Source: a virus. From it: DNA of 64,000 nt. This document shows positions 1 to 64,000 of the stretch, in pieces (within the stretch, counting starts at the first letter, position 1; each line of letters begins with the position of its first letter). The stretch spans positions 43,690 through 107,689 of the IMG/VR virus record IMGVR_UViG_3300002092_001237. One strand, 5' to 3'. The notes under the pieces are model-generated. The model saw only the letters and a list, made by a program, of their open reading frames with translations. It had not been told where the DNA came from and ran no database searches. The translations under genes were made by a program, and so were the position numbers.

Positions 1-761
1 TCACCACGATACTTAGAACCTGCTAACAATGCACCAATATCGAGATTATAAAGTGTATGATCCTTTAAGAATTCCGGTACATTACCATGTACTATATTGA
101 ACGCAAGTCCTTCTGCAATAGCAGTCTTACCAACTCCGGGATCGCCTACCATTATCACGTTAGCTTTATTACGACGTCCGAGTGCTAATACGATGCTTTC
201 TATCTCAGTTTCACGACCAATAACTGGATCGATCTTTTCTTTTTCTACTGCTTGATTTAGATTAGTAGTAAATTGCGCTAATAGTTTATCAAATTGGCTA
301 TTACCGGAAAATGTTTCTTCGTCTATCTGTATAGTTTCATCGTTAATATATTCGGATAGTTTTTCTTTAGTAAATCCTGCTTTATTGAGGTAATAGACTG
401 CATAACTTTTCTTTTCACTCATTATGCTCACTAGCAAATCCATAATTTCAATCTTATTTTTTCCTTTAAATAAGACCTGTGTAAATGCTCTATTCAGTGA
501 ACGTTCTACTGATGTGGTTTTTTTAGCCTTTACCCTACGAGTTGATTTAATATCGTTGAGTTTATGCATTATATAATGTTCTACATTAGTTCTAACGAAA
601 TCAGTTTCTCCAGAAAAGTCTTCGATAAACAGTAGGAACGGTTCGAAAGTAAAAAGTGCTAGAACTACGTGCTCTAATGTCAAGTATTCGTGGTTATGTG
701 TTCCTGCGATGTCTAATGCTTTATCAAAGACTAGCTGTAGGTCTTCTGATGGTTCTAACAT
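1..761 (-). CDS. clpA: ATP-dependent Clp protease ATPase subunit ClpA (5' part, runs off window start)
   Basis: Not in ORF track. Manual translation MLEPSEDLQLVFDKALDIA..HEYLTLEHV (Clp N domain), Walker A GDPGVGKTAIAEGLA, and DIGALLAGSKYRG. Confidence 0.9.
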   Translation of the reverse strand, partial: MLEPSEDLQLVFDKALDIAGTHNHEYLTLEHVVLALFTFEPFLLFIEDFSGETDFVRTNVEHYIMHKLNDIKSTRRVKAKKTTSVERSLNRAFTQVLFKGKNKIEIMDLLVSIMSEKKSYAVYYLNKAGFTKEKLSEYINDETIQIDEETFSGNSQFDKLLAQFTTNLNQAVEKEKIDPVIGRETEIESIVLALGRRNKANVIMVGDPGVGKTAIAEGLAFNIVHGNVPEFLKDHTLYNLDIGALLAGSKYRG

Positions 762-790
762 TATATAAAATTCTCCATTGTTATATGTGT

Positions 791-818
791 ATTATAGCGT
801 ATTTTGTGTAAAAGTCAA
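791..818 (-). promoter_or_regulatory. sigma70-like promoter upstream of clpA
   Basis: TTGACT-N16-TATAAT on minus strand; similar TTGAC..TATAAT boxes recur in many intergenic gaps. Confidence 0.6.
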
Positions 819-1705
819 GAGCTACGACGGACTCTTTCGGCTAACCTATCAACTAAAATCTTAGTCTCAGTATCTGTTATAATTGGTGTTTTTATCTTAA
901 CGATGACGTGTAGATCTCCTCGCACATTAGAGAATCTAACATTCTTAAATCCCATGCCTTTGCAACTAAATCTCTGTCCATGTTGAGCTCCGGCTCTTAT
1001 AGTAACATCTACCATGTTACCGTCGATATTTGAGATAGATTTAGTACAGCCGAGCATCGCATCGAATATATCTATTTCAGTTTCGGTTATTAGATTCAGT
1101 TCTTCTCGGAAGAAATTATTATCCCTATCTACTTCTATAGATATCGTTAGATCGCCTCTCGGTATACCTCTGATGCTATTATCACCATACCCGTCTAGTT
1201 TAATAATATGTCCATTGTCAATACCTGGTGGTATATTAAAGTCTACTTTCTCTTCTCCACTGCCAGGCAAGCGATAGTTAATACTCATACTTTTACCTAT
1301 ATAAGCATCACGTAGGCTAATACGACAACGTATATTTAAATCTTTGTTTTTTTGCGGTTGGTGCTGTGCGTGATTGAATTGGAATCCAAAATTCTTCATC
1401 ATATCTTCAAACATATCATTCTGATGGAATTGGGCAAAACCGTCTCCAAATGAGAATGTATGTGTTTGGTGGAATGGTCCACCGCCCGTATGGCTACGGA
1501 ACTGATGTTGTTGATTTCCTTGGAAATCGTACCTAGCTTTAGTCTCAGGGTCGCTTAATATAGTATAGGCTTCGTTTAATTGTTTAAATTTATTTTCATC
1601 GCCGCCTCGATCGGGGTGGTGTTCGCGAGCCAATTTACGGAATGCTTGTTTTATATCTTCGGGGGTTGCGTTTCTATCGACGCCTAGTGTTGAATAATGA
1701 TCCAT
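815..1705 (-). CDS. dnaJ: DnaJ-class co-chaperone (type II, CbpA-like)
   Basis: J-domain with HPD, G/F-rich linker, C-terminal domain with GDL motifs, no Zn finger. Confidence 0.93.
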   Translation of the reverse strand: MDHYSTLGVDRNATPEDIKQAFRKLAREHHPDRGGDENKFKQLNEAYTILSDPETKARYDFQGNQQHQFRSHTGGGPFHQTHTFSFGDGFAQFHQNDMFEDMMKNFGFQFNHAQHQPQKNKDLNIRCRISLRDAYIGKSMSINYRLPGSGEEKVDFNIPPGIDNGHIIKLDGYGDNSIRGIPRGDLTISIEVDRDNNFFREELNLITETEIDIFDAMLGCTKSISNIDGNMVDVTIRAGAQHGQRFSCKGMGFKNVRFSNVRGDLHVIVKIKTPIITDTETKILVDRLAERVRRSS

Positions 1706-1737
1706 GCTCTTACTTATTTTCCCATTATTAATGGAGA

Positions 1738-2469
1738 TTATTTTGTGAGCTTGAGTACCAAGACGCTGTTGTCATTCTCAAACACGAAATGATCTCCGTA
1801 TTTGGTTATATTATAGTCACCAAAGTATTTTGTCAACCACATAGTTTCGCTAGTACTAGTCTCATCCATTCGTATAGTACCTGCTAGATTATTTAATATT
1901 TCTGTTCGAGTACCATAGTTAATCAGTTCCATTTTTAACGAACTATTATAAGAACGCTTTACTGTTAATACATGATTTTCCATCATTATATATTCTAGTG
2001 GACTTTTGCGGAAGAAGAAGCGAATGTCGTTTTCAAATACCCCATCCATCTTCTGTCTATAAGTAGCAGCAGTGATAGGTACTATATTTCTCAATTCGGG
2101 CAAAGGGTGGCTCTTGAGATCTTTGTAATAGCGGAAACGCCAATCACCTATCTCGCATAGCTGTTCTAGCCCGTAGATCAAATCATCAATCTGGCTAACG
2201 ACCCTACGATCTCGTTCCATTTCTACGAATACTTTGAAAACGTTTTTTTCTACTTCGCCGTTGCTAACATCTGCGTCCAATACGAAGTCATAACCTTTCT
2301 CTATAAAGTTGACTAGATCCTGTGCCGGATCGTGGCCTGTTACTTCGAAGCTGAGTACTATAATGTCATCGTCGCTGCCCATCTTGCTGCGATACGTGTC
2401 GATTTCAAATATATGTTTTACGAGATCTTTTAGATCTTTAGGTTTAAGGCCTTCATTGAGCTGGTGCAT
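1738..2469 (-). CDS. hypothetical phage protein
   Basis: 243 aa ORF in operon, overlaps upstream gene. Confidence 0.7.
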   Translation of the reverse strand: MHQLNEGLKPKDLKDLVKHIFEIDTYRSKMGSDDDIIVLSFEVTGHDPAQDLVNFIEKGYDFVLDADVSNGEVEKNVFKVFVEMERDRRVVSQIDDLIYGLEQLCEIGDWRFRYYKDLKSHPLPELRNIVPITAATYRQKMDGVFENDIRFFFRKSPLEYIMMENHVLTVKRSYNSSLKMELINYGTRTEILNNLAGTIRMDETSTSETMWLTKYFGDYNITKYGDHFVFENDNSVLVLKLTK

Positions 2470-3013
2470 TAGCTACTGGTTCCTGTGCTGTTGTTTCGCC
2501 CACTGCTGCGTCTGCTGCTTGTGCTGTTGGTTTGTTAGAATCTGTATCATTATATTGATAGATTGATTCTAAATCAACTTTAGTATCTTCTGAATCTCTG
2601 ACAGTTCCTTTAAACACATCAAATATTAATTGTTTAGGCATTTTAATGTGTACTATCCAGATGGGATGATCGTCTATTTTTCCCTTTTTGCTGTTAGGCC
2701 GGAAATCGCTCGGTTCTTCTACTCTACGTGGTTTCTTTAACACATCCATCGAATAACCTATTTTACAACCGTAATCCAACAATTTCTTACCACCCATTGG
2801 GTCGGGCATTTTCTCTTTCGGCCACATAAAACTACACTCTACAAAGTGTCTGCTAACATTAGGTCCGGCAACTAGCTCGCCATCTTCCCAATTCTTGAAC
2901 ACATAGATGTCTAGTTCATCTATAACACGTTCAAAGTCTTTTAGCATACGAAGGCTATTGTTGCTATCATATATGTTAGAAATGTTTTTAATAATATCAA
3001 CTTGATCGGTCAT
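2453..3013 (-). CDS. hypothetical phage protein
   Basis: 186 aa ORF with GATAAATA motif upstream. Confidence 0.7.
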   Translation of the reverse strand: MTDQVDIIKNISNIYDSNNSLRMLKDFERVIDELDIYVFKNWEDGELVAGPNVSRHFVECSFMWPKEKMPDPMGGKKLLDYGCKIGYSMDVLKKPRRVEEPSDFRPNSKKGKIDDHPIWIVHIKMPKQLIFDVFKGTVRDSEDTKVDLESIYQYNDTDSNKPTAQAADAAVGETTAQEPVANAPAQ

Positions 3014-3155
3014 TCGGTATCTCTCTTATGCTTTTTATTTATCGTTCAAAATCACTATGTTATAGGTTATGATCTGTCATTATACCTTAAATACTTTGTG
3101 GACACTAGTCCTCGTTTTGGACAGTGTCCTCCGACAATGAGAAGGAGAACTGCAT

Positions 3156-3887
3156 TTGTCTAGACAACGAGCTAATAGAAAGCACTCACGTTTCAACGAT
3201 AATAACAACATAATAAATTTCCAAGAATATATTCCAGAAAAAAAGAAACAAGTTAGGATAGTTCCCCGCAATAAATCGCAGGACAACTATATGAAAAAAT
3301 TACAAGACCCTGATAAAACTATGATATTTGCCATAGGACCAGCAGGGACAGGTAAGACGCTATTAGCCACACAGACAGCAGTTAAACTACTAAAAGAAAA
3401 ACAGATCGAAAAGATCATCGTGACACGCCCAGCAGTTTCAGTTGATGAACAACATGGGTTTTTACCAGGTACACTAGAAAAGAAAATGGAACCCTGGACT
3501 CGTCCAATATTCGACGTTTTTGCAGAATATTATTATGCCAAAGAAATCCAAAACATGCTCCTCGAAGGGGTTATTGAAGTAAGTCCCTTGGCATATATGC
3601 GCGGAAGGACTTTTAAGAATTCTTTCGTATTAGCGGACGAAATGCAGAACGCAACACCTAACCAAATGAAGATGCTATTAACTCGCATAGGTGAGAACAG
3701 CAGAATGGTTATAACAGGTGATCTAAAACAAGCTGACAGACTAGAGGATAACGGGCTGATCGAATTTATCCGCCTCCTCGAAGAATCCGATTTTAGCCAC
3801 AGGTATGTTGACATAGTCAACTTTGGCCAGAAGGATATCGAGCGTCATCCTGCTGTTAAGGAAATTTTAGAAATATACGGCGATTAA
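3156..3887 (+). CDS. phoH: PhoH-like ATPase
   Basis: GPAGTGKT, RPAV, GFLPG, YMRGRTF, DEMQN, GDLKQAD; SD AAGGAG. Confidence 0.95.
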   Translation: MSRQRANRKHSRFNDNNNIINFQEYIPEKKKQVRIVPRNKSQDNYMKKLQDPDKTMIFAIGPAGTGKTLLATQTAVKLLKEKQIEKIIVTRPAVSVDEQHGFLPGTLEKKMEPWTRPIFDVFAEYYYAKEIQNMLLEGVIEVSPLAYMRGRTFKNSFVLADEMQNATPNQMKMLLTRIGENSRMVITGDLKQADRLEDNGLIEFIRLLEESDFSHRYVDIVNFGQKDIERHPAVKEILEIYGD

Positions 3888-4807
3888 GCTGTAAGGGCAG
3901 CTATTCGGATCAGAGTAGCTGCGAGATTTATCTCAGGGTCGGCCACCAATGTGTGGTCGACTAATCCCTGCTTAATTGCTAATATGGCTTTCTCTTGTAT
4001 CTTATCATCAGGACTGATAAGTTCAAGATTGTCATACAACCAGCGATATACGCTCTCGATTTCTTCGGGCTGTACACTCTTGCATACTAGCTTACGAGCA
4101 TCGCTGATCTTACCTGCTTTAAATAACGATACCATATCTAAACGCCAGTCAGCTTCTGTCTTATCGTTTTTATCTGGAGCTACAAGTGTTCCAGTTCCGC
4201 TGTTCATCTGTACTAGATTAATACACTTACGCAGATCTGGATATGTTGCTTTAACATAAGTGTCTAGCGTATCGAGATCTAAGTCGATACTTTCTGTCAC
4301 TAGGATAGTCGCAACACGAGCAGTAAATTCATCCTTATCAATCGTCTCTATATGAAACCCTTGACAACGACTATGAAGTGCTGGGATAATCTTATTGGGA
4401 TAATTACAGGTTAGGATAAAGCGTACAGTATGATGATATTCTTCCATAACACCACGTAATGCTGCTTGTGCGTTGTGTGAAAGATAATCAGCCTCATCGA
4501 GTAGGATAATTTTAAAAGCACCAAACGGTATCATCTGTGAGAATTTGACAACTTTATCTCTCACGTCATCGACTGAGTTTGTACGTGAAGCGTTGATCTC
4601 GAGGATGTCGAAGTGATTAATATCAAGTTCGTGGAACAGCATCTTAGCTAGGGTAGTTTTACCTATACCGGCAGATCCACTGAATAATAGATGAGGAATT
4701 GACCCGTTCTTAATCCAAGATTGTACCTGCTGTTTTTGATTATCGTCACGGAATACATATTCACCGATTGTCTTGGGCCTATAAGCCTCTACCCATAGTT
4801 CTTTCAA
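3884..4807 (-). CDS. Clamp loader subunit (RFC small subunit / T4 gp44-like)
   Basis: LWVEAYRP, GSAGIGKTT, LEINAS, DEAD, SRC motif. Confidence 0.92.
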   Translation of the reverse strand: MKELWVEAYRPKTIGEYVFRDDNQKQQVQSWIKNGSIPHLLFSGSAGIGKTTLAKMLFHELDINHFDILEINASRTNSVDDVRDKVVKFSQMIPFGAFKIILLDEADYLSHNAQAALRGVMEEYHHTVRFILTCNYPNKIIPALHSRCQGFHIETIDKDEFTARVATILVTESIDLDLDTLDTYVKATYPDLRKCINLVQMNSGTGTLVAPDKNDKTEADWRLDMVSLFKAGKISDARKLVCKSVQPEEIESVYRWLYDNLELISPDDKIQEKAILAIKQGLVDHTLVADPEINLAATLIRIAALTA

Positions 4808-5010
4808 GACTTATTTCCTTTGACTAATCTTGCCACGTCTGCTGGACTCTGTTCAACTTCCCAACTAGTACCTTGCGAACCACCATAAACTATCGTCTTT
4901 AGGCTACCACCTGGTTGTGCTGGTGCTTCAAACACTGCTACGATCCAGTCTGGATTGATGTATATTGGATTGCCTAAATGTGCTTCTGCTGCGTTTGTTA
5001 ATTTAATCAT
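4804..5010 (-). CDS. small protein, FlbD/SwrD-family-like
   Basis: Pattern MIKLT..IYINPDWI..T.V..WEVEQSP.DV resembles the FlbD family. Confidence 0.5.
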   Translation of the reverse strand: MIKLTNAAEAHLGNPIYINPDWIVAVFEAPAQPGGSLKTIVYGGSQGTSWEVEQSPADVARLVKGNKS

Positions 5011-5372
5011 CTCATCATCTCCATGCTGACTATCTTGCTGAACGATTCGACGAAGTTTTGTTCAGTTGGAATTACATATACTTTACTTTCATTGCGGTCG
5101 CGTTTGTTATCATATCTTCGAAACTCAACGATCTGACCACCAGTAGCACCGTAAATAGTGACATTAAGCCCTTCGGCAGCAAGGTTAAAATTATTCGTTG
5201 GACCCACAGGTGAAACTGGTCCTCGACGACTTTCGAGCACTGTATTATCCCATGCTTCTTTGGCCTTTTTAGAAAACCAACGATCGATAAAATTCATTTT
5301 CTTAGGTTGTACTTCTTGAACATCTTGAGTTGGATATATAGACATTTTAGATGCTGCCTGTGAAATATTCAT
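5007..5372 (-). CDS. hypothetical protein
   Basis: 121 aa ORF with ATGA coupling, SD GGAG. Confidence 0.7.
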   Translation of the reverse strand: MNISQAASKMSIYPTQDVQEVQPKKMNFIDRWFSKKAKEAWDNTVLESRRGPVSPVGPTNNFNLAAEGLNVTIYGATGGQIVEFRRYDNKRDRNESKVYVIPTEQNFVESFSKIVSMEMMR

Positions 5373-5527
5373 TTACGGTTCTCCTGCCCGATGGCACTTA
5401 GGATTAACATAACATAGAGTATAGGCCAAGCCCAACCTGTTAGGTGGTCTGTCACATGCATTACCATAAGACAGATACCTGTTAATCCCATAGTACCTAA
5501 ACCAGAACTAGCGTTGCTAAACTTCAC
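5369..5527 (-). CDS. small 2-TM membrane protein (52 aa, below ORF-track cutoff)
   Basis: GTG..TGA, MKFSNASSGLGTMGLTGICLMVMHVTDHLTGWAWPILYVMLILSAIGQENRK; 4-nt overlaps on both sides. Confidence 0.7.
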   Translation of the reverse strand: MKFSNASSGLGTMGLTGICLMVMHVTDHLTGWAWPILYVMLILSAIGQENRK

Positions 5528-5958
5528 AGGTCACCTTCCTTACGATTCTCGCTATAGAACGCATCAAAATGTCCACCCGGATAACGTGCTTCTAACTTAC
5601 GCACATTTTCCGCTATCACTTCGTTTGGATTTAGATGCAATGCTCTGCAGGCATTGGTCCAATACCACATGATATCGCCTAGTTCGCGCTTCATATGGAA
5701 TAGATTATCATCTGTTAGTGGCTTACCTTGGAATAACATCTTCTTAACGATTTCGTTGAACTCGCCAGTTTCGCTTGAAAGCCCAAGCGCACCGGTAAGT
5801 AGCAATGGAACATTGATATCGGGTCCATGCATACCCTCACTAAAGTTTGCATCTAGATCGTCTAACCGATTCATAAAACTTGTTAGATCGCTACTTTCTT
5901 TGCTTGTTACTTCAAATACGAAATCACTGTATTTGTTTAGATCAATTTTATCTGACAT
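5524..5958 (-). CDS. mazG: MazG-like nucleotide pyrophosphohydrolase
   Basis: GLSSETGEFNEIVKK..ELGDIMWY..N.RKLEARY. Confidence 0.88.
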   Translation of the reverse strand: MSDKIDLNKYSDFVFEVTSKESSDLTSFMNRLDDLDANFSEGMHGPDINVPLLLTGALGLSSETGEFNEIVKKMLFQGKPLTDDNLFHMKRELGDIMWYWTNACRALHLNPNEVIAENVRKLEARYPGGHFDAFYSENRKEGDL

Positions 5959-5966
5959 ATCTATCC

Positions 5967-6329
5967 TTAAAGGTTTAAGTTTACCATCTTCTCTTCGACA
6001 ACATATGCATCTGCTGGCTTCTCATCACTTATCATTAATATAGCATCGTTGTCTGCTTTACGCAAGGTTTTTATATTACCTTCATCATCTTCTAGTTCGA
6101 ATCCACGTGTCCATCTACCGTGTTCTAGCAATATCCAATCGCCTGCTTGTATATCTTGTTGTTCCGGACCAACCGCATATACCTTACCCCACCGAGGTTT
6201 GATACCCATACCTTTGCCATCATCACTCATAATGATGATACCACTTGCTGTCTTTTGTTCGCCAAAGTCCATTTCTTCTACGATCACGTGATCACGGATC
6301 GGAGTTAGTTTACCGATTATAGTTGACAT
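5967..6329 (-). CDS. groES: GroES/Cpn10 co-chaperonin
   Basis: LTPIRDHVIVE..KTASGIII..GKVYAVGP. Confidence 0.88.
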   Translation of the reverse strand: MSTIIGKLTPIRDHVIVEEMDFGEQKTASGIIIMSDDGKGMGIKPRWGKVYAVGPEQQDIQAGDWILLEHGRWTRGFELEDDEGNIKTLRKADNDAILMISDEKPADAYVVEEKMVNLNL

Positions 6330-6346
6330 AGTTTACTCCGTTGGTG

Positions 6347-6577
6347 TTATCTTCTACGTCCCATAGTCTCATCTGGGACTGCTGTAGGATTATTAGAATA
6401 GTATTCTGAGATAATATCTTCACGACGGCGTGTGATCTGTCCACCTGGACCTAACTCATCACCACGTGCATTAACACGTATATTTCCCACAGCTGGAACT
6501 AGTTCATGTTTTGCTGCTAATTTCTCAAGGTCAACGATTTTACCCTGCATCGATTTATATTGTTTTCTGATAGCCAT
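6347..6577 (-). CDS. hypothetical protein
   Basis: 76 aa ORF with SD AGGAG. Confidence 0.7.
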   Translation of the reverse strand: MAIRKQYKSMQGKIVDLEKLAAKHELVPAVGNIRVNARGDELGPGGQITRRREDIISEYYSNNPTAVPDETMGRRR

Positions 6578-6586
6578 TTTAGTCTC

Positions 6587-7126
6587 CTATTTTAAAAATT
6601 CACTGATATCTAAATCATATTTAATAGAATCAATTTTATGTACGCCTAGTAAGTATAAGCAATAACTGGCTACGCTTGACCCTCTACCTACACCCCATAA
6701 TATAGTATTTTCCCTAAATTTGTCAACCATAAATTTGAGGAATTTTAATACTTCCATCATGCCGTGTTTTTGGAACAGTTCTAATTCCATTTCTACTCTA
6801 GCTGTTTCCTCTGCCGTAGTACATAACCCTAACAGATACGATGCAATAGGATATTCTTTATATCCCAAAGGCATCAGCCAACTATGTTGGTTCAACGAGT
6901 CAAAGGACGTTATATCCATTATAGACCTGTCTTCGGGCAGAGGAATCGGCCAATCCCTCAAACCACTGTCTGTGAGATATTGTATATATTTCGCATAGTC
7001 TTCGTCATCGATGAATACATGTGCCGAATCTAGCTTATCTACATTTCCTCGATAGATCTCACGTATAAGATCTCTGCTAGAAAATGTGATTCTGCCCAGT
7101 TCGTCAGTGTACATTTTTTCCGCCAT
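6587..7126 (-). CDS. standalone DNA polymerase III alpha (DnaE)-like fragment
   Basis: RVEMELE..WGVGRGSSVASYCLYLLGVHKIDSIKYDL matches the DnaE GRGS motif; ends before the catalytic Asp residues. Confidence 0.75.
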   Translation of the reverse strand: MAEKMYTDELGRITFSSRDLIREIYRGNVDKLDSAHVFIDDEDYAKYIQYLTDSGLRDWPIPLPEDRSIMDITSFDSLNQHSWLMPLGYKEYPIASYLLGLCTTAEETARVEMELELFQKHGMMEVLKFLKFMVDKFRENTILWGVGRGSSVASYCLYLLGVHKIDSIKYDLDISEFLK

Positions 7127-7769
7127 CTATGATAGTAAATTTACCTTTGGCACTGTCTACCATTTTTGCTTCTTCTAGTTCGGTTTGGAACATCTCTGAC
7201 CATTTAAACGTACCTGTGTATATCTCATCACGGTTGATTAATACATCATAGGTTGCTGAATCGTCACGCAACCACCACGGTTGGAATTTAATATTTTCGT
7301 CTCCCCACCACTCTTCGTTAGGGGGCAGTAATTTCGTTAATTCCGGAGAATCCATATCTATAGTATATTCGATATTTTTACCCAATACACTGTTGATAGT
7401 TATATGTTCGATACTGAGATTTTCTCCAACTATATTAACTAGTTTTAGGAATATCTGGCTACCTATAGTTTGATCGTTAGTTTTTCCCGGAACCATAAAA
7501 ACATTATTTTCGATATCACCTAATACGTCGTTATCATGATCTTCTTTCGAAACCATAATCGCATTATTCATTAGTATGCTAAAGAACACTTCGATCTGTT
7601 CAAAGGCTATATCGCATAATGCTTGATTTTCGACTGTATAAAAGAATCCTATGTTAATATCGAAGTAGTTAATAGCGAACATCTTATCGATGTAGATCAT
7701 AGAACTAAAAGATGTCGACCATCTATGTGAAATCGCGTCAATCGATTTTGATAAGCTCATTGATGTCAT
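7104..7769 (-). CDS. hypothetical protein
   Basis: 221 aa ORF, coupled with neighbours. Confidence 0.65.
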   Translation of the reverse strand: MTSMSLSKSIDAISHRWSTSFSSMIYIDKMFAINYFDINIGFFYTVENQALCDIAFEQIEVFFSILMNNAIMVSKEDHDNDVLGDIENNVFMVPGKTNDQTIGSQIFLKLVNIVGENLSIEHITINSVLGKNIEYTIDMDSPELTKLLPPNEEWWGDENIKFQPWWLRDDSATYDVLINRDEIYTGTFKWSEMFQTELEEAKMVDSAKGKFTIIDGGKNVH

Positions 7770-7974
7770 TTTCTCCTGTTTCAGCAGCCAACTTAGCTTT
7801 GGCTAACTGCCTTTCTTCTCTTTCAAGTTTATAACTATCTAATAATAACACAATTTGACTAGTTACGCTAGGAGAAAATCGCATAGCTTGAAAATATCTT
7901 TGGGTTAGTTCCTGTATCTTTTTTTCTAAATCTTGTTCGCTAAAAGTTGATAAATCGATCTGTAAAGGATGCAT
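7738..7974 (-). CDS. hypothetical small coiled-coil protein
   Basis: 78 aa, TAATG coupling. Confidence 0.65.
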   Translation of the reverse strand: MHPLQIDLSTFSEQDLEKKIQELTQRYFQAMRFSPSVTSQIVLLLDSYKLEREERQLAKAKLAAETGENDINELIKID

Positions 7975-8825
7975 TAAACGTATATGCCTTTATAATCCAT
8001 ATACACAGTTGCTCCACCATCTAATGTCCAAAAATCAATGATCAGTGGGTTTGTACCACTTGCTACTGTTATTTTCGGAGTAATATATAATAAAGATCCC
8101 GCTCCACCAGCTAGATCACTCTTTAATACGCCTGCAACTCCAGTTGCGTCAACACTTTCTGATACAGTAAAGTGTGTGCTATCATTTATAGTCTTAACAT
8201 AATAGATATTGTTAGTGATTATATTGCTATCAAAACTAGTACCTGTAAACTGTATTGGTTGGTTAACTGTTAGAGTAGCGGTACTTGTGCAGGTTATTTG
8301 ATCACTAATTGAATTAGTCGCAGTGCATTGAATCGGAGTGAGTAATGTTACGGAATTTGTATTCTTTTTCAATACACCACCGTTAACTGGTTGGAAATTT
8401 ACCATATATTGGAAATAAGTGCTAACACTATTGGAATTCGTTAGATGAACTCTTATCTTTCCAGCAGTGCCACTAATTGGAAAATTCTTAATATTTAAGA
8501 CAACGTTGTTTGCTGTAATCCTAAAGGTTTGATAGTTGCCTAAGCTAAAATCAATATCAGCTGAAGTGCTAACATTTCCAGCAACATTAACCGCTTCTGA
8601 ACAGTATATTAGATTTGCTCTAGAAATTTTTACGTTTCCAAAATCATTGTCCGTATCTGTTTTAGCGGTATTCTCCATGAGGTCTTCGAGTTCGCTTTTT
8701 GTAGTTTGGAAATTCGTTTTGATATAATTGAAATTATCTCTAAATCCCTGGCTGTCGTTATCCTTACCCGCCAACGGATATGTCTCATCTATACTGCTAT
8801 AATTTATATTACTAACACTAGCCAT
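7974..8825 (-). CDS. virion structural (baseplate/tail-associated) protein
   Basis: N-terminal DNDSQGFRDNF helix, beta-rich body, position in baseplate operon. Confidence 0.6.
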   Translation of the reverse strand: MASVSNINYSSIDETYPLAGKDNDSQGFRDNFNYIKTNFQTTKSELEDLMENTAKTDTDNDFGNVKISRANLIYCSEAVNVAGNVSTSADIDFSLGNYQTFRITANNVVLNIKNFPISGTAGKIRVHLTNSNSVSTYFQYMVNFQPVNGGVLKKNTNSVTLLTPIQCTATNSISDQITCTSTATLTVNQPIQFTGTSFDSNIITNNIYYVKTINDSTHFTVSESVDATGVAGVLKSDLAGGAGSLLYITPKITVASGTNPLIIDFWTLDGGATVYMDYKGIYV

Positions 8826-11800
8826 TTATAACCTCTCTTGCTGGAAATGCGATGTATTTATCGCCGTACTCACCGGTCACACTATCGATTATGGCTCGGT
8901 CTATCGTTAAGTCAATCGTAGTAAAATCGAATTTAGAATTCTTTATATTAAGAATTATATAATCTGCTTCACCTGGTAAACAATAGCATAAAGGTATCGC
9001 TTTAGTAAATCCCTGTTCAACACCGCTACGTGTCTGTGGAGTACGCATCCATAATGGGAGATAGTTTCGCTCAGTGTCACCAACTGCTGATATAATCTTA
9101 CGTATATTCGTGACACTATTTCCAAATATAGTTTTAAAATCATCGCTTATAAGTTGACCACCATAATCTACAGATATAACCCTGTCCTGCATCATTATAC
9201 GTGGCAATACATCTTCGCTCATCTTATTGATATTATTATCATATATATCGCTATCTATAGTATCTCTGCGCCCTTGATTGATCGATGTCCTGAATGGAAT
9301 ATTTTTCGTCTTTATCGTCATCGGAACAGAACTAGTTTCATTTTCTAGATTATCGATGATCTGTAAGTATATGACTTCATATATAACCGTATTAGTGCCT
9401 GGTTTTTTTCCTACAGCTTTTTTAAGTTCCCCTATGCGGAATCTCTTCCAACTAGTTCGTCCAAATGCCGATGCATATTGCGCTGCTGTTTTAGTTTCAA
9501 TTCCTGGGTATAATAGCATCTTTAGATCGGTCTGTATACCGAACTCTGGATCTCCCATACGATATATTTTTTCTCTAACGAAAATACCAGGATCAGTTAA
9601 GAAAGATGTAACTGTTATTCTATTATCTCTTTTCATAAACGGTTTTACATATATGTTGCTGTATAACTTATTGTTAGGAGTATTAACAGCAATCTTAAAA
9701 GTTTTAGCGACAGCGGAATAGGTGAACTGATCCTTTGCTTCAACCGTAAATAGATATTCTCTATCAAGTGATGTTTTGTGATTATCAAAAGATGTAATAT
9801 TACCATCGATGATAGTTAATCCGGGGTTAGTAGAAGTTCCAAACTGATTTATTTTTCCCTGTAGTGTACCATCGTTGACAAGGGTTATTCCAGGGGGTAA
9901 TCTGCCTCCAACGAGAGCATAAGATAGAGATGCACTTGTAATGCTAGTCACAGCTTCAACTGCTAACGTACTAACAAAATTAGCATCGATTAATCCCAAA
10001 TCTCCATCTGTTATAAAATGAATCGTGCTTTCAATATCTCCCATTAGATCTATTGTAAATGTTCGAGTGCTACTAACGATAAATGTAAAGATGAAACTGA
10101 TACCAACAGGTACTAGGATAGATACACCTTGGCTTAGTGTGACGGTCTTCTTTATAGGATTAACCTCTATTACGATAGTTCCCTGTCCGACATAGTTAGT
10201 CGTACCCACACTTGTTACTAAACTACCTACTCGTATGCCTATCGTAGAATCTAGTGTTAATACATTACCTCTTAAGCTAGTTGATGTTGTTGTAGTTCTC
10301 TTTATAGAACTATTATCAAACGGGTCATAACGTATAGCCATGATCGTAAATTCATAAGTCCTTGTAATTGCAGGCTGCTGTGGTACTGATCCATATATTT
10401 CACCAGTTATCTGATCCAGCATCATTCCTGGTGGAAGTCCGGCAATTCTGCCTTCGGATGTAATATTGCCATCGTTAACGTTTGGATTTTTAACATAGAG
10501 ATAACCGATAGTTCCCTGTAGTGTTGCAGGATCGAAAACATCTAAGAAAATAGTGATGTAGTTATTAGCACGTTTTCGTCCTAGATTTGGAGCAGTTATC
10601 CAAATTGGTTTCCTGAGATAAGCTATATCTGCTGTATAAACAGTAGACCCCGAATGCATTACAGTAGTATCAGATCTGAATAAATCATCCCCTACTACGA
10701 AAATTCTAAATTTCTTATCAGAGTAATATGCACCATCAGATGCTCTAACTACGAATTCATAATATCGATTTAATTTCTTTGGTGTCCTAACAGGATCGCT
10801 ATAGTCATATCTCACATTGTCGTATAAAAAATCTTCATACCCGTTAGTTGGGCGTTCTCCAAAATCGTAAGGTTCTTCGTCGTATCTATCCTCATCATAG
10901 AATCCAGAATCGTTTCCCTGTAGTGTTGATAAGATAGCATCTGTAAATCCAATTAATCTTCCTGAACTAGTTAGTGTTATCCCCGGAGGTAATGAACCGC
11001 CTCTTGGTGGAATATAATAAGTTAATCGTGTGCCTGTAGCAGTATCATTATCGATAGCAGATAACTGATAATCTATCTGGCTATTGTCTAACACGAATAA
11101 ATTAGTATGATCTTCTTTGTAGCTAAAGGTCAGTTCGGGTATGCGTGTCTCATATACAGTTCCGTTTGCTCCTGTTATATCCAAACCATTATATACGAAT
11201 ATAGTGCCCACTACCGGATTTTTACCAGCACCAATATCTGACCAATTAGTAGTACCTATTGTTTTGATTTTATATGTAGTACCTACTACTAATAAAGATT
11301 GATTTACGGTTATTTGGAATGTTAAATCTCTTGTTATAGGATGACTTAATCTAATTTTCCTATTAACTAGATCTATCGAATTTACTATAGTTCCATTAAC
11401 AAATGGGGTAGTATAGCTATCTATCGAGATAGTGCTTCCTAATCGAATACCACGCGACGATGACACATATATAATGGTATCTTCTTTTAAGGCTTCGCGC
11501 ACTAATCGTCGAGTTGCTGTTATTACTCTTTTACCACTAGTTCCGACTGGTAAGGTATAAGCAGTATCGGACGGAGCGGGAGACCATCGAGGAGCGTCGG
11601 GGCCTTGTACTGTTATTAAGAACGTTCTATCGGATATTCCGTCAAGGTTACTAGCACGTAATACGAATTTAAATTCAGTATTCTCTACTACCTCATATGG
11701 TGTTCCTATAATAGAATGATTTTCTATTCTCAATCCAGGAGGCATATTACCGGATATAACATCTATGAAGATATCGCCGGGAAATGTAATATAACCATTT

Positions 11801-12720
11801 CCTAAAATTATCGGCGTGCTGCGATATTGTGGTCCTACTATATATGGATATACCGGTATCGATGGTTGTTCTGGATCGACGGTTATGAAATATGCATATG
11901 TGCCATTGGGAAATTCTGGAGTCTTACATTCTCTACCATTATATTGATCTAGATCACCGTGTCCTGCATAAACGAAATCTTCGATGTATGATCCGTCAGG
12001 TACTGTCCCATTGCCTCGTTCTGAGTCTGATAAGCGATACCCCGTTTCCATAATTCTTATACCACTATTTGGATTATCTGAGATAGAATATCCATATGGC
12101 CCATATATAGGCCATCCGTCGAACGCATAACCTAATATTGGACTATGCTGACTAGAATTCTTAGTGTATAGTAATGTTGGATCACTGTGATAATAAAATT
12201 TTCCATCTGGATCGATTATACCCGATCCGTCGGTGAAGTAATTGTTTAATTCTGGCTGTTTCTGTATAGGATAGATAACATTATTTTCTGTATATTTAAA
12301 ATCTCTTATAGTAACTGTTTTTCCCAAAGATGGACTTTTAAAAGGTACACCGTCTATAGCGATACCTATAAAATCACTTGTTTCGAACTTAATTTCGGGA
12401 TCATCTGGAAATACAGGTATTTGAAAAACATAAGATTGTGCGATTGGTCTATATCGATTATATCCAGCAGGTGCACCTAGCCATGCTGTACGTGCTAATC
12501 CTGTGCTTTCTATATAAAAGAAATCTTTGTTAGCATACCAAGACAGTCCTGCAAATCGATCTGTCTTATGAGGTATGACTTGATTTTCAGTATCGCTGAC
12601 TAATAGCTCTATTGGTGCTCGTTGTCCAGACTTAGGATTATCTACAAGCATAACTCTTTCTTGTAGAGTTGCGAGAATTGTATTTGAATTTTGTGATGCG
12701 TCCCAGCTAGGCGTTGCCAT
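8818..12720 (-). CDS. large baseplate wedge-like protein with YHYH domain and Ig-like repeats
   Basis: YYHSDP..HSPILGYAFDGWPIYGPYG..GDLDQYNGR (YHYH); repeated G.LPPG..L..G motifs. Confidence 0.65.
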   Translation of the reverse strand: MATPSWDASQNSNTILATLQERVMLVDNPKSGQRAPIELLVSDTENQVIPHKTDRFAGLSWYANKDFFYIESTGLARTAWLGAPAGYNRYRPIAQSYVFQIPVFPDDPEIKFETSDFIGIAIDGVPFKSPSLGKTVTIRDFKYTENNVIYPIQKQPELNNYFTDGSGIIDPDGKFYYHSDPTLLYTKNSSQHSPILGYAFDGWPIYGPYGYSISDNPNSGIRIMETGYRLSDSERGNGTVPDGSYIEDFVYAGHGDLDQYNGRECKTPEFPNGTYAYFITVDPEQPSIPVYPYIVGPQYRSTPIILGNGYITFPGDIFIDVISGNMPPGLRIENHSIIGTPYEVVENTEFKFVLRASNLDGISDRTFLITVQGPDAPRWSPAPSDTAYTLPVGTSGKRVITATRRLVREALKEDTIIYVSSSRGIRLGSTISIDSYTTPFVNGTIVNSIDLVNRKIRLSHPITRDLTFQITVNQSLLVVGTTYKIKTIGTTNWSDIGAGKNPVVGTIFVYNGLDITGANGTVYETRIPELTFSYKEDHTNLFVLDNSQIDYQLSAIDNDTATGTRLTYYIPPRGGSLPPGITLTSSGRLIGFTDAILSTLQGNDSGFYDEDRYDEEPYDFGERPTNGYEDFLYDNVRYDYSDPVRTPKKLNRYYEFVVRASDGAYYSDKKFRIFVVGDDLFRSDTTVMHSGSTVYTADIAYLRKPIWITAPNLGRKRANNYITIFLDVFDPATLQGTIGYLYVKNPNVNDGNITSEGRIAGLPPGMMLDQITGEIYGSVPQQPAITRTYEFTIMAIRYDPFDNSSIKRTTTTSTSLRGNVLTLDSTIGIRVGSLVTSVGTTNYVGQGTIVIEVNPIKKTVTLSQGVSILVPVGISFIFTFIVSSTRTFTIDLMGDIESTIHFITDGDLGLIDANFVSTLAVEAVTSITSASLSYALVGGRLPPGITLVNDGTLQGKINQFGTSTNPGLTIIDGNITSFDNHKTSLDREYLFTVEAKDQFTYSAVAKTFKIAVNTPNNKLYSNIYVKPFMKRDNRITVTSFLTDPGIFVREKIYRMGDPEFGIQTDLKMLLYPGIETKTAAQYASAFGRTSWKRFRIGELKKAVGKKPGTNTVIYEVIYLQIIDNLENETSSVPMTIKTKNIPFRTSINQGRRDTIDSDIYDNNINKMSEDVLPRIMMQDRVISVDYGGQLISDDFKTIFGNSVTNIRKIISAVGDTERNYLPLWMRTPQTRSGVEQGFTKAIPLCYCLPGEADYIILNIKNSKFDFTTIDLTIDRAIIDSVTGEYGDKYIAFPAREVING

Positions 12721-12762
12721 TATTTCCGATCTCCGTACAATATTTATCGTAGGGAGTTTTGT

Positions 12763-13434
12763 TTAAACTATAGCACCGTAATCGAGATCAATGTAAGTTG
12801 GATTGGCATAGGTTCCTAGGTCGAAATTCTGCTGCATCATTAGCCATTCTATGAAAGATTTTGGTAAAGGGTTTGATAATAATCCAAAATCAAAATCATT
12901 AACTTGATTATTTACACGCTTTAAATCAATGCCATTTCCTGTTATATTATAACCATTTAGATCTAGATTGGCTCCTAATCTTGGTGTAGTTTCTCTCTGT
13001 ATGCGCCCGTCGACTGTTATCGTATCTCCGATAATAGTAGTATGTACGCTACCGTCTCCTGAGATAGTTATACTTTTTGGAGCAGTAGTAGTTGTTATAT
13101 AATGGTTATCATCTGTTGTTATTCTGTTTATCGCGGGCCAAGTATTTTTTATAACAATATGATCGCTTCGAGCACTTAGTAGATCGTTGGGATCTATATG
13201 TGGATTTACTACGGATATACCGTCGCTTTGTACTAGAGATCTAAAACGTAGGTCTACGCCGTTTTTCTCTTTGAATATCCCAACGCCGGTGCCGGCATTA
13301 CTCGCAGTATTATTCTGTCCAAGATGTAGGTAGATTTCATCAAAATTATCGTTTACTTTTACAAAGGCCGTACGTAGGTCATCACCTGTTCCGTCGTTGA
13401 TATAATTTCCTACGTTTATCGTTTGTAAAGCCAT
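12763..13434 (-). CDS. baseplate/tail fibre connector (T4 gp9/gp10-like N-terminus)
   Basis: INVG..NDGTGDDLRTAFVKVNDNF motif. Confidence 0.7.
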   Translation of the reverse strand: MALQTINVGNYINDGTGDDLRTAFVKVNDNFDEIYLHLGQNNTASNAGTGVGIFKEKNGVDLRFRSLVQSDGISVVNPHIDPNDLLSARSDHIVIKNTWPAINRITTDDNHYITTTTAPKSITISGDGSVHTTIIGDTITVDGRIQRETTPRLGANLDLNGYNITGNGIDLKRVNNQVNDFDFGLLSNPLPKSFIEWLMMQQNFDLGTYANPTYIDLDYGAIV

Positions 13435-13462
13435 AATCTATCTCCGTAAGTATTTATCGGTG

Positions 13463-16400
13463 TTAGTGTTTACCCACTAACACCTCTATTACGCTAACTC
13501 TATCGCCATCATAGTCCGCTAATGCTTTACCTATGATGCTACCTGCTCTAGGATCTTCGCTAGCCATAGCAACACCCGGAACCATACTAACAACCATCAT
13601 GTCACCTTTAGAAACCTTACCAATAACCTTACATGGTACGCGACCTTGTAGTGCTACAGTAGCAACGAATTCAGCTTCTAGCGCACTATTCATTAAATGT
13701 GCTGGATGTTCCGATATAACCCCTGCTACTTTAGTAGTACCTTGACCTTTGGCCAATGTTACTTCCTGTTCGCCGCCGATCATCAACACTGTACCGGGCT
13801 CGTATTTCTGATCTGCTACATAATTTTCTGCCAAGTCAGCATAACGTGCTTGTGTAGCAGTACCATATATTAGATTCCAATTTAATCCACTACTGCCTAG
13901 GTTGTATGTTGCGTTCGCTAATGGTAATATATTTAGAGTATAAAGATCACAACTATTGATATCAATACCTTTATAGTTTCGAATGTAGGCATGATTATTT
14001 GAGTTTAAGCCAATACTTAATACTCTATTATCACCACCACTAAATGTAAAATTCGAATTAATAGTACTATTGGCCCAAGTAAATACTTCCCCTGCATCAA
14101 CACCTGCCGGCGTCGTACCAAAAATCGAACTTATTCTTAAATTACCTGCTGTTATACTACCACCAGAAGTTATAGAACCTGCTGTTATACTACCACCAGA
14201 AGTTATAGAACCTGCTGTTATACTACCACCAGAAGTTATAGCACCTGCTGTTACAGTACCAAATGTTGAATTACCGGAAGAATCTCTTGATACTAAGTTT
14301 TGGGCACTAATAACCGTAGAACTATATGTAATAGTACCAAATTGTCCACTACCGAGTCGGGTCAATACACCAGTACCTACGCTGCTATTCGGAATACTAT
14401 ACGCAGCAGCTAAAGCACCGTCTACGACTGCGGTAAAATTAATCGCCGTTGGAGTAGCGGCGCCTGCTGTACTATTTCCAACGACAGTATTACCACTGAT
14501 CGCTAACAGCCTATCTAATTTTAAGCTATTTGATTTAATGCTAGCGAACCCTGTACTAACGGTAAATTGATTAGCATCAAGACTAACTGCACCTCTTAGG
14601 GATCTTATAGTAGCAGTCGTTAATGTTGCAACACCGCTAATTATGCTAGAATATGTGATAGTAGATGATCCAGCACTATTAGTAGTAGCACCAGATACGA
14701 TGTATGTACCATTATATCCTGTAATACCAGTGACACCTGCTATAACTATTCTAGATCCTACTGGAAATGTATATCCAGTAATCGGAGTCAACCCATCTAA
14801 TTGTAAAGGACTAGAGAATGTCACGGTAACCGTTGTACCATTACCTGATATACCTGTTATAGTTATAGTTTCACCATAACTAGCATTAGCATTATCGATC
14901 GACAATTTAGTATGATCGATAGCTGCTGTTGCAGATACTTTGCTATCTACTACTGCACCGGATTGTATAGTATATGTTAATATATTACCAGTTGGACCAG
15001 TAGCACTTAAAGCACCGACTACGTCACCTGCTGTTCTAGTATTGACCCATTTAGTGCCGCTATACACCATCATATCGCTACCAGTAGGCCCGGTTGGAGT
15101 AGTATATAAAACATCGCCTAGTTGTGCGACATTTGCTTTAGTGTCAACATAGCCCTTGGTAGAAGCATCTGCGGTATCAGTTGGTGTTCCTACATTGGTT
15201 ATCTTATTGCTGTTCATTCCGATACTATCCGGAACAGTAACCACTCCAGCACCGCCGGGGGTACTAGTTACCGTAGTGCTCGAAACAGTAGTATAAGTAA
15301 ACGATGACAACGAAACAATGCCAGTAACTGTTGTTGTAGTATTAAATGATGTATCAGTAAGTCCTGATATAGTGATTATAGAACCTACACTAAGAGCATT
15401 TGGCTGTGAAGTAACGATAGTTGCTGTTGTACCGGTTCTTGCGAAAGTAGCTATAGCAATCTGTGAAGTCGATCCCATAACGAACAGATCTATCTCATAT
15501 CTTGTACCGCCGGTTAATTTTAAAAATTGATCAACATAGCTCTTATTAGCAGCATCGGTGCCACTAGAGGGTGCTACTACGTTTGCTATCTTATTAGTAC
15601 CCATATCCAGGGTACCTTTCATCGTCACGCCAGCGCCGGGCTGTAGTGGTAAGAATCCCGAGCCGATCGGTGAAGTGCTAACGGTACCGTTTAGATCTAC
15701 ACCAAGTCTACGATTTACATATTCTCTAACAGATGACATAGTTGGAACAGCATCACCAATATCTGGCATAGTAGCATCGTTTAAGAATTGAGTTATGAAT
15801 ACTCCGCTCTTAAATCCGAGACCAGTTAATCCACTAAGAACGATACTAGCACTAAAGCTAACTGTACCAGTACCTTGATCAACTGTAAAGAATCTACCTA
15901 CACGGAAGAATCCGTCTTGGTTAGTTGCTGCGAAGAACACACGCCCTCGGTTTTTTTCTTGAACTTCCGCTTTAGTATTACTACCCACCGAATCAACAGC
16001 ATTGTTATTATCAACCTTAGCTTCATAAGGAACACCATTTATGCTATTAGGATAATTTGAAGTATTATATCCCCCCGTTCCAATGTTCAAGAAGTCATGG
16101 CTTGTAACACGATTAGTACTGATATTGGCGGTTAATAATCCTGATATTTCTTGTACTACAGCATTGGTACTGTGTACTGCTGCTACAGTACCTAATTGAG
16201 CACGATTAACACCTGTTAATGTAGTAGTGCTACTGATTCCCGTGAATGAGAAGATTTCGCTATCTATTCTAACATATCTAGTATAAGTTCCATTATATGA
16301 GAACGTAGAGTTAGATGCCATTACTATAGTATTAACAGCACCGGTACCAGATATGCTCGATGATATAGTCGATGATCCATATGATTTTATTCCGGCGCTG

Positions 16401-19400
16401 ATACTAACTCCGGTTGGAATAATAGTATTAGTCGGTAATGCTGAATTTAAAGTTAAGGTAGCATATGATCCAGGACTAGTGGCTGTATATGCTGTAATAG
16501 TTCTAGTATACCCCTTTGGAGTTACGTTTTGATCTACCCACCCAAATTCCATTCCTACTATTCTTGATTTGTCGATATCAGTTAGTTCATTTATGCGTAT
16601 AGTAGTCGCTCCACCTATCGCTGCTGTGTTTGTAACGGTAGCTGTAACGTAGCTATAATTACTATCAATCGTTATAAGACTAGTACCGCCTTGATATGCA
16701 TTTATAGTAACCGGAACACTAACATTTCCAACCGATACGTTATTTGAATTAGTTATAACCCATGTTGATGCATTTGTTGATGATACTGTTATAACTGATC
16801 CGTTTATCCCTGTACCACTTAATATCAATCCAGCTGATAATGAACCGTAACTTGGACTACCAACCACATTTAAAGTAAACCCACTTATATAACCACTAAA
16901 TGTACAGACCAGTGTTGGATTTTCGTTTAATGCTTCTGTAGTTCCATATCCTGCATCGCCTGGATTTCGACTGTTATTGTAATAATTAGATGATAGTGCG
17001 ACAGTTCTATAATTGTTAGAAATACCGTCATATGTAAAATCTAAAGCAGTTGAAGGCCGAGATGTTAGTCCTACGAAATTACCATAAAATTTAAAGATTT
17101 CTGTAGTTCTTAACACTACAAAATCACCGTCGTTCATATTTTCAGTGAATTTTGTCGATGCTCCGTCGATTCCGGTACCTAAGCTAATTTTTGCGATTTT
17201 AGTATTCAACGTCGCAGTAGCAGGAGTTGATAAAGTTGCCCCACTAATAATACCAATCGATGCCGGAATACCAAAGATAGTCCCCGCCGTTGGTACTCCA
17301 AATGTAAATGTGCCAGTTGCTGTTACAGGATTCACTAGGTTGGTGCTTATCGTAACCACAGCAGTAGTAGTAGTAAAAGTAGGTGAATTCATAGTCAGAG
17401 GAGTTAGATTTGGACCCGAGCTTACTAAAATACTCGACACATAAGTAGTAGCTGTTGAAGTAATAGGATTAGGAGTAGTTGAAAAAGTTACAGTCTGTCC
17501 GACCTGTAACGGACTTTCATAAACTGTAACTCCGGTTCCGAGCCCAGTTGTTGAGATACCATTATAGATGAAAGATGTTCCAATAGCTGGAGTTGCTACG
17601 CCAGTTGATACACCTATACTCCACCACTGGGCGGATGTAAGTACTACAGATCCTAGATTTGCAATATAGTATATCTTGTTTAAATTAGAATTACCTGATA
17701 TACTTGCAAGTGGAATAGCAGTGTATGCAGTACCGGCAGTTGTAGTTATTTGGAAGGACGATTGCCCCGTAGTACCGATAGTATTACCGGTCATAGTAAC
17801 AGCAGTAACACTGTTTTTACTACTATTGTTTGTTATATTCCAAGTTGTTGTTGTAACACCTCCAGTTGACGTAGTTGATGCTAAACTATTGACAATAACA
17901 TTATCAGTATATGCAGCATTTGTGCCACCAGTCCATATTAGAACCATACCGGGTGCTATAGCACCATACGTTGGATTACCAGTTACTGTTAGAAGTGTCG
18001 GAGTTGCTGCTGCTATAGTTCCAGTAAAAGATGTAACTGCTAAACCAGGACTAGCCAGTGCGACCCCAGTACCACTAGTTCCACTATATGATGGACCAGA
18101 GTTTAACACTGGGAATGTACCGTTAAAATCCGCCGAGTTGGCTGGTAATCCGTTACTTAATGTTACAGACGATGGTACACCACTTATTGTCACAGTATCG
18201 TAAAATGTTACAGTACCGCTAACCGCACCTGAATTAGGAGCACTCAACGTAACGGTATTTTCTTTTACCGAAACTACTGTTGGGAATAATTGTGCTGTTA
18301 AGGTAGCACTTGTAAATGTGAGATTATTGGGATTTGTTACAGTCCACGAATTACCACTGGATGTAATTACTATACCCGTTACAGATATGTTGTTAGGGTT
18401 TTTTATAACCCAGGATAATGCTGATCCCGATGATATAGACACTATCCCTGTTATACCAGTACCTGATAAAGTCTGTCCAACCGCAACAGTCCCTGACGTT
18501 ACAGATTGTATCGTCAGGGTAGTACCGGAGATTGAACCTGTAAATGTTGCTCCAGGTGTTGCAACAGCAACTACACGTATATTATAAGTTACGCCGCTGC
18601 CGGTTAGTAACAAGCCGTTATTGATTAACTGTCCTGGAACTAGAGTCTGATAACCTGTAGTAGTTAAGGTAGTTAATGTTCCCGAAGCGATAGTGCCTGT
18701 AAATGATGTAGTAAGACCAATATTTGTCCCTGCAACTATCTGTCCTTGATAGATGTTATAATTTGGAGCTACTACCGTGGGCGAAGTGAAATTGTTTACG
18801 GCACTTACGAGAGTTATAGTGTAAGAACCACTAGAACCTGTAACATTAGTTACTTGGGGAGTTCCACCATTAGGTGAGGTAGAGAATCCGTGCTGTGTAG
18901 TACATGTTATAGAACCCACTCCAGCACCGCCTTTTGCGATCATTGATATCGATGCACTATTAACGACGGGAGTGATATTATTGATAGTATACGTTGTCTT
19001 ACCTGCGACAGGATGATATACCTGTATTTCTGTTATTGAATATGGAACATAATCATATCCTACTATGGTCATAAGTGACCCGCTAGCAGCATTATAACTA
19101 GCTCCATTATATACAGAACCCTTCTTATATATTCTAGCATATTGAGTTAAATTATCTGCAAGTGTTACATATCTAGGAACTTCTCCTGGATCGGAACCTT
19201 CTGCTTTTAGCCCAAAAAATCCGTTTGAATTTGATCCACTAACTGCACGTATCTGTCCACCATTGATAGAATAATATGCTGTATGGCAATAGTATGTAAA
19301 CACACTGACTAATTCCATCAGCGCATTATTGGTTACCATTATACCATATGCTATATCGTTTACCTGTGTAAAGTGTGTCGCTAGCATACTTTTATTACCA

Positions 19401-22318
19401 GCAGTTTCTAGCACTATACTAGTATTTGCGCTACTGTAAGCATCACCTAATTGTAGAACTGCTGTTCCAGTTGAATCAGTGAATGACACGATCTTATCGA
19501 TCCTATATCGTAGCCCATTTACATAGAAAGCAGTTGGCGTACCTGGAACTCTATTAACTTTACCATTTAGTGGTCTAGCCTGTTTGAAAGTTAATCCTGA
19601 TACTGTTATCTGTGTTACTGGAGTTCCCTGTGTTAAAGCAGTAGTTATGGTTACTGGTATTCTGCCACTATAACCATCGACTAATGCACCGCCACGGAAC
19701 GCTTTGGCGTTAACGGATGCAGAAATACTTGAACAGTTTTGTATGTATGGCGACTTAGTTAATATCTGTCCTTCCGGATCTAATACTGTTGCGAATCCAC
19801 CATGTCCTTGTATAGTAAAATCTTTTAACCCCGTTGCATCGTTCATTAGGAACATATCAATGTCTTTGTTGTTCCTCGGCGGGTTGAATGTAGCACTGTT
19901 TGATAACGAATAAGAAACTATATCAACTAACGCATTCGCAACAGTTACACCATCGGGGACAGTTGGTAGATTTGATTCTGCTATATATGCTACTGCACTA
20001 TTTTGTGAGACACTATCGGTATTCAATTTAAAAGGAGTAGTAGTATATGTATCTAAAATCGTATGTGATAAAATATTAGGTATGAGTTGTTTTAAGTAAT
20101 CAAGCCCTGCCTTACAGACGGTTCTGTAACCACTTGAGTTAGTATACACAGTAGTGTTATAGAATCTGTAAGCAGCATTAACTACACCAGCAGTATCACC
20201 TTTAATCAAATCATCGCAGATAGCACTTATGACTAATCCAACATCTCTCTGTGATTTAGTTTTATCAAACGTATTGCTGAGACTATTTGTTGCCGCATAG
20301 TTTAGCATATATTGATAGACTTCTGCTTGCATAAATGCACTGTTTAATGATAGCATCGTAGATGTGTTATTATATCCTCCAGCATTAATGTTAGAATATA
20401 TAGTCTGACTGTTAACTGTTATATTGCTCGGGTTACTAATGGTCCAGCTGAGTCCAGATCCACTGGTAATCTTGATGGGACTGCTTATTCCTGATCCTGA
20501 TAATACTTGACCAACTGTAATCGTTCCAGTAACTGTTCCAGTAGCAACGGTTAATGTTCCCCCGCTTATGCTACCTGAGAATACAGCATATCCAGGACCG
20601 ATGTCTAGAGGTTTAGTTGGATCTGCTAGATAATAATATCCATATCCCGTAGTAGCGACGATAGGAGCAGCGACACTAACTGATACGTTGTATGGATTGT
20701 TAAGAACCCAACTAGATCCGCTACCCGAAGCGATACTGACTGATGCTGTTATATTACCGTTAGCTCCTGTTAAAAATTGGCCTGCTGCGATAGTTCCTGT
20801 TATTGCGCTAGTTACTGTTAATACGGATCCAACTATAGTTCCACTGAATGTAGCATTTCCGATAGCTGTATTATTTGTAGTCAATCCGTCGATCACAGGA
20901 TCACGATAGAAGTACATAGACCTCCACGGACTTGCGCTAGCTGCATCCTTTGGACGTATGATAGTTCTACGCATTTCAGATCCAATGATACTGACATTTT
21001 TAGGAACACGGATTGGCAGATGTTCTTCGTATATTCCACTCTCTAGATAAATGGCGACCTGTATCTTCGGAGTCGCCTGATCGAAATAGAGATTTTCCCC
21101 AGTTTGGAAAGTACCAATAGTGCCTTGTATATCGATAAGATCGTAACCGCTTACTACGCCCCAGTACTTATTGATCGTACCAACTGCTCCCGACGACCCA
21201 CCTACGATTAATTTATTAGTAGTCAAATCTAGATTGCTTGGGTTACCTTGGTCGACGGTATTAGTTCCGTTTAAATTGGTTATCTGTAGACGAGTAACAG
21301 TAACACCGTCGTTTGTTGCAGTACCTACTGTGTAAACCGTACTAAGACTCGCACCAGCATTGACAGTGATTGGTTGCTTATAGTTTCCTGGTTCGATCGA
21401 TGAAGCATAAACTATATCTTCGGCATATTTACAAGCTTCACTAACGGATGAGAACGCATAAGCTAGAGCACGACCAACCCTATCAGTAGGTACGCTACTA
21501 TATCTCATCTGTGCTGTTGTTCTACCATTGGTGCTAACAAATAGATCAACAGTGCTAGGGAATTCGCTTATATCTACATAGTTTTTAGTCGCAGCATGTA
21601 GATCAACGGTAGGGTTAGCGTTAAGAGTTAAGGGTCCGGTTAGTGTATCTCCGCCACGGTAAACTACGTCTTTCCTCTGCATAACTTCTGTCGATAGATA
21701 ATTGCTAGTTAGGGTAGCATCATATCCAGTTACACCGATTTGTGGTCCGGTCGGTTGTGACCTCGATGTTAATGCACCAGTCATAGTATCGCCATCTATA
21801 TTGAGATAGTGTCTATCTCCGTAGCCTTTGGTTATAACAAAACTATCGATACCGGCAGAGCCAGTTGGACCTTGGAAACTATTAGCAGCATTGATCGCAC
21901 TAGAACTATCTGGATCTAATATGTTACCGATACTGAATAATCCCTTACCGTCGAGAGAACCACCTAGACTAGGAGTGGAATCTTGAGATACCTTCGCGCC
22001 TTTATTGGTTAATATGATCTTAGTTGGGTCAGTAGTGTAATCAACACCTATACCTGTTTCTGAACTGCCGTATAATTCTTTGGCTAATATATATTTCCCC
22101 GTAGCATTAACGATGAACATACTATTCGGAACTAGTGCTTGATCTTGATTAGGATCGTAATCACTTAGAGAAGTAAAAGGTATACCGCCCGAGTTACCTT
22201 TGGTTATAAACGAATATAATTCATAGAAGTTTTCATTGACTTTATTAAATGAATCTCTGATAGCATCACCGGTTGCATCGTTACCCTCTACACCGATATT
22301 AATAATTTTCTGTGTCAT
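13463..22318 (-). CDS. giant (2951 aa) tail fibre / baseplate appendage protein
   Basis: gp9/gp10-like N-terminus NDATGDAIRDSFNKVNENF, Thr/Gly/Ser-rich beta repeats, C-terminal ARYADLAENY autoproteolytic chaperone-like domain. Confidence 0.75.
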   Translation of the reverse strand: MTQKIINIGVEGNDATGDAIRDSFNKVNENFYELYSFITKGNSGGIPFTSLSDYDPNQDQALVPNSMFIVNATGKYILAKELYGSSETGIGVDYTTDPTKIILTNKGAKVSQDSTPSLGGSLDGKGLFSIGNILDPDSSSAINAANSFQGPTGSAGIDSFVITKGYGDRHYLNIDGDTMTGALTSRSQPTGPQIGVTGYDATLTSNYLSTEVMQRKDVVYRGGDTLTGPLTLNANPTVDLHAATKNYVDISEFPSTVDLFVSTNGRTTAQMRYSSVPTDRVGRALAYAFSSVSEACKYAEDIVYASSIEPGNYKQPITVNAGASLSTVYTVGTATNDGVTVTRLQITNLNGTNTVDQGNPSNLDLTTNKLIVGGSSGAVGTINKYWGVVSGYDLIDIQGTIGTFQTGENLYFDQATPKIQVAIYLESGIYEEHLPIRVPKNVSIIGSEMRRTIIRPKDAASASPWRSMYFYRDPVIDGLTTNNTAIGNATFSGTIVGSVLTVTSAITGTIAAGQFLTGANGNITASVSIASGSGSSWVLNNPYNVSVSVAAPIVATTGYGYYYLADPTKPLDIGPGYAVFSGSISGGTLTVATGTVTGTITVGQVLSGSGISSPIKITSGSGLSWTISNPSNITVNSQTIYSNINAGGYNNTSTMLSLNSAFMQAEVYQYMLNYAATNSLSNTFDKTKSQRDVGLVISAICDDLIKGDTAGVVNAAYRFYNTTVYTNSSGYRTVCKAGLDYLKQLIPNILSHTILDTYTTTPFKLNTDSVSQNSAVAYIAESNLPTVPDGVTVANALVDIVSYSLSNSATFNPPRNNKDIDMFLMNDATGLKDFTIQGHGGFATVLDPEGQILTKSPYIQNCSSISASVNAKAFRGGALVDGYSGRIPVTITTALTQGTPVTQITVSGLTFKQARPLNGKVNRVPGTPTAFYVNGLRYRIDKIVSFTDSTGTAVLQLGDAYSSANTSIVLETAGNKSMLATHFTQVNDIAYGIMVTNNALMELVSVFTYYCHTAYYSINGGQIRAVSGSNSNGFFGLKAEGSDPGEVPRYVTLADNLTQYARIYKKGSVYNGASYNAASGSLMTIVGYDYVPYSITEIQVYHPVAGKTTYTINNITPVVNSASISMIAKGGAGVGSITCTTQHGFSTSPNGGTPQVTNVTGSSGSYTITLVSAVNNFTSPTVVAPNYNIYQGQIVAGTNIGLTTSFTGTIASGTLTTLTTTGYQTLVPGQLINNGLLLTGSGVTYNIRVVAVATPGATFTGSISGTTLTIQSVTSGTVAVGQTLSGTGITGIVSISSGSALSWVIKNPNNISVTGIVITSSGNSWTVTNPNNLTFTSATLTAQLFPTVVSVKENTVTLSAPNSGAVSGTVTFYDTVTISGVPSSVTLSNGLPANSADFNGTFPVLNSGPSYSGTSGTGVALASPGLAVTSFTGTIAAATPTLLTVTGNPTYGAIAPGMVLIWTGGTNAAYTDNVIVNSLASTTSTGGVTTTTWNITNNSSKNSVTAVTMTGNTIGTTGQSSFQITTTAGTAYTAIPLASISGNSNLNKIYYIANLGSVVLTSAQWWSIGVSTGVATPAIGTSFIYNGISTTGLGTGVTVYESPLQVGQTVTFSTTPNPITSTATTYVSSILVSSGPNLTPLTMNSPTFTTTTAVVTISTNLVNPVTATGTFTFGVPTAGTIFGIPASIGIISGATLSTPATATLNTKIAKISLGTGIDGASTKFTENMNDGDFVVLRTTEIFKFYGNFVGLTSRPSTALDFTYDGISNNYRTVALSSNYYNNSRNPGDAGYGTTEALNENPTLVCTFSGYISGFTLNVVGSPSYGSLSAGLILSGTGINGSVITVSSTNASTWVITNSNNVSVGNVSVPVTINAYQGGTSLITIDSNYSYVTATVTNTAAIGGATTIRINELTDIDKSRIVGMEFGWVDQNVTPKGYTRTITAYTATSPGSYATLTLNSALPTNTIIPTGVSISAGIKSYGSSTISSSISGTGAVNTIVMASNSTFSYNGTYTRYVRIDSEIFSFTGISSTTTLTGVNRAQLGTVAAVHSTNAVVQEISGLLTANISTNRVTSHDFLNIGTGGYNTSNYPNSINGVPYEAKVDNNNAVDSVGSNTKAEVQEKNRGRVFFAATNQDGFFRVGRFFTVDQGTGTVSFSASIVLSGLTGLGFKSGVFITQFLNDATMPDIGDAVPTMSSVREYVNRRLGVDLNGTVSTSPIGSGFLPLQPGAGVTMKGTLDMGTNKIANVVAPSSGTDAANKSYVDQFLKLTGGTRYEIDLFVMGSTSQIAIATFARTGTTATIVTSQPNALSVGSIITISGLTDTSFNTTTTVTGIVSLSSFTYTTVSSTTVTSTPGGAGVVTVPDSIGMNSNKITNVGTPTDTADASTKGYVDTKANVAQLGDVLYTTPTGPTGSDMMVYSGTKWVNTRTAGDVVGALSATGPTGNILTYTIQSGAVVDSKVSATAAIDHTKLSIDNANASYGETITITGISGNGTTVTVTFSSPLQLDGLTPITGYTFPVGSRIVIAGVTGITGYNGTYIVSGATTNSAGSSTITYSSIISGVATLTTATIRSLRGAVSLDANQFTVSTGFASIKSNSLKLDRLLAISGNTVVGNSTAGAATPTAINFTAVVDGALAAAYSIPNSSVGTGVLTRLGSGQFGTITYSSTVISAQNLVSRDSSGNSTFGTVTAGAITSGGSITAGSITSGGSITAGSITSGGSITAGNLRISSIFGTTPAGVDAGEVFTWANSTINSNFTFSGGDNRVLSIGLNSNNHAYIRNYKGIDINSCDLYTLNILPLANATYNLGSSGLNWNLIYGTATQARYADLAENYVADQKYEPGTVLMIGGEQEVTLAKGQGTTKVAGVISEHPAHLMNSALEAEFVATVALQGRVPCKVIGKVSKGDMMVVSMVPGVAMASEDPRAGSIIGKALADYDGDRVSVIEVLVGKH
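14144..14253. repeat. 33-bp tandem repeat, about 3.3 copies (GSITSGGSITA)
   Basis: acctgctgttatactaccaccagaagttataga starting at 14144, 14177, 14210. Confidence 0.9.
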
Positions 22319-22330
22319 TTCTTCTCCAAA

Positions 22331-22657
22331 TTAAAACGCAAAACTAGTACCGCAGCCGCAACTTGATTTTGCGTTTGGGTTTTCGAAAACAAAACTGCTT
22401 CCAAATATCTCTCTCTTATAATCCAACTGTGTACCAAGCACAAACATTAAGCTCATACCATCTACTATAAATTTCTTTGAATTTACGTCAATTATTTCGT
22501 CATCATCGAGTAATTCTTCTTCGCTATCGATGAAGCTCCAATCATAACTAAATCCGGCACAGCCTCCGCCTTTAACGGCGAGCTTGACACCCCATTTATC
22601 ATTTGATTCACATAGTTGCTGGATCTGTTGGCTAGCTGACTCTGTTATAGATATCAT
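22331..22657 (-). CDS. iscA: A-type Fe-S cluster carrier (IscA/ErpA/HesB)
   Basis: GGGCAGFSY..NPNAKSSCGCGTSF. Confidence 0.93.
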   Translation of the reverse strand: MISITESASQQIQQLCESNDKWGVKLAVKGGGCAGFSYDWSFIDSEEELLDDDEIIDVNSKKFIVDGMSLMFVLGTQLDYKREIFGSSFVFENPNAKSSCGCGTSFAF

Positions 22658-22766
22658 TGTTTAATTCTCGTTTTCTGTGTTATAGATATTTATTCTGCGG
22701 ACTAAGAAAGAATTTTTATTCTATACCATATTTACCATAAATAAATCTACCATAAGGAGATATAAA

Positions 22767-23036
22767 ATGTTTAATTGGTTAAAGAATCTTTTTGGCAATA
22801 AGGCTAAAGAAGAAGTCACTAAGGTAGAAGTAGCAGTTGAAAAGGCTGCTGAAGCTGCGGTTGCCGAAGTTAAAGCTGAGGTAGCAGTCGTTGAAGCCAA
22901 GGTTGAAAAGGCTGTTAAGACTGTAGCAGCAAAGGCTAAAAAGAATGTGACTAAGGCTGTTGCTAAAGTCGAAGAAAAAGTAGTCAAGACTGTTGCTAAA
23001 AAGGCAGCAGGTCGTCCTAAGAAGACTGCTGAATAA
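22767..23036 (+). CDS. Ala/Lys/Val-rich low-complexity small protein
   Basis: SD AAGGAG, ATAAATA motif upstream, basic tail KKAAGRPKK. Confidence 0.7.
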   Translation: MFNWLKNLFGNKAKEEVTKVEVAVEKAAEAAVAEVKAEVAVVEAKVEKAVKTVAAKAKKNVTKAVAKVEEKVVKTVAKKAAGRPKKTAE

Positions 23037-24045
23037 GTTCTTCCCGTAATGCGAAACTAGCAAGGTTCTTTGCCTTGCTTTCGCACATGATATCGAAATT
23101 GTCTAAGAAACTGAGAGCCCACTGATTAACTGCTGTATTCCAGTAATAGTCAGAATGGGCTCGAAGTTTCTGTTTCTTACGTCCGCTTTCTAACAGCATA
23201 CCCATATTGGGCATTACATCACGTTCATGAGTATCCAAGTAATCTTCGCGGCTAACAGAATAATGAAGAGTAGGCCGAACGTCACGCCAGCTCTCACTAA
23301 CCATCTGTACACGGTCATCGCCGGGGGAAATATACTCACCCTCACGGACCCAATGATGGTGGATATCAAGTACAATAGGCAGGAGATCCCTGAGCATAAG
23401 GCAATCATTAAGTCCATGGGCATTCTCCTCGTTCTCGATAGTTATCGTATTACGTGCCTCGGGTGAAAGTTTCTTATAAGCAGCACGTATGCCTTCGTGT
23501 CCTAACCGACCTGCGATATGTACATTACATTTAAAGTCTTGGAACTTTACGCCGTAGCCCATCCAACGGATCATGTCCACATGATATTCAAATTCTGCTA
23601 TACTGCGTTCCACAACATCTGGGCGATCACTGGCCAAGACAGTGAACTGGCCAGGATGAAAACTAAGGCGTACATCGTTGCGACGTGCCACATCACCGAT
23701 CTTGCTGAAGGCTTTTTCACAGAAATTCTTGACAGTGCTATCGCTGTAGAAATAGCCAAAATTAGGCTCTGTATAGACAGGCAAAACGTCGCTGCCAATA
23801 CGCACCATTCGAAGAGACTCATCTAACGCTCCTACACGTTCTACTAGATTCTGTACGGCTCGTATGTTATGGGTCATTAAGTCCCACAACTTTTGTTCTG
23901 CTACTTCACGTGTCTGGCGTCTAAGCCAAGCCACTGTAGTAGTGCTGTTGTTAAGTTCGGGTACTGCGACAACACCCTTGGGTGATGTCTCAGACCATTT
24001 ACATGCGAAGCCTATGCGTTTAATCATGTTATTAGTATACGACAC
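23017..24045 (-). CDS. uvsE: UV damage endonuclease UvsE
   Basis: RIGFAC, RLSFHPGQF, IENEE, LDIHHH, HYS, RAHSD. Confidence 0.92.
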   Translation of the reverse strand: MSYTNNMIKRIGFACKWSETSPKGVVAVPELNNSTTTVAWLRRQTREVAEQKLWDLMTHNIRAVQNLVERVGALDESLRMVRIGSDVLPVYTEPNFGYFYSDSTVKNFCEKAFSKIGDVARRNDVRLSFHPGQFTVLASDRPDVVERSIAEFEYHVDMIRWMGYGVKFQDFKCNVHIAGRLGHEGIRAAYKKLSPEARNTITIENEENAHGLNDCLMLRDLLPIVLDIHHHWVREGEYISPGDDRVQMVSESWRDVRPTLHYSVSREDYLDTHERDVMPNMGMLLESGRKKQKLRAHSDYYWNTAVNQWALSFLDNFDIMCESKAKNLASFALREELIQQSS

Positions 24046-24741
24046 TTAACGCCAGTTGTCAACTATGATAGGGTCCTTAACTTCGTGTGGATTTGGTGTA
24101 CCGTGGAAAGCCAGTACCGAAGTAGTAGGATCTAATTCTACATTCCGTATGCTATTGAAATTATATCGTCCATTTATACGTGCTAACTCAGATCTTTCTC
24201 GGGCTTCCCATTTGTAACTAATAATCCATCTATCTGGATAGAATTTTATTTTGTTTTTATACAAAGACCAAATCCAATCTTGATCTCCTGGCATGCTTCT
24301 AATAATCCCAGGATTATTACCTATACCTTCCCATATTTCTGAATGAAATCCTGCTTCCCAACGCATAATAGCACTACATAATTTTTCAGCATTTTTCCAT
24401 ATACGACTAAAATCATGTAACCCTACAAACTGTCCAGGTTGATACGAAATTAGACTGTTAATATTCCCAATGATAACCATATCGAGGTCGAAAAACAGGT
24501 TAGTATCTCCTTGTGGGAAATGATCTGCTTTAAACATGTAGGGTTTCCACCACCATCCGTGTATCTCAGCTCTACGGGGTAGTATTCTAATCTCAATTTT
24601 TGGATCTATTCCGTCAGGCCTATCTGTAAAGCAGACAAATCGATGAGGCACTGTTAGGTGCCTCTCGATCATGTTATAGAGATTATTAACATAAATGGCT
24701 TCGTATTTGGACCCATGTTTTAAACAGATAACATTAAGCAA
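24046..24741 (-). CDS. putative glycosyltransferase (GT-A fold)
   Basis: ICLKHGSKY..YVNNL..FVCFTD..GWWWK..FFDLD..GDQDW..FHGTPNP; probable TTG start at 24741 after a GGAG SD. Confidence 0.7.
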   Translation of the reverse strand: MLNVICLKHGSKYEAIYVNNLYNMIERHLTVPHRFVCFTDRPDGIDPKIEIRILPRRAEIHGWWWKPYMFKADHFPQGDTNLFFDLDMVIIGNINSLISYQPGQFVGLHDFSRIWKNAEKLCSAIMRWEAGFHSEIWEGIGNNPGIIRSMPGDQDWIWSLYKNKIKFYPDRWIISYKWEARERSELARINGRYNFNSIRNVELDPTTSVLAFHGTPNPHEVKDPIIVDNWR

Positions 24742-25231
24742 GGAGATCCTCTCCCCAACATCTGTGACCCTCTCTAAAAGCCATGTTTGCTTGTGTCTCA
24801 CGTACTTCTACTCTGTAGCACCATAAACGTGCTGCTTCGCCTGGGCCCCACATGTCTGGGATGTACACTGTGTTGATGTACTTGTACAGCATGTCTGCTA
24901 GGCTTTCGCAACCTAAATTGGGTAGAATAGTTAGTTTCATAATACCACGTTGTTCTGCTTCTTTATACCAGTCCAAGTGAGGATCTGATTCTGCTACTAA
25001 GGTGGTGTGGTCAAATTGACTCTCTAGGATCTTCTTAAGTTCTTTAAGTCCGCCGTAGTCTGCTGCCCAGTTACGCACATCTAGATCGTTGGTTCCGAAA
25101 TAGAACTTCATGCTGAAGCTGTAACCGTGGATCATATTACAATGGCTGTCTGCTCGCCACTGTCGGTATGCACACGGAAACGAATCGATGTATTCTTTAG
25201 TACTCGTATATTTGTATGTAATCGGTGTCAT
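24734..25231 (-). CDS. queD: 6-pyruvoyl/6-carboxy-tetrahydropterin synthase (QueD-like)
   Basis: C..IHGYS..DYGGLK..FDHT..GCESLA..VEVRET. Confidence 0.85.
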   Translation of the reverse strand: MTPITYKYTSTKEYIDSFPCAYRQWRADSHCNMIHGYSFSMKFYFGTNDLDVRNWAADYGGLKELKKILESQFDHTTLVAESDPHLDWYKEAEQRGIMKLTILPNLGCESLADMLYKYINTVYIPDMWGPGEAARLWCYRVEVRETQANMAFREGHRCWGEDLLA

Positions 25232-25305
25232 GCTCTTCTCCTATGTTTAATATAGCATAGGCTGCAGAATTTGTAAAGCGGGATGAAGCCATAAGCGCCG
25301 CTATT
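25232..25305 (-). promoter_or_regulatory. riboswitch-like pseudoknot and anti-SD hairpin in queD 5' UTR
   Basis: AGCGG/CCGCT stem, loop GGCT complementary to downstream AGCC, competing CCTATG/CATAGG hairpin over the SD. Confidence 0.5.
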
Positions 25306-25306
25306 T

Positions 25307-25660
25307 TTACTTATCACGTCCAACTAAGTCCACAACATCTTTTCGAACTTCTTTGATTTCTTTGATAACATCAACTAACCCCTTGCTAGATTTTTCTAGG
25401 ACATATGCGAGAACCGCGATCGTATATATCGCCCAGAACCACCATACTATGAAAACTATTACACCCATTCCTATAATAGAATCTATCAGCAGTTCCCAAT
25501 GTCGGAAACCGTGTAGGTATAAGACTATTACGATGATAGTTAATATCGCGGGGCTAACTTTAGCAAACTTGTCCCAGAGGGAAACTTGCCAGATGATGTA
25601 ATTAGGAGTGGCTTTGTCGGCCACCCCTGGGGGATTTTCATTCGTGTTGGGCATGACCAT
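25307..25660 (-). CDS. 2-TM membrane protein
   Basis: Two hydrophobic helices and a coiled C-terminus. Confidence 0.65.
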   Translation of the reverse strand: MVMPNTNENPPGVADKATPNYIIWQVSLWDKFAKVSPAILTIIVIVLYLHGFRHWELLIDSIIGMGVIVFIVWWFWAIYTIAVLAYVLEKSSKGLVDVIKEIKEVRKDVVDLVGRDK

Positions 25661-25682
25661 AATATTTATCAGTCAAAACACT

Positions 25683-26927
25683 TCAATTATACGATTTTAA
25701 CAGTAGCATGTCTGTGTTAATGCGTCCGTTGAGTTTAGTTTCGACGCTGTTGATGCTTTCGTAGAGTTTACGCATCTTAGTCTTAGGCAGGCTCTTAACA
25801 TCACGTAAGAACTCCTCAGGCTTGCGTACGGTCTTTGCTACGCTCTTAGCCTCATCAAAGTTAACGATAGTCGTGCCTTTGATGCTAAGTGATGCTAGAT
25901 CAGTTGCTACATAGCAGCCTAGTTTGCGTGTCTTTGAGTTGAATACCCAAAGTTCCAAACTCTGTAGAGCATCCTCTGGTTTGATACTGACTAACTTGTA
26001 GCGATCGTCGGTGGCCTTGAACTTGATCTTAGCGACCAACTTCTCTTTGCTAGGTGCCTTCTTTGCACGTACCTTACGTGCTACTTTAGCGGTCTGTAGC
26101 AGCATATCACAGGCAGCAACGACCTCAGTCAGTGCCGCTAACATATTGCGCTGTTGACCCTTAGTGTAAGTCTTATAGCCCTCGATCAACTGCTCGTCTT
26201 TGGTCTTACCTGGATTAACTAATTGGTCGTATTCTGCTTTACGTTCTGCGTAGGATTCACGGATCACACGAGCATGTGCTTGGTTCGCTTCCTTACCTTT
26301 GAAGTGTGCGATTACGTTAAAGCCCTTAGGATCAAACTTCTCTGGATCGGTAATAAAGCCTTCTAACCAAGTATCGATATCTTCTGCGATAACATGTGCG
26401 CTAGCACGGATACGATCCTGGATAGTGGGCTGTACCGTTCCACTTGTACGTTTCTCGTCATTCTTTTTAGATTCGATAAGAGTTTTACCTTTAGCAACCA
26501 GTTCGCCGATCTTTTCACGCAGCCATTCTGCGTTGTCACGATCTTCGCTCTGTGTATGCTTAGTTGGCATACCACGCAACAGCATAGTAGCAAGCGAACC
26601 CATCGTGCTAGTGGTCATCCAGTCTGGGCATTCCTTAAAACTACGGATGTCTTCTTTAGCATAACCGTTTGTTTCCATCCATTTGATCACATTTGGAATC
26701 AAATCACGCGGAGCGTTATGATAGTTGTAGTAGTAGAACCCACGATGCTGTTCTTTGCGGAAACGTTCAACGCTCCACTTTTCCCAACTGTCCCATACTG
26801 GTTCTGCGCCTGTATATTTCTCATCAAGGATCATTGGTTTACGAGCAGTTGTTGGCTTCTTAACCCGCGGAGCAAGACTGATCTTGCCTGTGCCTTTTGC
26901 TTTGGATTTAGTTGCTGACTTAGCCAT
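25683..26927 (-). CDS. hypothetical basic early protein
   Basis: SD AAGGAG before MAKSA; TTGACA-N16-TATAAT at 26953-26980. Confidence 0.75.
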   Translation of the reverse strand: MAKSATKSKAKGTGKISLAPRVKKPTTARKPMILDEKYTGAEPVWDSWEKWSVERFRKEQHRGFYYYNYHNAPRDLIPNVIKWMETNGYAKEDIRSFKECPDWMTTSTMGSLATMLLRGMPTKHTQSEDRDNAEWLREKIGELVAKGKTLIESKKNDEKRTSGTVQPTIQDRIRASAHVIAEDIDTWLEGFITDPEKFDPKGFNVIAHFKGKEANQAHARVIRESYAERKAEYDQLVNPGKTKDEQLIEGYKTYTKGQQRNMLAALTEVVAACDMLLQTAKVARKVRAKKAPSKEKLVAKIKFKATDDRYKLVSIKPEDALQSLELWVFNSKTRKLGCYVATDLASLSIKGTTIVNFDEAKSVAKTVRKPEEFLRDVKSLPKTKMRKLYESINSVETKLNGRINTDMLLLKSYN

Positions 26928-27007
26928 CGTGTTCTCCTTTGTTAATATAATCATTATATAGCATCTGCGGAGTTTGTCAAGTGAATTAGATGCGTGAAAT
27001 TTTGAGA

Positions 27008-27035
27008 CAAAAAAGGGCGGATAAAACCGCCCTCT
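27008..27035 (-). terminator. intrinsic terminator
   Basis: AGGGCGG/CCGCCCT hairpin plus T-run. Confidence 0.75.
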
Positions 27036-27043
27036 ATTCTTGA

Positions 27044-27250
27044 TTACTTTGCCTTCTTCTTGGCTGGTGCTTTTTTAGCAGGAGCCTTCTTCTTGTGTAC
27101 CTTATAAGTCTTACACTGTTCCTTGCCGTTCACTGTCTTACAGACCTGGCGAGTTGGACGGGGTTCTGGAGTTGGAACAGCAGATGGAGCAGCGAGTGCG
27201 GAACCGGCAGTAAATGCGAGTAAAGTAGCGATGAGTGCGAGTTTCTTCAT
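27044..27250 (-). CDS. small secreted protein with Cys pair and Lys/Ala-rich tail
   Basis: Signal peptide MKKLALIATLLAFTAGSALA; true start 27250 because the longer ORF overlaps tRNA-Val. Confidence 0.7.
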   Translation of the reverse strand: MKKLALIATLLAFTAGSALAAPSAVPTPEPRPTRQVCKTVNGKEQCKTYKVHKKKAPAKKAPAKKKAK

Positions 27251-27273
27251 TTTAGTCTTTCCTGTAAAAGTTG

Positions 27274-27348
27274 TGGTGGGCGGTGAGGGTTTCGAACCCC
27301 CGACCCTCTGGATGTAAACCAGATGCTCTACCGCTGAGCTAACCGCCC
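27274..27348 (-). tRNA. tRNA-Val(TAC)
   Basis: Cloverleaf, CCA encoded. Confidence 0.93.
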
Positions 27349-27388
27349 ATGATCTTATATTACTATATATGTTGATCGTTGTCAACAT

Positions 27389-27425
27389 AAAAAAAGCAGT
27401 AGTGTCTCCACTACTGCTCTTTTAT
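27389..27425. terminator. bidirectional intrinsic terminator
   Basis: AGCAGTAGTG/CACTACTGCT hairpin flanked by A and T runs. Confidence 0.75.
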
Positions 27426-27442
27426 TTCAGTCTAACTTGAAA

Positions 27443-27997
27443 TTAGAACTTGTAGTTTAGACCGATTGTGACAATGTTATTGTCCTTAATCTTCGTACTA
27501 TCGGACCAAGTATTGACAAAGCGATAACGTGCATCTGCTTCCCAATTCTTAGCAATAGCGTATTTCACACCGCCACCTACGTTGTAGATGGTCTTGTTAC
27601 CGTCGCGAACGCCATCACGGAAATCGTGATTCTGAACGCCAACCCCTGCTAGTGCATATGGAGTGAAACCATAGAATGCACCAAATGGGCTAACAACACC
27701 ATTGGCAGTTACGCGAGTCTGGTTCGCTGAGGAACCCTTCTTGAACTGATTATCCACTGCGATTTCTGTAGCGAATAATGGGTTCCACTTGTAGCCAACT
27801 ACGCCACCCACAGAGGATGGATTGTCAGTTACGTTGCGGTCCATCTTTACTGCACCACCGGCATTAACACCGACGTACCAGCTCTCAGGAGCAGTTACGG
27901 CAGGAGCAGCAGGTGTAGCCTTCTTTTCTGGAAGATTCGCTGCAGATGCAACGGAAGCTGTCAAGATAAGAGCGACTGCTGTGATAATATTTTTCAT
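27443..27997 (-). CDS. outer-membrane beta-barrel protein (Omp25/RopB/OmpA-like)
   Basis: Signal peptide, AANLP.KK..PA..WYVGVNAGG, amphipathic strands, C-terminal GLNYKF. Confidence 0.85.
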   Translation of the reverse strand: MKNIITAVALILTASVASAANLPEKKATPAAPAVTAPESWYVGVNAGGAVKMDRNVTDNPSSVGGVVGYKWNPLFATEIAVDNQFKKGSSANQTRVTANGVVSPFGAFYGFTPYALAGVGVQNHDFRDGVRDGNKTIYNVGGGVKYAIAKNWEADARYRFVNTWSDSTKIKDNNIVTIGLNYKF

Positions 27998-28105
27998 TGT
28001 TTTTTCCTTTTGTTTAGAATAGTAATTATACACTTAAGACTTGTTGGATTACGAGTCTTGAGTTTCGACTACCCCGTTCATTCTTTTTTACAGAACCAAC
28101 GAGTA

Positions 28106-28369
28106 TTATTTAGTTGTAAGAGGCTTTGCAATAACCGGTACTAAAACAACTGGAGTTGTATTTGCTACTGGTGCAACCATTGGCTTAATAACGACTGGAG
28201 TTGTTGGTGCTGGAGGTGCAACCATTGGCTTAATAACGACTGGAGTTGTTGGTGCTGGAGGTGCAACCATTGGCTTAATAACGACTGGGGTTGGGGTCGG
28301 AGCCGATGCTGCTGATGCTGCATTAACGAACGCAAAAAGTGCAAGTGCCACTGTTGTTGTCTTAATCAT
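28106..28369 (-). CDS. secreted Pro/Thr/Val-rich repeat protein
   Basis: Signal peptide followed by TPVVIKPMVAPPAPT repeats. Confidence 0.7.
   Translation of the reverse strand: MIKTTTVALALFAFVNAASAASAPTPTPVVIKPMVAPPAPTTPVVIKPMVAPPAPTTPVVIKPMVAPVANTTPVVLVPVIAKPLTTK
28170..28288. repeat. 45-bp tandem repeat, about 2.6 copies
   Basis: ggtgcaaccattggcttaataacgactgg recurs with 45-nt period. Confidence 0.85.
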
Positions 28370-28430
28370 AACTTTTTTCTCCTGTGTGTGTTAAGTTATA
28401 AGTGTATATTATAGTCTTATTTACGCCTTG

Positions 28431-28823
28431 TCAACCTGCGTGTTCTCGATAAAGTTTAAGACTTTCCGAGTTCAATGGTAAAAAATCCGTCGGTACAGAT
28501 TCAACCTTAAATCCATGCCCTTTGATGATTTTCTCTACTGTTTCGATCATCTCGTACCAATGAATATCGCTGATCCATTCAGTATAACCCGCCCCTTCAT
28601 TTAGGATCATCTTCTTATAGTGCTTTTTTACTTCTCGTTCGAGACGTTCAATTTCTCCGCCGTCTCCAACCCAACAATGCTGCCAGTTACATTTAAAGCG
28701 AGGACCCAAAGCATTTTGATAAGTTCCAAGGCGACCGTGCGCCTTGGAAAGTGTTGTGATACCTGCCTTAGTATCGACTCCACCATCGGGCGGAGACATC
28801 AGGTAGAATAATTTTTTAGACAT
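28431..28823 (-). CDS. hypothetical protein, GIY-YIG/T5orf172-like
   Basis: FYLM..KAGIT..RL..YQ..LE..VK..YTEW pattern. Confidence 0.5.
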   Translation of the reverse strand: MSKKLFYLMSPPDGGVDTKAGITTLSKAHGRLGTYQNALGPRFKCNWQHCWVGDGGEIERLEREVKKHYKKMILNEGAGYTEWISDIHWYEMIETVEKIIKGHGFKVESVPTDFLPLNSESLKLYREHAG

Positions 28824-29937
28824 TGAATCGTACCACTGGAGCAGCTACAGGTTCATTATTGATATATTTGTTATAGATCAGTAACAGCCCACTAACAACC
28901 TGTACAGGGTGATTATCACGACCAAGTGGATGCGTAGCTGAATACATAGACTTGATGTCTTCCTGCACTTTTTCTGCGCTACCGATATTGTTACGCAGAT
29001 ATTGACCTAGATCATCGTCAAATTGTGCGCTAGGCATCTGGCCAATCTGAGCATCGCACAGCGCATATAGCATAGTCATAGGTCGCATAACTTCTGCTTC
29101 GATGCTCGCCATGGGCCAATGTTTACGATGGAAAGTCAATGCTCGGGCGAGATACACACCTTTCATACCCATTTTATTTTGAAGTTCATAACATTCCCAC
29201 AGTGCTTCAAAATGCGTCACATCACCGGCTGTTCTCTTATAACGGTAAGGTTGGCAGTTATTAGCCTTAAGAATATTAAAGATAGATACGGTATCAACAT
29301 CTTTAGTTTCCAAAAGAATCATAAATTCATCATACCCACCAACAGGACGCTTAAAGGTTTTATTAATTCGAATAAAACTACGACCTGCGAGCCCAATCAT
29401 TGCTTCTTCGGCTTCGTCAAGTTCAGTCAAAGAAAGGTCATCAACGTCTGTATACCAAACAGGGATATGTGTCCAACCCCGGCGAATCAACAACTGTGAT
29501 GTATGACCGCCGTCCCATAGACAAAAATGAACAACGCCATTAAGGTCTACAAATTTAACAGCACAGGGAACGATAATCATTCTGCTGTCAAAATTGGCTT
29601 CGATATTCTTAATATGATTTGGAGCAACATCTCGCTGGAACCGAGGATCATAAAAACACTGTGACAATTCGACCCAAGCAAATTTAGGAATCTTTTTTAG
29701 TCCACGTGGATCAATAGTTTGACGATTAATCAACGGATTACCAATAACAGCCTCAATACCATCGGCGATATCTAAGATAGGGATTCTTTTTCCAGGATAG
29801 TTATTAACCATTTCACGGAGGTCGATCGCTTTATTCTCAACGTCAAATGGGATTTTAAATTTACCCAACCAGTTGCGGATTCGTTGCTTAGTCGGAATAA
29901 CAGTAGTCGCGGTAATAGTAGTAAGTGACATTTTCAT
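28816..29937 (-). CDS. ParB/Srx-like (DGQHR-type) domain protein
   Basis: DPRFQRD..I..NFD..LWDGGHT..F..IN. Confidence 0.6.
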   Translation of the reverse strand: MKMSLTTITATTVIPTKQRIRNWLGKFKIPFDVENKAIDLREMVNNYPGKRIPILDIADGIEAVIGNPLINRQTIDPRGLKKIPKFAWVELSQCFYDPRFQRDVAPNHIKNIEANFDSRMIIVPCAVKFVDLNGVVHFCLWDGGHTSQLLIRRGWTHIPVWYTDVDDLSLTELDEAEEAMIGLAGRSFIRINKTFKRPVGGYDEFMILLETKDVDTVSIFNILKANNCQPYRYKRTAGDVTHFEALWECYELQNKMGMKGVYLARALTFHRKHWPMASIEAEVMRPMTMLYALCDAQIGQMPSAQFDDDLGQYLRNNIGSAEKVQEDIKSMYSATHPLGRDNHPVQVVSGLLLIYNKYINNEPVAAPVVRFNV

Positions 29938-30055
29938 TTTATATCTCCAGTTTGCTAGATCTAATCTAGACTTTAAGGTTAACTCTTTAGTTTGTTAACT
30001 TTAAATACTATATGATATAATTTGATGTTAGTCAACCTGTATTTTAAAGGGTAAA

Positions 30056-30130
30056 TGGAGCGGGAGAAGGGATTCGAACCCTCGACATCAACCTTGGCAA
30101 GGTTGCGCTCTACCCCTGAGCTACTCCCGC
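30056..30130 (-). tRNA. tRNA-Gly(GCC)
   Basis: Cloverleaf, CCA. Confidence 0.95.
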
Positions 30131-30142
30131 ATCCTTTATTTA

Positions 30143-30217
30143 TGGCTGAGGAACTAGGACTCGAACCTAGATTGACGGAGTCAAAGTCCGCTCTCCTACC
30201 GATTAGAGGATTCCTCA
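30143..30217 (-). tRNA. tRNA-Gln(TTG)
   Basis: Cloverleaf, CCA. Confidence 0.93.
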
Positions 30218-30221
30218 ACAA

Positions 30222-30418
30222 TGGCGGCCCGATATTGACACGTTTTGGATGAGCAGGCTCGGGCCAACACCTCCTCCGTAGATAGGTACTGTCTGAAACC
30301 TATCCAGTTTGTGCTAGCTAGGCTAGCGCAATGTGTGGAAAGATAGACTCCACACGGTCTTCTATACAGGTCCCTGCTTGCCCCTATATAGACTGACGGT
30401 ATTTTTTGCAGGACCGCC
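30222..30418 (-). ncRNA. 197-nt multi-hairpin RNA with acceptor-like closing stem and CCA end
   Basis: GGCGGTCC/GGGCCGCC-A closing stem, four internal hairpins, AGCAGG/CCTGCT possible pseudoknot. Confidence 0.65.
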
Positions 30419-30423
30419 AAACT

Positions 30424-30497
30424 TGGTGAACCTACCGAGATTCGAACTCGGATCAACGGATTAAAAGTCCGCTGCTCTACCATTGAGCTATGGGTCC
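30424..30497 (-). tRNA. tRNA-Lys(TTT)
   Basis: Cloverleaf, CCA. Confidence 0.93.
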
Positions 30498-30526
30498 TAA
30501 GACCCATAACACACAGGTCTTTGTTG

Positions 30527-31030
30527 TTAATCGTGTCGCGGCATAGTGGCCGCTTCTTTTACGATTTCAATTACTTCATCTAACGAAGAACAGATAATTT
30601 TAGTTGTAATCCAATTATCATCTTCGCTACGTCCACCTACTTCTACCATATATCCATTGTCATACATGTTGATAGTAAATGACTCGTTAACCTTATGTAG
30701 TTTATCTGAGATCTTTGTAGTCATAACACTTTTCCTTTGTTTTAAGTTGTGGTATCGAACGATATATCCGTCATGTAAATTTTCTTCATTACGAACAAGC
30801 CAGTTACTTGTTACATTACTTTGAAGAATACCATATTTGGTGACAGATTGTTTTAGTTGTTTACCATTATCTGTTGTATTAGCTAACGGAATATGTATTT
30901 GTCCACTACCCTCTAATCTCGATAAGACATCATGTAAGATTGGTTTAAAAAACTCAAAACTAACAGTATCTTTTGTAGATTCTGGGGTATCAGTACCATA
31001 TGCTTCTTGCCAAGTTTTTGTCTTAGTCAT
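30527..31030 (-). CDS. hypothetical protein (possibly two in-frame products)
   Basis: 167 aa ORF; internal AAGGA SD before MTTKISD. Confidence 0.6.
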   Translation of the reverse strand: MTKTKTWQEAYGTDTPESTKDTVSFEFFKPILHDVLSRLEGSGQIHIPLANTTDNGKQLKQSVTKYGILQSNVTSNWLVRNEENLHDGYIVRYHNLKQRKSVMTTKISDKLHKVNESFTINMYDNGYMVEVGGRSEDDNWITTKIICSSLDEVIEIVKEAATMPRHD

Positions 31031-31039
31031 GTTTTCCTC

Positions 31040-31309
31040 TTATAGTGTTACGTGGTCTACTACTTCGTCTCGGTAGATTACGATCTTAGCAGTAGTATGC
31101 TCTCTTACGAAATCTTTAATACGAGCATCAATATAAAGATCTAGGTGCTCTCTCATCTTATTCTTAGATGGATCGTATCGGCTTTCTTTAATACTATCTC
31201 GTCTATTAACACTACCGCGTTGTTCGGCTTCCCAGGCATCGTCGGCAGCATCCATCATTTCTTCTAGTTCATCACAAAACGCATTCCAGTGTTTGTCTTG
31301 CTCGCTCAT
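31040..31309 (-). CDS. hypothetical protein
   Basis: 89 aa, SD GAGG. Confidence 0.65.
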   Translation of the reverse strand: MSEQDKHWNAFCDELEEMMDAADDAWEAEQRGSVNRRDSIKESRYDPSKNKMREHLDLYIDARIKDFVREHTTAKIVIYRDEVVDHVTL

Positions 31310-31325
31310 CGTTTCCTCATATAGT

Positions 31326-31400
31326 TGGCTGGAGTGGCAGGATTCGAACCTGCGACCAAGTGATTAACAGTCACCTGCGCTACCGCTGCGCCACACTCCA
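31326..31400 (-). tRNA. tRNA-Asn(GTT)
   Basis: Cloverleaf, CCA. Confidence 0.94.
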
Positions 31401-31406
31401 ACATTT

Positions 31407-31482
31407 TGGTGCCCCAGGAGAGATTCGAACTCCCACCACCTGGTACCTAAAACCAGTGTCTCTACCATTGGACTACTGGGGC
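31407..31482 (-). tRNA. tRNA-Leu(TAG), short variable loop
   Basis: CTGGT-TT-TAG-GT-ACCAG, A73, 76 nt. Confidence 0.88.
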
Positions 31483-31534
31483 AATCTTAATGTTCCTTAT
31501 ATTAACAGCATTTACTTATTGTGTCAACCTTTTA

Positions 31535-32143
31535 TTACCAGCCCCACCATTTCGTTAGATACTGTGGTCGATTTGCTCGCAACCACGGGAGTGCATCGTT
31601 ATTTAATTTGTTGTAATCAACACCTACAGTCTGTGATCCAACGTGATGTACATATGCTCGTGATATAAAGTTTTTAAATCCCTGTTCGTTTAGATCTTCG
31701 CAGATCACATCATCTGAATACCAATTTAATGGTCCGAACTGTGCAACATCAAACGCTTTCTTTGAGATCCAAGCAAATAAAGGTGATACAACACTAGCTT
31801 CTAAACATTGGCTTCCGTCGTTATGTTTAATATGTTGTGAATCACGGACGAAATCGGCTCTAGTTGCGACTATGCCTACGTTATCCCTATACTGCTGTTT
31901 TAACTGTTCAACGTCTTCCATGAGTATTCTCATAGTGTCTGGGCGTAACACAATATCATCATTTGCAACGATCATTTCATCACAGGTTTCAAATACTTCA
32001 CTCATTGCAGCATTGTATACTTCACCAAACGTAGCAGGGGCAGGACGAAATATGTTTAAAGTTGCTTCGGGAGCATAGTGTTTAACACTAGCTTCCATCA
32101 TTGGTAAGCAGGGCGATCCTGCTGTGCATACTACGATATTCAT
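31535..32143 (-). CDS. glycosyltransferase family 2-like
   Basis: FGEVYNAAM..IVANDDI..WYSDD..VHHVGSQT. Confidence 0.75.
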   Translation of the reverse strand: MNIVVCTAGSPCLPMMEASVKHYAPEATLNIFRPAPATFGEVYNAAMSEVFETCDEMIVANDDIVLRPDTMRILMEDVEQLKQQYRDNVGIVATRADFVRDSQHIKHNDGSQCLEASVVSPLFAWISKKAFDVAQFGPLNWYSDDVICEDLNEQGFKNFISRAYVHHVGSQTVGVDYNKLNNDALPWLRANRPQYLTKWWGW

Positions 32144-32163
32144 TTTAACCTTTCTTATATTGT

Positions 32164-32240
32164 TGGAGCATCCGGAGGGATTCGAACCCCCGACCGTCGC
32201 GTTCGAAGCGCGAAGCTCTAATCCACTGAGCTACGGATGC
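32164..32240 (-). tRNA. tRNA-Arg(TCG)
   Basis: Cloverleaf, CCA. Confidence 0.93.
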
Positions 32241-32250
32241 GTTGCCTGTC

Positions 32251-32346
32251 TCGGCTACTATTGTAATACTCGGCTGTAGGTGACTAACCCACAATATCTC
32301 ACCCCGTTAAGGGGAGCCACCGATTGCTATTAACAATAGTAGCCGA
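32251..32346 (-). ncRNA. Y-shaped structured RNA between tRNA-Tyr and tRNA-Arg
   Basis: Perfect 14-bp closing stem TCGGCTACTATTGT/ACAATAGTAGCCGA plus two inner hairpins. Confidence 0.55.
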
Positions 32347-32350
32347 TCTA

Positions 32351-32436
32351 TGGTGGGGCGTCCTGGTAACGATCCAGGCCAGTGCTTAGACGCTGGATTT
32401 ACAGTCCAGACCCCGTCCTTAGAGGTATACCGCCCC
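32351..32436 (-). tRNA. tRNA-Tyr(GTA), atypical T-loop
   Basis: CTGGA-CT-GTA-AA-TCCAG, long variable arm, T-loop ATCGTTA. Confidence 0.88.
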
Positions 32437-32530
32437 TTAACTCTTATTTTAACTATAATACCGTTGGCCTATTTTGTCAACTATTATAATAGTAGCAGAT
32501 AATTAATATTAATCCAAAAGGAGATATAAG

Positions 32531-32890
32531 ATGGATATTATTAATCAGATCCACGGCAGCAGTTTTGCTCTTGCTGTGATTGTTACAAGCGTAGTATGGT
32601 ATATTGCTTTTAAAATTTATGCATGGTGGCTTAAGAAAGAACTAAAAGAACAGATGCATAGCGATCTTCCTCTAAGTATGGAAGACATTGAGCATAGCCG
32701 TAATTTAGAAAGAGCAGTGCATGATGTAGAACTACGTCGTCGTGATCTAAAGATCGCAGAACAAAAGCTCGCAGTAGCCGAAGCTGATGCTAAGGTAGAA
32801 AGTAGCTTATCTCGTATCGACGAACTTAATCATGAGATTGAAGTTGTTAAGATCGACAAAGCAGCTAAGAAAGCTATCACTAAAATCTAA
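32531..32890 (+). CDS. membrane-anchored coiled-coil protein
   Basis: SD AGGGAG, one TM helix. Confidence 0.7.
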   Translation: MDIINQIHGSSFALAVIVTSVVWYIAFKIYAWWLKKELKEQMHSDLPLSMEDIEHSRNLERAVHDVELRRRDLKIAEQKLAVAEADAKVESSLSRIDELNHEIEVVKIDKAAKKAITKI

Positions 32891-32967
32891 TGGTGATCTC
32901 GGCATGACTCGAACATGCGACCCACGGTTTAGGAAACCGTTGCTCTGTCCAGCTGAGCTACGAGACC
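32891..32967 (-). tRNA. tRNA-Arg(CCT)
   Basis: Cloverleaf, CCA. Confidence 0.93.
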
Positions 32968-32977
32968 GATAAAAAAG

Positions 32978-33124
32978 TTGAGAGGGACGAGTGTCGACCC
33001 TCTTTTCAATATCCGGGTTCCCAAGGTTAAAAGAAATTCCCCTTAGGGACTCTTACCCGACCTCGATGTGGTTGGTTCACTATGTGAACGATCAACTCAT
33101 CCGTGCTACTATACTGCCTCTCAA
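32978..33124 (-). ncRNA. 147-nt structured, partly tRNA-like RNA
   Basis: TTGAGAGG/CCTCTCAA closing stem, two long hairpins, GAG-G-GTCGACA-CTC T-arm-like element. Confidence 0.55.
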
Positions 33125-33128
33125 AACT

Positions 33129-33218
33129 TGGCAGAAAGGGTGGGATTCGAACCCACGGAACGCTCTCACGTTCGTCAGTTTTCAAGACTGAAGGCATCAA
33201 CCGCTCGCCCACCTTTCC
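33129..33218 (-). tRNA. tRNA-Ser(TGA)
   Basis: Cloverleaf with long variable arm, G73, CCA. Confidence 0.94.
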
Positions 33219-33223
33219 AAACT

Positions 33224-33300
33224 TGGCGACCTGTAGGGGTAACGATCCCCTCATCTCTAGCGTGACAGGCTAGCGTCTTCACCATGCCGACTCACAGGCC
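33224..33300 (-). tRNA. tRNA-Asp(GTC), atypical T-loop
   Basis: CTAGC-CT-GTC-AC-GCTAG, T-loop ATCGTTA, G73. Confidence 0.88.
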
Positions 33301-33309
33301 AATATTCTC

Positions 33310-33421
33310 TAGATGCGTAGGCGCTCGAATCCCTCACCAGCGGACGCTTTGGACCTGTCCACCCCGGAGCCACCCAACGGGCTGGGCACCATTACCCCAT
33401 TAAGGCTCGATAACGCATCTA
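33310..33421 (-). ncRNA. 112-nt GC-rich structured RNA
   Basis: TAGATGCGT/ACGCATCTA closing stem, interrupted stem, three small hairpins. Confidence 0.55.
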
Positions 33422-33425
33422 ATCT

Positions 33426-33502
<77 letters not shown>

Positions 33503-33508
33503 ATAAAC

Positions 33509-33925
33509 TTACTTTAAAGACTTACTAATTTCTTCGTAAGCCCTTACTGTAGGGGGATGGATTTTATCCTTACCTACTTTATCACTTATATCCATAACGT
33601 AATCGCCGAATTCGCTAGAGATTTTCTGTACTAGATCATACTGTTTTGTTTTTACTTCCTTGCTAGGAAGGATCCAAATAACACGACCTTCTTTGATCAG
33701 TTTGCGTGTTTTAAGCATCCAATCATAACTTTTCTCATTTTGGTCGTTGCTGCCTAAGCTGATAACAACATACTTGTAAGTTTCCATATCAAACAGCGGA
33801 CGATTGTGATTTTTCTTATACCAGTCTGCACTGTTGATACCAATTTCAGTCATTCGAACACAATCAGGCTTTACACTTGCGATGCCCGAAGCGATACTAT
33901 CACCGATGATTAAACATTCTAGCAT
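33509..33925 (-). CDS. SGNH/GDSL hydrolase-like protein
   Basis: IIGDSIA, SLGSND, DKIHP. Confidence 0.8.
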   Translation of the reverse strand: MLECLIIGDSIASGIASVKPDCVRMTEIGINSADWYKKNHNRPLFDMETYKYVVISLGSNDQNEKSYDWMLKTRKLIKEGRVIWILPSKEVKTKQYDLVQKISSEFGDYVMDISDKVGKDKIHPPTVRAYEEISKSLK

Positions 33926-33993
33926 ATGTTCTCCTAACTGTTAAACTTAGTATATAATATGCTAGCATTTCTGTCAACCTGATAAATATTGCT

Positions 33994-34380
33994 ATGAAAA
34001 GAATAATAGCGGTACTAGCACTATTAACACTCTCGGCTTGTAACTCCATCGACGTTAGTACTGTCGTCCCAAGTTTCTGGGACGACAATCAAAGCCGTAG
34101 CATCATAAACACTTACCAATTAGCAGTAAACGTAGATTGTAAAGAACCACAAGCAGCACAAGCACAAGCGATTGTTCGTGAACTACAGTGGTTCCAACTT
34201 TATAGCGAAAGCAAAGGTATGCTACAGAAAGACGTCCTCAAACTGATTGAGCCTATGCAGACCACTTCTAAAGAATGGGCAGACAGAGAAGCACCTAGTG
34301 AGGGCTACTGTAAGATAAAGAAGAACATAATGATCACGCAGGCTAAAGCAGCATCATCAGCCGTATTAGGGAGATTCTAA
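33994..34380 (+). CDS. lipoprotein
   Basis: Lipobox LSAC after a signal peptide. Confidence 0.8.
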   Translation: MKRIIAVLALLTLSACNSIDVSTVVPSFWDDNQSRSIINTYQLAVNVDCKEPQAAQAQAIVRELQWFQLYSESKGMLQKDVLKLIEPMQTTSKEWADREAPSEGYCKIKKNIMITQAKAASSAVLGRF

Positions 34381-34610
34381 TGACTAAACTAAATGAACTC
34401 GTAGGTTGTGGCCACGGATGGGCCGAAGAACGTGCTCAGATGGCAATGGATATAATCGAGCAACGTAATAGCGGTGCTATTACACCCAGTGAGGCTAAAG
34501 AATTGCTCGAAGACCTAGTTGCTACTGATAAACTAGAAGCAGTAGCAGACAATATACAAGTTAAAGCAGCATTGATCAGTGCGATCTCTATCGCTGCTAA
34601 GTTTGCTTAA
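34380..34610 (+). CDS. hypothetical protein
   Basis: TAATG coupling to the lipoprotein gene. Confidence 0.7.
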   Translation: MTKLNELVGCGHGWAEERAQMAMDIIEQRNSGAITPSEAKELLEDLVATDKLEAVADNIQVKAALISAISIAAKFA

Positions 34611-34611
34611 T

Positions 34612-34688
34612 TGGTGCGTCTGATTGGACTCGAACCAACAACGCCTAGCACCTCAAGCTAGTGTCTCTACCAATTGGACTACAGACGC
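34612..34688 (-). tRNA. tRNA-Leu(GAG), short variable loop
   Basis: CTAGC-TT-GAG-GT-GCTAG, A73, 77 nt. Confidence 0.88.
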
Positions 34689-34692
34689 ATAT

Positions 34693-34767
34693 TGGAGGTC
34701 AGGATGGGAATCGAACCCACATAAAACAGTTTTGCAGACTGTCCCATAACCGTTCTGGCACCTGACC
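34693..34767 (-). tRNA. tRNA-Cys(GCA)
   Basis: Cloverleaf, U73, CCA. Confidence 0.92.
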
Positions 34768-34773
34768 ATAACT

Positions 34774-34849
34774 TGGTACCCGCTGTTGGTTTCGATCCAA
34801 CTCTTTCAGTTCCACAAACTGACGTGCTAGCCACTAACACTAAGCAGGC
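34774..34849 (-). tRNA. tRNA-His(GTG) lacking G-1, with A73
   Basis: TCAGT-TT-GTG-GA-ACTGA; base before G1 is C. Confidence 0.88.
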
Positions 34850-34856
34850 GTAAACT

Positions 34857-34933
34857 TGGTTGGCCCTGCTGGACTTGAACCAGCGACCTTTCGGTTATCA
34901 GCCGAATGCTCTCGCCATCTGAGCTAAGGGCCA
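34857..34933 (-). tRNA. tRNA-Ile(GAT)
   Basis: Cloverleaf, CCA. Confidence 0.92.
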
Positions 34934-34943
34934 TAAATACCCC

Positions 34944-35549
34944 ATGACCGAAAAACAAACAATATTAGCGATGTATTCGGGAGGATTAGATAGTTTATAT
35001 ATGGTATATAAACTTTTAACTTCGGATGAATATTCAGATAAACGTGTACATATACATCATGTACACATTCATAATGTAGAAGATCGTTTTAAAGCAGAAG
35101 CATTGATGGTTAATGCTGCGTTAACAGAATTAAAACAACGCGGCTTTACCTTTATCTATAGTGAAAGCAAAATCTCTAGTCCGGCATTTCGAAAAAATAA
35201 CAAAGTGTCATATATATACGATTGGGACATTGTAAGATTTTATGCCGGTTGGATAGCCAGCGTAAATCCAGATATTAGTGCTATTGCCATTGGGCGTGAG
35301 CAGTCTGACGCTGGTGGATTTAACCAATATGATTCAGCCGATGCGTTAGTAAAATACTTTACAGACATTCCTTTGATATATCCAGTGTTAGACATGCACA
35401 AATACGAAATGTATGACAAATTACCAGACTGGTTAAAAGATAAATTCTGGAGTTGTCGTACGCCTATCTATCAAAATAATATTCCCACTAAATGTGGTTT
35501 TTGTGGTACTTGTAAAAAATTATTAAAATACAACATCGGTGGATCATAA
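34944..35549 (+). CDS. queC: QueC-like PP-loop ATPase (7-cyano-7-deazaguanine synthase family)
   Basis: YSGGLDS PP-loop; WSCR..CGFCGTC Zn site. Confidence 0.7.
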   Translation: MTEKQTILAMYSGGLDSLYMVYKLLTSDEYSDKRVHIHHVHIHNVEDRFKAEALMVNAALTELKQRGFTFIYSESKISSPAFRKNNKVSYIYDWDIVRFYAGWIASVNPDISAIAIGREQSDAGGFNQYDSADALVKYFTDIPLIYPVLDMHKYEMYDKLPDWLKDKFWSCRTPIYQNNIPTKCGFCGTCKKLLKYNIGGS

Positions 35550-35556
35550 ATAATCT

Positions 35557-35874
35557 GTGACAAGTTACATTTACATTATAGGTAGTGATAAGCCTCCTTA
35601 TAAAGTAGGCATTAGCAAAAACCCACAGCGTAGATTACGTGATCTCCAAACTGGACATCCTTATCCTCTCGCCATACATTCTATAATTGAAACTCCAACT
35701 TCTAATAATAAACTATTAGAAAGCATCATTCATCGTAATCTAAAGCATCTACGCACGAGCGGAGAATGGTTTGATATACCTTTAGAAGTACTTAAATTAG
35801 AAGTTGATTTTGTTATGATACGCTACAGCGAAGATTCTACGCTTAAAACGAGAATAACTCAGAATATATTGTAG
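35557..35874 (+). CDS. GIY-YIG (T5orf172-type) nuclease domain protein
   Basis: YIYII..YKVGISKNPQRRLRDLQTG..LE..H..GEWF. Confidence 0.82.
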   Translation: MTSYIYIIGSDKPPYKVGISKNPQRRLRDLQTGHPYPLAIHSIIETPTSNNKLLESIIHRNLKHLRTSGEWFDIPLEVLKLEVDFVMIRYSEDSTLKTRITQNIL

Positions 35875-35877
35875 TGG

Positions 35878-35953
35878 TGGTGCCCAATGACGTATTCGAA
35901 ACGCCGACCTACTGATTACTAATCAGTTGCTCTGCCAGCTGAGCTAATTGGGC
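35878..35953 (-). tRNA. tRNA-Thr(AGT)
   Basis: ACTGA-TT-AGT-AA-TCAGT, Thr-type GCC/GGC acceptor. Confidence 0.9.
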
Positions 35954-35995
35954 TCTATTTTACTTATATCGTATATTTCTATATGACGTCGAATC

Positions 35996-36069
35996 TGGCA
36001 CCCTGTCTAGGAGTCAAACCTAGGCCCTCAGTTTTGGAGACTGATGTGCTATCGTAACACTTACAGGAT
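35996..36069 (-). tRNA. tRNA-Trp(CCA)
   Basis: TCAGT-CT-CCA-AA-ACTGA, G73. Confidence 0.85.
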
Positions 36070-36071
36070 AT

Positions 36072-36149
36072 TGGTCTGCGTGGCTGGATTCGAACCAGCG
36101 GTCCCCTGACTCCAAATCAGGTATGTTAACCAGACTACACCACACACAG
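36072..36149 (-). tRNA. tRNA-Pro(TGG)
   Basis: C1-G72, A73; A37 rather than the usual G37. Confidence 0.9.
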
Positions 36150-36156
36150 TTAAATT

Positions 36157-36233
36157 TGGTCCGCCCTACGGGTGTCGATCCCGTTACTCTACCTTGAAAG
36201 GGTAGTGATATAGCCAGCGTTATCTAAGGGCGG
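36157..36233 (-). tRNA. tRNA-Glu(TTC), atypical
   Basis: CTACC-CT-TTC-AA-GGTAG, T-loop ATCGACA. Confidence 0.82.
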
Positions 36234-36237
36234 CTAA

Positions 36238-36340
36238 TTGTCTCTGCAAGGATACACTTGGTAAAACCGATTCCACATATTACCGTTCACTAGTCATCGG
36301 TCGACATAACTAGAAGGAAAGTGTATCCATGGAGAAACAA
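36238..36340 (-). ncRNA. Y-shaped structured RNA at head of tRNA array
   Basis: GGATACACTT/AAGTGTATCC stem extended by TCTC/GAGA, inner hairpins CTAGTTAT/ATGACTAG and GGTAA/TTACC. Confidence 0.55.
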
Positions 36341-36437
36341 TGTCTCCTGCTCCGCTGAAACCACTTGTACAGCCATTTGGCCCACGTACTAGTCGGAGGT
36401 TGTGCTTATGCTTAGGGCACAACTGCCTGCGTATAAG

Positions 36438-36602
36438 TTAAACAGCGTGTACGTCTGTACTCTGTTTGTTTAACTTAGATTCTTTCTTTGCCTTTTTCTT
36501 TGCCTTTTTTTGTTCTACAATATCGTATATTTTTTGTTCTGTTTCGCGATCACCATTCTGGATAGCGTGAAATAATTTGGTTGCTAGTTCTGTCCATTTC
36601 AT
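36438..36602 (-). CDS. small basic protein (54 aa, below ORF-track cutoff)
   Basis: SD AGGGAG; MKWTELATKLFHAIQNGDRETEQKIYDIVEQKKAKKKAKKESKLNKQSTDVHAV. Confidence 0.65.
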   Translation of the reverse strand: MKWTELATKLFHAIQNGDRETEQKIYDIVEQKKAKKKAKKESKLNKQSTDVHAV

Positions 36603-36625
36603 TTCGTTTCTCCCTATATTCAGAC

Positions 36626-36661
36626 AACAAAAAACCCCGGTGACAATATGTTCCGGGGTTC
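36626..36661 (-). terminator. intrinsic terminator (attenuator)
   Basis: AACCCCGG-N12-CCGGGGTT followed by TTTTGTT. Confidence 0.85.
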
Positions 36662-36684
36662 CATGTGTATATGTGAATTACATA

Positions 36685-36765
36685 TTACAGCACAAGAACC
36701 CCCCTAGTCGGTTCCGACCAGCGATTAGATTTACTAAATGAACAAATAGTCATAGTGTTTCTCAT
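36685..36765 (-). CDS. putative attenuator leader peptide (26 aa)
   Basis: MRNTMTICSFSKSNRWSEPTRGVLVL; contains GGGGTTC complementary to the terminator 5' arm GAACCCC. Confidence 0.6.
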   Translation of the reverse strand: MRNTMTICSFSKSNRWSEPTRGVLVL

Positions 36766-36772
36766 TGTCTTT

Positions 36773-36803
36773 TATTTATACAATCTAATTAAGGGCTTGT
36801 CAA
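36773..36803 (-). promoter_or_regulatory. overlapping sigma70-like and T4-late-like promoter
   Basis: TTGACA-N17-TATAAA; the -10 box is part of TATAAATA. Confidence 0.65.
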
Positions 36804-36809
36804 GTCTGA

Positions 36810-37451
36810 TTATGAATTTTCTACAGGTGCAGTTAAAACTCGATCTAATTTCTTGCTTAGGTAATTTAGCAATACGCCATACACTGGCAGGATAACTAAA
36901 AGACTAACTATTAACTTAGTTCCAGTTTGGTTCATAGCGATAATGTGCCAATTCTCTGCCATATACGCATTTGCTGATTCATAGAACGCCACACCGAAGA
37001 AAGTGAAAGTGTCCAACACATTAGCAAATACTGCTGCAAGTGCCGGAGCAGCAAACCACATTGCAAAACGTTCACGTACCTTTTGGAATACGAAAACATC
37101 TAGCAAGCTAGAAACCAAATATGCACATCCACTCGCTACACCTATACGTAGTGCTACGCTTTCCGGTGCGCCGCCTGCTAGCACAACCAAGATACTGGCG
37201 ATAACAGCAGGAATAAATGCTATATTAATAACTGCCCGAGCATTCTCTTTATTGATAAGCCGGATAGTCAAATCAGTAGCAACAACTACTAGTGGAAATG
37301 TAAATGCTGCCCAAGTTAGTTTAATACCCCAGATATCAAATTTGATAGTCACGAGGTAGTTAGATAGTGCAATAATGAAAGTATGGAACAATACTAATTT
37401 TGCGATTAGCATTTTATCCATTCCGTCTAAACTAAAATATTTCTTTATCAT
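36810..37451 (-). CDS. yhhQ: VUT-family queuosine precursor transporter
   Basis: IIALSNYLV..TWAAFTFP..ATDLT..R..SQ-like LLDVFVFQK..DTFTFF; start at MIKKY because the longer ORF overlaps a tRNA. Confidence 0.85.
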   Translation of the reverse strand: MIKKYFSLDGMDKMLIAKLVLFHTFIIALSNYLVTIKFDIWGIKLTWAAFTFPLVVVATDLTIRLINKENARAVINIAFIPAVIASILVVLAGGAPESVALRIGVASGCAYLVSSLLDVFVFQKVRERFAMWFAAPALAAVFANVLDTFTFFGVAFYESANAYMAENWHIIAMNQTGTKLIVSLLVILPVYGVLLNYLSKKLDRVLTAPVENS

Positions 37452-37485
37452 TGTAATCCTTCTGTTAATAAATTGGCGGTGAGTG

Positions 37486-37576
37486 TGGCGGTGGGACAGG
37501 GATTCGAACCCTGGGTACTCTTGTGAAGTACAACGGTTTAGCAAACCGGCCCTTTCGGCCTCTCAGGCACCCCACC
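37486..37576 (-). tRNA. tRNA-Ser(GCT)
   Basis: Long variable arm, G73, CCA. Confidence 0.92.
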
Positions 37577-37598
37577 ATAAACACTCTTCCTATAATAA

Positions 37599-37672
37599 TG
37601 GAGCGGAGTAGGAGAATCGAACTCCTCGCTTTAGCTTGGAAGGCTAAGGTATTACCACTATACGAACTCCGC
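37599..37672 (-). tRNA. tRNA-Gly(TCC)
   Basis: Cloverleaf, U73, CCA. Confidence 0.94.
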
Positions 37673-37691
37673 GTTCTTATTATTACTTATA

Positions 37692-37991
37692 TTAACATTC
37701 TTTCTCAGAGTTGTCAATCTCTTTTAACAGATCTTTTAAGTTTTGTTCCTGAAAAGTTTCCCAAAGTGGATCTGGGTCATATTTACAGTGATAGTATACG
37801 TCATCATCGTCCTCACCCCATACATGTACGATCGGACCATCTGGGTCCTCAGTCACAAACACAGTATGGAAAAAAAGACTGCTTGGATTCTTTTCTAGAT
37901 CTTCGTGTAGACGTACGAGATCCTGTAGAACTATATGTTCCAGTTCTAATACATTATCGGGTATTTCTTCATGCCATTTCAATTTTATCAT
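37692..37991 (-). CDS. hypothetical acidic protein
   Basis: ORF; start placed at MIKLKW, uncertain. Confidence 0.55.
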   Translation of the reverse strand: MIKLKWHEEIPDNVLELEHIVLQDLVRLHEDLEKNPSSLFFHTVFVTEDPDGPIVHVWGEDDDDVYYHCKYDPDPLWETFQEQNLKDLLKEIDNSEKEC

Positions 37992-38054
37992 GTTTTTAAT
38001 CCCATAGATTTTTTTACGTAAAATATAAATATATAGTAGCAAAGAAAGATAGAG

Positions 38055-38747
38055 TTGTCAATGCCTTATACATATTTAGTGGGTTGGTCTACGCATAATA
38101 AATTTTATTACGGTGCTCGTTGGGCTAAAGATTGTTCGCCCGATACTTTATGGACATCATATTTTACTTCTTCTAAACATGTTAAAGCATTTCGTAAGTT
38201 GTATGGTGAACCAGATATTATACAAATTCGTAAAATTTTTAATGATATTAATGAATGTCGTATTCACGAACGTAAAGTTCTTGAGAGATTAAACGTGTTA
38301 AAAGATGATAAATGGTTAAACAAAAACATAAATGGTTTATTTCTCCCAACAGGTCCGCAAACAGAAGAACATATCGCTAAAAGAGTTTGTCAAAGTATTG
38401 AAACAATGCGACGAAATGAGACGTTACATAAACCAACATATAACTCTAAAACACATCCCGAAGTAGGAAAAAAAATTTCTAAATCATTAACAGGGAAACC
38501 TAAATCACTCAACCATATTGCTAATATGAGATTTCGTCCGCAAGATGTAAATTATATTACTTGCCCTTATTGTTCTAAAACAGGTGATTATAAAAATATG
38601 AAAAGATGGCATATGGATAATTGTAAAAACAACCCCAATGTGTCAGATAATATTATCTGTAAAAATGTTGTCTGTAATAGATGCGGATATGTTGCTAAAC
38701 AATCACCCAATTTTTTTCGTTATCATAATAAAAATTGTAAAATCTAA
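38055..38747 (+). CDS. GIY-YIG homing endonuclease-like protein with Zn-ribbon tail
   Basis: YTYLV..FYYGAR..YFTSS..E..LN; NUMOD-like KISKSLTGKPKS; CPYC; opposite strand, AT-rich. Confidence 0.75.
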   Translation: MSMPYTYLVGWSTHNKFYYGARWAKDCSPDTLWTSYFTSSKHVKAFRKLYGEPDIIQIRKIFNDINECRIHERKVLERLNVLKDDKWLNKNINGLFLPTGPQTEEHIAKRVCQSIETMRRNETLHKPTYNSKTHPEVGKKISKSLTGKPKSLNHIANMRFRPQDVNYITCPYCSKTGDYKNMKRWHMDNCKNNPNVSDNIICKNVVCNRCGYVAKQSPNFFRYHNKNCKI

Positions 38748-39271
38748 TCCCAGAGATTAAGATAGAACTTACCAAAAAGATCCAGACCTTCCTGTATTTT
38801 TTCGTAATACGCAGTATAGCCTTTTTGATCAAATGTAGCAGTATGCCCTGCCCCGGGTACCATTTGTTGTCCGCCCTTGACCGGTTTAAAAGTAAAGTTG
38901 CTAACACCGTGATGGAATTGATCATCTCGATCTTCTAAACAGATCTGTTCAAAACTCCAAATCATCTTGTCCATCGCGTCTTCCCATTGATTATGCCCAA
39001 GTTCCCATGCCTTGTTGTCGTCATCCTTATAAAACTCAAAAGTCATTTGAGGCCAATGATTATTTGTCTCATCTTTGAACGCTGGCATATTACTAGGACT
39101 ACCATGCTTCGCTGCTCTTAACTGTTTAAGCATTGGTAGTATGATGTCGCCGAGAGTTTCGGCCATATTCCAAGTGTCTTGCCTGTCGATCCTGATAGAC
39201 TTTTTTTGTTTAGCATCAGGATCACGACGTAGAGTGCGATCACTTGGAAAACGGCCGATGTATATTTTCAC
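38744..39271 (-). CDS. hypothetical phage protein
   Basis: [28 protein letters not shown]. Confidence 0.7.
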
Positions 39272-39873
39272 TCTACAGCATCCTCACGCTTATCGATAAC
39301 ACGATCCGCTAGACCGTATGCTACGGCTTCTTGTGCGCTCATAAAGAAATCACGTTCTAAATCAGCAGCGATGGTTTCGTAAGTCTTACCTGCTGAATTA
39401 TGCTTAACATAAATCTCAGTGAGGTATTCTTTCATCTTCTGTATTTCACGTGCTTGGATCTGGATATCTGTCGCTTGCCCACTAGCACCGCCGCTAGGTT
39501 GATGGATCATATGACGAGCATATGGGAGGATCATACGTTTACCTTTAGCACCAGCAGTAGCAAGTAGACTACCCATGCTACAGGCTTGCCCCATAACGAT
39601 AGTATTAACGTCTGGTTTAATAAACTGCATAGTGTCGTAGATGGCCATACCGGCTGTGACAACACCTCCCGGGCTGTTAATGTACAAATAGATGTCTTTA
39701 GATGGATTCTGGCTTTCAAGGAATAACAACTGTGCTACAATTAAGCTAGAACTGTTCTCATTGACTTGTGTGTCAAGCATAATGATTCGATCTTTAAGCA
39801 AGCGACTGTAGATATCATAACTACGTTCGCCACCGCTTTCTTTTTCGATTACTATTGGTACTAAATTAGGCAT
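39268..39873 (-). CDS. clpP: ATP-dependent Clp protease proteolytic subunit
   Basis: [37 protein letters not shown]. Confidence 0.97.
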
Positions 39874-40118
39874 TATCGTCTATTAACTCCTGGTACGATT
39901 GTTGTCTGTGGTCCTTTACTAACAAATTCAAGACCTGACTGGTTAGCCATATAAAGACTATTTTTAGAATTGTATCGCATCTCTAGTCGAATCGTACGAT
40001 TCAAACTAACTATTAGTTTTTGTTCTGGTATATAAGAGATGACGTCTGCATGATTACTTTTGCCATTATCTGAGCAGGTCACTGTTACTGAACTGTCATG
40101 CTGTATTCTTGGTCTCAT
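39873..40118 (-). CDS. hypothetical protein
   Basis: 81 aa, SD AAGGAG. Confidence 0.7.
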
Positions 40119-40821
40119 TTTCGACTCCTTCTATCTGTACATAATTGAGTTTAGTCATAGGATACTTTTCTTTCTCTAAAAGATGATCCTTGATCTTCCC
40201 TATAAGATTTATCTTATCTCCAACTTTAATATGTTGTATGTTTTTGTTTGTGAAGAACATAAACAGATTGTCTTCACAGAATCCCATAACAACATATCCT
40301 TGGAAGTTAACACTGAAATGATTGCGGGTCACTTCAAAATCTTTCAATACTACACGCCCGCCGATTGACCCAACGTGTTGGCTCTTTTCTTCGTTGAGAC
40401 GACGCTGTAAATCCTCTCTACGTATGTTACCGTAGTAATACATTGGAGCACTAGCGATGTATCCAATATCCGGAACACTAACTGTAGGTTGGTTTAATTT
40501 CTGATACATCACTACTTCGTAATCCATACTGTTGGGCTCTGCTGCTAGGACCTTGAACAATAGTTTTTTACTGTAGTTAATAATATCATCAGCGATCGTA
40601 CGATGCTCTTTGGTTACTTCGACTAATGGTGGACTGATAGTGCCTTCGCTATAGTAGTCAGTGCGGAGATAGCGACTAAGGATTTCTCTATTTTCCCAAC
40701 GCTTAATGTTCCCAACTTCGGGGTACCATTCTTTGTTTTTTAGATACTCATTACCATTGAGTTGCCAAGCCGCGACTGCTGCTGCGATAGCCTCTCTGCT
40801 TTCAATTGGTTCTGCCGACAT
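40096..40821 (-). CDS. hypothetical protein with C-terminal OB-fold-like region
   Basis: HVGSIGGR..KIKDH..TKLNYV; sigma70-like promoter upstream. Confidence 0.65.
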   Translation of the reverse strand: MSAEPIESREAIAAAVAAWQLNGNEYLKNKEWYPEVGNIKRWENREILSRYLRTDYYSEGTISPPLVEVTKEHRTIADDIINYSKKLLFKVLAAEPNSMDYEVVMYQKLNQPTVSVPDIGYIASAPMYYYGNIRREDLQRRLNEEKSQHVGSIGGRVVLKDFEVTRNHFSVNFQGYVVMGFCEDNLFMFFTNKNIQHIKVGDKINLIGKIKDHLLEKEKYPMTKLNYVQIEGVENETKNTA

Positions 40822-40831
40822 AATAGCCCTC

Positions 40832-41668
40832 TCATCTGTCTACTATAACAGTATACGATGTTCTAGGGTCTTTGTCAAGTGCTTCTTGTCGTTCTTGGAA
40901 TTGTCGTTCTTTATCGGCTATTTCAGCATTTCGATTCTGTACACGAGTTTTTTTCTCGTCTGTCTTTTTCTTCATCATAATGTATTGGTAAGTTTTTTTC
41001 ATTAATGCTTTTAGAACCGGATGTGTTGTATTGAAATCAAATTCTTTAAAATATCCATAAAGTGTTGGAGTAAGCAATCGACCGGCTTGGTCGCGAGTCA
41101 TAGCAGTGTTCGCGAAATTTCCGATAAGCCGTAACTGTTGTTCTATATTACCACGGGTCTTACGATCGAGCTCACTAGCTAGGTTATGAGCATACGCTTC
41201 GATCTCATCTGTATTACCTAGATATTCTTGCTGCTTCTTTTGCTCGGAGTTTTTTGATTTACTAACATATGCACGTGTAGGTTGGAAACCTCTAGCACGA
41301 TACTGATATTGATGTATTAATTCATGCTGTAGGTATTCAATAACTTGATTAGCGAATTCTCTCCATTCGTTACGATCCATCGTTACACGCTTGTCTGCAG
41401 GATTAAAGACTACGACCATTTCGATCGGCTTTTCGCCTTCTTCGTCCTCGTCGGGATCGTAATAGGCATTGATGTTTAGTGTGTTTGGATCAACAGCATC
41501 AGAATTGCTGCTAGTAACGATCGTGTTTCTACCAGCTAATTTACGTAGATGGTTTAGTATTACCGTACGCGATACTGCTCGGTCTGCGAATTCATCGAAT
41601 CCTTTGGCTATTTTACTGGCCGCGGTTTTCTTATGGTAAGGTATTGCGATTTCATACATGCTGCTCAT
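40832..41668 (-). CDS. putative zinc metallopeptidase (HExxH)
   Basis: YLQHELIHQYQ..DEIEAYA. Confidence 0.6.
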   Translation of the reverse strand: MSSMYEIAIPYHKKTAASKIAKGFDEFADRAVSRTVILNHLRKLAGRNTIVTSSNSDAVDPNTLNINAYYDPDEDEEGEKPIEMVVVFNPADKRVTMDRNEWREFANQVIEYLQHELIHQYQYRARGFQPTRAYVSKSKNSEQKKQQEYLGNTDEIEAYAHNLASELDRKTRGNIEQQLRLIGNFANTAMTRDQAGRLLTPTLYGYFKEFDFNTTHPVLKALMKKTYQYIMMKKKTDEKKTRVQNRNAEIADKERQFQERQEALDKDPRTSYTVIVDR

Positions 41669-41676
41669 GGTATTAT

Positions 41677-41892
41677 TTAGTGCCTAAATGTTACACGCCC
41701 TTTAGAAAGATCATATGCGCTAACTTCTACAGTAACACGATCACCGGTCAAAATCCTAATCTTATTTTGCTTCATCTTGCCACTAGTGTAAGCTAACAAC
41801 TGATGATCGTTGTCCAGTGTAATTTTAAACATATTTCCCGGTAATACTTCAGTAACCACACCACGGAATTCAACTATTGAATCTTTTGTCAA
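41677..41892 (-). CDS. infA: translation initiation factor IF-1
   Basis: GVVTEVLPGNMF..SGKMKQNKIRILTGDRVTVEVSAYDLSKGRVTFR. Confidence 0.96.
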   Translation of the reverse strand: MTKDSIVEFRGVVTEVLPGNMFKITLDNDHQLLAYTSGKMKQNKIRILTGDRVTVEVSAYDLSKGRVTFRH

Positions 41893-42458
41893 ACCGTCTT
41901 TTGTCCCGGAACTGCTTTATCCTGCCCACGGCTAAATGCTGCTACACCTAAAATAGCACCAAACGCGATATGGATAAGTCCACCGTTGGCTAGCGTCAAA
42001 CTCTGCCATGCTGTATAAGGCATAGTTAATCCAAATGGTTTAAAGATAATTGGTAAGAAGATAGTCAATATAGGAAATCCAACGAAATCCATGAAACAGA
42101 TTATCATATACAACCAGCCCATCGCTGGTCTCCAAAAACTCTTTGCCCAATGCTCGTTGCCTTTTTCTTCTTTTGCTTCTTGTTCTTTGTCTCTACGGCG
42201 TTGTTCGCGTTGCTTGTCGCGTTCTTCCTGTTCAACCCTACGAGTCTCCATGTCCATCTTGTGAACTTCTTTGCGTTCTTCTAGATGGAAACGCATTTCT
42301 TCTAATGCTAATTTACGTAGTTCTACAGTATCGTTATTGCTTGCGATAGATGGTACTGAGGTCTTGATTACCGGAGGAACATAGTCATCGCGTTCATCTT
42401 CAGGAACACGCATAGGACCAGTTGGTTCATCATCGTCATCAAGGTTTGGGTTTGCCAT
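41889..42458 (-). CDS. holin (3TM-type) with long acidic/coiled N-terminus
   Basis: WRPAMGWLY..IHIAFGAILGVAAFSR; position in lysis cassette; start MANPNL. Confidence 0.65.
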   Translation of the reverse strand: MANPNLDDDDEPTGPMRVPEDERDDYVPPVIKTSVPSIASNNDTVELRKLALEEMRFHLEERKEVHKMDMETRRVEQEERDKQREQRRRDKEQEAKEEKGNEHWAKSFWRPAMGWLYMIICFMDFVGFPILTIFLPIIFKPFGLTMPYTAWQSLTLANGGLIHIAFGAILGVAAFSRGQDKAVPGQKTV

Positions 42459-42852
42459 CTTTGGGATCCTTCGGAGTTTCGGTGGTGGACTTGATATAAT
42501 AGTCTTTGTAGGCAGCAACTTGGGCTTGATATTGACGGATGATTTTAACCAAGTTAGCCTGGTTTGTAGCCAGGGCTTCATAACCATCGGGAGTAACTGC
42601 GAGAAGACTATCGCTATTACTCTCTCTAAACGCTTTTTCCGGACTTCCTGCCTGATCCGGACTCGTACCCTTTTTAACGACATACCATTCAGTATCCTGT
42701 ATCTTTATGTTATCAACCGCCGGTACCATTATAGCCGGTTTGTCTACTTGCACTATAGCAGTTACGGGAGGTTCTTTAGCTGTTTGACAACCTGCTAACA
42801 TCAATGCTAATAATGCTACTGTACCATATTTAACAACTACCATCGTTCTCAC
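42439..42852 (-). CDS. o-spanin-like lipoprotein
   Basis: LAGC lipobox; overlaps i-spanin gene. Confidence 0.7.
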   Translation of the reverse strand: MRTMVVVKYGTVALLALMLAGCQTAKEPPVTAIVQVDKPAIMVPAVDNIKIQDTEWYVVKKGTSPDQAGSPEKAFRESNSDSLLAVTPDGYEALATNQANLVKIIRQYQAQVAAYKDYYIKSTTETPKDPKDGKPKP

Positions 42853-43228
42853 CTTTATTAACAGTATCCTCTATACAGCGCCAGCTTTTCTTGCTAGCAG
42901 CATTAATCTTGTCTTCTGCCTTGTCAGGTTGGCTTTCTACGAACTTGCCAAAATTACGACCCTGTTTGCTAAACTTGTCATGTAGTTTATCTACTTGTAA
43001 TCTAGCTTCCTGCATCTGCTTATTAGTTTCTTCTAATATTTTAGCCTGTGCTTCGAGGTCTGCTTTCTGTTTCGCTATAGTAGCTTCACTCGCTTTGAGA
43101 GCGAAATCTTTGGTCGCAATCTCACGATTCATTTCATCCATCTTGTCTTGGGTATATTTGAAATACCCAACACCTGCAGCACCTAATGCTATTATGATAA
43201 AGATCGTCGTAAAATTGAGACCAAACAT
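42830..43228 (-). CDS. i-spanin-like protein
   Basis: N-terminal TM plus coiled coil, directly after endolysin. Confidence 0.7.
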   Translation of the reverse strand: MFGLNFTTIFIIIALGAAGVGYFKYTQDKMDEMNREIATKDFALKASEATIAKQKADLEAQAKILEETNKQMQEARLQVDKLHDKFSKQGRNFGKFVESQPDKAEDKINAASKKSWRCIEDTVNKGENDGSC

Positions 43229-43229
43229 A

Positions 43230-43847
43230 TTATTCTCCTAGTACTGATAGAGCGTGATTGTAGTGTTTCTCACGATCTTCGAGTCCGATATATCCACCGT
43301 TGATCTTCTTAGTAATAGCCTTGATATCTTTTTCATCGGCTAATACGTTAAGATCACGTGACCACCAGAACCAAGCAGCACTGCGAGCAGCACCTTCTGG
43401 TGTTTCTAGATATTCTGGATTTTCATGTAGATCAACCTCTAATTCTTCACCACAGACTGAATAGTTGTCTTTACCAGTTAGCTGGATAAGTCCACGACCG
43501 CAATATCTCCAACCGTCGCCACTGGCTTCGTCGCCATTGCCCATACGATTTGAATAAACACGATTAGCGATCTTTTCTGGCTGACGAGCATAATCTTCAG
43601 CAGTATCCATATCTGGAAAATACTTGTGGAAGATCTTAGTTAGGCCTTCTGCCTTGTAATTTAGATTCTCATGAACTGCGCGGAAATTTCCACTTTCGTG
43701 TGCTGCTTGTGCTAGGAATGCTGCGATACGTCCGGGAGTATCGATTTCAAATTCTTCCATAGCAGAAACTAGAGCGTCATAATATTTTTCAACATTATCG
43801 TGACTGATTTCTGGAAATGCTTCGTGCATCTGTTCTTTAGTAATCAT
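43230..43847 (-). CDS. GH19 endolysin
   Basis: AAFLAQAAHES, ENLNY, GRGLIQLTGKDNY, TKKINGG. Confidence 0.93.
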   Translation of the reverse strand: MITKEQMHEAFPEISHDNVEKYYDALVSAMEEFEIDTPGRIAAFLAQAAHESGNFRAVHENLNYKAEGLTKIFHKYFPDMDTAEDYARQPEKIANRVYSNRMGNGDEASGDGWRYCGRGLIQLTGKDNYSVCGEELEVDLHENPEYLETPEGAARSAAWFWWSRDLNVLADEKDIKAITKKINGGYIGLEDREKHYNHALSVLGE

Positions 43848-43887
43848 AGTTCTCTCCTGTAAAATAAACTATGTGCTTATTTATCAG

Positions 43888-45240
43888 TTAGGAGAGTATC
43901 CAAGTCATCGAACCGCCCCATTTATCGGCGCCGTCTTTAGGTGCTAGTATTATTTTTCCACCCATCTTATTTGGCCACTTAACATCAGTTACGAATTTAC
44001 CACCTGCTGTTTTAGTGCTGATCACTATGAAATTCTGTCCTAGTATTTCTAACATAGTTTCTGAGAATCCAGGTATTACTCCTTCATTAACTGCGTCGTT
44101 GACAAATATATCTTTTATACAATTTCTTATCTTAAAAAAGAGAGGAGCATTTCCTTTGAATGATCTATTCGCGAGATCAAATATACCTTGATACATCTTT
44201 GGTATCTCTTCTAATTTCGTAGGGACCGGAGTAGTTCGTTGATTTTTCCATACACTGGTTATGTATTTAAAGAAGTCATCATCGAAATATCCTTCCGGTA
44301 AATGGTCCTCGATTTGTGGAAAAGACCCATAGCGTTCCATTAGAAAATTAGCAGCAACAAATGGTTGGTACATCGCGCCTTTTGTTTCTTGTATCGTTTT
44401 TATAAATTCAATCGCATCGCTTTTCTTATAGATCATATGTTCGGGTATTTTAAGTTTATTAATACTCGACGGAGCACCTTTTCCTCCTTTACCTGCCTTA
44501 CTGCTTATAAAAATAGTATGATCGCTATTCTCATTAACTAGAGCATAACTATCAGCGAGAGGGTTATTAGTATCTTTAGGAAATAATAAAACTAAGTTAC
44601 TAAGATCAGATCCAAGATGATCATAAAATTCTTTACTAGCAGGGAAGTTTGCGACTCCGCTTACTAATGATAATACTCCGAGGTATTCGAACGCATCATT
44701 TCTTATAACAGTTAATGTAGATGCGTCTACATTTGGAACAGTTGGAACTTGTTTCGCGACTAATTGTTTTGCTATCTCAATAACAGCAAGTCCGGACTCG
44801 CCGTGCGATTTTAGATATTCGTTATTGATAATTCTTTCGCCTAATTGGCCAGCAGTGAACCCGCCTAACTCTAATGCTATTTCAGGTGTAACAGGTTGAC
44901 TTTTATCTGGATTACCTTGCTTTAATACGTTTGCTGGTTTTATTTGTATATCACTATCGCCTGATTTTCCTTTTTCTCCCCAGGCCTTTTGATCATAATA
45001 GATGTCGCTCATGCGTATATCTCGATCATCGATAGTTTTTAATATGGGAGTCTTACTAGTCTTGGTTAGAGCGGATAAAACTGAAGCACTTTCAGGGTCA
45101 ATCTGTACAGGTCCTAATTTTGATTTAAATGAATGTTGTTGATTAATAAGATCAATAAACTTCTGTAAACGTCCGGGGCGTTTAGTTATTTTGCTAACAT
45201 TAAGTTCAGTATCTTCGGAAATGAATTCTTTAAATCTCAT
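43888..45240 (-). CDS. hypothetical late protein, possible PD-(D/E)xK-like fold
   Basis: MRFKEFISE N-terminus; FEYLG..PLADS..ISSK. Confidence 0.6.
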   Translation of the reverse strand: MRFKEFISEDTELNVSKITKRPGRLQKFIDLINQQHSFKSKLGPVQIDPESASVLSALTKTSKTPILKTIDDRDIRMSDIYYDQKAWGEKGKSGDSDIQIKPANVLKQGNPDKSQPVTPEIALELGGFTAGQLGERIINNEYLKSHGESGLAVIEIAKQLVAKQVPTVPNVDASTLTVIRNDAFEYLGVLSLVSGVANFPASKEFYDHLGSDLSNLVLLFPKDTNNPLADSYALVNENSDHTIFISSKAGKGGKGAPSSINKLKIPEHMIYKKSDAIEFIKTIQETKGAMYQPFVAANFLMERYGSFPQIEDHLPEGYFDDDFFKYITSVWKNQRTTPVPTKLEEIPKMYQGIFDLANRSFKGNAPLFFKIRNCIKDIFVNDAVNEGVIPGFSETMLEILGQNFIVISTKTAGGKFVTDVKWPNKMGGKIILAPKDGADKWGGSMTWILS

Positions 45241-45250
45241 AGTAGAATAT

Positions 45251-45928
45251 TTATCTTATAGGAGGAAACAGGCATTCCTCTATGAACACCCTCACTGCTT
45301 CCTCACCTAGTCCTAAACTAGTCATAACCTTGGGTGTATGTGGGTTTTGTCGTTGATTTTCGCAGTAAAAATCCTGCGCTTTAGTATTGTCTAAACAGGA
45401 TCCTCTATCGCCTACGTTTTTTATGTAATGATCAAAATTATTATAGGCCATATCTACTATCTGATCTAGTTCAGGTCCTACTACTACATTACCGGCAGCG
45501 ACCATATGTTTACTGAATATGTTCTTAGCCCATTGTGGAAGTTCGCGTGTCTTACGCCATTCTAATTTAGCAACTTCATACCCAAACCAATCTATCATAG
45601 GATGATTGAGATTTCCTGTGCTTGAGAAATCATGGAAGGCGCCGGTTATCTTATTCTTACCGGCTATTATATCAAATCCAAAGATAGGACTGATATCATC
45701 AGTATGTGGAAAGATACAACAGTGCATCATCCACAGTCCTTTGGTATTTCTCGCATCAACTACATCAATATGAGCACGACGGAATTTATCGCTAGCCCAT
45801 ACTAGATTTATCCAACCTGGTTGATCAAAACGTTCCATGCCATCTTCATGTACACGATGGCCATAATAGTCGAGGTCATCGACAAACTTTTCTTCAAGAT
45901 GTATTAGCGTATCCCAGATTTCACTCAT
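45251..45928 (-). CDS. pcyX: ferredoxin-dependent bilin reductase (PcyA/PcyX-like)
   Basis: RRAHID, MHCCIFP..PIFGFDII, HDFS, RELPQWA.IFS, Q..YC.NQ..NPHT. Confidence 0.85.
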   Translation of the reverse strand: MSEIWDTLIHLEEKFVDDLDYYGHRVHEDGMERFDQPGWINLVWASDKFRRAHIDVVDARNTKGLWMMHCCIFPHTDDISPIFGFDIIAGKNKITGAFHDFSSTGNLNHPMIDWFGYEVAKLEWRKTRELPQWAKNIFSKHMVAAGNVVVGPELDQIVDMAYNNFDHYIKNVGDRGSCLDNTKAQDFYCENQRQNPHTPKVMTSLGLGEEAVRVFIEECLFPPIR

Positions 45929-46478
45929 CGTTATATTTCGCTATATCTAGTTCCATTAGTTGTTGGAATATCGCTATAGAGAAATCAAATGCTAGATTCG
46001 CTTCTTCTGCTAGGTCGTCTGTTAGACGTTCTCTTATCTTAGATTTACAATCTTCTACATTGTCAAATTGATAGTAACGCCCACTACCTGGGACCTTTTT
46101 AGCGATCATCTGCCCACCACTAAGATCGCCCATATGACGTACATAGATGTGTGCCATGAGTTTCTGTGGAGCATTCCACGATATACGTAGTATATGATCT
46201 AGATATTCATTAACTACGGGAACAAATACGGTGTTATCTTTTGTATGCTCTAGTTCATCTAGATCTTCCTGTATAAGACTAGTACGTCTAATGCTATCGA
46301 GGCCGTCTAGCAGTCCATGAGTAGCAGCACAGGATTCTAACATTGAATAGCAGGCCATCATGTTCTGTAGATATGCAGAATAAAATTTAGGATTAATTTT
46401 ACCTGAGAATAGGACTTTTACAAATTCCTGTCTTTCGGCGGATTTATGTTTTTCCCAAGTTAGCTCTTTGAGAGACAT
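45921..46478 (-). CDS. hemO: heme oxygenase
   Basis: LKELT..H..AE, AHIYVRHMGDLSGGQ, EEANLAF. Confidence 0.92.
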   Translation of the reverse strand: MSLKELTWEKHKSAERQEFVKVLFSGKINPKFYSAYLQNMMACYSMLESCAATHGLLDGLDSIRRTSLIQEDLDELEHTKDNTVFVPVVNEYLDHILRISWNAPQKLMAHIYVRHMGDLSGGQMIAKKVPGSGRYYQFDNVEDCKSKIRERLTDDLAEEANLAFDFSIAIFQQLMELDIAKYNDE

Positions 46479-46479
46479 A

Positions 46480-46782
46480 TTATTCTTTTTCTATTTTAAC
46501 TACTAGTGGAAAGTTATTATTTCTTGCCAACATAGTTGTTTCGATACCTTTTTGTTCTGCTATTTCAAAACTATATACACCAACTACTGCTGAACCATCA
46601 TTATGTACAGTTAACATAATATTTTGTGATGTTGAAATATCATGTTTGAACACAGCTTGTAGAACTTCTAAAACGAAATCCATTGGAGTAACATCATCAT
46701 TTAAGAAGATAACTTTATAATGTCCAGGTTCTTCTGTTACGATCTTGATTTCTTCTAAGGTATCGTTGTCTACTTGACTCAT
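46480..46782 (-). CDS. clpS: N-degron adaptor ClpS
   Basis: YKVIFLNDDVTPMDFV..IMLTVHNDG..EIAEQK..FPL. Confidence 0.95.
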   Translation of the reverse strand: MSQVDNDTLEEIKIVTEEPGHYKVIFLNDDVTPMDFVLEVLQAVFKHDISTSQNIMLTVHNDGSAVVGVYSFEIAEQKGIETTMLARNNNFPLVVKIEKE

Positions 46783-46811
46783 TTAATTATTCCTGTTTTG
46801 ATATTTATCAA

Positions 46812-46836
46812 TATGGGGGGCACCATGCCCCCCATA
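46812..46836 (-). terminator. GC hairpin after hsp20 (terminator or stabiliser)
   Basis: TATGGGGGGC/GCCCCCCATA. Confidence 0.55.
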
Positions 46837-46848
46837 CGAGTTAACTTA

Positions 46849-47277
46849 TTAAGATCGTATTTCAATCTTCTTGGGTTGCAGATGTTCTGGTATATTACGT
46901 TTTAAATAGATGTCAAGAATACCACAATCGAGGCTTGCATCTTTAACTTCCATATAATCTGCGATGCTAAAGATCCTCTTAAAGTTACGTGTAGCGATTC
47001 CTTTATGTATATAGATACCAGAATCCTCTACTTCGGGCATTGCTCCTTCGATAGTTAACACGTTACCTGTATGTATTACATCTAGGTCTTCCATCTTGAA
47101 ACCTGCTACTGCTAACGAAATAACAAATTCATTATCGCTGATTTTAACAATATTATATGGGGGGTATGTTGCAGTTGTCGCACTGTTCATATATAGTCTA
47201 TCCATATCGTGGAACAATTGGTCGAACCCGACTGCGAATTTTTGTAGTGGTACTAAATCTAAAGTTGCTCTTGTCAT
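46849..47277 (-). CDS. ibpA: small heat-shock protein (IbpA/Hsp20)
   Basis: VGFD, YPPYNI, LAVAGF, HKGIATRNF, P..PKKIEI. Confidence 0.95.
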   Translation of the reverse strand: MTRATLDLVPLQKFAVGFDQLFHDMDRLYMNSATTATYPPYNIVKISDNEFVISLAVAGFKMEDLDVIHTGNVLTIEGAMPEVEDSGIYIHKGIATRNFKRIFSIADYMEVKDASLDCGILDIYLKRNIPEHLQPKKIEIRS

Positions 47278-47349
47278 TTTACATCTCCTTTGTTAAGCAA
47301 GATACTTTTTAGTCTACATGTGCGATCCTATTATAGCAATCGCACATGT
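47278..47349 (-). promoter_or_regulatory. ROSE-like RNA thermometer of hsp20
   Basis: 5' hairpin plus TCTTGCT-TAACAA-AGGAGA, the U(U/C)GCU anti-SD motif. Confidence 0.7.
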
Positions 47350-47381
47350 TATTATTAATATAGTGTATTTCACACTATTTG

Positions 47382-49301
47382 TCAAGCGGCTTTATCTTTC
47401 TTCTCGTCTTTAACCTCTGTGAATGTAGCATCAACTACATTGTCGTCCTTTTTTTCCGCTGTTTCGGCGCCTTCGGGAGGAGCCATATTTTCGCTCATCG
47501 CTTTATACAATGGAGCAGCAGCTTCAAAGATCTTCGTAGTAGCTGTAGTAATAGCTTCTACATCCTCGCCTTTAGCAGCTTCTTCAATATCCGTAAGTGC
47601 TGCTTCGATCGTTGACTTCTCATCTTCAGTTAGCTTATCACCATGCTTAGTAAGCTCGTCGCGCATACTATTAACCTGACTTTCGGCATTATTACGTGCT
47701 TCGATGAGAGCACGTTGCTTTTTATCTGACTCTGCATTAGCTTCGGCTTCTCTGATCATCTGTTCGATCTCTGCTTCGCTCAGTCCGCTATTAGCCTGGA
47801 TAGTAATCTTCTGTTGTTTGCCAGTTCCTTTATCCTGTGCGCTTACGCTTAGGATACCGTTAGCATCGATGTCGAAAGTAACATCGATCTGTGGAACACC
47901 ACGAGGTGCTGGAGGTATACCTTCTAAATTAAACAAGCCTAATACTTTATTGTATTCTGCTAGTTCACGTTCACCTTGTCCAACCTTAATGGTAACTGCT
48001 GTTTGATTGTTATCAGCAGTACTGAAGATCTGGCTCTTCTTAACAGGAATAGTAGTGTTCTTTTCGATTAATTTCGAGAACACACCGCCCATGGTTTCGA
48101 TACCCAATGATAGTGGTGTAACGTCTAGCAATAATACGTCATTCTTATCACCACTTAGAACTGCACCTTGGATAGCTGCTCCTGCTGCTACTGCTTCGTC
48201 AGGATTCACATCCTTACGTGGTGCCTTGCCGAATAACTGTTCAACGACTTCCTGTACTTTAGGCATACGTGTCTGCCCACCAACAAGGATAACATCATCT
48301 ATCTGGCTTGGATCAAGACCTGCATCCTTTAGTGCCGTATTACAGGGAACAATACTACGTTGTATTAAATCGTCGACTAATGATTCAAACTTAGCACGAG
48401 TCAGCTTTATATTAAGATGTTTTGGTCCACTAGCGTCTGCTGTAATATATGGCATATTAACATCAGTTTGTGCAGAGCTTGAAAGTTCAATCTTTGCCTT
48501 TTCTGCGCCTTCTTTTAGACGCTGTAGTGCCATAGTATCCTTACTAAGGTCTACACCGTTTTCTTTCTTAAATTCGCTGATTAAATGATCAACGATACGT
48601 TGGTCGAAGTCTTCGCCTCCGAGGAATGTATCTCCGTTTGTTGAGAGGACTTCAAACTGTTTGTCTTCTCCTCCACTAATTTCGATGATTGAAATATCGA
48701 AAGTACCACCTCCGAGATCGTATACAGCAATCTTTCTATCACGTTTGTCCTCCTTATCTACTCCGAACGCCAAAGCTGCTGCTGTTGGCTCATTAATGAT
48801 ACGCTTTACATCAAGTCCTGCGATACGTCCAGCATCCTTAGTTGCTTGGCGTTGGCTATCGTTAAAGTAAGCTGGAACAGTGATAACTGCTTCTGTGACT
48901 TCATACCCGAGGTAATCTTCTGCTGTTTTCTTCATCTTACGAAGTATTTCAGCAGAAACTTGCTGTGGAGCCATTTCATTGCCGTTGGCTTTTACCCACG
49001 CATCACCGTTAGCTGCTTTTACGATATCATACGGGATATTCTTAATATCCTTCTGGATCGCTTCATCATCGAACTTACGTCCGATAAGTCTCTTAACTGC
49101 GAACAATGTATTTTTTGGATTTGTTACTGATTGACGTTTAGCAGGCGCACCGACTAAAATTTCTTCATCAGTATAAGCAATAATGCTTGGTGTTGTGCGG
49201 GCACCTTCCGCATTTTCTATAACCTTGGTTTTACCGCCTTCTAATACTGCGACACAACTATTAGTTGTTCCAAGATCGATTCCGATTATCTTACCCATCA
49301 T
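47382..49301 (-). CDS. dnaK: Hsp70 chaperone DnaK
   Basis: [25 protein letters not shown], full length. Confidence 0.98.
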
Positions 49302-49357
49302 GATTCTCCTTTTGTTAAGCAAGAAATAAATGCTGTATTCCGAAGCAATACAGCATT
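49302..49357 (-). promoter_or_regulatory. ROSE-like RNA thermometer of dnaK
   Basis: AATGCTGTATT/AATACAGCATT hairpin plus TCTTGCT-TAACAAA-AGGAGA. Confidence 0.65.
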
Positions 49358-49400
49358 ATTATTTATATAATAACTATTATTGAAAAGTCAAGAGCCTTTA

Positions 49401-49661
49401 TTAAGATTCTGTCTTCCATTGTGATTGACGCTTGCGCTCACGAACTTGTGCTGCTGCTAGTTTCTTGCGCTTCTTATCACCTGGATTAGTAAAATGTTCT
49501 CTCTTACGTAGTTCATTAAACCAACCCTCGTCTTGCAGACGTTTTTTTAATTTTCTTAACGCTTTATTGACATCATTATTCTTAACGAAAATTGTTGTGC
49601 CTTTAAACATACGACCTGTGTCATTGTTGTGTAGCCAATCGCTATTTCGAGTTATACTCAT
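49401..49661 (-). CDS. rpsU: ribosomal protein bS21
   Basis: VKNNDVNKALRKLKKRL..ELRKREHFTNP..RKK. Confidence 0.85.
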   Translation of the reverse strand: MSITRNSDWLHNNDTGRMFKGTTIFVKNNDVNKALRKLKKRLQDEGWFNELRKREHFTNPGDKKRKKLAAAQVRERKRQSQWKTES

Positions 49662-49698
49662 ATATATTTTTTCACCTCTTTTTTATATGAATCTTTTT

Positions 49699-50076
49699 TT
49701 ATCTTCCATTTGTTAACAAATCTACTAACGCTTGTCTATGCTCTAACGGGATATCATCGAGTTTGATGCTTTTAGTTTTTAATTTATCAACATAACTAGT
49801 TAGTAATTGTATCTTAGGATCAGTTTGATCGTGGCTGCTAAGATCTAAATCTTTAAAGCCATGTAGTTCATACTCTCTGTAAAGAGCATCCATTGGTTTA
49901 AATATCCTACGATTGCGTTGAATACGTTGCCATATAGTTTCTTCACCTTGCTCTGAATTTTGAATATAGCCGTCTTCGACTATTTCTTCTCCACTAAGAT
50001 CTGCTGGTTGCCAACCTTCATCATGTACTGTTCTTTTTTTTTTAAATTTGCAACTTGCTCTTCGAGTTCTTGCCAA
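49699..50076 (-). CDS. hypothetical protein (start uncertain)
   Basis: Open frame overlapping upstream gene end. Confidence 0.45.
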   Translation of the reverse strand: MARTRRASCKFKKKRTVHDEGWQPADLSGEEIVEDGYIQNSEQGEETIWQRIQRNRRIFKPMDALYREYELHGFKDLDLSSHDQTDPKIQLLTSYVDKLKTKSIKLDDIPLEHRQALVDLLTNGR

Positions 50077-51233
50077 CGAGCTGTGTTTTCTTCTGTCTTA
50101 GGTTCTTCTATTACTTCGGTGTTGATTGGTGTCGATTCGCTAGCCATAGGTTCGCTGGCAACAACGACCACAATATCATCAACTCGTACTGGTTCGACAG
50201 GCTCTTCACTGACTGTATTAACAGGTATCGCATCATTGTTTCCTGCATCTGTGAGTACATCTTTTTTCTCCTCAATATCACCCTCAAAGGTGATTTCGCC
50301 CTTTTCGACCTGTTTCATCATTTCCGCATAACGTTCGCGTACGATCCTATCGATCATATCCTGGTCGATTACAGGTTTAAGGTCTTCATGTTTAATCTCT
50401 GGTTCTTGATGCGCTATAACTGTTGCTAATGCTTCAGTTTTAATCGCATCTTTTTCAGCTTTCTTTGCACGCCTCGCTTCAGAAGCTTGTACTAGGCTTA
50501 TCTGTCCGGCAATCAATAATAGAACAGCTAATGGATCAAATACGAAGATGATAATTATAATCATCCAAGTCACTGCTTTTTCTAGCATGTTCTTATCAGC
50601 GTTAGAACCATACATAAACTCAGCTATGTATTTGATTGGGCCTACTTCTGTTTCAATCTTACGTATTTGTGTAGTTAATGGTAATTTAATTTCTTGTAAT
50701 TTGGATATTTCTTTTTGTGCAGAATCGATATCTTTGGCTAATTTGTCACGTTCTTTTTGTTGGTTCTTACGAGCGTTATTAGCTGCTGCTACACTACGCT
50801 CATCCTTACCTTTTATCATAAACTGTGCTACTACCTCATCAAGATTTTTAGTAGCAGTTTTAGCTTGGTCAATTTCGCTGCGTTTAGCATTAATCTTCTC
50901 GTCGATTAACTCTATCTGTGCTGCAACATCACCAACAGGTGCTCCCTGTTCAACATGGGCACGACTTAAGAATCCAAAAATCCCCATGCTGGTTATGAAC
51001 ATAAGAACTAAAGTTGCTATCATCAGATAGCTCTTTAGCATAAATGGTGCTGTTTTCCAATTACGGTGTAGCCAACTAGCAGTTACTAGTTTACCAATTT
51101 CAAGACTAGCACCCATAATAATAATAGGCACTGCTGCACCTGCAAATATAGCTGCTAGCCCTGATACAGAATAGTATACCGCTACACCGCTAATGGCTAG
51201 TGCAGTTATTAGCGTTAATAGCCCGAGAAACAT
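49980..51233 (-). CDS. membrane protein with periplasmic coiled coil and acidic tail
   Basis: Three N-terminal TM, coiled coil, one TM (FVFDPLAVLLL). Confidence 0.75.
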   Translation of the reverse strand: MFLGLLTLITALAISGVAVYYSVSGLAAIFAGAAVPIIIMGASLEIGKLVTASWLHRNWKTAPFMLKSYLMIATLVLMFITSMGIFGFLSRAHVEQGAPVGDVAAQIELIDEKINAKRSEIDQAKTATKNLDEVVAQFMIKGKDERSVAAANNARKNQQKERDKLAKDIDSAQKEISKLQEIKLPLTTQIRKIETEVGPIKYIAEFMYGSNADKNMLEKAVTWMIIIIIFVFDPLAVLLLIAGQISLVQASEARRAKKAEKDAIKTEALATVIAHQEPEIKHEDLKPVIDQDMIDRIVRERYAEMMKQVEKGEITFEGDIEEKKDVLTDAGNNDAIPVNTVSEEPVEPVRVDDIVVVVASEPMASESTPINTEVIEEPKTEENTARWQELEEQVANLKKKEQYMMKVGNQQILVEKK

Positions 51234-51252
51234 TCATTTACCTCATGAATAA

Positions 51253-51852
51253 TTAGCTGTTGATAACTGTTACAGTGTCAATTAAGCTCACTGATACTGA
51301 ATCATATATGTTAGCAATAGTATCCGGTGCTGCTATAGTTACTGATTGTTGCATATCGCCTTGTGTTTGGCTTGTAGTTCTATATGAACGTGTCATAGCT
51401 GATAGGATAGACTGGCTTATTATATATCTAACAGCTTTAGCTACTGAGTCGATAGTAACTGTACTGCCTGTAGTTGGAGAAAATGTCGTACCTGATAGTT
51501 TCTGTAATACAAAGGCATCTCTTTCAAACTTTACAGCAAATGCCACTGCTGAAGAATATACATTAGCATCAGTCGCATCTTCAGTAGTTGGCGTCACATC
51601 GAGGATCTGACAATCAGCATATCCGCTGAGCGCCATGATGATGTTATTCCAACGTATGTTTCCTCTAGCACGTCTTAGTGAATTATTATTGCTGCTAGGT
51701 AGTGTATCGAACGCAGAAGCATCATATGGCTCTATTCTACCACCTGCGGTGCTAGTATCTGAAGTTGCTTTGTAATATGTCGACAAATCAATCGAAACAC
51801 GATAAAAATTTGGAGTTAATTGGTTAACACTCTGTTGAAATCCTGATGGCAT
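51253..51852 (-). CDS. probable virion structural protein
   Basis: Ser/Thr-rich, GATAAATA motif upstream. Confidence 0.55.
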   Translation of the reverse strand: MPSGFQQSVNQLTPNFYRVSIDLSTYYKATSDTSTAGGRIEPYDASAFDTLPSSNNNSLRRARGNIRWNNIIMALSGYADCQILDVTPTTEDATDANVYSSAVAFAVKFERDAFVLQKLSGTTFSPTTGSTVTIDSVAKAVRYIISQSILSAMTRSYRTTSQTQGDMQQSVTIAAPDTIANIYDSVSVSLIDTVTVINS

Positions 51853-51881
51853 AGTAGTAATCCTTCTTTCTATTATTTATC

Positions 51882-52292
51882 TTAGCCGCGCCGACTCTTG
51901 GTACCTACTTGTGTCATATCTTCCCCTGGGGTGGCGAATTGATAACCACCTTTGTTATAAAGTGGCATACAACGGCTGGCTTTGTCAAGGATTTCACGCT
52001 GTACAGCAGGTGATTCTTTATGTAAATTAGCCATTATACCTTTTTTATAACCGTTGCCAACGCTATTGCTAAGTTGAACACGATTATCGCCGACATTGTA
52101 ATCTGGAATAGCATTTTCGTATTTTCCTTTAAACGCTTTTTGCAGTGTACGTTGCTCAGGATGTAATCCACGCTCACGCAACCATGCATTGTGTTTATCA
52201 GTTGCTTCTGCAAGACGCTTTGAATTTGAACTTTTTTTCTTACCACCATAACGTGTAGTAGTAAGAAATGCTTTTTCCAGATGCATACTCAT
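51882..52292 (-). CDS. hypothetical basic phage protein
   Basis: C-terminal PLYNKGGYQ motif. Confidence 0.7.
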   Translation of the reverse strand: MSMHLEKAFLTTTRYGGKKKSSNSKRLAEATDKHNAWLRERGLHPEQRTLQKAFKGKYENAIPDYNVGDNRVQLSNSVGNGYKKGIMANLHKESPAVQREILDKASRCMPLYNKGGYQFATPGEDMTQVGTKSRRG

Positions 52293-52537
52293 TTCTTAAT
52301 CTTTCTGATCAGTTCATTATGTTCACGTTCTACTTCATGCTTGGAATGGTCGTATGCGAATACGATAGCGAAGATTATGATAGAAATAAACACGCTAATA
52401 CTCAAGCCTTTTGCCGGATCGCCGAGAAAATAATTACCTGCAAACATTGACAAGGCACCTAACCCAAACCCTACAACCAATATCGAAAATAACTTAAGGA
52501 CTTTCTTGAATGTTAACCATAGGATCTTGCGCTGCAT
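52289..52537 (-). CDS. 2-TM membrane protein
   Basis: Two hydrophobic helices; start MQRK. Confidence 0.6.
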   Translation of the reverse strand: MQRKILWLTFKKVLKLFSILVVGFGLGALSMFAGNYFLGDPAKGLSISVFISIIIFAIVFAYDHSKHEVEREHNELIRKIKK

Positions 52538-52632
52538 TGTGATACCTTTTCTGTTGTGTATTATAACTGTATAGCCTGTACGAATGTTTGTCAAGAGTAG
52601 AGGCCGAGTTTCCCCAGCCTCTTTTGGTTTGA

Positions 52633-52995
52633 TTAAGCGTGACGTGTAACGTAGTTAATACGTTCCTGCTGACTGCCAAAGAATTCCTTTACAGTCTTTA
52701 CAACTTCGTCATTGCTAAACGGCTTGCAACTAAAAACATCCAAATACATGGTATTGTCTTTGTCAACAAAATGTGCTGAGAGATTTGAGGTCTCGATTAA
52801 CTGGACCATACTATGACCCGCTTTATTTGCGTCATGGGTGGCAAAATGTTCGATAACCGGTTCGCCAAATGCGACCATATCGATTCTCTTAACGAGTTCT
52901 TTAGTAAAATTATAGATGTTATCGCGGCTTGTGATCTTTGCGTTATCGCAACCCGAGCAGTCCAGCATCAAGTGATATCCCCAGTATGTACTCAT
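52633..52995 (-). CDS. speD: pyruvoyl-dependent S-adenosylmethionine decarboxylase-like proenzyme
   Basis: GYHLMLD, LIETSNLSAH, YLDVFSCKPF. Confidence 0.85.
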   Translation of the reverse strand: MSTYWGYHLMLDCSGCDNAKITSRDNIYNFTKELVKRIDMVAFGEPVIEHFATHDANKAGHSMVQLIETSNLSAHFVDKDNTMYLDVFSCKPFSNDEVVKTVKEFFGSQQERINYVTRHA

Positions 52996-53054
52996 CGCAT
53001 GTTTGTTCCTTTCATATGAGATGTTATTTACTTTTTTTTGATGTTGGACAGATA

Positions 53055-53350
53055 AAAGTGGAGAGATTCTGTTTCCACGCTCTCTCCGGGCGCATTAAGA
53101 TCACGCTGCTAGAGCGTAAGCCTTAGATGAAATGAAGTTATCATTTGCATTTATCATTGTTGCCTTCTGTCTCCGCTAGTCTTTATCACACCTGTCGATC
53201 CTATTTCACCCCCGTCAAAAGTACTTTTTTCAGTTATTCGGTTTCTGTCAGAAATATTCCGAGCCACCCAGGGCAAAAGTACTTATGGTGGAGGTGCCGG
53301 AGTACTGCCCTCCGGGTCCAAAATGTCTATTCTACTCGCCTCAACGACAT
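53055..53350 (-). ncRNA. ssrA: circularly permuted two-piece tmRNA
   Basis: Acceptor piece ends CACCTCCACCA at 53286; intervening segment 53214-53285; coding piece starts GGGGGTGAAATAGGATCGAC at 53213; tag ANDNFISSKAYALAA* at 53148-53101. Confidence 0.92.
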
Positions 53351-53375
53351 AAGCAGTTTATTTATAGCAGTGTTT

Positions 53376-54152
53376 TTAGATATTGTCAACTTTTCTTTTG
53401 GGTTTTACTAAACGCCCAATACTATAACCAGATTTTATATGTTGGTCTAATTTTTGTATAAAGATGTAGTGTTCCGTCATTCCGTTATGTACCCAGATAC
53501 GGGTAGGAACATGCCCTTTTTTTCCACGAACCCATCCTTCGGGAATGGTATCATCTTTGTTAATTCTTAATATTTCTTTCGTTTCTGGATGAGATATCCA
53601 ATACTTGCCATATTGGCTATTTCCGGTGCCTTTCTGCATTTGACTGAGTTGACTCCGGCGGGCTACCTTCTCTTCTTCTGTGTAGTTTCTCCACCCGTTG
53701 CATAACCCAGTTCCAGCTTTTTTACGATTTGCGTCGGTCATCGATTTCAATCTGTTTTGCCACCAGATAGTATTATTGGCTTTTTGTTCTTTTACAAAAG
53801 CATTTGTTTTTTGTGCAGCAATTCTTCCGCCTTTTTTTGCAGATTCCTTGTGTTGATCGGTTCCATTATAATGGTTAAATCCACCGATGCCGCCAACTCG
53901 AACATTATAATTTGTTTGTTCCATGCAGAATGATTTGGTAACTATTTCTGCTTCTTTCTTATACATTTCGTCCGAAGTGTTAAAAATAAACAATACGTCT
54001 TTAGTAAAGTTTTCTATTCCGTATTTTTTTTGAGATCTCTTTAAAGTATGGCCGGAACCCATATAATCATCATTAATATTAATAGTCGAATGAGCTCCGA
54101 TGTAAATTTTATTATTAATTAGATTTGTTATTTTATAAATTATGTGAAACAT
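53376..54152 (-). CDS. GIY-YIG homing endonuclease (Seg-like)
   Basis: IIYKITNLINNKIYIGAH..YMGSG..KYGIENF..E..YN..GG. Confidence 0.85.
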   Translation of the reverse strand: MFHIIYKITNLINNKIYIGAHSTININDDYMGSGHTLKRSQKKYGIENFTKDVLFIFNTSDEMYKKEAEIVTKSFCMEQTNYNVRVGGIGGFNHYNGTDQHKESAKKGGRIAAQKTNAFVKEQKANNTIWWQNRLKSMTDANRKKAGTGLCNGWRNYTEEEKVARRSQLSQMQKGTGNSQYGKYWISHPETKEILRINKDDTIPEGWVRGKKGHVPTRIWVHNGMTEHYIFIQKLDQHIKSGYSIGRLVKPKRKVDNI

Positions 54153-54185
54153 TGGATATAAGAGTAGCACCTGTAAAGGTATTTG

Positions 54186-56744
54186 TCAAGGCATTAAAAA
54201 ACCATCTAGATATCCACTGCCATACCAAGTTTGATTTTTAAACCCAGTTTTAGGAAAACGTGCAGTAGGGTGACCAGTTCCGCCGGCCAAGTGCAACCAA
54301 TTTGCACTGCCAGGTTTTTCAAGTATAACTAATCCTGCAGGTATACCGTTCTGTCGTACCCAAACAGCCATATCGTGATGTTTTTGACGATCATTACCCC
54401 ATTGTATATCTACTGCTGCGCCGCGGCCGTGATCGCCTGTTGGATTACTACCTCCGGGGCCACGGAAACCACTATTAAGTGTAAATCCGCCCTTACCGCC
54501 ATCGATGAGAGCATCGAGTATATTGGTCGCTATCCAGCTTAGTCCTGCGATAATCTGATCTACACTTAATCCGTTCTGCGCTACTATGGGATGTTTAAAG
54601 ATAGCAGCATTACTGAGCTGCCCTAGAGTGAAATGTTTTGATATCTTAGATCCGTACGGAATTTGTCCGTTGATCTGACCTTGTAATAGAGCAGGCTTAG
54701 CCGGTGACTCTGATCCGGTCTGCGGCTGTAATTCTGCATCGCTCGGTTTAGTGGTTGCTGCTCTATTCTTATCTTCGATTGGATTGTTATATCCCGGAGT
54801 CCCTCTCATCCTCGGAGGCACTGAACTGTTAATCTGACTCGATAGATTAGGAGGTAATAATCCAGCTAGTTGGCTACGAGGTATAATGTTTTCAGCTAAT
54901 CCTAAACTCTGTAGATTCTGTGTTATACCACTCAATGCTCCAACATTTCCAATCGATAGATTAGTTGGAATAATAGGTACCCTACCACTGACCAGTGTGC
55001 CAACTAACGAACTCAATGGATTGCTAGCAAACGATGACGCTGTTCCTAATACACTAGTCGGAATGCCGACGGGTACTCCTGCGGATTTTAATGCGACGTT
55101 AGCAGCTAATCCTAATACTTGCGAACTAACTGGTATACCGGCAATGTTTTTGTTTAATGCGACAGTCGACACTACGCCTACTACATTTGATATCATAGCA
55201 GTAGTAGAAGGATCAGTTCCTAATATATTGCTTGATAGATTACCCACAGCAGACCCAGCAGCTTGACCTAACATAGCATTTCCAAATGTTGATGCTATAT
55301 TAACAGGTATACCCCCGCTACCAACTGTACGTGATAGTGCCTGTGCTCCGAGCAATCCCGACATACCCGATATGCTACTTATACCCTGGCTACCTGTTCC
55401 GACTGATCGAAGTGCTTGGCTCGCAACCGCACCTAACGCTGCTCCTCCAACTAATTGTGTCAATCCCCCGAGGCTGATAGGACCTTTTGAAACTAAGCCT
55501 GCAACAGCTCCGATTGGTAATAGGCTTTTAAATAACGGGGGCAATAATGATGTAAATTTACCCAATGACGATGGACTAATATCAAACATTAATGCTTCCA
55601 TTCCTGGAACTACCGCCCTTGCATCTCTAACAGCACCGAAAGGCTGTGGTATCCCATTAGTTGGCATTCCTGGGCCACGAGCTGCTCCATCTGCTTGCTC
55701 ATCGTTATGAGCCGAAGTACCCATAGTCTTCATCGCTGCTTGTATATTATTAGCAGCAGTTCTAGCTTCGGGCGGGATAACTGTCATTGGAGTCCCGGCT
55801 GCTTTTTGTACTATATCCATCGGTCTAGCCGGGGGCTGTTCAGTAACGCTAGTTCCATTTACAGATACAGTCGATGGTAATCCACTGTTAGCAGCAGCAC
55901 TAGCCGCTAGATTTTTAGCATATGCACCAGCATCACCGATCTTATCGCCAACACTCATAAAACTGCTAACTTGTCCAACACCCTTGGCGGCATTTGCTAA
56001 ACTGCTCATGCCGACACTGGTAACTAATCCTTGGACAGCAGTTGGACTCATTCCTTGAGATAATTTGCTAGCTAATCCTGCTAAGTTGCCGCCAGCTGAT
56101 AACGAAGCAATCGAGGGTAATGATCCAACCCCTGGTATACCTTTCATAACATTAGATAATTGATCACCTGGTATAGAATTTAGAACACTACCGAGTTCTT
56201 TTGAAGCAGTAGCACCAGCGGCATCAGTCGCTGAGCTAAACATCTTTCCAGTATCGGTTACCCCTCCTAAAGATGAATTAACTGAATTGCTTAGATTACC
56301 TAGTTCAGGATTATTAGTTAAAGCACTAGAACTAAAAGTAGTATCTCCGCTATTTGCAACCGCCTGATCAATGCTTGATTGAGATGGCGCAGCATCGGGT
56401 TGTATTGAAGGAGCAGTTGCACCGGGCACTGGGTTTCCGGAGTCGTCCCATATTTGATTATTTGATGAATTGCTATCATTAGTAACAACATTAGTTGATT
56501 GGGTCGAAAAAGCTGCACTAGATTCCGGATTAGGATTACTTCTATCAAATGTTATAGTATTACCCATATCATCCTGTATAGTCGTCATATTACTCGTAGC
56601 AGTTGGTTGATTAACCACAGCAGTGTTATTTATGCTATTTGACATAGCACTTGCTTTAGCATTTTCTCGTGCTGCTTCGGCTGCTGCATCTGCTTCGGCC
56701 TTGGCTGAAATCTCTGCGTTAAATTGTTCTAATGCTGATACCAT
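54186..56744 (-). CDS. Ser/Gly/Ala-rich virion protein with C-terminal peptidase M15-like domain
   Basis: SKHFTLGQL..NSGFR..HGRGAAVDI..WLHL; start MVSALE just after GATAAATA. Confidence 0.65.
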   Translation of the reverse strand: MVSALEQFNAEISAKAEADAAAEAARENAKASAMSNSINNTAVVNQPTATSNMTTIQDDMGNTITFDRSNPNPESSAAFSTQSTNVVTNDSNSSNNQIWDDSGNPVPGATAPSIQPDAAPSQSSIDQAVANSGDTTFSSSALTNNPELGNLSNSVNSSLGGVTDTGKMFSSATDAAGATASKELGSVLNSIPGDQLSNVMKGIPGVGSLPSIASLSAGGNLAGLASKLSQGMSPTAVQGLVTSVGMSSLANAAKGVGQVSSFMSVGDKIGDAGAYAKNLAASAAANSGLPSTVSVNGTSVTEQPPARPMDIVQKAAGTPMTVIPPEARTAANNIQAAMKTMGTSAHNDEQADGAARGPGMPTNGIPQPFGAVRDARAVVPGMEALMFDISPSSLGKFTSLLPPLFKSLLPIGAVAGLVSKGPISLGGLTQLVGGAALGAVASQALRSVGTGSQGISSISGMSGLLGAQALSRTVGSGGIPVNIASTFGNAMLGQAAGSAVGNLSSNILGTDPSTTAMISNVVGVVSTVALNKNIAGIPVSSQVLGLAANVALKSAGVPVGIPTSVLGTASSFASNPLSSLVGTLVSGRVPIIPTNLSIGNVGALSGITQNLQSLGLAENIIPRSQLAGLLPPNLSSQINSSVPPRMRGTPGYNNPIEDKNRAATTKPSDAELQPQTGSESPAKPALLQGQINGQIPYGSKISKHFTLGQLSNAAIFKHPIVAQNGLSVDQIIAGLSWIATNILDALIDGGKGGFTLNSGFRGPGGSNPTGDHGRGAAVDIQWGNDRQKHHDMAVWVRQNGIPAGLVILEKPGSANWLHLAGGTGHPTARFPKTGFKNQTWYGSGYLDGFLMP

Positions 56745-56781
56745 AACAATATTTATCATAGATTTTAGTGATAAATACTCC

Positions 56782-57084
56782 ATGAGTCAATTATGGGCAG
56801 TACAAGGTGATGCTGATAGTCACGGTGGTGGTGCATTAAACGCCGATGCCGATTCATCTCCACACACTGTATTCATCAATAATCTACCAGTAGTGGTTAA
56901 TCTAAGCCATGCTGCTGCTGATAGTTTATGTAGACCGCAAGATACTCCGCATTGTGATCCCTACACTACTAGCGGAAGTGGTACAGTTACTTGTTATGGA
57001 AAACCGGTACACAGAAACGGCGATAGCCGCGTTTGTGGCGCGACTACGGTAGTTACTCATCAAACAACTGTATTTGTTGGTTAA
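56782..57084 (+). CDS. PAAR-like spike tip protein
   Basis: AVQGD..HGGG..TVFINNLPV..H..GSGTV..GKPVHRNGD..CG. Confidence 0.85.
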   Translation: MSQLWAVQGDADSHGGGALNADADSSPHTVFINNLPVVVNLSHAAADSLCRPQDTPHCDPYTTSGSGTVTCYGKPVHRNGDSRVCGATTVVTHQTTVFVG

Positions 57085-57395
57085 ATTAATTTTCCTAAAA
57101 TACTAGATGATGCAGGCTGTATGCTCGATGTGCCTTTAATATATTGGTTAGCTGTCTGCTTATCAGTTTGTGCCATAGCAATAACGGCAGTTTTAGGTAT
57201 GTCAATATTTCCTTCGATTTCTGCAGTGAATAAAAACGGAGTCATAGCGACTCCATTTGCTGTTACCGATAATACAAGAGGCTTGTATACTTTATAGGCA
57301 AAAGCACTATCTTCTGTTAACCGTGTTATAACTTCTTCACCAGTTACTAGTTTTAAGGTGTAGATTTCACCTAGTTTAACTTTCTCTAAAATCAT
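57081..57395 (-). CDS. hypothetical protein (Sm-like, common in T4-like phages)
   Basis: TLKLVTGEEVI motif. Confidence 0.65.
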   Translation of the reverse strand: MILEKVKLGEIYTLKLVTGEEVITRLTEDSAFAYKVYKPLVLSVTANGVAMTPFLFTAEIEGNIDIPKTAVIAMAQTDKQTANQYIKGTSSIQPASSSILGKLI

Positions 57396-57655
57396 GCTGC
57401 TAAATCTCTTTTTTCTATCTGTTCTTTGAGTACTTCTGGATCTTGTTTTGAAAGACCAGTATATCCACCTTCTACTAGCAAATCACCATCTAGATATAAT
57501 TGTGGAACTGTCTTATGTCCCCTTTCTCTGATGAAACTTAAAGCTGCTTCATCTTCTAAAACATTAATGGTTATATAAGGTATACCATTTTTTTCTAACC
57601 AAATTTTAGAACGGTCACAGTAAGGGCAGTTGGGTTTGCTATATAATGTTATCAT
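57392..57655 (-). CDS. glutaredoxin
   Basis: CPYC, TVPQ, GGY. Confidence 0.92.
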   Translation of the reverse strand: MITLYSKPNCPYCDRSKIWLEKNGIPYITINVLEDEAALSFIRERGHKTVPQLYLDGDLLVEGGYTGLSKQDPEVLKEQIEKRDLAA

Positions 57656-57665
57656 CGCTTTCTCC

Positions 57666-58766
57666 TTATAAAGAAAAGCCTGCGAAGCTCTTCTCATCTA
57701 CATCTTGTTTTACTGCCCCTACGATATAGGAACTTAGTTCTACTTCTTGAGGAGCAACTTGCACATCTGCACCTGAGATCCATTTCTGTGTCCAGGGCAA
57801 CGGATTTGATCCGCCCTTGTACTTAGTCGGCAAGCTAACGGCTGTCATGCGCTTATTAGCTATCCAGTCTACATATTCGCATAGTAGTTGATAGTTAAGT
57901 CCAATCATGCTACCGTCTTTGAACAGATATTCTGCCCATTTCTTTTCTTGATTAACAGCATCATCAAACATCTTAATGGCTTCAGTTTGACATTCCTGTT
58001 CGATCTTAGCATAATCTGGATCATCTTTAGGAAGTATTTTTAATAGCATCTGTGTGCTGGCTAGATGTAGATTTTCATCACGTGCGATAAACTTAATAAT
58101 CTTAGCATTACCTTCCATCTTCTTAACTTCAGCGAATGCCCATGAACAAGCAAAGCTAACATAGAACCGAACACCTTCTAAGATGTTTACGCTCATTAAG
58201 CAGAGCCAGATTAATTTTTTATGTTGGTACGCATCATAGTCTGGAGCATTAGTGGCCATCTTGTTATTCATAGTAATAAGATCATCATAATATTTGCTAA
58301 TATCACCAGCACAATCTACGATTTCTTCGATATCCATCATCTCATCAAATATCTTACTAGGGTTGCTATAGATGTTGCGGATGATATGTGTATAGCTGCG
58401 ACTATGGATAGTTTCACTAAACGTCCAAGTAGTAATCCAAGTCTCTAATTCTGGAAGGCTAACGACTGGCCCAAATGCTACTGTTGGCGCACGACCTTGT
58501 ACACTATCTAATAGTATCTGACGTTTTAGATTACTTGTGAAAATGTGTTGTTCGTGTGCTGTAAGATCTTTGAAATCTTTAGCATCACGTAGGATATCAA
58601 CTTCAGTTGGTTGCCAAAAGAATCCCAACTGTTTTTCGGTTAGTTTATCAAATTGTTTATATTTCATAGTGTCATAGCGTTGGATAGTTACTCCACCATT
58701 TGGATCTAAGAACGCTAGTGACTCGGTGTGCTTGCTACGATTGGTGCTGTCAAATATTGAACTCAT
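57666..58766 (-). CDS. nrdB: ribonucleotide reductase class Ia beta subunit
   Basis: FFWQPTEV, SETIHSRSY, LEGVRFYVSF, RDENLH. Confidence 0.96.
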   Translation of the reverse strand: MSSIFDSTNRSKHTESLAFLDPNGGVTIQRYDTMKYKQFDKLTEKQLGFFWQPTEVDILRDAKDFKDLTAHEQHIFTSNLKRQILLDSVQGRAPTVAFGPVVSLPELETWITTWTFSETIHSRSYTHIIRNIYSNPSKIFDEMMDIEEIVDCAGDISKYYDDLITMNNKMATNAPDYDAYQHKKLIWLCLMSVNILEGVRFYVSFACSWAFAEVKKMEGNAKIIKFIARDENLHLASTQMLLKILPKDDPDYAKIEQECQTEAIKMFDDAVNQEKKWAEYLFKDGSMIGLNYQLLCEYVDWIANKRMTAVSLPTKYKGGSNPLPWTQKWISGADVQVAPQEVELSSYIVGAVKQDVDEKSFAGFSL

Positions 58767-58801
58767 TTTCTTTACCTCTGTATGTATATTAGCAGATAGA
58801 T

Positions 58802-61102
58802 TTAGATAGTGCAACCTTCGCAGTCATCCTGCGGAGGTAAATCATCTAGTGGTTGATCATCTGTAGTTTTGTGTACATTGATCTCACCCTGCCCATCAAA
58901 GGTATTGAAGTAGTAGAGTTGCTTGCCGCCGTACTTGTAAAACTGTAGTATGTGCTTGAGCATTTCGCTTAGTGGAATCTTTTCATCTTCGTAAAATTGT
59001 GGATTATATGAAGTATTAACACTGATGCCTTGATCGATATATTTCTGTAATACAGCACAGATATTGAGGTATCCTTCTGGGCTCTTTTGATCCCATAGTA
59101 GTTCATACTTGTTCTTTAATTTTTTAAATTCTGGAACGACCTGTTTCAATACACCATGTTTGCTCTGCTTGATGCTAATCAAACTACGTGGTGGTTCGAT
59201 ACCATTTGTCGCATTGGCTATCTGAGCACTTGTTTCAGCAGGCATCAATGCCATCAATGTAGCATTGCGTATACCATGTGTCTTTAGATCTTCTCTCAAT
59301 GAATCCCAAGGCATACGTTCAACGTGTGGTACTAGTTCATCGATGTCACGCTTGCGTGTATCGATTGGCACTATACCTTTGGCATATTTGGTATCTTCTG
59401 GTTTACCGCATGGGCCCTGTTCTTTTGCCAAATTAACACTAGCACGGATTAGATAATAACTCATCGCTTCCATGTATTCGTCGACTTTAGGCAATGCTGC
59501 TGGATTGCTATAGCTAAGATCGTTCTTAGCTAACCAATAGGCTAGATTAATAATACCAACACCTAGAGGACGATGTTCTTTAGTTGCTAATTCTGCTGCT
59601 AATACAGGATAGTCTTGATAACTTAACAGTGCATCTAATCCTCGCACTGCTAGTTCGCAGGGTTTTTCAAAGTCTTTGGGTTCTTTGATAGTCCCCCAAT
59701 TAATCGCCGACAGTGTGCATAATGCTATACGTCCTTGATCATCGAATAAGTGTGTTAGTGGTTTAGTAGGCAGGTCAATCTCGGCGCATAAGTTGCTCTG
59801 TCTGATTGGAGCCACAGTTTCGTCGAAACTGCTGTGTGTGTTTGCGTTGTCTACATTTTGTAGATATATACGCCCGGTATCTTTACGTTCTTGCATAAAA
59901 GCCGAGAACAGATCGATAGCTTTGAGTTTCTTCTTTCTCAGCTTCGGATTGTTCTCGGCTTTCTCATACAGTTCTGCAAAACGATCCTGATCGTTAAAGA
60001 ATGCTGTATACATGTCTGGCACATCATTTGGACTGAATAAAGTAATGTCACCTCCTTGGATCAAACGTTGATAGAACAGTTTATTAAACTGCACCCCATA
60101 GTCCATATGTCGAACCCTGTTATCTTCTACGCCCTTGTTATTCTTAAGGACCATTAGATCTTCTACCTCATAGTGCCAAATGGGGTAGTAGAGGGTAGCA
60201 GCGCCATTACGGACGCCGCCTTGGCTACAGGATCGCACTGCTGCTTGGAACATCTTTAAGAATGGCACAACGCCAGTGTGGCTTGCATCTCCATTACGAA
60301 TAGGTGAACCAATAGCACGGATCCTTCCAGCACCAATCCCTATGCCAGCTTTTTGGCTAACATATTTTACGATGGCGCTGGTTGTCGCATTGATCGAATC
60401 TAGGCTGTCGTCCGTCTCGATCAATACGCAACTACTGAACTGTCTCTGTGGTGTTCTTACACCAGCCATGACAGGTGTTGGTAAACTGATATCATGTGTC
60501 GATATCGCTTCATAATAATCACGTATCCACTGCATACGTGTTTCTCGTGGATATTTGTTGAATAGTGTAGCTGCTATCAAGATATAGCAGATCTGTGGTG
60601 TTTCTAGTATCTGTCCTGTGACACGATTCTGTACTAGATATTTTCCACGTAGCTGTTCCATAGCAACATAGGTTAAATCCATATCTCTATCATGTTTAAT
60701 GAAATTATTAAGTCTTTCCCATTCGCTAGCATCATACCAATCTAGTAATTCTTTAGTATAATAGCCTAGGTCTATATTTTTCTTAACTAACTCTAAAAGA
60801 TGTAAAGGCTTATATCCATCGTATACTTCTTTACGCAGGGAATAATTAATAAGTCTACCTGCGACATATTGATAATTTGGAGTTTCTTCGGTTATTAGAT
60901 CTGCTGCTGCTTTGATCAGTGTCTCTTGGACATCTTTAGTTTTAATGTTGTTATAGAATTGCAGTTGGCTTCTTATTTCTAGCTCGCTCGGACTAACATT
61001 GTTTAGTCCTTCGGTTGCCCAAAACACTACTCTATGTAGTTTCTCTAGGTTTAATTCTTCTTTACGTCCGTCTCTCTTAATAACCGTTATGCGCGAGCTC
61101 AT
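58802..61102 (-). CDS. nrdA: ribonucleotide reductase class Ia alpha subunit
   Basis: ATP cone, SSCVL, SNLCAEI, LYY, C-terminal CEGC. Confidence 0.97.
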   Translation of the reverse strand: MSSRITVIKRDGRKEELNLEKLHRVVFWATEGLNNVSPSELEIRSQLQFYNNIKTKDVQETLIKAAADLITEETPNYQYVAGRLINYSLRKEVYDGYKPLHLLELVKKNIDLGYYTKELLDWYDASEWERLNNFIKHDRDMDLTYVAMEQLRGKYLVQNRVTGQILETPQICYILIAATLFNKYPRETRMQWIRDYYEAISTHDISLPTPVMAGVRTPQRQFSSCVLIETDDSLDSINATTSAIVKYVSQKAGIGIGAGRIRAIGSPIRNGDASHTGVVPFLKMFQAAVRSCSQGGVRNGAATLYYPIWHYEVEDLMVLKNNKGVEDNRVRHMDYGVQFNKLFYQRLIQGGDITLFSPNDVPDMYTAFFNDQDRFAELYEKAENNPKLRKKKLKAIDLFSAFMQERKDTGRIYLQNVDNANTHSSFDETVAPIRQSNLCAEIDLPTKPLTHLFDDQGRIALCTLSAINWGTIKEPKDFEKPCELAVRGLDALLSYQDYPVLAAELATKEHRPLGVGIINLAYWLAKNDLSYSNPAALPKVDEYMEAMSYYLIRASVNLAKEQGPCGKPEDTKYAKGIVPIDTRKRDIDELVPHVERMPWDSLREDLKTHGIRNATLMALMPAETSAQIANATNGIEPPRSLISIKQSKHGVLKQVVPEFKKLKNKYELLWDQKSPEGYLNICAVLQKYIDQGISVNTSYNPQFYEDEKIPLSEMLKHILQFYKYGGKQLYYFNTFDGQGEINVHKTTDDQPLDDLPPQDDCEGCTI

Positions 61103-61210
61103 TGTTTCCCTCAATATCTCTATGTAGTATATAATCAATCCAGCAGGATGTCTATCATATAGTTAACTTTTATTGTGGTAGTATGGGTCTGATTTGATAT
61201 TTATCGCTCA

Positions 61211-62866
61211 TCACATTGTCAACATGCGATAAGAATAGTTCATAGTCCCAAACCCATTTCCGGTAGGGTTTAGATATTTTATCGCCAATGTATCGTGCGT
61301 ACTATCATCGAGATTATTCTGTATTTCTACAAAGAAAGATATATTTTCTACACTAGCATCACCAATATAATTATAGTTATCGTTGATATGACCTGTCTTT
61401 GACGACATATCAGTAGTTACGGTCATTGAACCAGTTCTAACAGCATATCCGTTACCGCCTTGTGAGTTTTTACTTATAACATAATCTATAATATAAACAG
61501 CAGATTTGAAGAAAGGAAAACGCAATAATGATTGAGGAAGTACTGCTGCTAACGCTTCTATAACTACTTGATATCCGGTATTATCGTGTATCATCGAACT
61601 GGTTTGTACAGTCGGAATAAATGGATAGACAGAGTTACTGGCGGCATTCTTTAATACTTTGTTTCTATTAAAGAAATCATCGGTACTTGTATTGTTTTCG
61701 GTTACAAATAGCACAACAGGATATATCGCACTAGTATCACTATTGCTTAGATTGCCAACATTCATGTAGGTGTTTGACGATGATGAATTTCCATACCCTT
61801 TTTTAACCCTAAATCCATATCGATCGATCTGATCAAAATAGCATCTAGAAACCTTAGTTCCTATTGATCCCGAAACACCACCACCAACATCTATCCCTGA
61901 CGATAATATCTGGAATCGACAATTATCAAATTGTACGTTTAAGTGATCGCCATATGCGTCACTATATGCACCAATTCCGGTTTTATAAAAATCACAATTT
62001 CGAAAAATAACAGAATTGGTGCTAAAAGCAGAACTAGTTCCTCGTATATTAACACCAACCTGACTATCGTTATATGTTGATCCATTGGTATATATACCTT
62101 CAAATTTCACACGATCAAACGAAGTTAATTCAGTGTTATCTAGATAAAGTATAGTATTTGCAAAAGTAGTCTTTAGAGTTATTCCAGAAATAAAGATCTT
62201 TCTAGGCCATGTTGATTCACTATTAAGGGTAGTAGTACTGTTCATACTAGTAAATGGAAGATAACCAGTTGGATATTGATTTGTAAAACTAATAGCATCA
62301 ATCATACGGAATACACCACATCCTGCAGTATTTCTAGAAGTTTGTTTTATAATAGTACTATCAATTCCTGCACCAACGATATGTGCGTGAGGCGGTATTC
62401 GTATCTCATCGTGTATAATATATACACCCGGTTCCATATAAAGGATAACACGATCCGATGGATTAATATTAAATAGGAATAATTCATTTATAGCTTGCTG
62501 TAGAGCAACAGTAACATCTGTCGTACCATCGCCGAATACTCCGAATGCTCTTACGCTAACAATATCATCTAAACGTTCCTGTAGGGAACGTTGAAATGGT
62601 GCAGTAGTTGAAACACCAGTTTGGATATGAGTATCGTTACGGCGGTATTGATACAGATCCATCAATTCCATTATATCAGTGTGTTCGGTTAATAGTTCTG
62701 TATTACCAACGGCAGGAGCACCTTCGCTTACTGCACCATTACCAATATAAAGTTGTTGAGTATCAATCGCCCAACCTAATTCACCACTGGCTAATTGTGG
62801 GAAACCAGTCTGTGAATTCTTCTTACCTCTACGTTGCTGAATTCTCGAAATTTGAATTACCGACAC
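61211..62866 (-). CDS. virion tail protein with pectate-lyase-like beta-helix
   Basis: QQRRG..LASGELGWAIDT..LYIGNG head; FGVFGDGTTDVT.ALQ.AI. Confidence 0.7.
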   Translation of the reverse strand: MSVIQISRIQQRRGKKNSQTGFPQLASGELGWAIDTQQLYIGNGAVSEGAPAVGNTELLTEHTDIMELMDLYQYRRNDTHIQTGVSTTAPFQRSLQERLDDIVSVRAFGVFGDGTTDVTVALQQAINELFLFNINPSDRVILYMEPGVYIIHDEIRIPPHAHIVGAGIDSTIIKQTSRNTAGCGVFRMIDAISFTNQYPTGYLPFTSMNSTTTLNSESTWPRKIFISGITLKTTFANTILYLDNTELTSFDRVKFEGIYTNGSTYNDSQVGVNIRGTSSAFSTNSVIFRNCDFYKTGIGAYSDAYGDHLNVQFDNCRFQILSSGIDVGGGVSGSIGTKVSRCYFDQIDRYGFRVKKGYGNSSSSNTYMNVGNLSNSDTSAIYPVVLFVTENNTSTDDFFNRNKVLKNAASNSVYPFIPTVQTSSMIHDNTGYQVVIEALAAVLPQSLLRFPFFKSAVYIIDYVISKNSQGGNGYAVRTGSMTVTTDMSSKTGHINDNYNYIGDASVENISFFVEIQNNLDDSTHDTLAIKYLNPTGNGFGTMNYSYRMLTM

Positions 62867-62867
62867 A

Positions 62868-63578
62868 CTATTTCTCCACTATATCTTCATTATATTTATC
62901 GAACCATTCTCTCTTTCCGTTTACCAATTTCCACGTGCGACCTCGACAAGTATCATTTGGGCGACTTATATTTCGATTATTTTCATATGGTAATAAAGGA
63001 GGCATATCTGATCTTCGTATTCGCCAGCCTTTTGTTTGTTTTTGATATAGTCTACTTGTAGGTGAGTTAAGAGACGACGGCATAGATTTATCTACACCAT
63101 TTTCTTCACACCATTTTGATATATTTTGAACATATGTTTCAGTTGGATCGTTTATTTTACTAACATACCAGCCTTTGGTTCTTTTTGATGCTTGTCTATT
63201 ATGTAATTCTTTTTTTTGTTCTTTTGATAACGATTGAAACCAGAGTCTAGCAGCAGAAAAATTATCTGATTTATTTCCTCTTTTTTCATAATCTATAAAT
63301 TTACTTAAATCCCCACCTTCACCGCCTGATGCAATATTATAAGAATTTGGATCTACAACCGCATTAGTTTTAGAAATCCAATATTTTTCTCGATTGTTTA
63401 ATATTTCTTTTGAATCACAATACTCTAAAATAATCTTTTCAAAGTTTTCTTTACCATGCTTGTTTATAGCATTTTTAAGTTTTTTACCTGAACCTAAGTA
63501 ATAAGAATTTTCTTTTACCTGTTTTCCGATATACCATTTACCGTCTATTTTATTAATAACTTTATAGATGTACATCAT
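62868..63578 (-). CDS. GIY-YIG homing endonuclease (Seg-like)
   Basis: YIYKVINK..WYIGK..YLGSG..GKENF..REKYWI..YNIASGG. Confidence 0.85.
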   Translation of the reverse strand: MMYIYKVINKIDGKWYIGKQVKENSYYLGSGKKLKNAINKHGKENFEKIILEYCDSKEILNNREKYWISKTNAVVDPNSYNIASGGEGGDLSKFIDYEKRGNKSDNFSAARLWFQSLSKEQKKELHNRQASKRTKGWYVSKINDPTETYVQNISKWCEENGVDKSMPSSLNSPTSRLYQKQTKGWRIRRSDMPPLLPYENNRNISRPNDTCRGRTWKLVNGKREWFDKYNEDIVEK

Positions 63579-63608
63579 CTATTTATCTAGATATTTGTAC
63601 AATAGGCA

Positions 63609-64000
63609 TTAGTTGTTCAGGTAGTACTGCTCCACCCTGCGCCACCAACGATCTTTCCAATAATCATACTTGTCTGGTGTTAGATCAAACTGCTGATATT
63701 GGAAATCTTGGCTACACATGAAGATATGACCTTCACGTATGTTTGTGCCATGCACTTCGTTGTGTGCTTCGGCATAAGCCACTAATTGTAGATAATAATC
63801 TTCAACCCATTCTTCTTTCTTGGGCTTGTTAGTCTGCTTATAATCCATTATACATTCTTTACCTTTATACACACCCACTAGGTCAGTAGTTCCTGCGTAT
63901 ATCTTAGGAAAGAAAAGATTTACTTCCTGTCCCCAAGCTTCTTCTAGATCCACTAGTGCTTTTTCCTGTATCTTTTCTGCCATTTTACGGGCTTGTATAG
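63609..64000 (-). CDS. PD-(D/E)xK exonuclease (Cas4-like), 3' part
   Basis: EV.L..YAGTTDLV..IMDYKQT..YYLQLVAYA; frame open to window end. Confidence 0.8.
   Translation of the reverse strand, partial: IQARKMAEKIQEKALVDLEEAWGQEVNLFFPKIYAGTTDLVGVYKGKECIMDYKQTNKPKKEEWVEDYYLQLVAYAEAHNEVHGTNIREGHIFMCSQDFQYQQFDLTPDKYDYWKDRWWRRVEQYYLNN

Follow-up and report, generated by a model that had tools for sequence, protein, structure and literature searches.

The window analysed here is a stretch of 64,000 nucleotides, namely the 3′ 64 kb of an IMG/VR virus record of 107,689 nt (IMGVR_UViG_3300002092_001237, positions 43,690–107,689). CheckV places the completeness of this record at about 25%; the complete genome would then measure several hundred kb, as in a jumbo phage. 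An array of 21 tRNA genes, all on the minus strand and with encoded CCA, was identified at 27.2–37.7 kb by ARAGORN and Rfam in a region of about 40% GC. The genes around these tRNAs include DnaK, ClpP, bilin reductase, ribonucleotide reductase, UvdE and QueD, together with a YhhQ-type transporter gene and a gene for an outer-membrane beta-barrel protein. Cultured phages in GenBank that resemble the region were not found by blastn in distant mode, and megablast matches only tRNA-Lys. Around relatives of the flanking 373-aa gene, no tRNA arrays are seen.

The window also carries a permuted tmRNA of the two-piece type (53057–53393, minus strand), matched at 116 bits by alpha_tmRNA and at 98.7 bits by tmRNA_permuted and uncalled by ARAGORN. 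A GIY-YIG endonuclease-like gene (53376–54170) abuts it, and permuted tmRNAs are present in the related contigs L003 and L147 (tags ANDEVFALAA and ANDSQFALAA). Two-piece tmRNAs are found in alphaproteobacteria and some cyanobacteria. Host-like genes on the minus strand encode a ferredoxin-dependent bilin reductase, a full-length DnaK, ClpP and an OmpA-like beta-barrel protein, and together with the two-piece tmRNA they may hint at a Gram-negative host. The coordinates listed for the host-like genes and large ORFs, all on the minus strand, are 45251–45928, 47382–49322, 39268–39873, 27443–28033 and 13463–22318; a 2951-aa ORF adjoins one of 1300 aa. A 167-aa protein is encoded at 30527–31030 (minus strand), and its C-terminal ~65 residues (…NESFTVNMYDNGYM…) form a small domain that recurs, often as a separate protein of 68–75 aa, in at least 110 viral contigs and that has no Pfam match.

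Within the array, a 197-nt element occupies positions 30222–30418 of the minus strand, on which all 21 tRNAs are encoded too. Upstream of it, tRNA-Lys(UUU) with its encoded CCA (30424–30497, minus strand) ends 5 nt before the element, and downstream tRNA-Gln(UUG) (30143–30217, minus strand) starts 4 nt after it; both neighbours were called by ARAGORN and Rfam. The 107.7-kb contig holds a single copy. In the following, element position i corresponds to window coordinate 30419−i. The gene upstream of the element has close protein relatives (P0001–P0004), with identities that include 86%, 72% and 71%.

Relatives of the element in freshwater phages

A search with nhmmer using the single sequence identified one relative, L199:10562–10780, which sits just downstream of a counterpart to the gene that stands ahead of tRNA-Lys in the window. 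With the window copy as its only sequence and six local hairpins as its structure, a covariance model (R1) matched this relative at 44.4 bits (E 9e-11), and it also matched a third copy, L193:10799–11004, at 39.4 bits (E 2.8e-9). Both L199 and L193 are large freshwater phage fragments with 20–24 tRNAs per 20 kb examined. The gene order is shared by the window and both fragments, and consists of a small NMYDNGYM-domain gene, the element, tRNA-Gln, tRNA-Gly(GCC) and tRNA-Val; in the window and L199, tRNA-Lys(UUU) directly follows the small NMYDNGYM gene. In the two relatives the element is flanked by small ORFs and is not abutted by tRNAs on both sides. Immediately upstream of it lies a conserved 53-aa ORF (L193:10632–10793 and L199:10353–10514) with the sequence features …LTWCLDIL.RIK…DSKGW…WLVKQALKAERE. 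Nine further viral contigs have this ORF and lack the element; tRNA-Gln(UUG) is nearby in eight of the nine, and the ninth has tRNA-Gln(CUG).

Attempts to enlarge the family left it at three distinct members, the window copy and those of L199 and L193. Eight pattern scans of viral contigs were run in all. Those for the module around the last hairpin (H6, described below), extended to JGI metagenomes and screened, returned only the L199 and L193 contigs plus chance matches in GC-rich coding DNA. The same kind of scan in GTDB genomes, also screened, gave no new member among the matches listed. A 3′-domain model built from the three sequences (R2) was run over related loci totalling 1.39 Mb and gave no new member, and the window holds no second copy of the H6 motif. 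The model R1 recovered only the L199 copy from 45 related virus records; this is a weak negative, since its coarse first-look filter also missed the L193 copy.

Part or all of the element's stretch is present in 20 public DNA runs from 12 studies, nearly all of them freshwater or lake-water metagenomes; no RNA run was among those listed. Near-identical copies come from two independent studies, in a comparison of contigs from four runs, and the runs differ in year. A variant of about 94% identity, found in runs X6 and X7, has ten substitutions and one deletion within the element.

The related arrays have further features in common. A second conserved non-tRNA element is found at 36340–36425 of the window (minus strand), at about 4490–4575 of L199 and at about 2025–2110 of L193. 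It consists of ~85 nearly identical nucleotides (...CCCUAAGCAUAAG...GUACGUGG...GUACAAGUGGUUUC...) and stands upstream of tRNA-Glu in the window and L193; three pairs of its first hairpin show changes on both sides, and it has no Rfam match at the gathering threshold. Three inter-tRNA gaps on the minus strand of the window (32241–32349, 32968–33128 and 33301–33425) form long closed folds with minimum free energies of −43, −48 and −43 kcal/mol; a search with nhmmer gave no homologue of these gaps in either L199 or L193. ARAGORN called neither tRNA-Ala nor tRNA-Phe in the three arrays (window 27274–37672 and the L199 and L193 loci), which cover most other amino acids, and it called tRNA-Tyr in L199 and L193 and not in the window.

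A structured RNA outside the known families

The predicted minimum-free-energy fold of the minus strand has −77 kcal/mol, compared with −56.9 ± 4.7 kcal/mol for 200 dinucleotide shuffles, none of which matches it (z −4.3). The fold of the plus strand is weaker (z −2.1), and three G·U pairs of the helices can form only on the minus strand, where the plus strand would have A·C mismatches. A first-pass annotation of this DNA, made from the sequence alone, had described the complementary segments of a large RNA at 30222–30418, and all of them were found on the minus strand. The four hairpins that it listed belong to the minimum-free-energy fold and are upheld by covariation with the two homologues.

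That annotation had seen no signatures of RNase P, tmRNA or group I introns and had called for an Rfam search. Rfam 15 gave no match on 30222–30418, whether at the gathering threshold or with permissive filters and a cut-off of E ≤ 10, and so yielded neither these three nor any other known family; the families covered include RNase P, tmRNA, group I and II introns, 6S, SRP, self-cleaving ribozymes, GOLLD and ROOL. Only unrelated noise matches were obtained with the L193 and L199 homologues. ARAGORN and the tRNA model RF00005 call both neighbouring tRNAs and not the element, even at E ≤ 10, and no D-arm, anticodon arm or T-arm is found in it; the tRNA features of the family amount to a 7-bp stem followed by NCCA in two of the three members. 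There is likewise no tmRNA match at the element with ARAGORN or Rfam, the permuted tmRNA of the window lying elsewhere (53057–53393). The earlier proposal of an undescribed large non-coding RNA or ribozyme stands in its first half, given the lack of an Rfam family, the covariation and the absence of a reading frame, and finds no support for its second, as no Rfam family of self-cleaving ribozymes matches the element.

A conserved protein-coding frame, the other outcome that the annotation had set against an RNA gene, was looked for in the three members and is absent. One frame is open throughout the window copy, and stops interrupt it twice in L199 and once in L193. Comparison of the window copy with L199 and L193 by tblastx revealed no translated similarity, and the translated similarity between L199 and L193 switches between frames; the loops of their H6 hairpins differ in length by 1 nt. 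A short ORF starting from the conserved UUG GCC CGA was considered and rejected, for its peptides are unrelated and of unequal length in the three members. The element is a real, conserved and structured non-coding RNA outside any described family; its structure, conservation, synteny and absence from the known families are shown by this analysis.

Six local hairpins and a putative loop–loop contact

The covariation counts come from just three sequences, aligned by fitting them to the structure of the model itself. In this model-guided alignment of three members, standard pairs occupy 95.3% of cells. Changes on both sides are seen in 18 of 45 pairs, compared with a mean of 7.7 in shuffles (0 of 500 reach 18) and with 0–3 in controls with slid partners. 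P1, H2, H3, H4 and H5 all covary. The covariation, combined with the absence of a conserved frame, supports an element of six local hairpins, in which P1 is followed by H2–H5 and H6.

The first hairpin, P1 (30395–30418, minus strand), pairs GGCGGU with ACCGUC (positions 1–6 and 19–24) around a 12-nt loop. In the order window, L199 and L193, its pair 1–24 reads GC, GC and AU, pair 6–19 reads UA, AU and an unpaired AA, and pair 2–23 reads GU, GC and GC, such that U6–A19 is swapped to A–U in L199 and G1–C24 is replaced by A–U in L193. The H2 hairpin (30361–30392) joins UCUAUAUAGG to CCUGUAUAGA with the loop GGCAAGCAGGGA and shows changes on both sides in seven of ten pairs; H3 (30333–30355), GUGUGGA/UCCACAC, does so in four of seven. 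Next come H4 (30313–30327), GCUAGC-CUA-GCUAGC with a three-base loop, and H5 (30279–30306), UGGAUAGGU/ACCUAUCUA; both have 100% of cells paired, with both-sided changes in two and three pairs, respectively, and the apical AGC-NUA-GCU of H4 is kept across members. A single-stranded linker, J5/6 (30266–30278, CGGAGGAGGUGUU), retains G-G-AG-U-UU in 3/3 members and leads to H6 (30226–30265), whose 7-bp stem GGCCCGA/UCGGGCC (positions 154–160 and 187–193) closes a loop of 26 nt in the window and 34–35 nt in the relatives. All these features lie on the minus strand, and the RNA ends in a 3′ tail, GCCA in the window (30222–30225).

The ~94% variant from lake water agrees with this arrangement. Nine of its ten substitutions and the deletion fall at unpaired positions of the six-hairpin model, and the tenth changes A116–U137 of H5 to G·U, which keeps the pairing. 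With 54% of positions unpaired, a binomial estimate of the chance that at least nine of ten fall there is p ~0.02. The avoidance of stems by substitutions, the syntenic position in three phages, and compensatory changes that keep pairing although the 5′ halves are barely alignable all weigh against a functionless, fortuitously structured and GC-richer intergenic remnant, a reading that we consider the least probable of all, even if the number of known members, only three, is in its favour.

H6 differs from the other helices. All seven of its pairs are identical in the three members, whereas every other helix varies, and its flanks, UU...G[CU]CU and UA, are invariant too. Such invariance amid freely covarying helices suggests sequence-specific recognition, and H6 has the look of a likely recognition module, most simply for a protein; the invariance could also have another cause than protein binding. 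A stem of exactly 7 bp that is invariant, precedes N-CCA in two members (GCCA in the window, UCCA in L199) and lies in an array whose tRNAs encode CCA may recall the acceptor stem of a tRNA; H6 might be a relic of one, engaged as a minihelix by an aminoacyl-tRNA synthetase, RNase P or the CCA-adding enzyme. We regard such descent from a tRNA as improbable: AGCU follows H6 in L193, the T-, D- and anticodon arms are absent, neither ARAGORN nor the Rfam tRNA model matches the element even at E ≤ 10, and within the H6 loop of 26–35 nt no helix is conserved that might stack like a T-stem. A T-stem-like UAGGAU/AUCCUA beside H6 was rejected, as it is present in L199 and L193 and not in the window and competes with the P1/H2 loop pairing.

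The first-pass annotation had drawn a different, closed molecule with tRNA-like ends, in which an 8-bp terminal stem, GGCGGUCC/GGGCCGCC, is combined with a distal pseudoknot between AGCAGG and CCUGCU, possibly as a ribozyme. Both pairings are perfect in the window, where the stem is part of the minimum-free-energy fold. The stem is not conserved, however: 75% of its cells are paired, 6 of 24 are unpaired, covariation is nil, and in each of the four variable pairs every change is one that breaks the pair. In the six-hairpin model its 5′ strand is assigned to P1 and its 3′ strand to H6. The CCA end that had been noted holds for the window and for the UCCA of L199; the AGCU of L193 makes clear that CCA is not a feature of the family, and with the stem broken and CCA lost there, the tRNA-like ends fail in the relatives. 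As for the pseudoknot, the ~94% variant alters it by three changes, the distal CCUGCU (162–167) becoming UCUACU and G42 being deleted as well, and the covariation check in the homologues gave segments that are not complementary in either L199 or L193. Complementarity of the size of AGCAGG/CCUGCU between those loops is at chance level, and a pattern scan for it in viral contigs gave at least 118 matches, none related to the element by nhmmer. With no match to a ribozyme family in addition, the closed molecule appears very unlikely.

The AGCAGG loop more likely pairs with CCUGC in the loop of P1 than with the distal CCUGCU. The P1-loop segment CCUGC (positions 7–11, 30408–30412, minus strand), i.e., the first five bases of this loop, faces GCAGG in the loop of H2 (positions 42–46, 30373–30377) as a putative kissing partner. 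The two read CCUGC/GCAGG in the window, CCUAC/GUAGG in L199 and CCCAC/GUGGG in L193, with two compensatory changes at fixed positions. All unpaired segments were compared systematically, with the kissing pair counted by script, and this is the sole complementarity between segments of at least 5 Watson–Crick bp in all three members. Among shuffles, 3.75% reach a 5-bp pairing at some place in the molecule, which is modest support, and on this basis the P1 and H2 loops probably kiss via five base pairs. Pairings of H5 with H6 and of H2 with H6 through their loops (4 bp or more in every member) were dismissed as chance, since 74% of shuffles reach this level. A sigma-70-like sequence, TTGGTA-N17-TACAAT, overlies the P1 5′ strand and loop in L199 (10545–10575); it is probably coincidental, because the same bases are kept as RNA structure in the other members.

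Proposed release from the tRNA array and possible roles

With moderate confidence, somewhat on the side of belief, we propose that the element is a new non-coding RNA of ~200 nt, which has six hairpins and a kiss between P1 and H2, is co-transcribed with the array, is released by tRNA processing and acts in trans as a stable RNA; this estimate is joint with the view that the family belongs to a small clade of freshwater jumbo phages, within tRNA arrays. Co-transcription, processing, stability and the role in trans are what we infer from the setting and the fold. Neither a sigma-70-like promoter nor an intrinsic terminator is predicted from consensus matches on the minus strand at 31499–30035, and the element is thus most simply part of the array transcript, toward which its spacing of 5 and 4 nt from the flanking tRNAs also counts. 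The polycistronic transcript would contain tRNA-Leu, tRNA-Asn, two small genes, tRNA-Lys, the element, tRNA-Gln and tRNA-Gly. In bacteria, tRNAs mature by an RNase P cut at the 5′ end and by trimming at the 3′ end. Host RNase P would cut the 5′ end of the downstream tRNA-Gln, endo- and exonucleases would trim the 3′ end of the upstream tRNA-Lys, and the element would be released with a few extra bases. Its compact fold may then shield it from degradation and leave a stable RNA that would act in trans, most likely via a protein bound to H6. The L199 and L193 copies are not abutted by tRNAs on both sides, so that release by tRNA processing alone is not general. Genes for a CCA-adding enzyme, Ro/TROVE or RtcB are absent from the 108-kb contig, which represents only ~25% of the genome.

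The same setting could be read in favour of a cis-acting element for processing or stability, a folded spacer that blocks 3′ exonucleases or guides RNase E or RNase P and has no role once released. Such a spacer would fit a tightly packed transcription unit without signals of its own, other structured gaps occur in the same array, and in L199 and L193 the element comes directly after the conserved 53-aa ORF, resembling a stabiliser in a 3′ UTR. A barrier, however, needs no six covarying hairpins, loop–loop pairing or sequence-conserved stem, and the nine further contigs with the 53-aa ORF do not have the element. We judge a purely cis-acting spacer to be unlikely, if still worth weighing against a stable RNA that acts in trans.

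For fifty years, small stable RNAs such as RNAC and RNAD of T4 have been recognised in phage tRNA clusters; the large ornate RNAs GOLLD and ROOL came to light near phage tRNA islands more recently, and we know of no function for any of these. A non-tRNA RNA inside a phage tRNA cluster is accordingly a kind already known; the sequence and architecture of the present one are new. RNAC and RNAD are small RNAs transcribed from the tRNA region of T4, with unknown roles (PMC3014915; PMC9697503). In the T4 record, rnaD follows tRNA-Arg after 1 nt and rnaC after 6 nt. RNAC (species 1) and RNAD (species 2) are non-tRNA molecules of 119–139 nt on the tRNA strand, within the cluster and 1–6 nt from the neighbour gene. 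The element has a placement of this type, on the same strand, with tRNA-Lys 5 nt ahead of it and tRNA-Gln 4 nt behind. No homology was detected, with 1.8 bits as the best score of R1, filters off, on T4 69000–76000. RNAC has a tRNA-like T-arm (CCGGGUUCGAAUCCCGG), whereas the element has none, is longer than either T4 RNA and has six hairpins. The element is placed like RNAC and RNAD and is not homologous to them.

GOLLD and ROOL are structured RNAs, of unknown function, found in phages and prophages and often near tRNA islands; a length of more than 800 nt is reached by many members of GOLLD (PMC12286853). Rfam contains both families and neither matches the element, nor does anything suggest multimeric cages for it. 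ROOL itself measures ~580 nt. Bacterial Y RNA-like RNAs, YrlA and YrlB, are modular multi-hairpin molecules with tRNA-like parts, and some of them are encoded by phages. YrlA gave the sole regional Rfam match, at 22.7 bits (gathering threshold 69), and this match falls on tRNA-Lys and the DNA upstream and not on the element; the L199 match to YrlB (E 1.7) falls on the strand opposite the element, and a TROVE/Ro gene is missing from the 108 kb.

A bolder proposal, which we put forward as speculative and improbable, is that the element is the founding member of a compact class of phage RNAs, in which a 5′ domain with kissing loops is joined to an invariant acceptor-like minihelix plugged into the host tRNA pathway. 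If this were true, the RNA could, for example, engage RNase P, the CCA-adding enzyme or tRNA-targeting defence nucleases in the manner of a decoy or competitor, and the tRNA supply of the phage would be protected or tuned.

The immediate impact is modest because the family is tiny. The size of the element suits direct structure probing as well as binding and cleavage assays. Beside the RNAs already known from phage tRNA clusters, the element adds an unrelated, mid-sized family supported by covariation, from uncultured freshwater jumbo phages. Given that the same arrays hold at least one further conserved non-tRNA RNA, phage tRNA arrays may generally be a home for non-coding RNAs that exploit tRNA processing for their maturation.

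Follow-up and report, generated by a model that had tools for sequence, protein, structure and literature searches.

A leader element on the minus strand of a large phage genome, lying between a protein gene and a row of tRNA genes, is read here as a ribosome-mediated transcription attenuator placed ahead of phage tRNA genes. We give this reading a probability of about 0.7, and it is strongly supported by comparison across related elements. The window analysed, a stretch of 64,000 nucleotides, belongs to a 107.7-kb IMG/VR virus record that CheckV rates as 25% complete, which makes the source a very large phage; near-identical DNA is present in lake metagenomes of 12 studies. Phage tRNA genes are usually treated as passively co-transcribed and, to our knowledge, little has been established about how they are regulated.

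Parts of the element and their positions

The element directly follows a yhhQ-like gene, whose stop codon was read at 36810-36812 on the minus strand, the strand of all the features described in this section. Its promoter consists of a -35 hexamer TTGACA (36798-36803) and a -10 hexamer TATAAA (36775-36780) separated by a spacer of 17 nt; with 11 of 12 matches to the sigma-70 consensus it is near-consensus, and from the spacing transcription is predicted to start at about 36766-36770. A leader ORF of 26 codons plus TAA occupies 36685-36765. Its ATG (36763-36765) lies 9 nt past the -10 hexamer, which is the same position as the 7 nt correctly given in an earlier note on this DNA, counted there from a longer -10 8-mer. 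The ATG is 0-3 nt from the predicted transcription start, so that the message would be leaderless or nearly so, and no Shine-Dalgarno sequence was found upstream of the ORF. Given this lack, and a distance of 9 nt from the -10 box instead of the 6-8 nt of most relatives described below, initiation on this leader may be weak.

The only Trp codon of the leader, codon 16 (36718-36720), on which the ribosome-masked folding described below bears, is held in a hairpin, P1 (36704-36721; 7 bp, GAAC loop, -9.5 kcal/mol), which does not take in the downstream pairing segment and may be a pause or spacing element. That segment, arm 2, is GGGGGGUUC (36696-36704), lies in codons 21-24 and forms the 5' arm of an antiterminator by pairing with 36655-36662 in the minimum-energy fold, which bears out the complementarity noticed earlier between the last leader codons and the 5' arm of the terminator. 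Inside the antiterminator helix, folding places an inner AU-rich hairpin (36664-36694). Arm 3, GGAACCCCGG (36653-36662), is by reading and by folding a shared segment, being at once the 3' arm of the antiterminator and the 5' arm of the terminator.

The terminator is completed by its 3' arm (36631-36640), with CCGGGGUU at 36633-36640, and a U-tract (36625-36640 together), giving a hairpin of -15.9 kcal/mol with a stem of 8-10 bp, a 12-nt loop (36641-36652) and a U6 tail, positioned between the leader ORF and the genes that it would control. It is the only canonical terminator on the minus strand in a wider scan of 37500-33000, and is missed by a standard terminator scanner, whose limit for the loop is 8 nt against the 12 nt found here. 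Behind it, a GGGAG ribosome-binding site 19 bases past the U-tract leads a 54-codon gene (36438-36602), the first cistron, encoding a basic helical protein. A structured gap RNA (about 36238-36340) then precedes tRNA-Glu, the first of the tRNA-Glu, Pro, Trp and Thr genes called at 35878-36233. The order of parts first described for this locus, namely promoter, 26-codon ORF, terminator, small gene, structured RNA and tRNAs, is present in full.

Two mutually exclusive folds and the position of the ribosome

For the 156-nt transcript the predicted folding energy is -55.6 kcal/mol (z = -6.4), a value that was matched by none of 200 shuffled sequences. The antiterminator domain, at -21.1 kcal/mol against -15.9 for the terminator, is the structure present in the minimum-energy fold, and the two are mutually exclusive; in a growing-chain simulation, the antiterminator is complete before the 3' arm of the terminator exists. 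An upstream complement of at least 7 nt to the 5' arm was present in 5% of 151 control terminators without tRNAs behind them. The combination of parts and pairing seen here is more than chance.

The effect of a translating ribosome was modelled by masking a 29-nt footprint and moving it codon by codon, which yields equilibrium (thermodynamic) predictions. Without a ribosome, the antiterminator has a predicted probability of 0.98, and no anti-antiterminator (1:2) pairing was found in this leader. With the A site on codons 9-17 the antiterminator is predicted at 0.56-0.99, and at 0.99 on codons 14-17; codon 18 (Glu) gives a mixed outcome, and from codon 19 through the stop the terminator prevails at 0.96-1.0. 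The Trp codon is thereby the next to last position at which a stalled ribosome would leave the antiterminator arm free. Codons 2-8 are a second stretch on which a ribosome would favour the terminator at equilibrium; we give this little weight because the antiterminator forms first during transcription, and unless folding kinetics dominate it would make the sensing window narrow. Overall, the masked folds predict that translation to the end of the ORF should terminate transcription and that a delay before about codon 18 should allow readthrough. This is in line with the earlier proposal that a ribosome reaching the end of the ORF lets the terminator form and one held upstream favours the antiterminator.

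The same predictions bear on the four codons just before the switch that the earlier note had matched to the first tRNAs downstream. TGG keeps its place in the permissive region, GAA is the codon with the mixed outcome, and CCG and ACT fall where the terminator is favoured. A sensing role for the Glu, Pro and Thr codons does not hold.

Genes within reach of the switch

On the minus strand of the window, 21 tRNA genes were called. The suggestion that the switch gates the whole array does not hold, as tRNA-Gly and tRNA-Ser sit upstream of it and near-consensus promoters lie inside the array at 33977, 32480, 31527 and 27385. Its immediate reach is better defined. A separate promoter for the first tRNAs, the arrangement that would have spoken against the attenuator, was not found at 9 or more of 12 matches between the terminator and tRNA-Glu, so that the 54-codon gene, the structured RNA and tRNA-Glu, Pro, Trp and Thr can all come under the switch; its reach may extend to the next block, which has weaker promoter-like sites only. 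Transcripts from the promoter at 36803, as well as those arriving from upstream via tRNA-Gly, tRNA-Ser and yhhQ, run into this terminator.

Several features of the surrounding genome were recorded along with these. Record G000 (window -34035 to 61222) contains about 25 promoters of the form TTGACA-N16-18-TATAAT with 10-12 of 12 matches, nearly all on the minus strand and often reading GTTGACAA, and the near-consensus promoters at 37717, 31527 and 27385 point straight into a tRNA. Two plus-strand genes at 34944-35874 lie antisense within the tRNA row, where readthrough from the switch would cross them antisense; by their N-terminal motifs alone, we take one to encode a QueC-like PP-loop protein and the other a small T5orf172/GIY-YIG-like protein. 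A DnaK/Hsp70 gene (47382-49322, minus strand) shares about 67-70% identity with DnaK genes whose records carry the labels Pseudomonas, Acinetobacter, Salmonella and Escherichia, which hints weakly at a proteobacterial host.

Proposed mechanism

In the mechanism that we propose, a strong host-type promoter would start the transcript nearly at the AUG of the 26-codon leader ORF. As the RNA grows, the G-run at the end of the ORF would pair with the 5' arm of the terminator, the antiterminator thus being both the first structure to form and the more stable one. If the leader is untranslated or slowly translated, polymerase would run on past the terminator and transcribe the 54-codon gene, the structured RNA and tRNA-Glu, Pro, Trp and Thr. 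A ribosome following closely enough to stand on codons 19-26 or on the stop would instead cover the G-run and let the terminator form, and transcription would then end at about 36629-36634. Output would rise when the ribosome is delayed at about codons 9-17, the sole Trp codon among them; the likely signal would be slow decoding, that is, a shortage of charged tRNA, and the response would be more phage tRNA. Leader translation, the start and end sites of the transcript and the physiological trigger are what we infer in this scheme, and anticodon nucleases or starvation are putative triggers. Large phages that carry this switch would then probably make their own tRNAs when ribosomes slow.

Close variants and a family in other large phages

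The closest DNA comes from lakes. A lake contig whose YhhQ is 96% identical (L082) agrees with the window at every one of the 172 nt that run from the -10 box to the U-tract, with 5 changes in the promoter spacer and about 10 in the next ORF. Lake DNA runs X8 and X18 have no differences listed inside the element, and in them the body of yhhQ differs by 6-8%. A metatranscriptome (X20) gave no contig over 36248-37143, which speaks neither for expression nor against it. In both L082 and the X18 contig, window positions 36097-36321 (225 nt holding the structured RNA and tRNA-Glu) are swapped for about 84 other bases (1137-1221 in L082), so that tRNA-Glu and the structured RNA before it are missing. 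The leader is identical nevertheless, and this natural variant speaks against the tie drawn earlier between the Glu codon of the leader and tRNA-Glu. These close variants show conservation without variation and so, taken alone, cannot separate constraint on RNA from constraint on coding. Synteny with yhhQ was abandoned as a basis for comparison, the next YhhQ relatives (L002 at 83% and L083 at 77%) having other genes after yhhQ; a single-protein scan and an exact 30-mer scan of viral contigs gave no match. In one relative (L326, 1501-1597, minus strand; the same site in L346, record G029), the terminator of the family directly follows yhhQ, whose stop is just past a 5-nt arm-2-like CAGGG; there the end of yhhQ may act as the leader ORF, or the hairpin may be a plain terminator.

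A search of viral contigs with three arms and free spacers gave 28 loci, and the whole layout was present in 24 of these 28 arm-pattern matches. Together with two further scans, which used two variant terminator sequences only and left arm 2 unspecified, it defined a family of elements of about 150 nt, carried by uncultured large phages and comprising 71 distinct leader ORFs that fall into 41 groups. Conservation in relatives of a short ORF and an alternative pairing, which the earlier note had made a check on its reading, is thereby seen in 41 leader groups, always ahead of tRNA rows. The leader ORFs have 23-57 codons (24-47 among the first loci) and end at the antiterminator arm, and their promoters match the consensus, often at 12 of 12. 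In most members the ATG comes about 6-8 nt (up to 10) after the -10 box; other members have a 5' UTR of 20-36 nt, some of them with a weak AAGG site or a GTG start. The stop of the leader lies 7-29 nt past the first base of arm 2, and the arm is read in all three phases. Predicted energies range from -17 to -24 kcal/mol for the antiterminator domain and from -16 to -20 kcal/mol for the terminator, and every member has a hairpin between arms 2 and 3, differing in sequence each time.

The plain, that is closest, homologues of the window are L173 and L183, which are near-identical to it from the -10 hexamer into the transcript start; in L173, by reading of the sequence, hairpin P1 keeps its register by two double compensatory changes. 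A covariance model built on these sequences detected the element once in each record, a complete 374-kb genome among them, and gave no hit in phiCbK (JX100813). In divergent members, one of them in that genome, arms 2, 3 and 4 have all changed and both pairings are kept. Arm 2 also tracks the flank of arm 3, which the search patterns had not fixed (AAGACCC/GGGTCTT, AGGACCC/GGGTCC and CTGAACC/GGTTCAG). Pairing of the antiterminator helix in the model alignment amounts to 79.6% and drops to 64% and 56% if the helix is offset by a single column. Of 500 shuffles, 9 reached its covariation score, a modest figure given the small variation in the arms and the misalignment of eight rows with long leaders. 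Covariation in the terminator was discounted, both of its arms having been fixed by the search patterns.

Other parts of the element are shared to differing extents. In subfamilies B, C, D, E and H the first cistron after the terminator encodes a basic helical protein 49-61 residues long, and the motif LTxEQ...L.Q.K..RA is common to the first-cistron proteins of B, C, D and H; the copy in the window is very divergent, and no Pfam or PHROG family was found for the protein. Most subfamilies carry the terminator loop ACUAAACAC almost unchanged, also on stems of different sequence, which suggests a second function; the window has another 12-nt loop. The GenBank phage collection gave no match at the DNA level to this element or to the leader of subfamily A, and none at the protein level to the 54-residue gene or to the small protein of subfamily C, and no cultured carrier was found there. 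Pattern matches in bacterial genomes fell almost only in high-GC Actinomycetota and Chloroflexota; from the species list alone they were read as chance, and they give no clue to the host.

Association with tRNA rows

Behind the element, same-strand rows of 7-26 tRNA genes were present in 12 of 12 records (18 kb each), and in 4 of those 12 there was no tRNA within 6 kb upstream. For a count over the terminators from the two scans that had left arm 2 unspecified, the switch was defined as a complement of at least 7 nt to the 5' arm upstream, with an ATG ORF of 20-60 codons ending there. The terminators counted had at least 1 kb of downstream DNA and were classed with tRNAs when at least two tRNA genes lay within 2.5 kb downstream. 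Switch and ORF occurred together at 37 of 51 terminators with tRNAs and at 0 of 118 without (Fisher p = 4.7e-26, to be read with the reservation that members share descent and the counts are not independent).

Two observations concern the arrays themselves. In that of L335 (record G007), ARAGORN calls a tRNA with a CUA anticodon, of amber-suppressor type, about 1.8 kb upstream of the switch, and tRNA-Ile(UAU) was called in the arrays of L342 and L343.

What the leaders encode

Trp is encoded in 68 of the 71 leaders and in 39 of the 41 groups, His in 62 leaders and Cys in 59. At a median length of 40, the leaders hold on average 18.1 distinct amino acids, and 19 or 20 are reached by several leaders of just 25-42 residues (compared with windows of phage proteins, p from 3e-4 to 0.02). 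Within groups, pN/pS ranges from 0.3 to 1.4, a weak constraint on the peptide, which suggests that it is the ORF that is kept and not the peptide. Subfamily A, where the switch lies in the middle of the array, allows a closer comparison. Its leader codons match the tRNAs downstream (0.94 versus 0.73, p = 0.003); this leader encodes no His, Tyr or Arg and not more than one Asp or Glu, and the tRNAs upstream of the switch are Glu, Tyr, Asp, His and two Arg, with one more Arg far downstream.

The leader in the window has no run of one codon, as had been noticed, and encodes 15 amino acids in 26 codons. It is the least diverse of its group, with a diversity at background (p = 0.29). Nor does the match between its codons and the tRNAs downstream, on which the sensor proposal had drawn, rise above background here (0.72 versus 0.64, p = 0.29). 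The composition of the leaders as a family fits a multivalent decoding sensor. A fuller version, in which a leaderless mini-gene of nearly all amino acids with an invariant Trp gauges the decoding speed of the host and any hungry codon opens the tRNA row, would close the loop of tRNA supply; we regard it as possible, at somewhat less than even odds. If it is true, the phage would be able to make good, only at times of need, the tRNAs that host shutoff or tRNA-cutting defence nucleases take away.

The constancy of Trp raises the question of whether the same architecture could be a sensor specific for tryptophan, in which the near-invariant UGG does the sensing and a feedback loop supplies tRNA-Trp, its gene often being first behind the switch. 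Besides the frequency of Trp in the leaders, this reading can draw on position: in 22 members measured, the Trp codon (the upstream one if there are two) lies at least 18 nt upstream of arm 2, and in the window this codon is within the antiterminator-permissive stretch. In about 7 of 11 subfamilies, one of the first three tRNAs after the switch is tRNA-Trp, against about 15% for random order, yet it comes 13th and 17th in the rows of subfamilies B and G, and the leader of G has no Trp codon. A single codon is also a weak device beside the tandem codons of known attenuators, and the UGG always sits within a hairpin stem, where constraints on the RNA may contribute to its retention. High diversity, together with the match between leader and tRNAs in subfamily A, points to many codons counting, and we consider a tryptophan-specific sensor unlikely.

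Alternative readings of the leader

The way in which these leaders would be initiated permits another account, in which the switch reads the efficiency of leaderless initiation and not tRNA supply. It would act as a timer of infection stage, poor 70S initiation on a 5'-terminal AUG causing the tRNA block to be transcribed. The ATG at 6-8 nt after the -10 box in most members and the antiterminator probability of 0.98 without a ribosome are both what this account would lead one to expect. So is the contrast with other genes of this locus and its homologues, which have clear ribosome-binding sites, and with the genome at large, where a Shine-Dalgarno-like 4-mer precedes 49 of 88 long ORFs. It leaves unexplained, however, why leaders should run to 23-57 codons, sample nearly all amino acids, keep Trp and, in subfamily A, mirror the tRNAs, and some subfamilies have a 30-nt 5' UTR with a weak AAGG site. 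We hold a pure initiation timer to be quite unlikely.

A structured RNA that is not translated at all, either a small RNA gene or a leader binding a protein, a ligand or tRNA, would give the ORF no role. The very stable fold (z = -6.4), in which the 5' end pairs with the 3' end, would suit such an RNA, as would the invariance of the element in close variants, synonymous sites included, and the conservation of the loop ACUAAACAC in many subfamilies. Across the family, however, an ORF from the transcription start to arm 2 is kept in 41 groups that cannot be aligned with one another, and in all three phases. Outside the arms there is no conserved sequence able to form a binding pocket, and no Rfam family matched 36600-36810 at E up to 1. 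It is the reading frame that is conserved and not the sequence outside the arms, which is not the pattern of a stand-alone small RNA gene, and an untranslated RNA is in our view very unlikely.

A nascent-peptide sensor of the TnaC type, in which the conserved Trp in the exit tunnel would arrest the ribosome on a metabolite, has the conserved Trp, weakly similar N-termini and a stop close to the switch to recommend it, but arrest peptides such as TnaC and SecM need a fixed spacing to the peptidyl-transferase centre, and here anything from 10 to 24 codons separates Trp from the stop, the residues in that interval lack conservation and pN/pS is near 1; the resemblance was dropped on the ground of this spacing, and the reading is hardly credible.

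Comparison with known systems

If the attenuator reading is true, this would be the first control of tRNA genes by attenuation, in a multivalent and leaderless form of the textbook mechanism. It would give a handle on the near-complete tRNA sets of large phages, whether these serve codon supply, host shutoff or counter-defence, and a compact natural part that reports the speed of translation. Full-text searches of the published literature found no attenuator ahead of tRNA genes.

The known systems resemble the element in different respects. T-box riboswitches are alike in outcome, low charged tRNA stabilising an antiterminator, but they bind tRNA directly, by a specifier loop and the T-box sequence, and have no ORF; the element has no Rfam match. 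The leaders of vmlR (PMC9226507), mef/mel (PMC4335068) and yxjB (PMC6851288) use the same kind of switch, in which slowing of the ribosome on a short uORF without a codon run is read out and full translation terminates. They differ from it in responding to drug-stalled ribosomes, in controlling protein genes of Firmicutes and in having ribosome-binding sites, and they show no sequence homology to the phage element. Mycobacterial leaderless polycysteine short ORFs (bioRxiv 10.1101/834739) likewise place a decoding sensor at the head of an operon, but carry runs of Cys codons, sense one amino acid and have no tie to tRNA genes.

The nearest published case is the trn operon of Anabaena, a silent array of 26 tRNA genes that is induced by translational stress and controlled by the ribbon-helix-helix repressor TrcR (PMC8421152, PMC10272220). 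As proposed here for the phage, impaired translation turns on an accessory tRNA array; the regulator there is the TrcR repressor, and neither an attenuator nor a leader nor a terminator is mentioned in the 2021 paper.

In mechanism, the closest likeness is to the enterobacterial leaders trpL, hisL, leuL, thrL and ilvL, which have the same short leader ORF, intrinsic terminator and overlapping antiterminator, with the fold set by the ribosome. Compared with that class, the phage element lacks a run of one codon, sampling nearly all amino acids instead, and its mRNA would be leaderless or nearly so, with no Shine-Dalgarno lead. It also has no 1:2 anti-antiterminator, so that untranslated RNA would read through, unlike that of the trp leader. 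Finally, the genes controlled here are tRNAs and the carrier is a phage.
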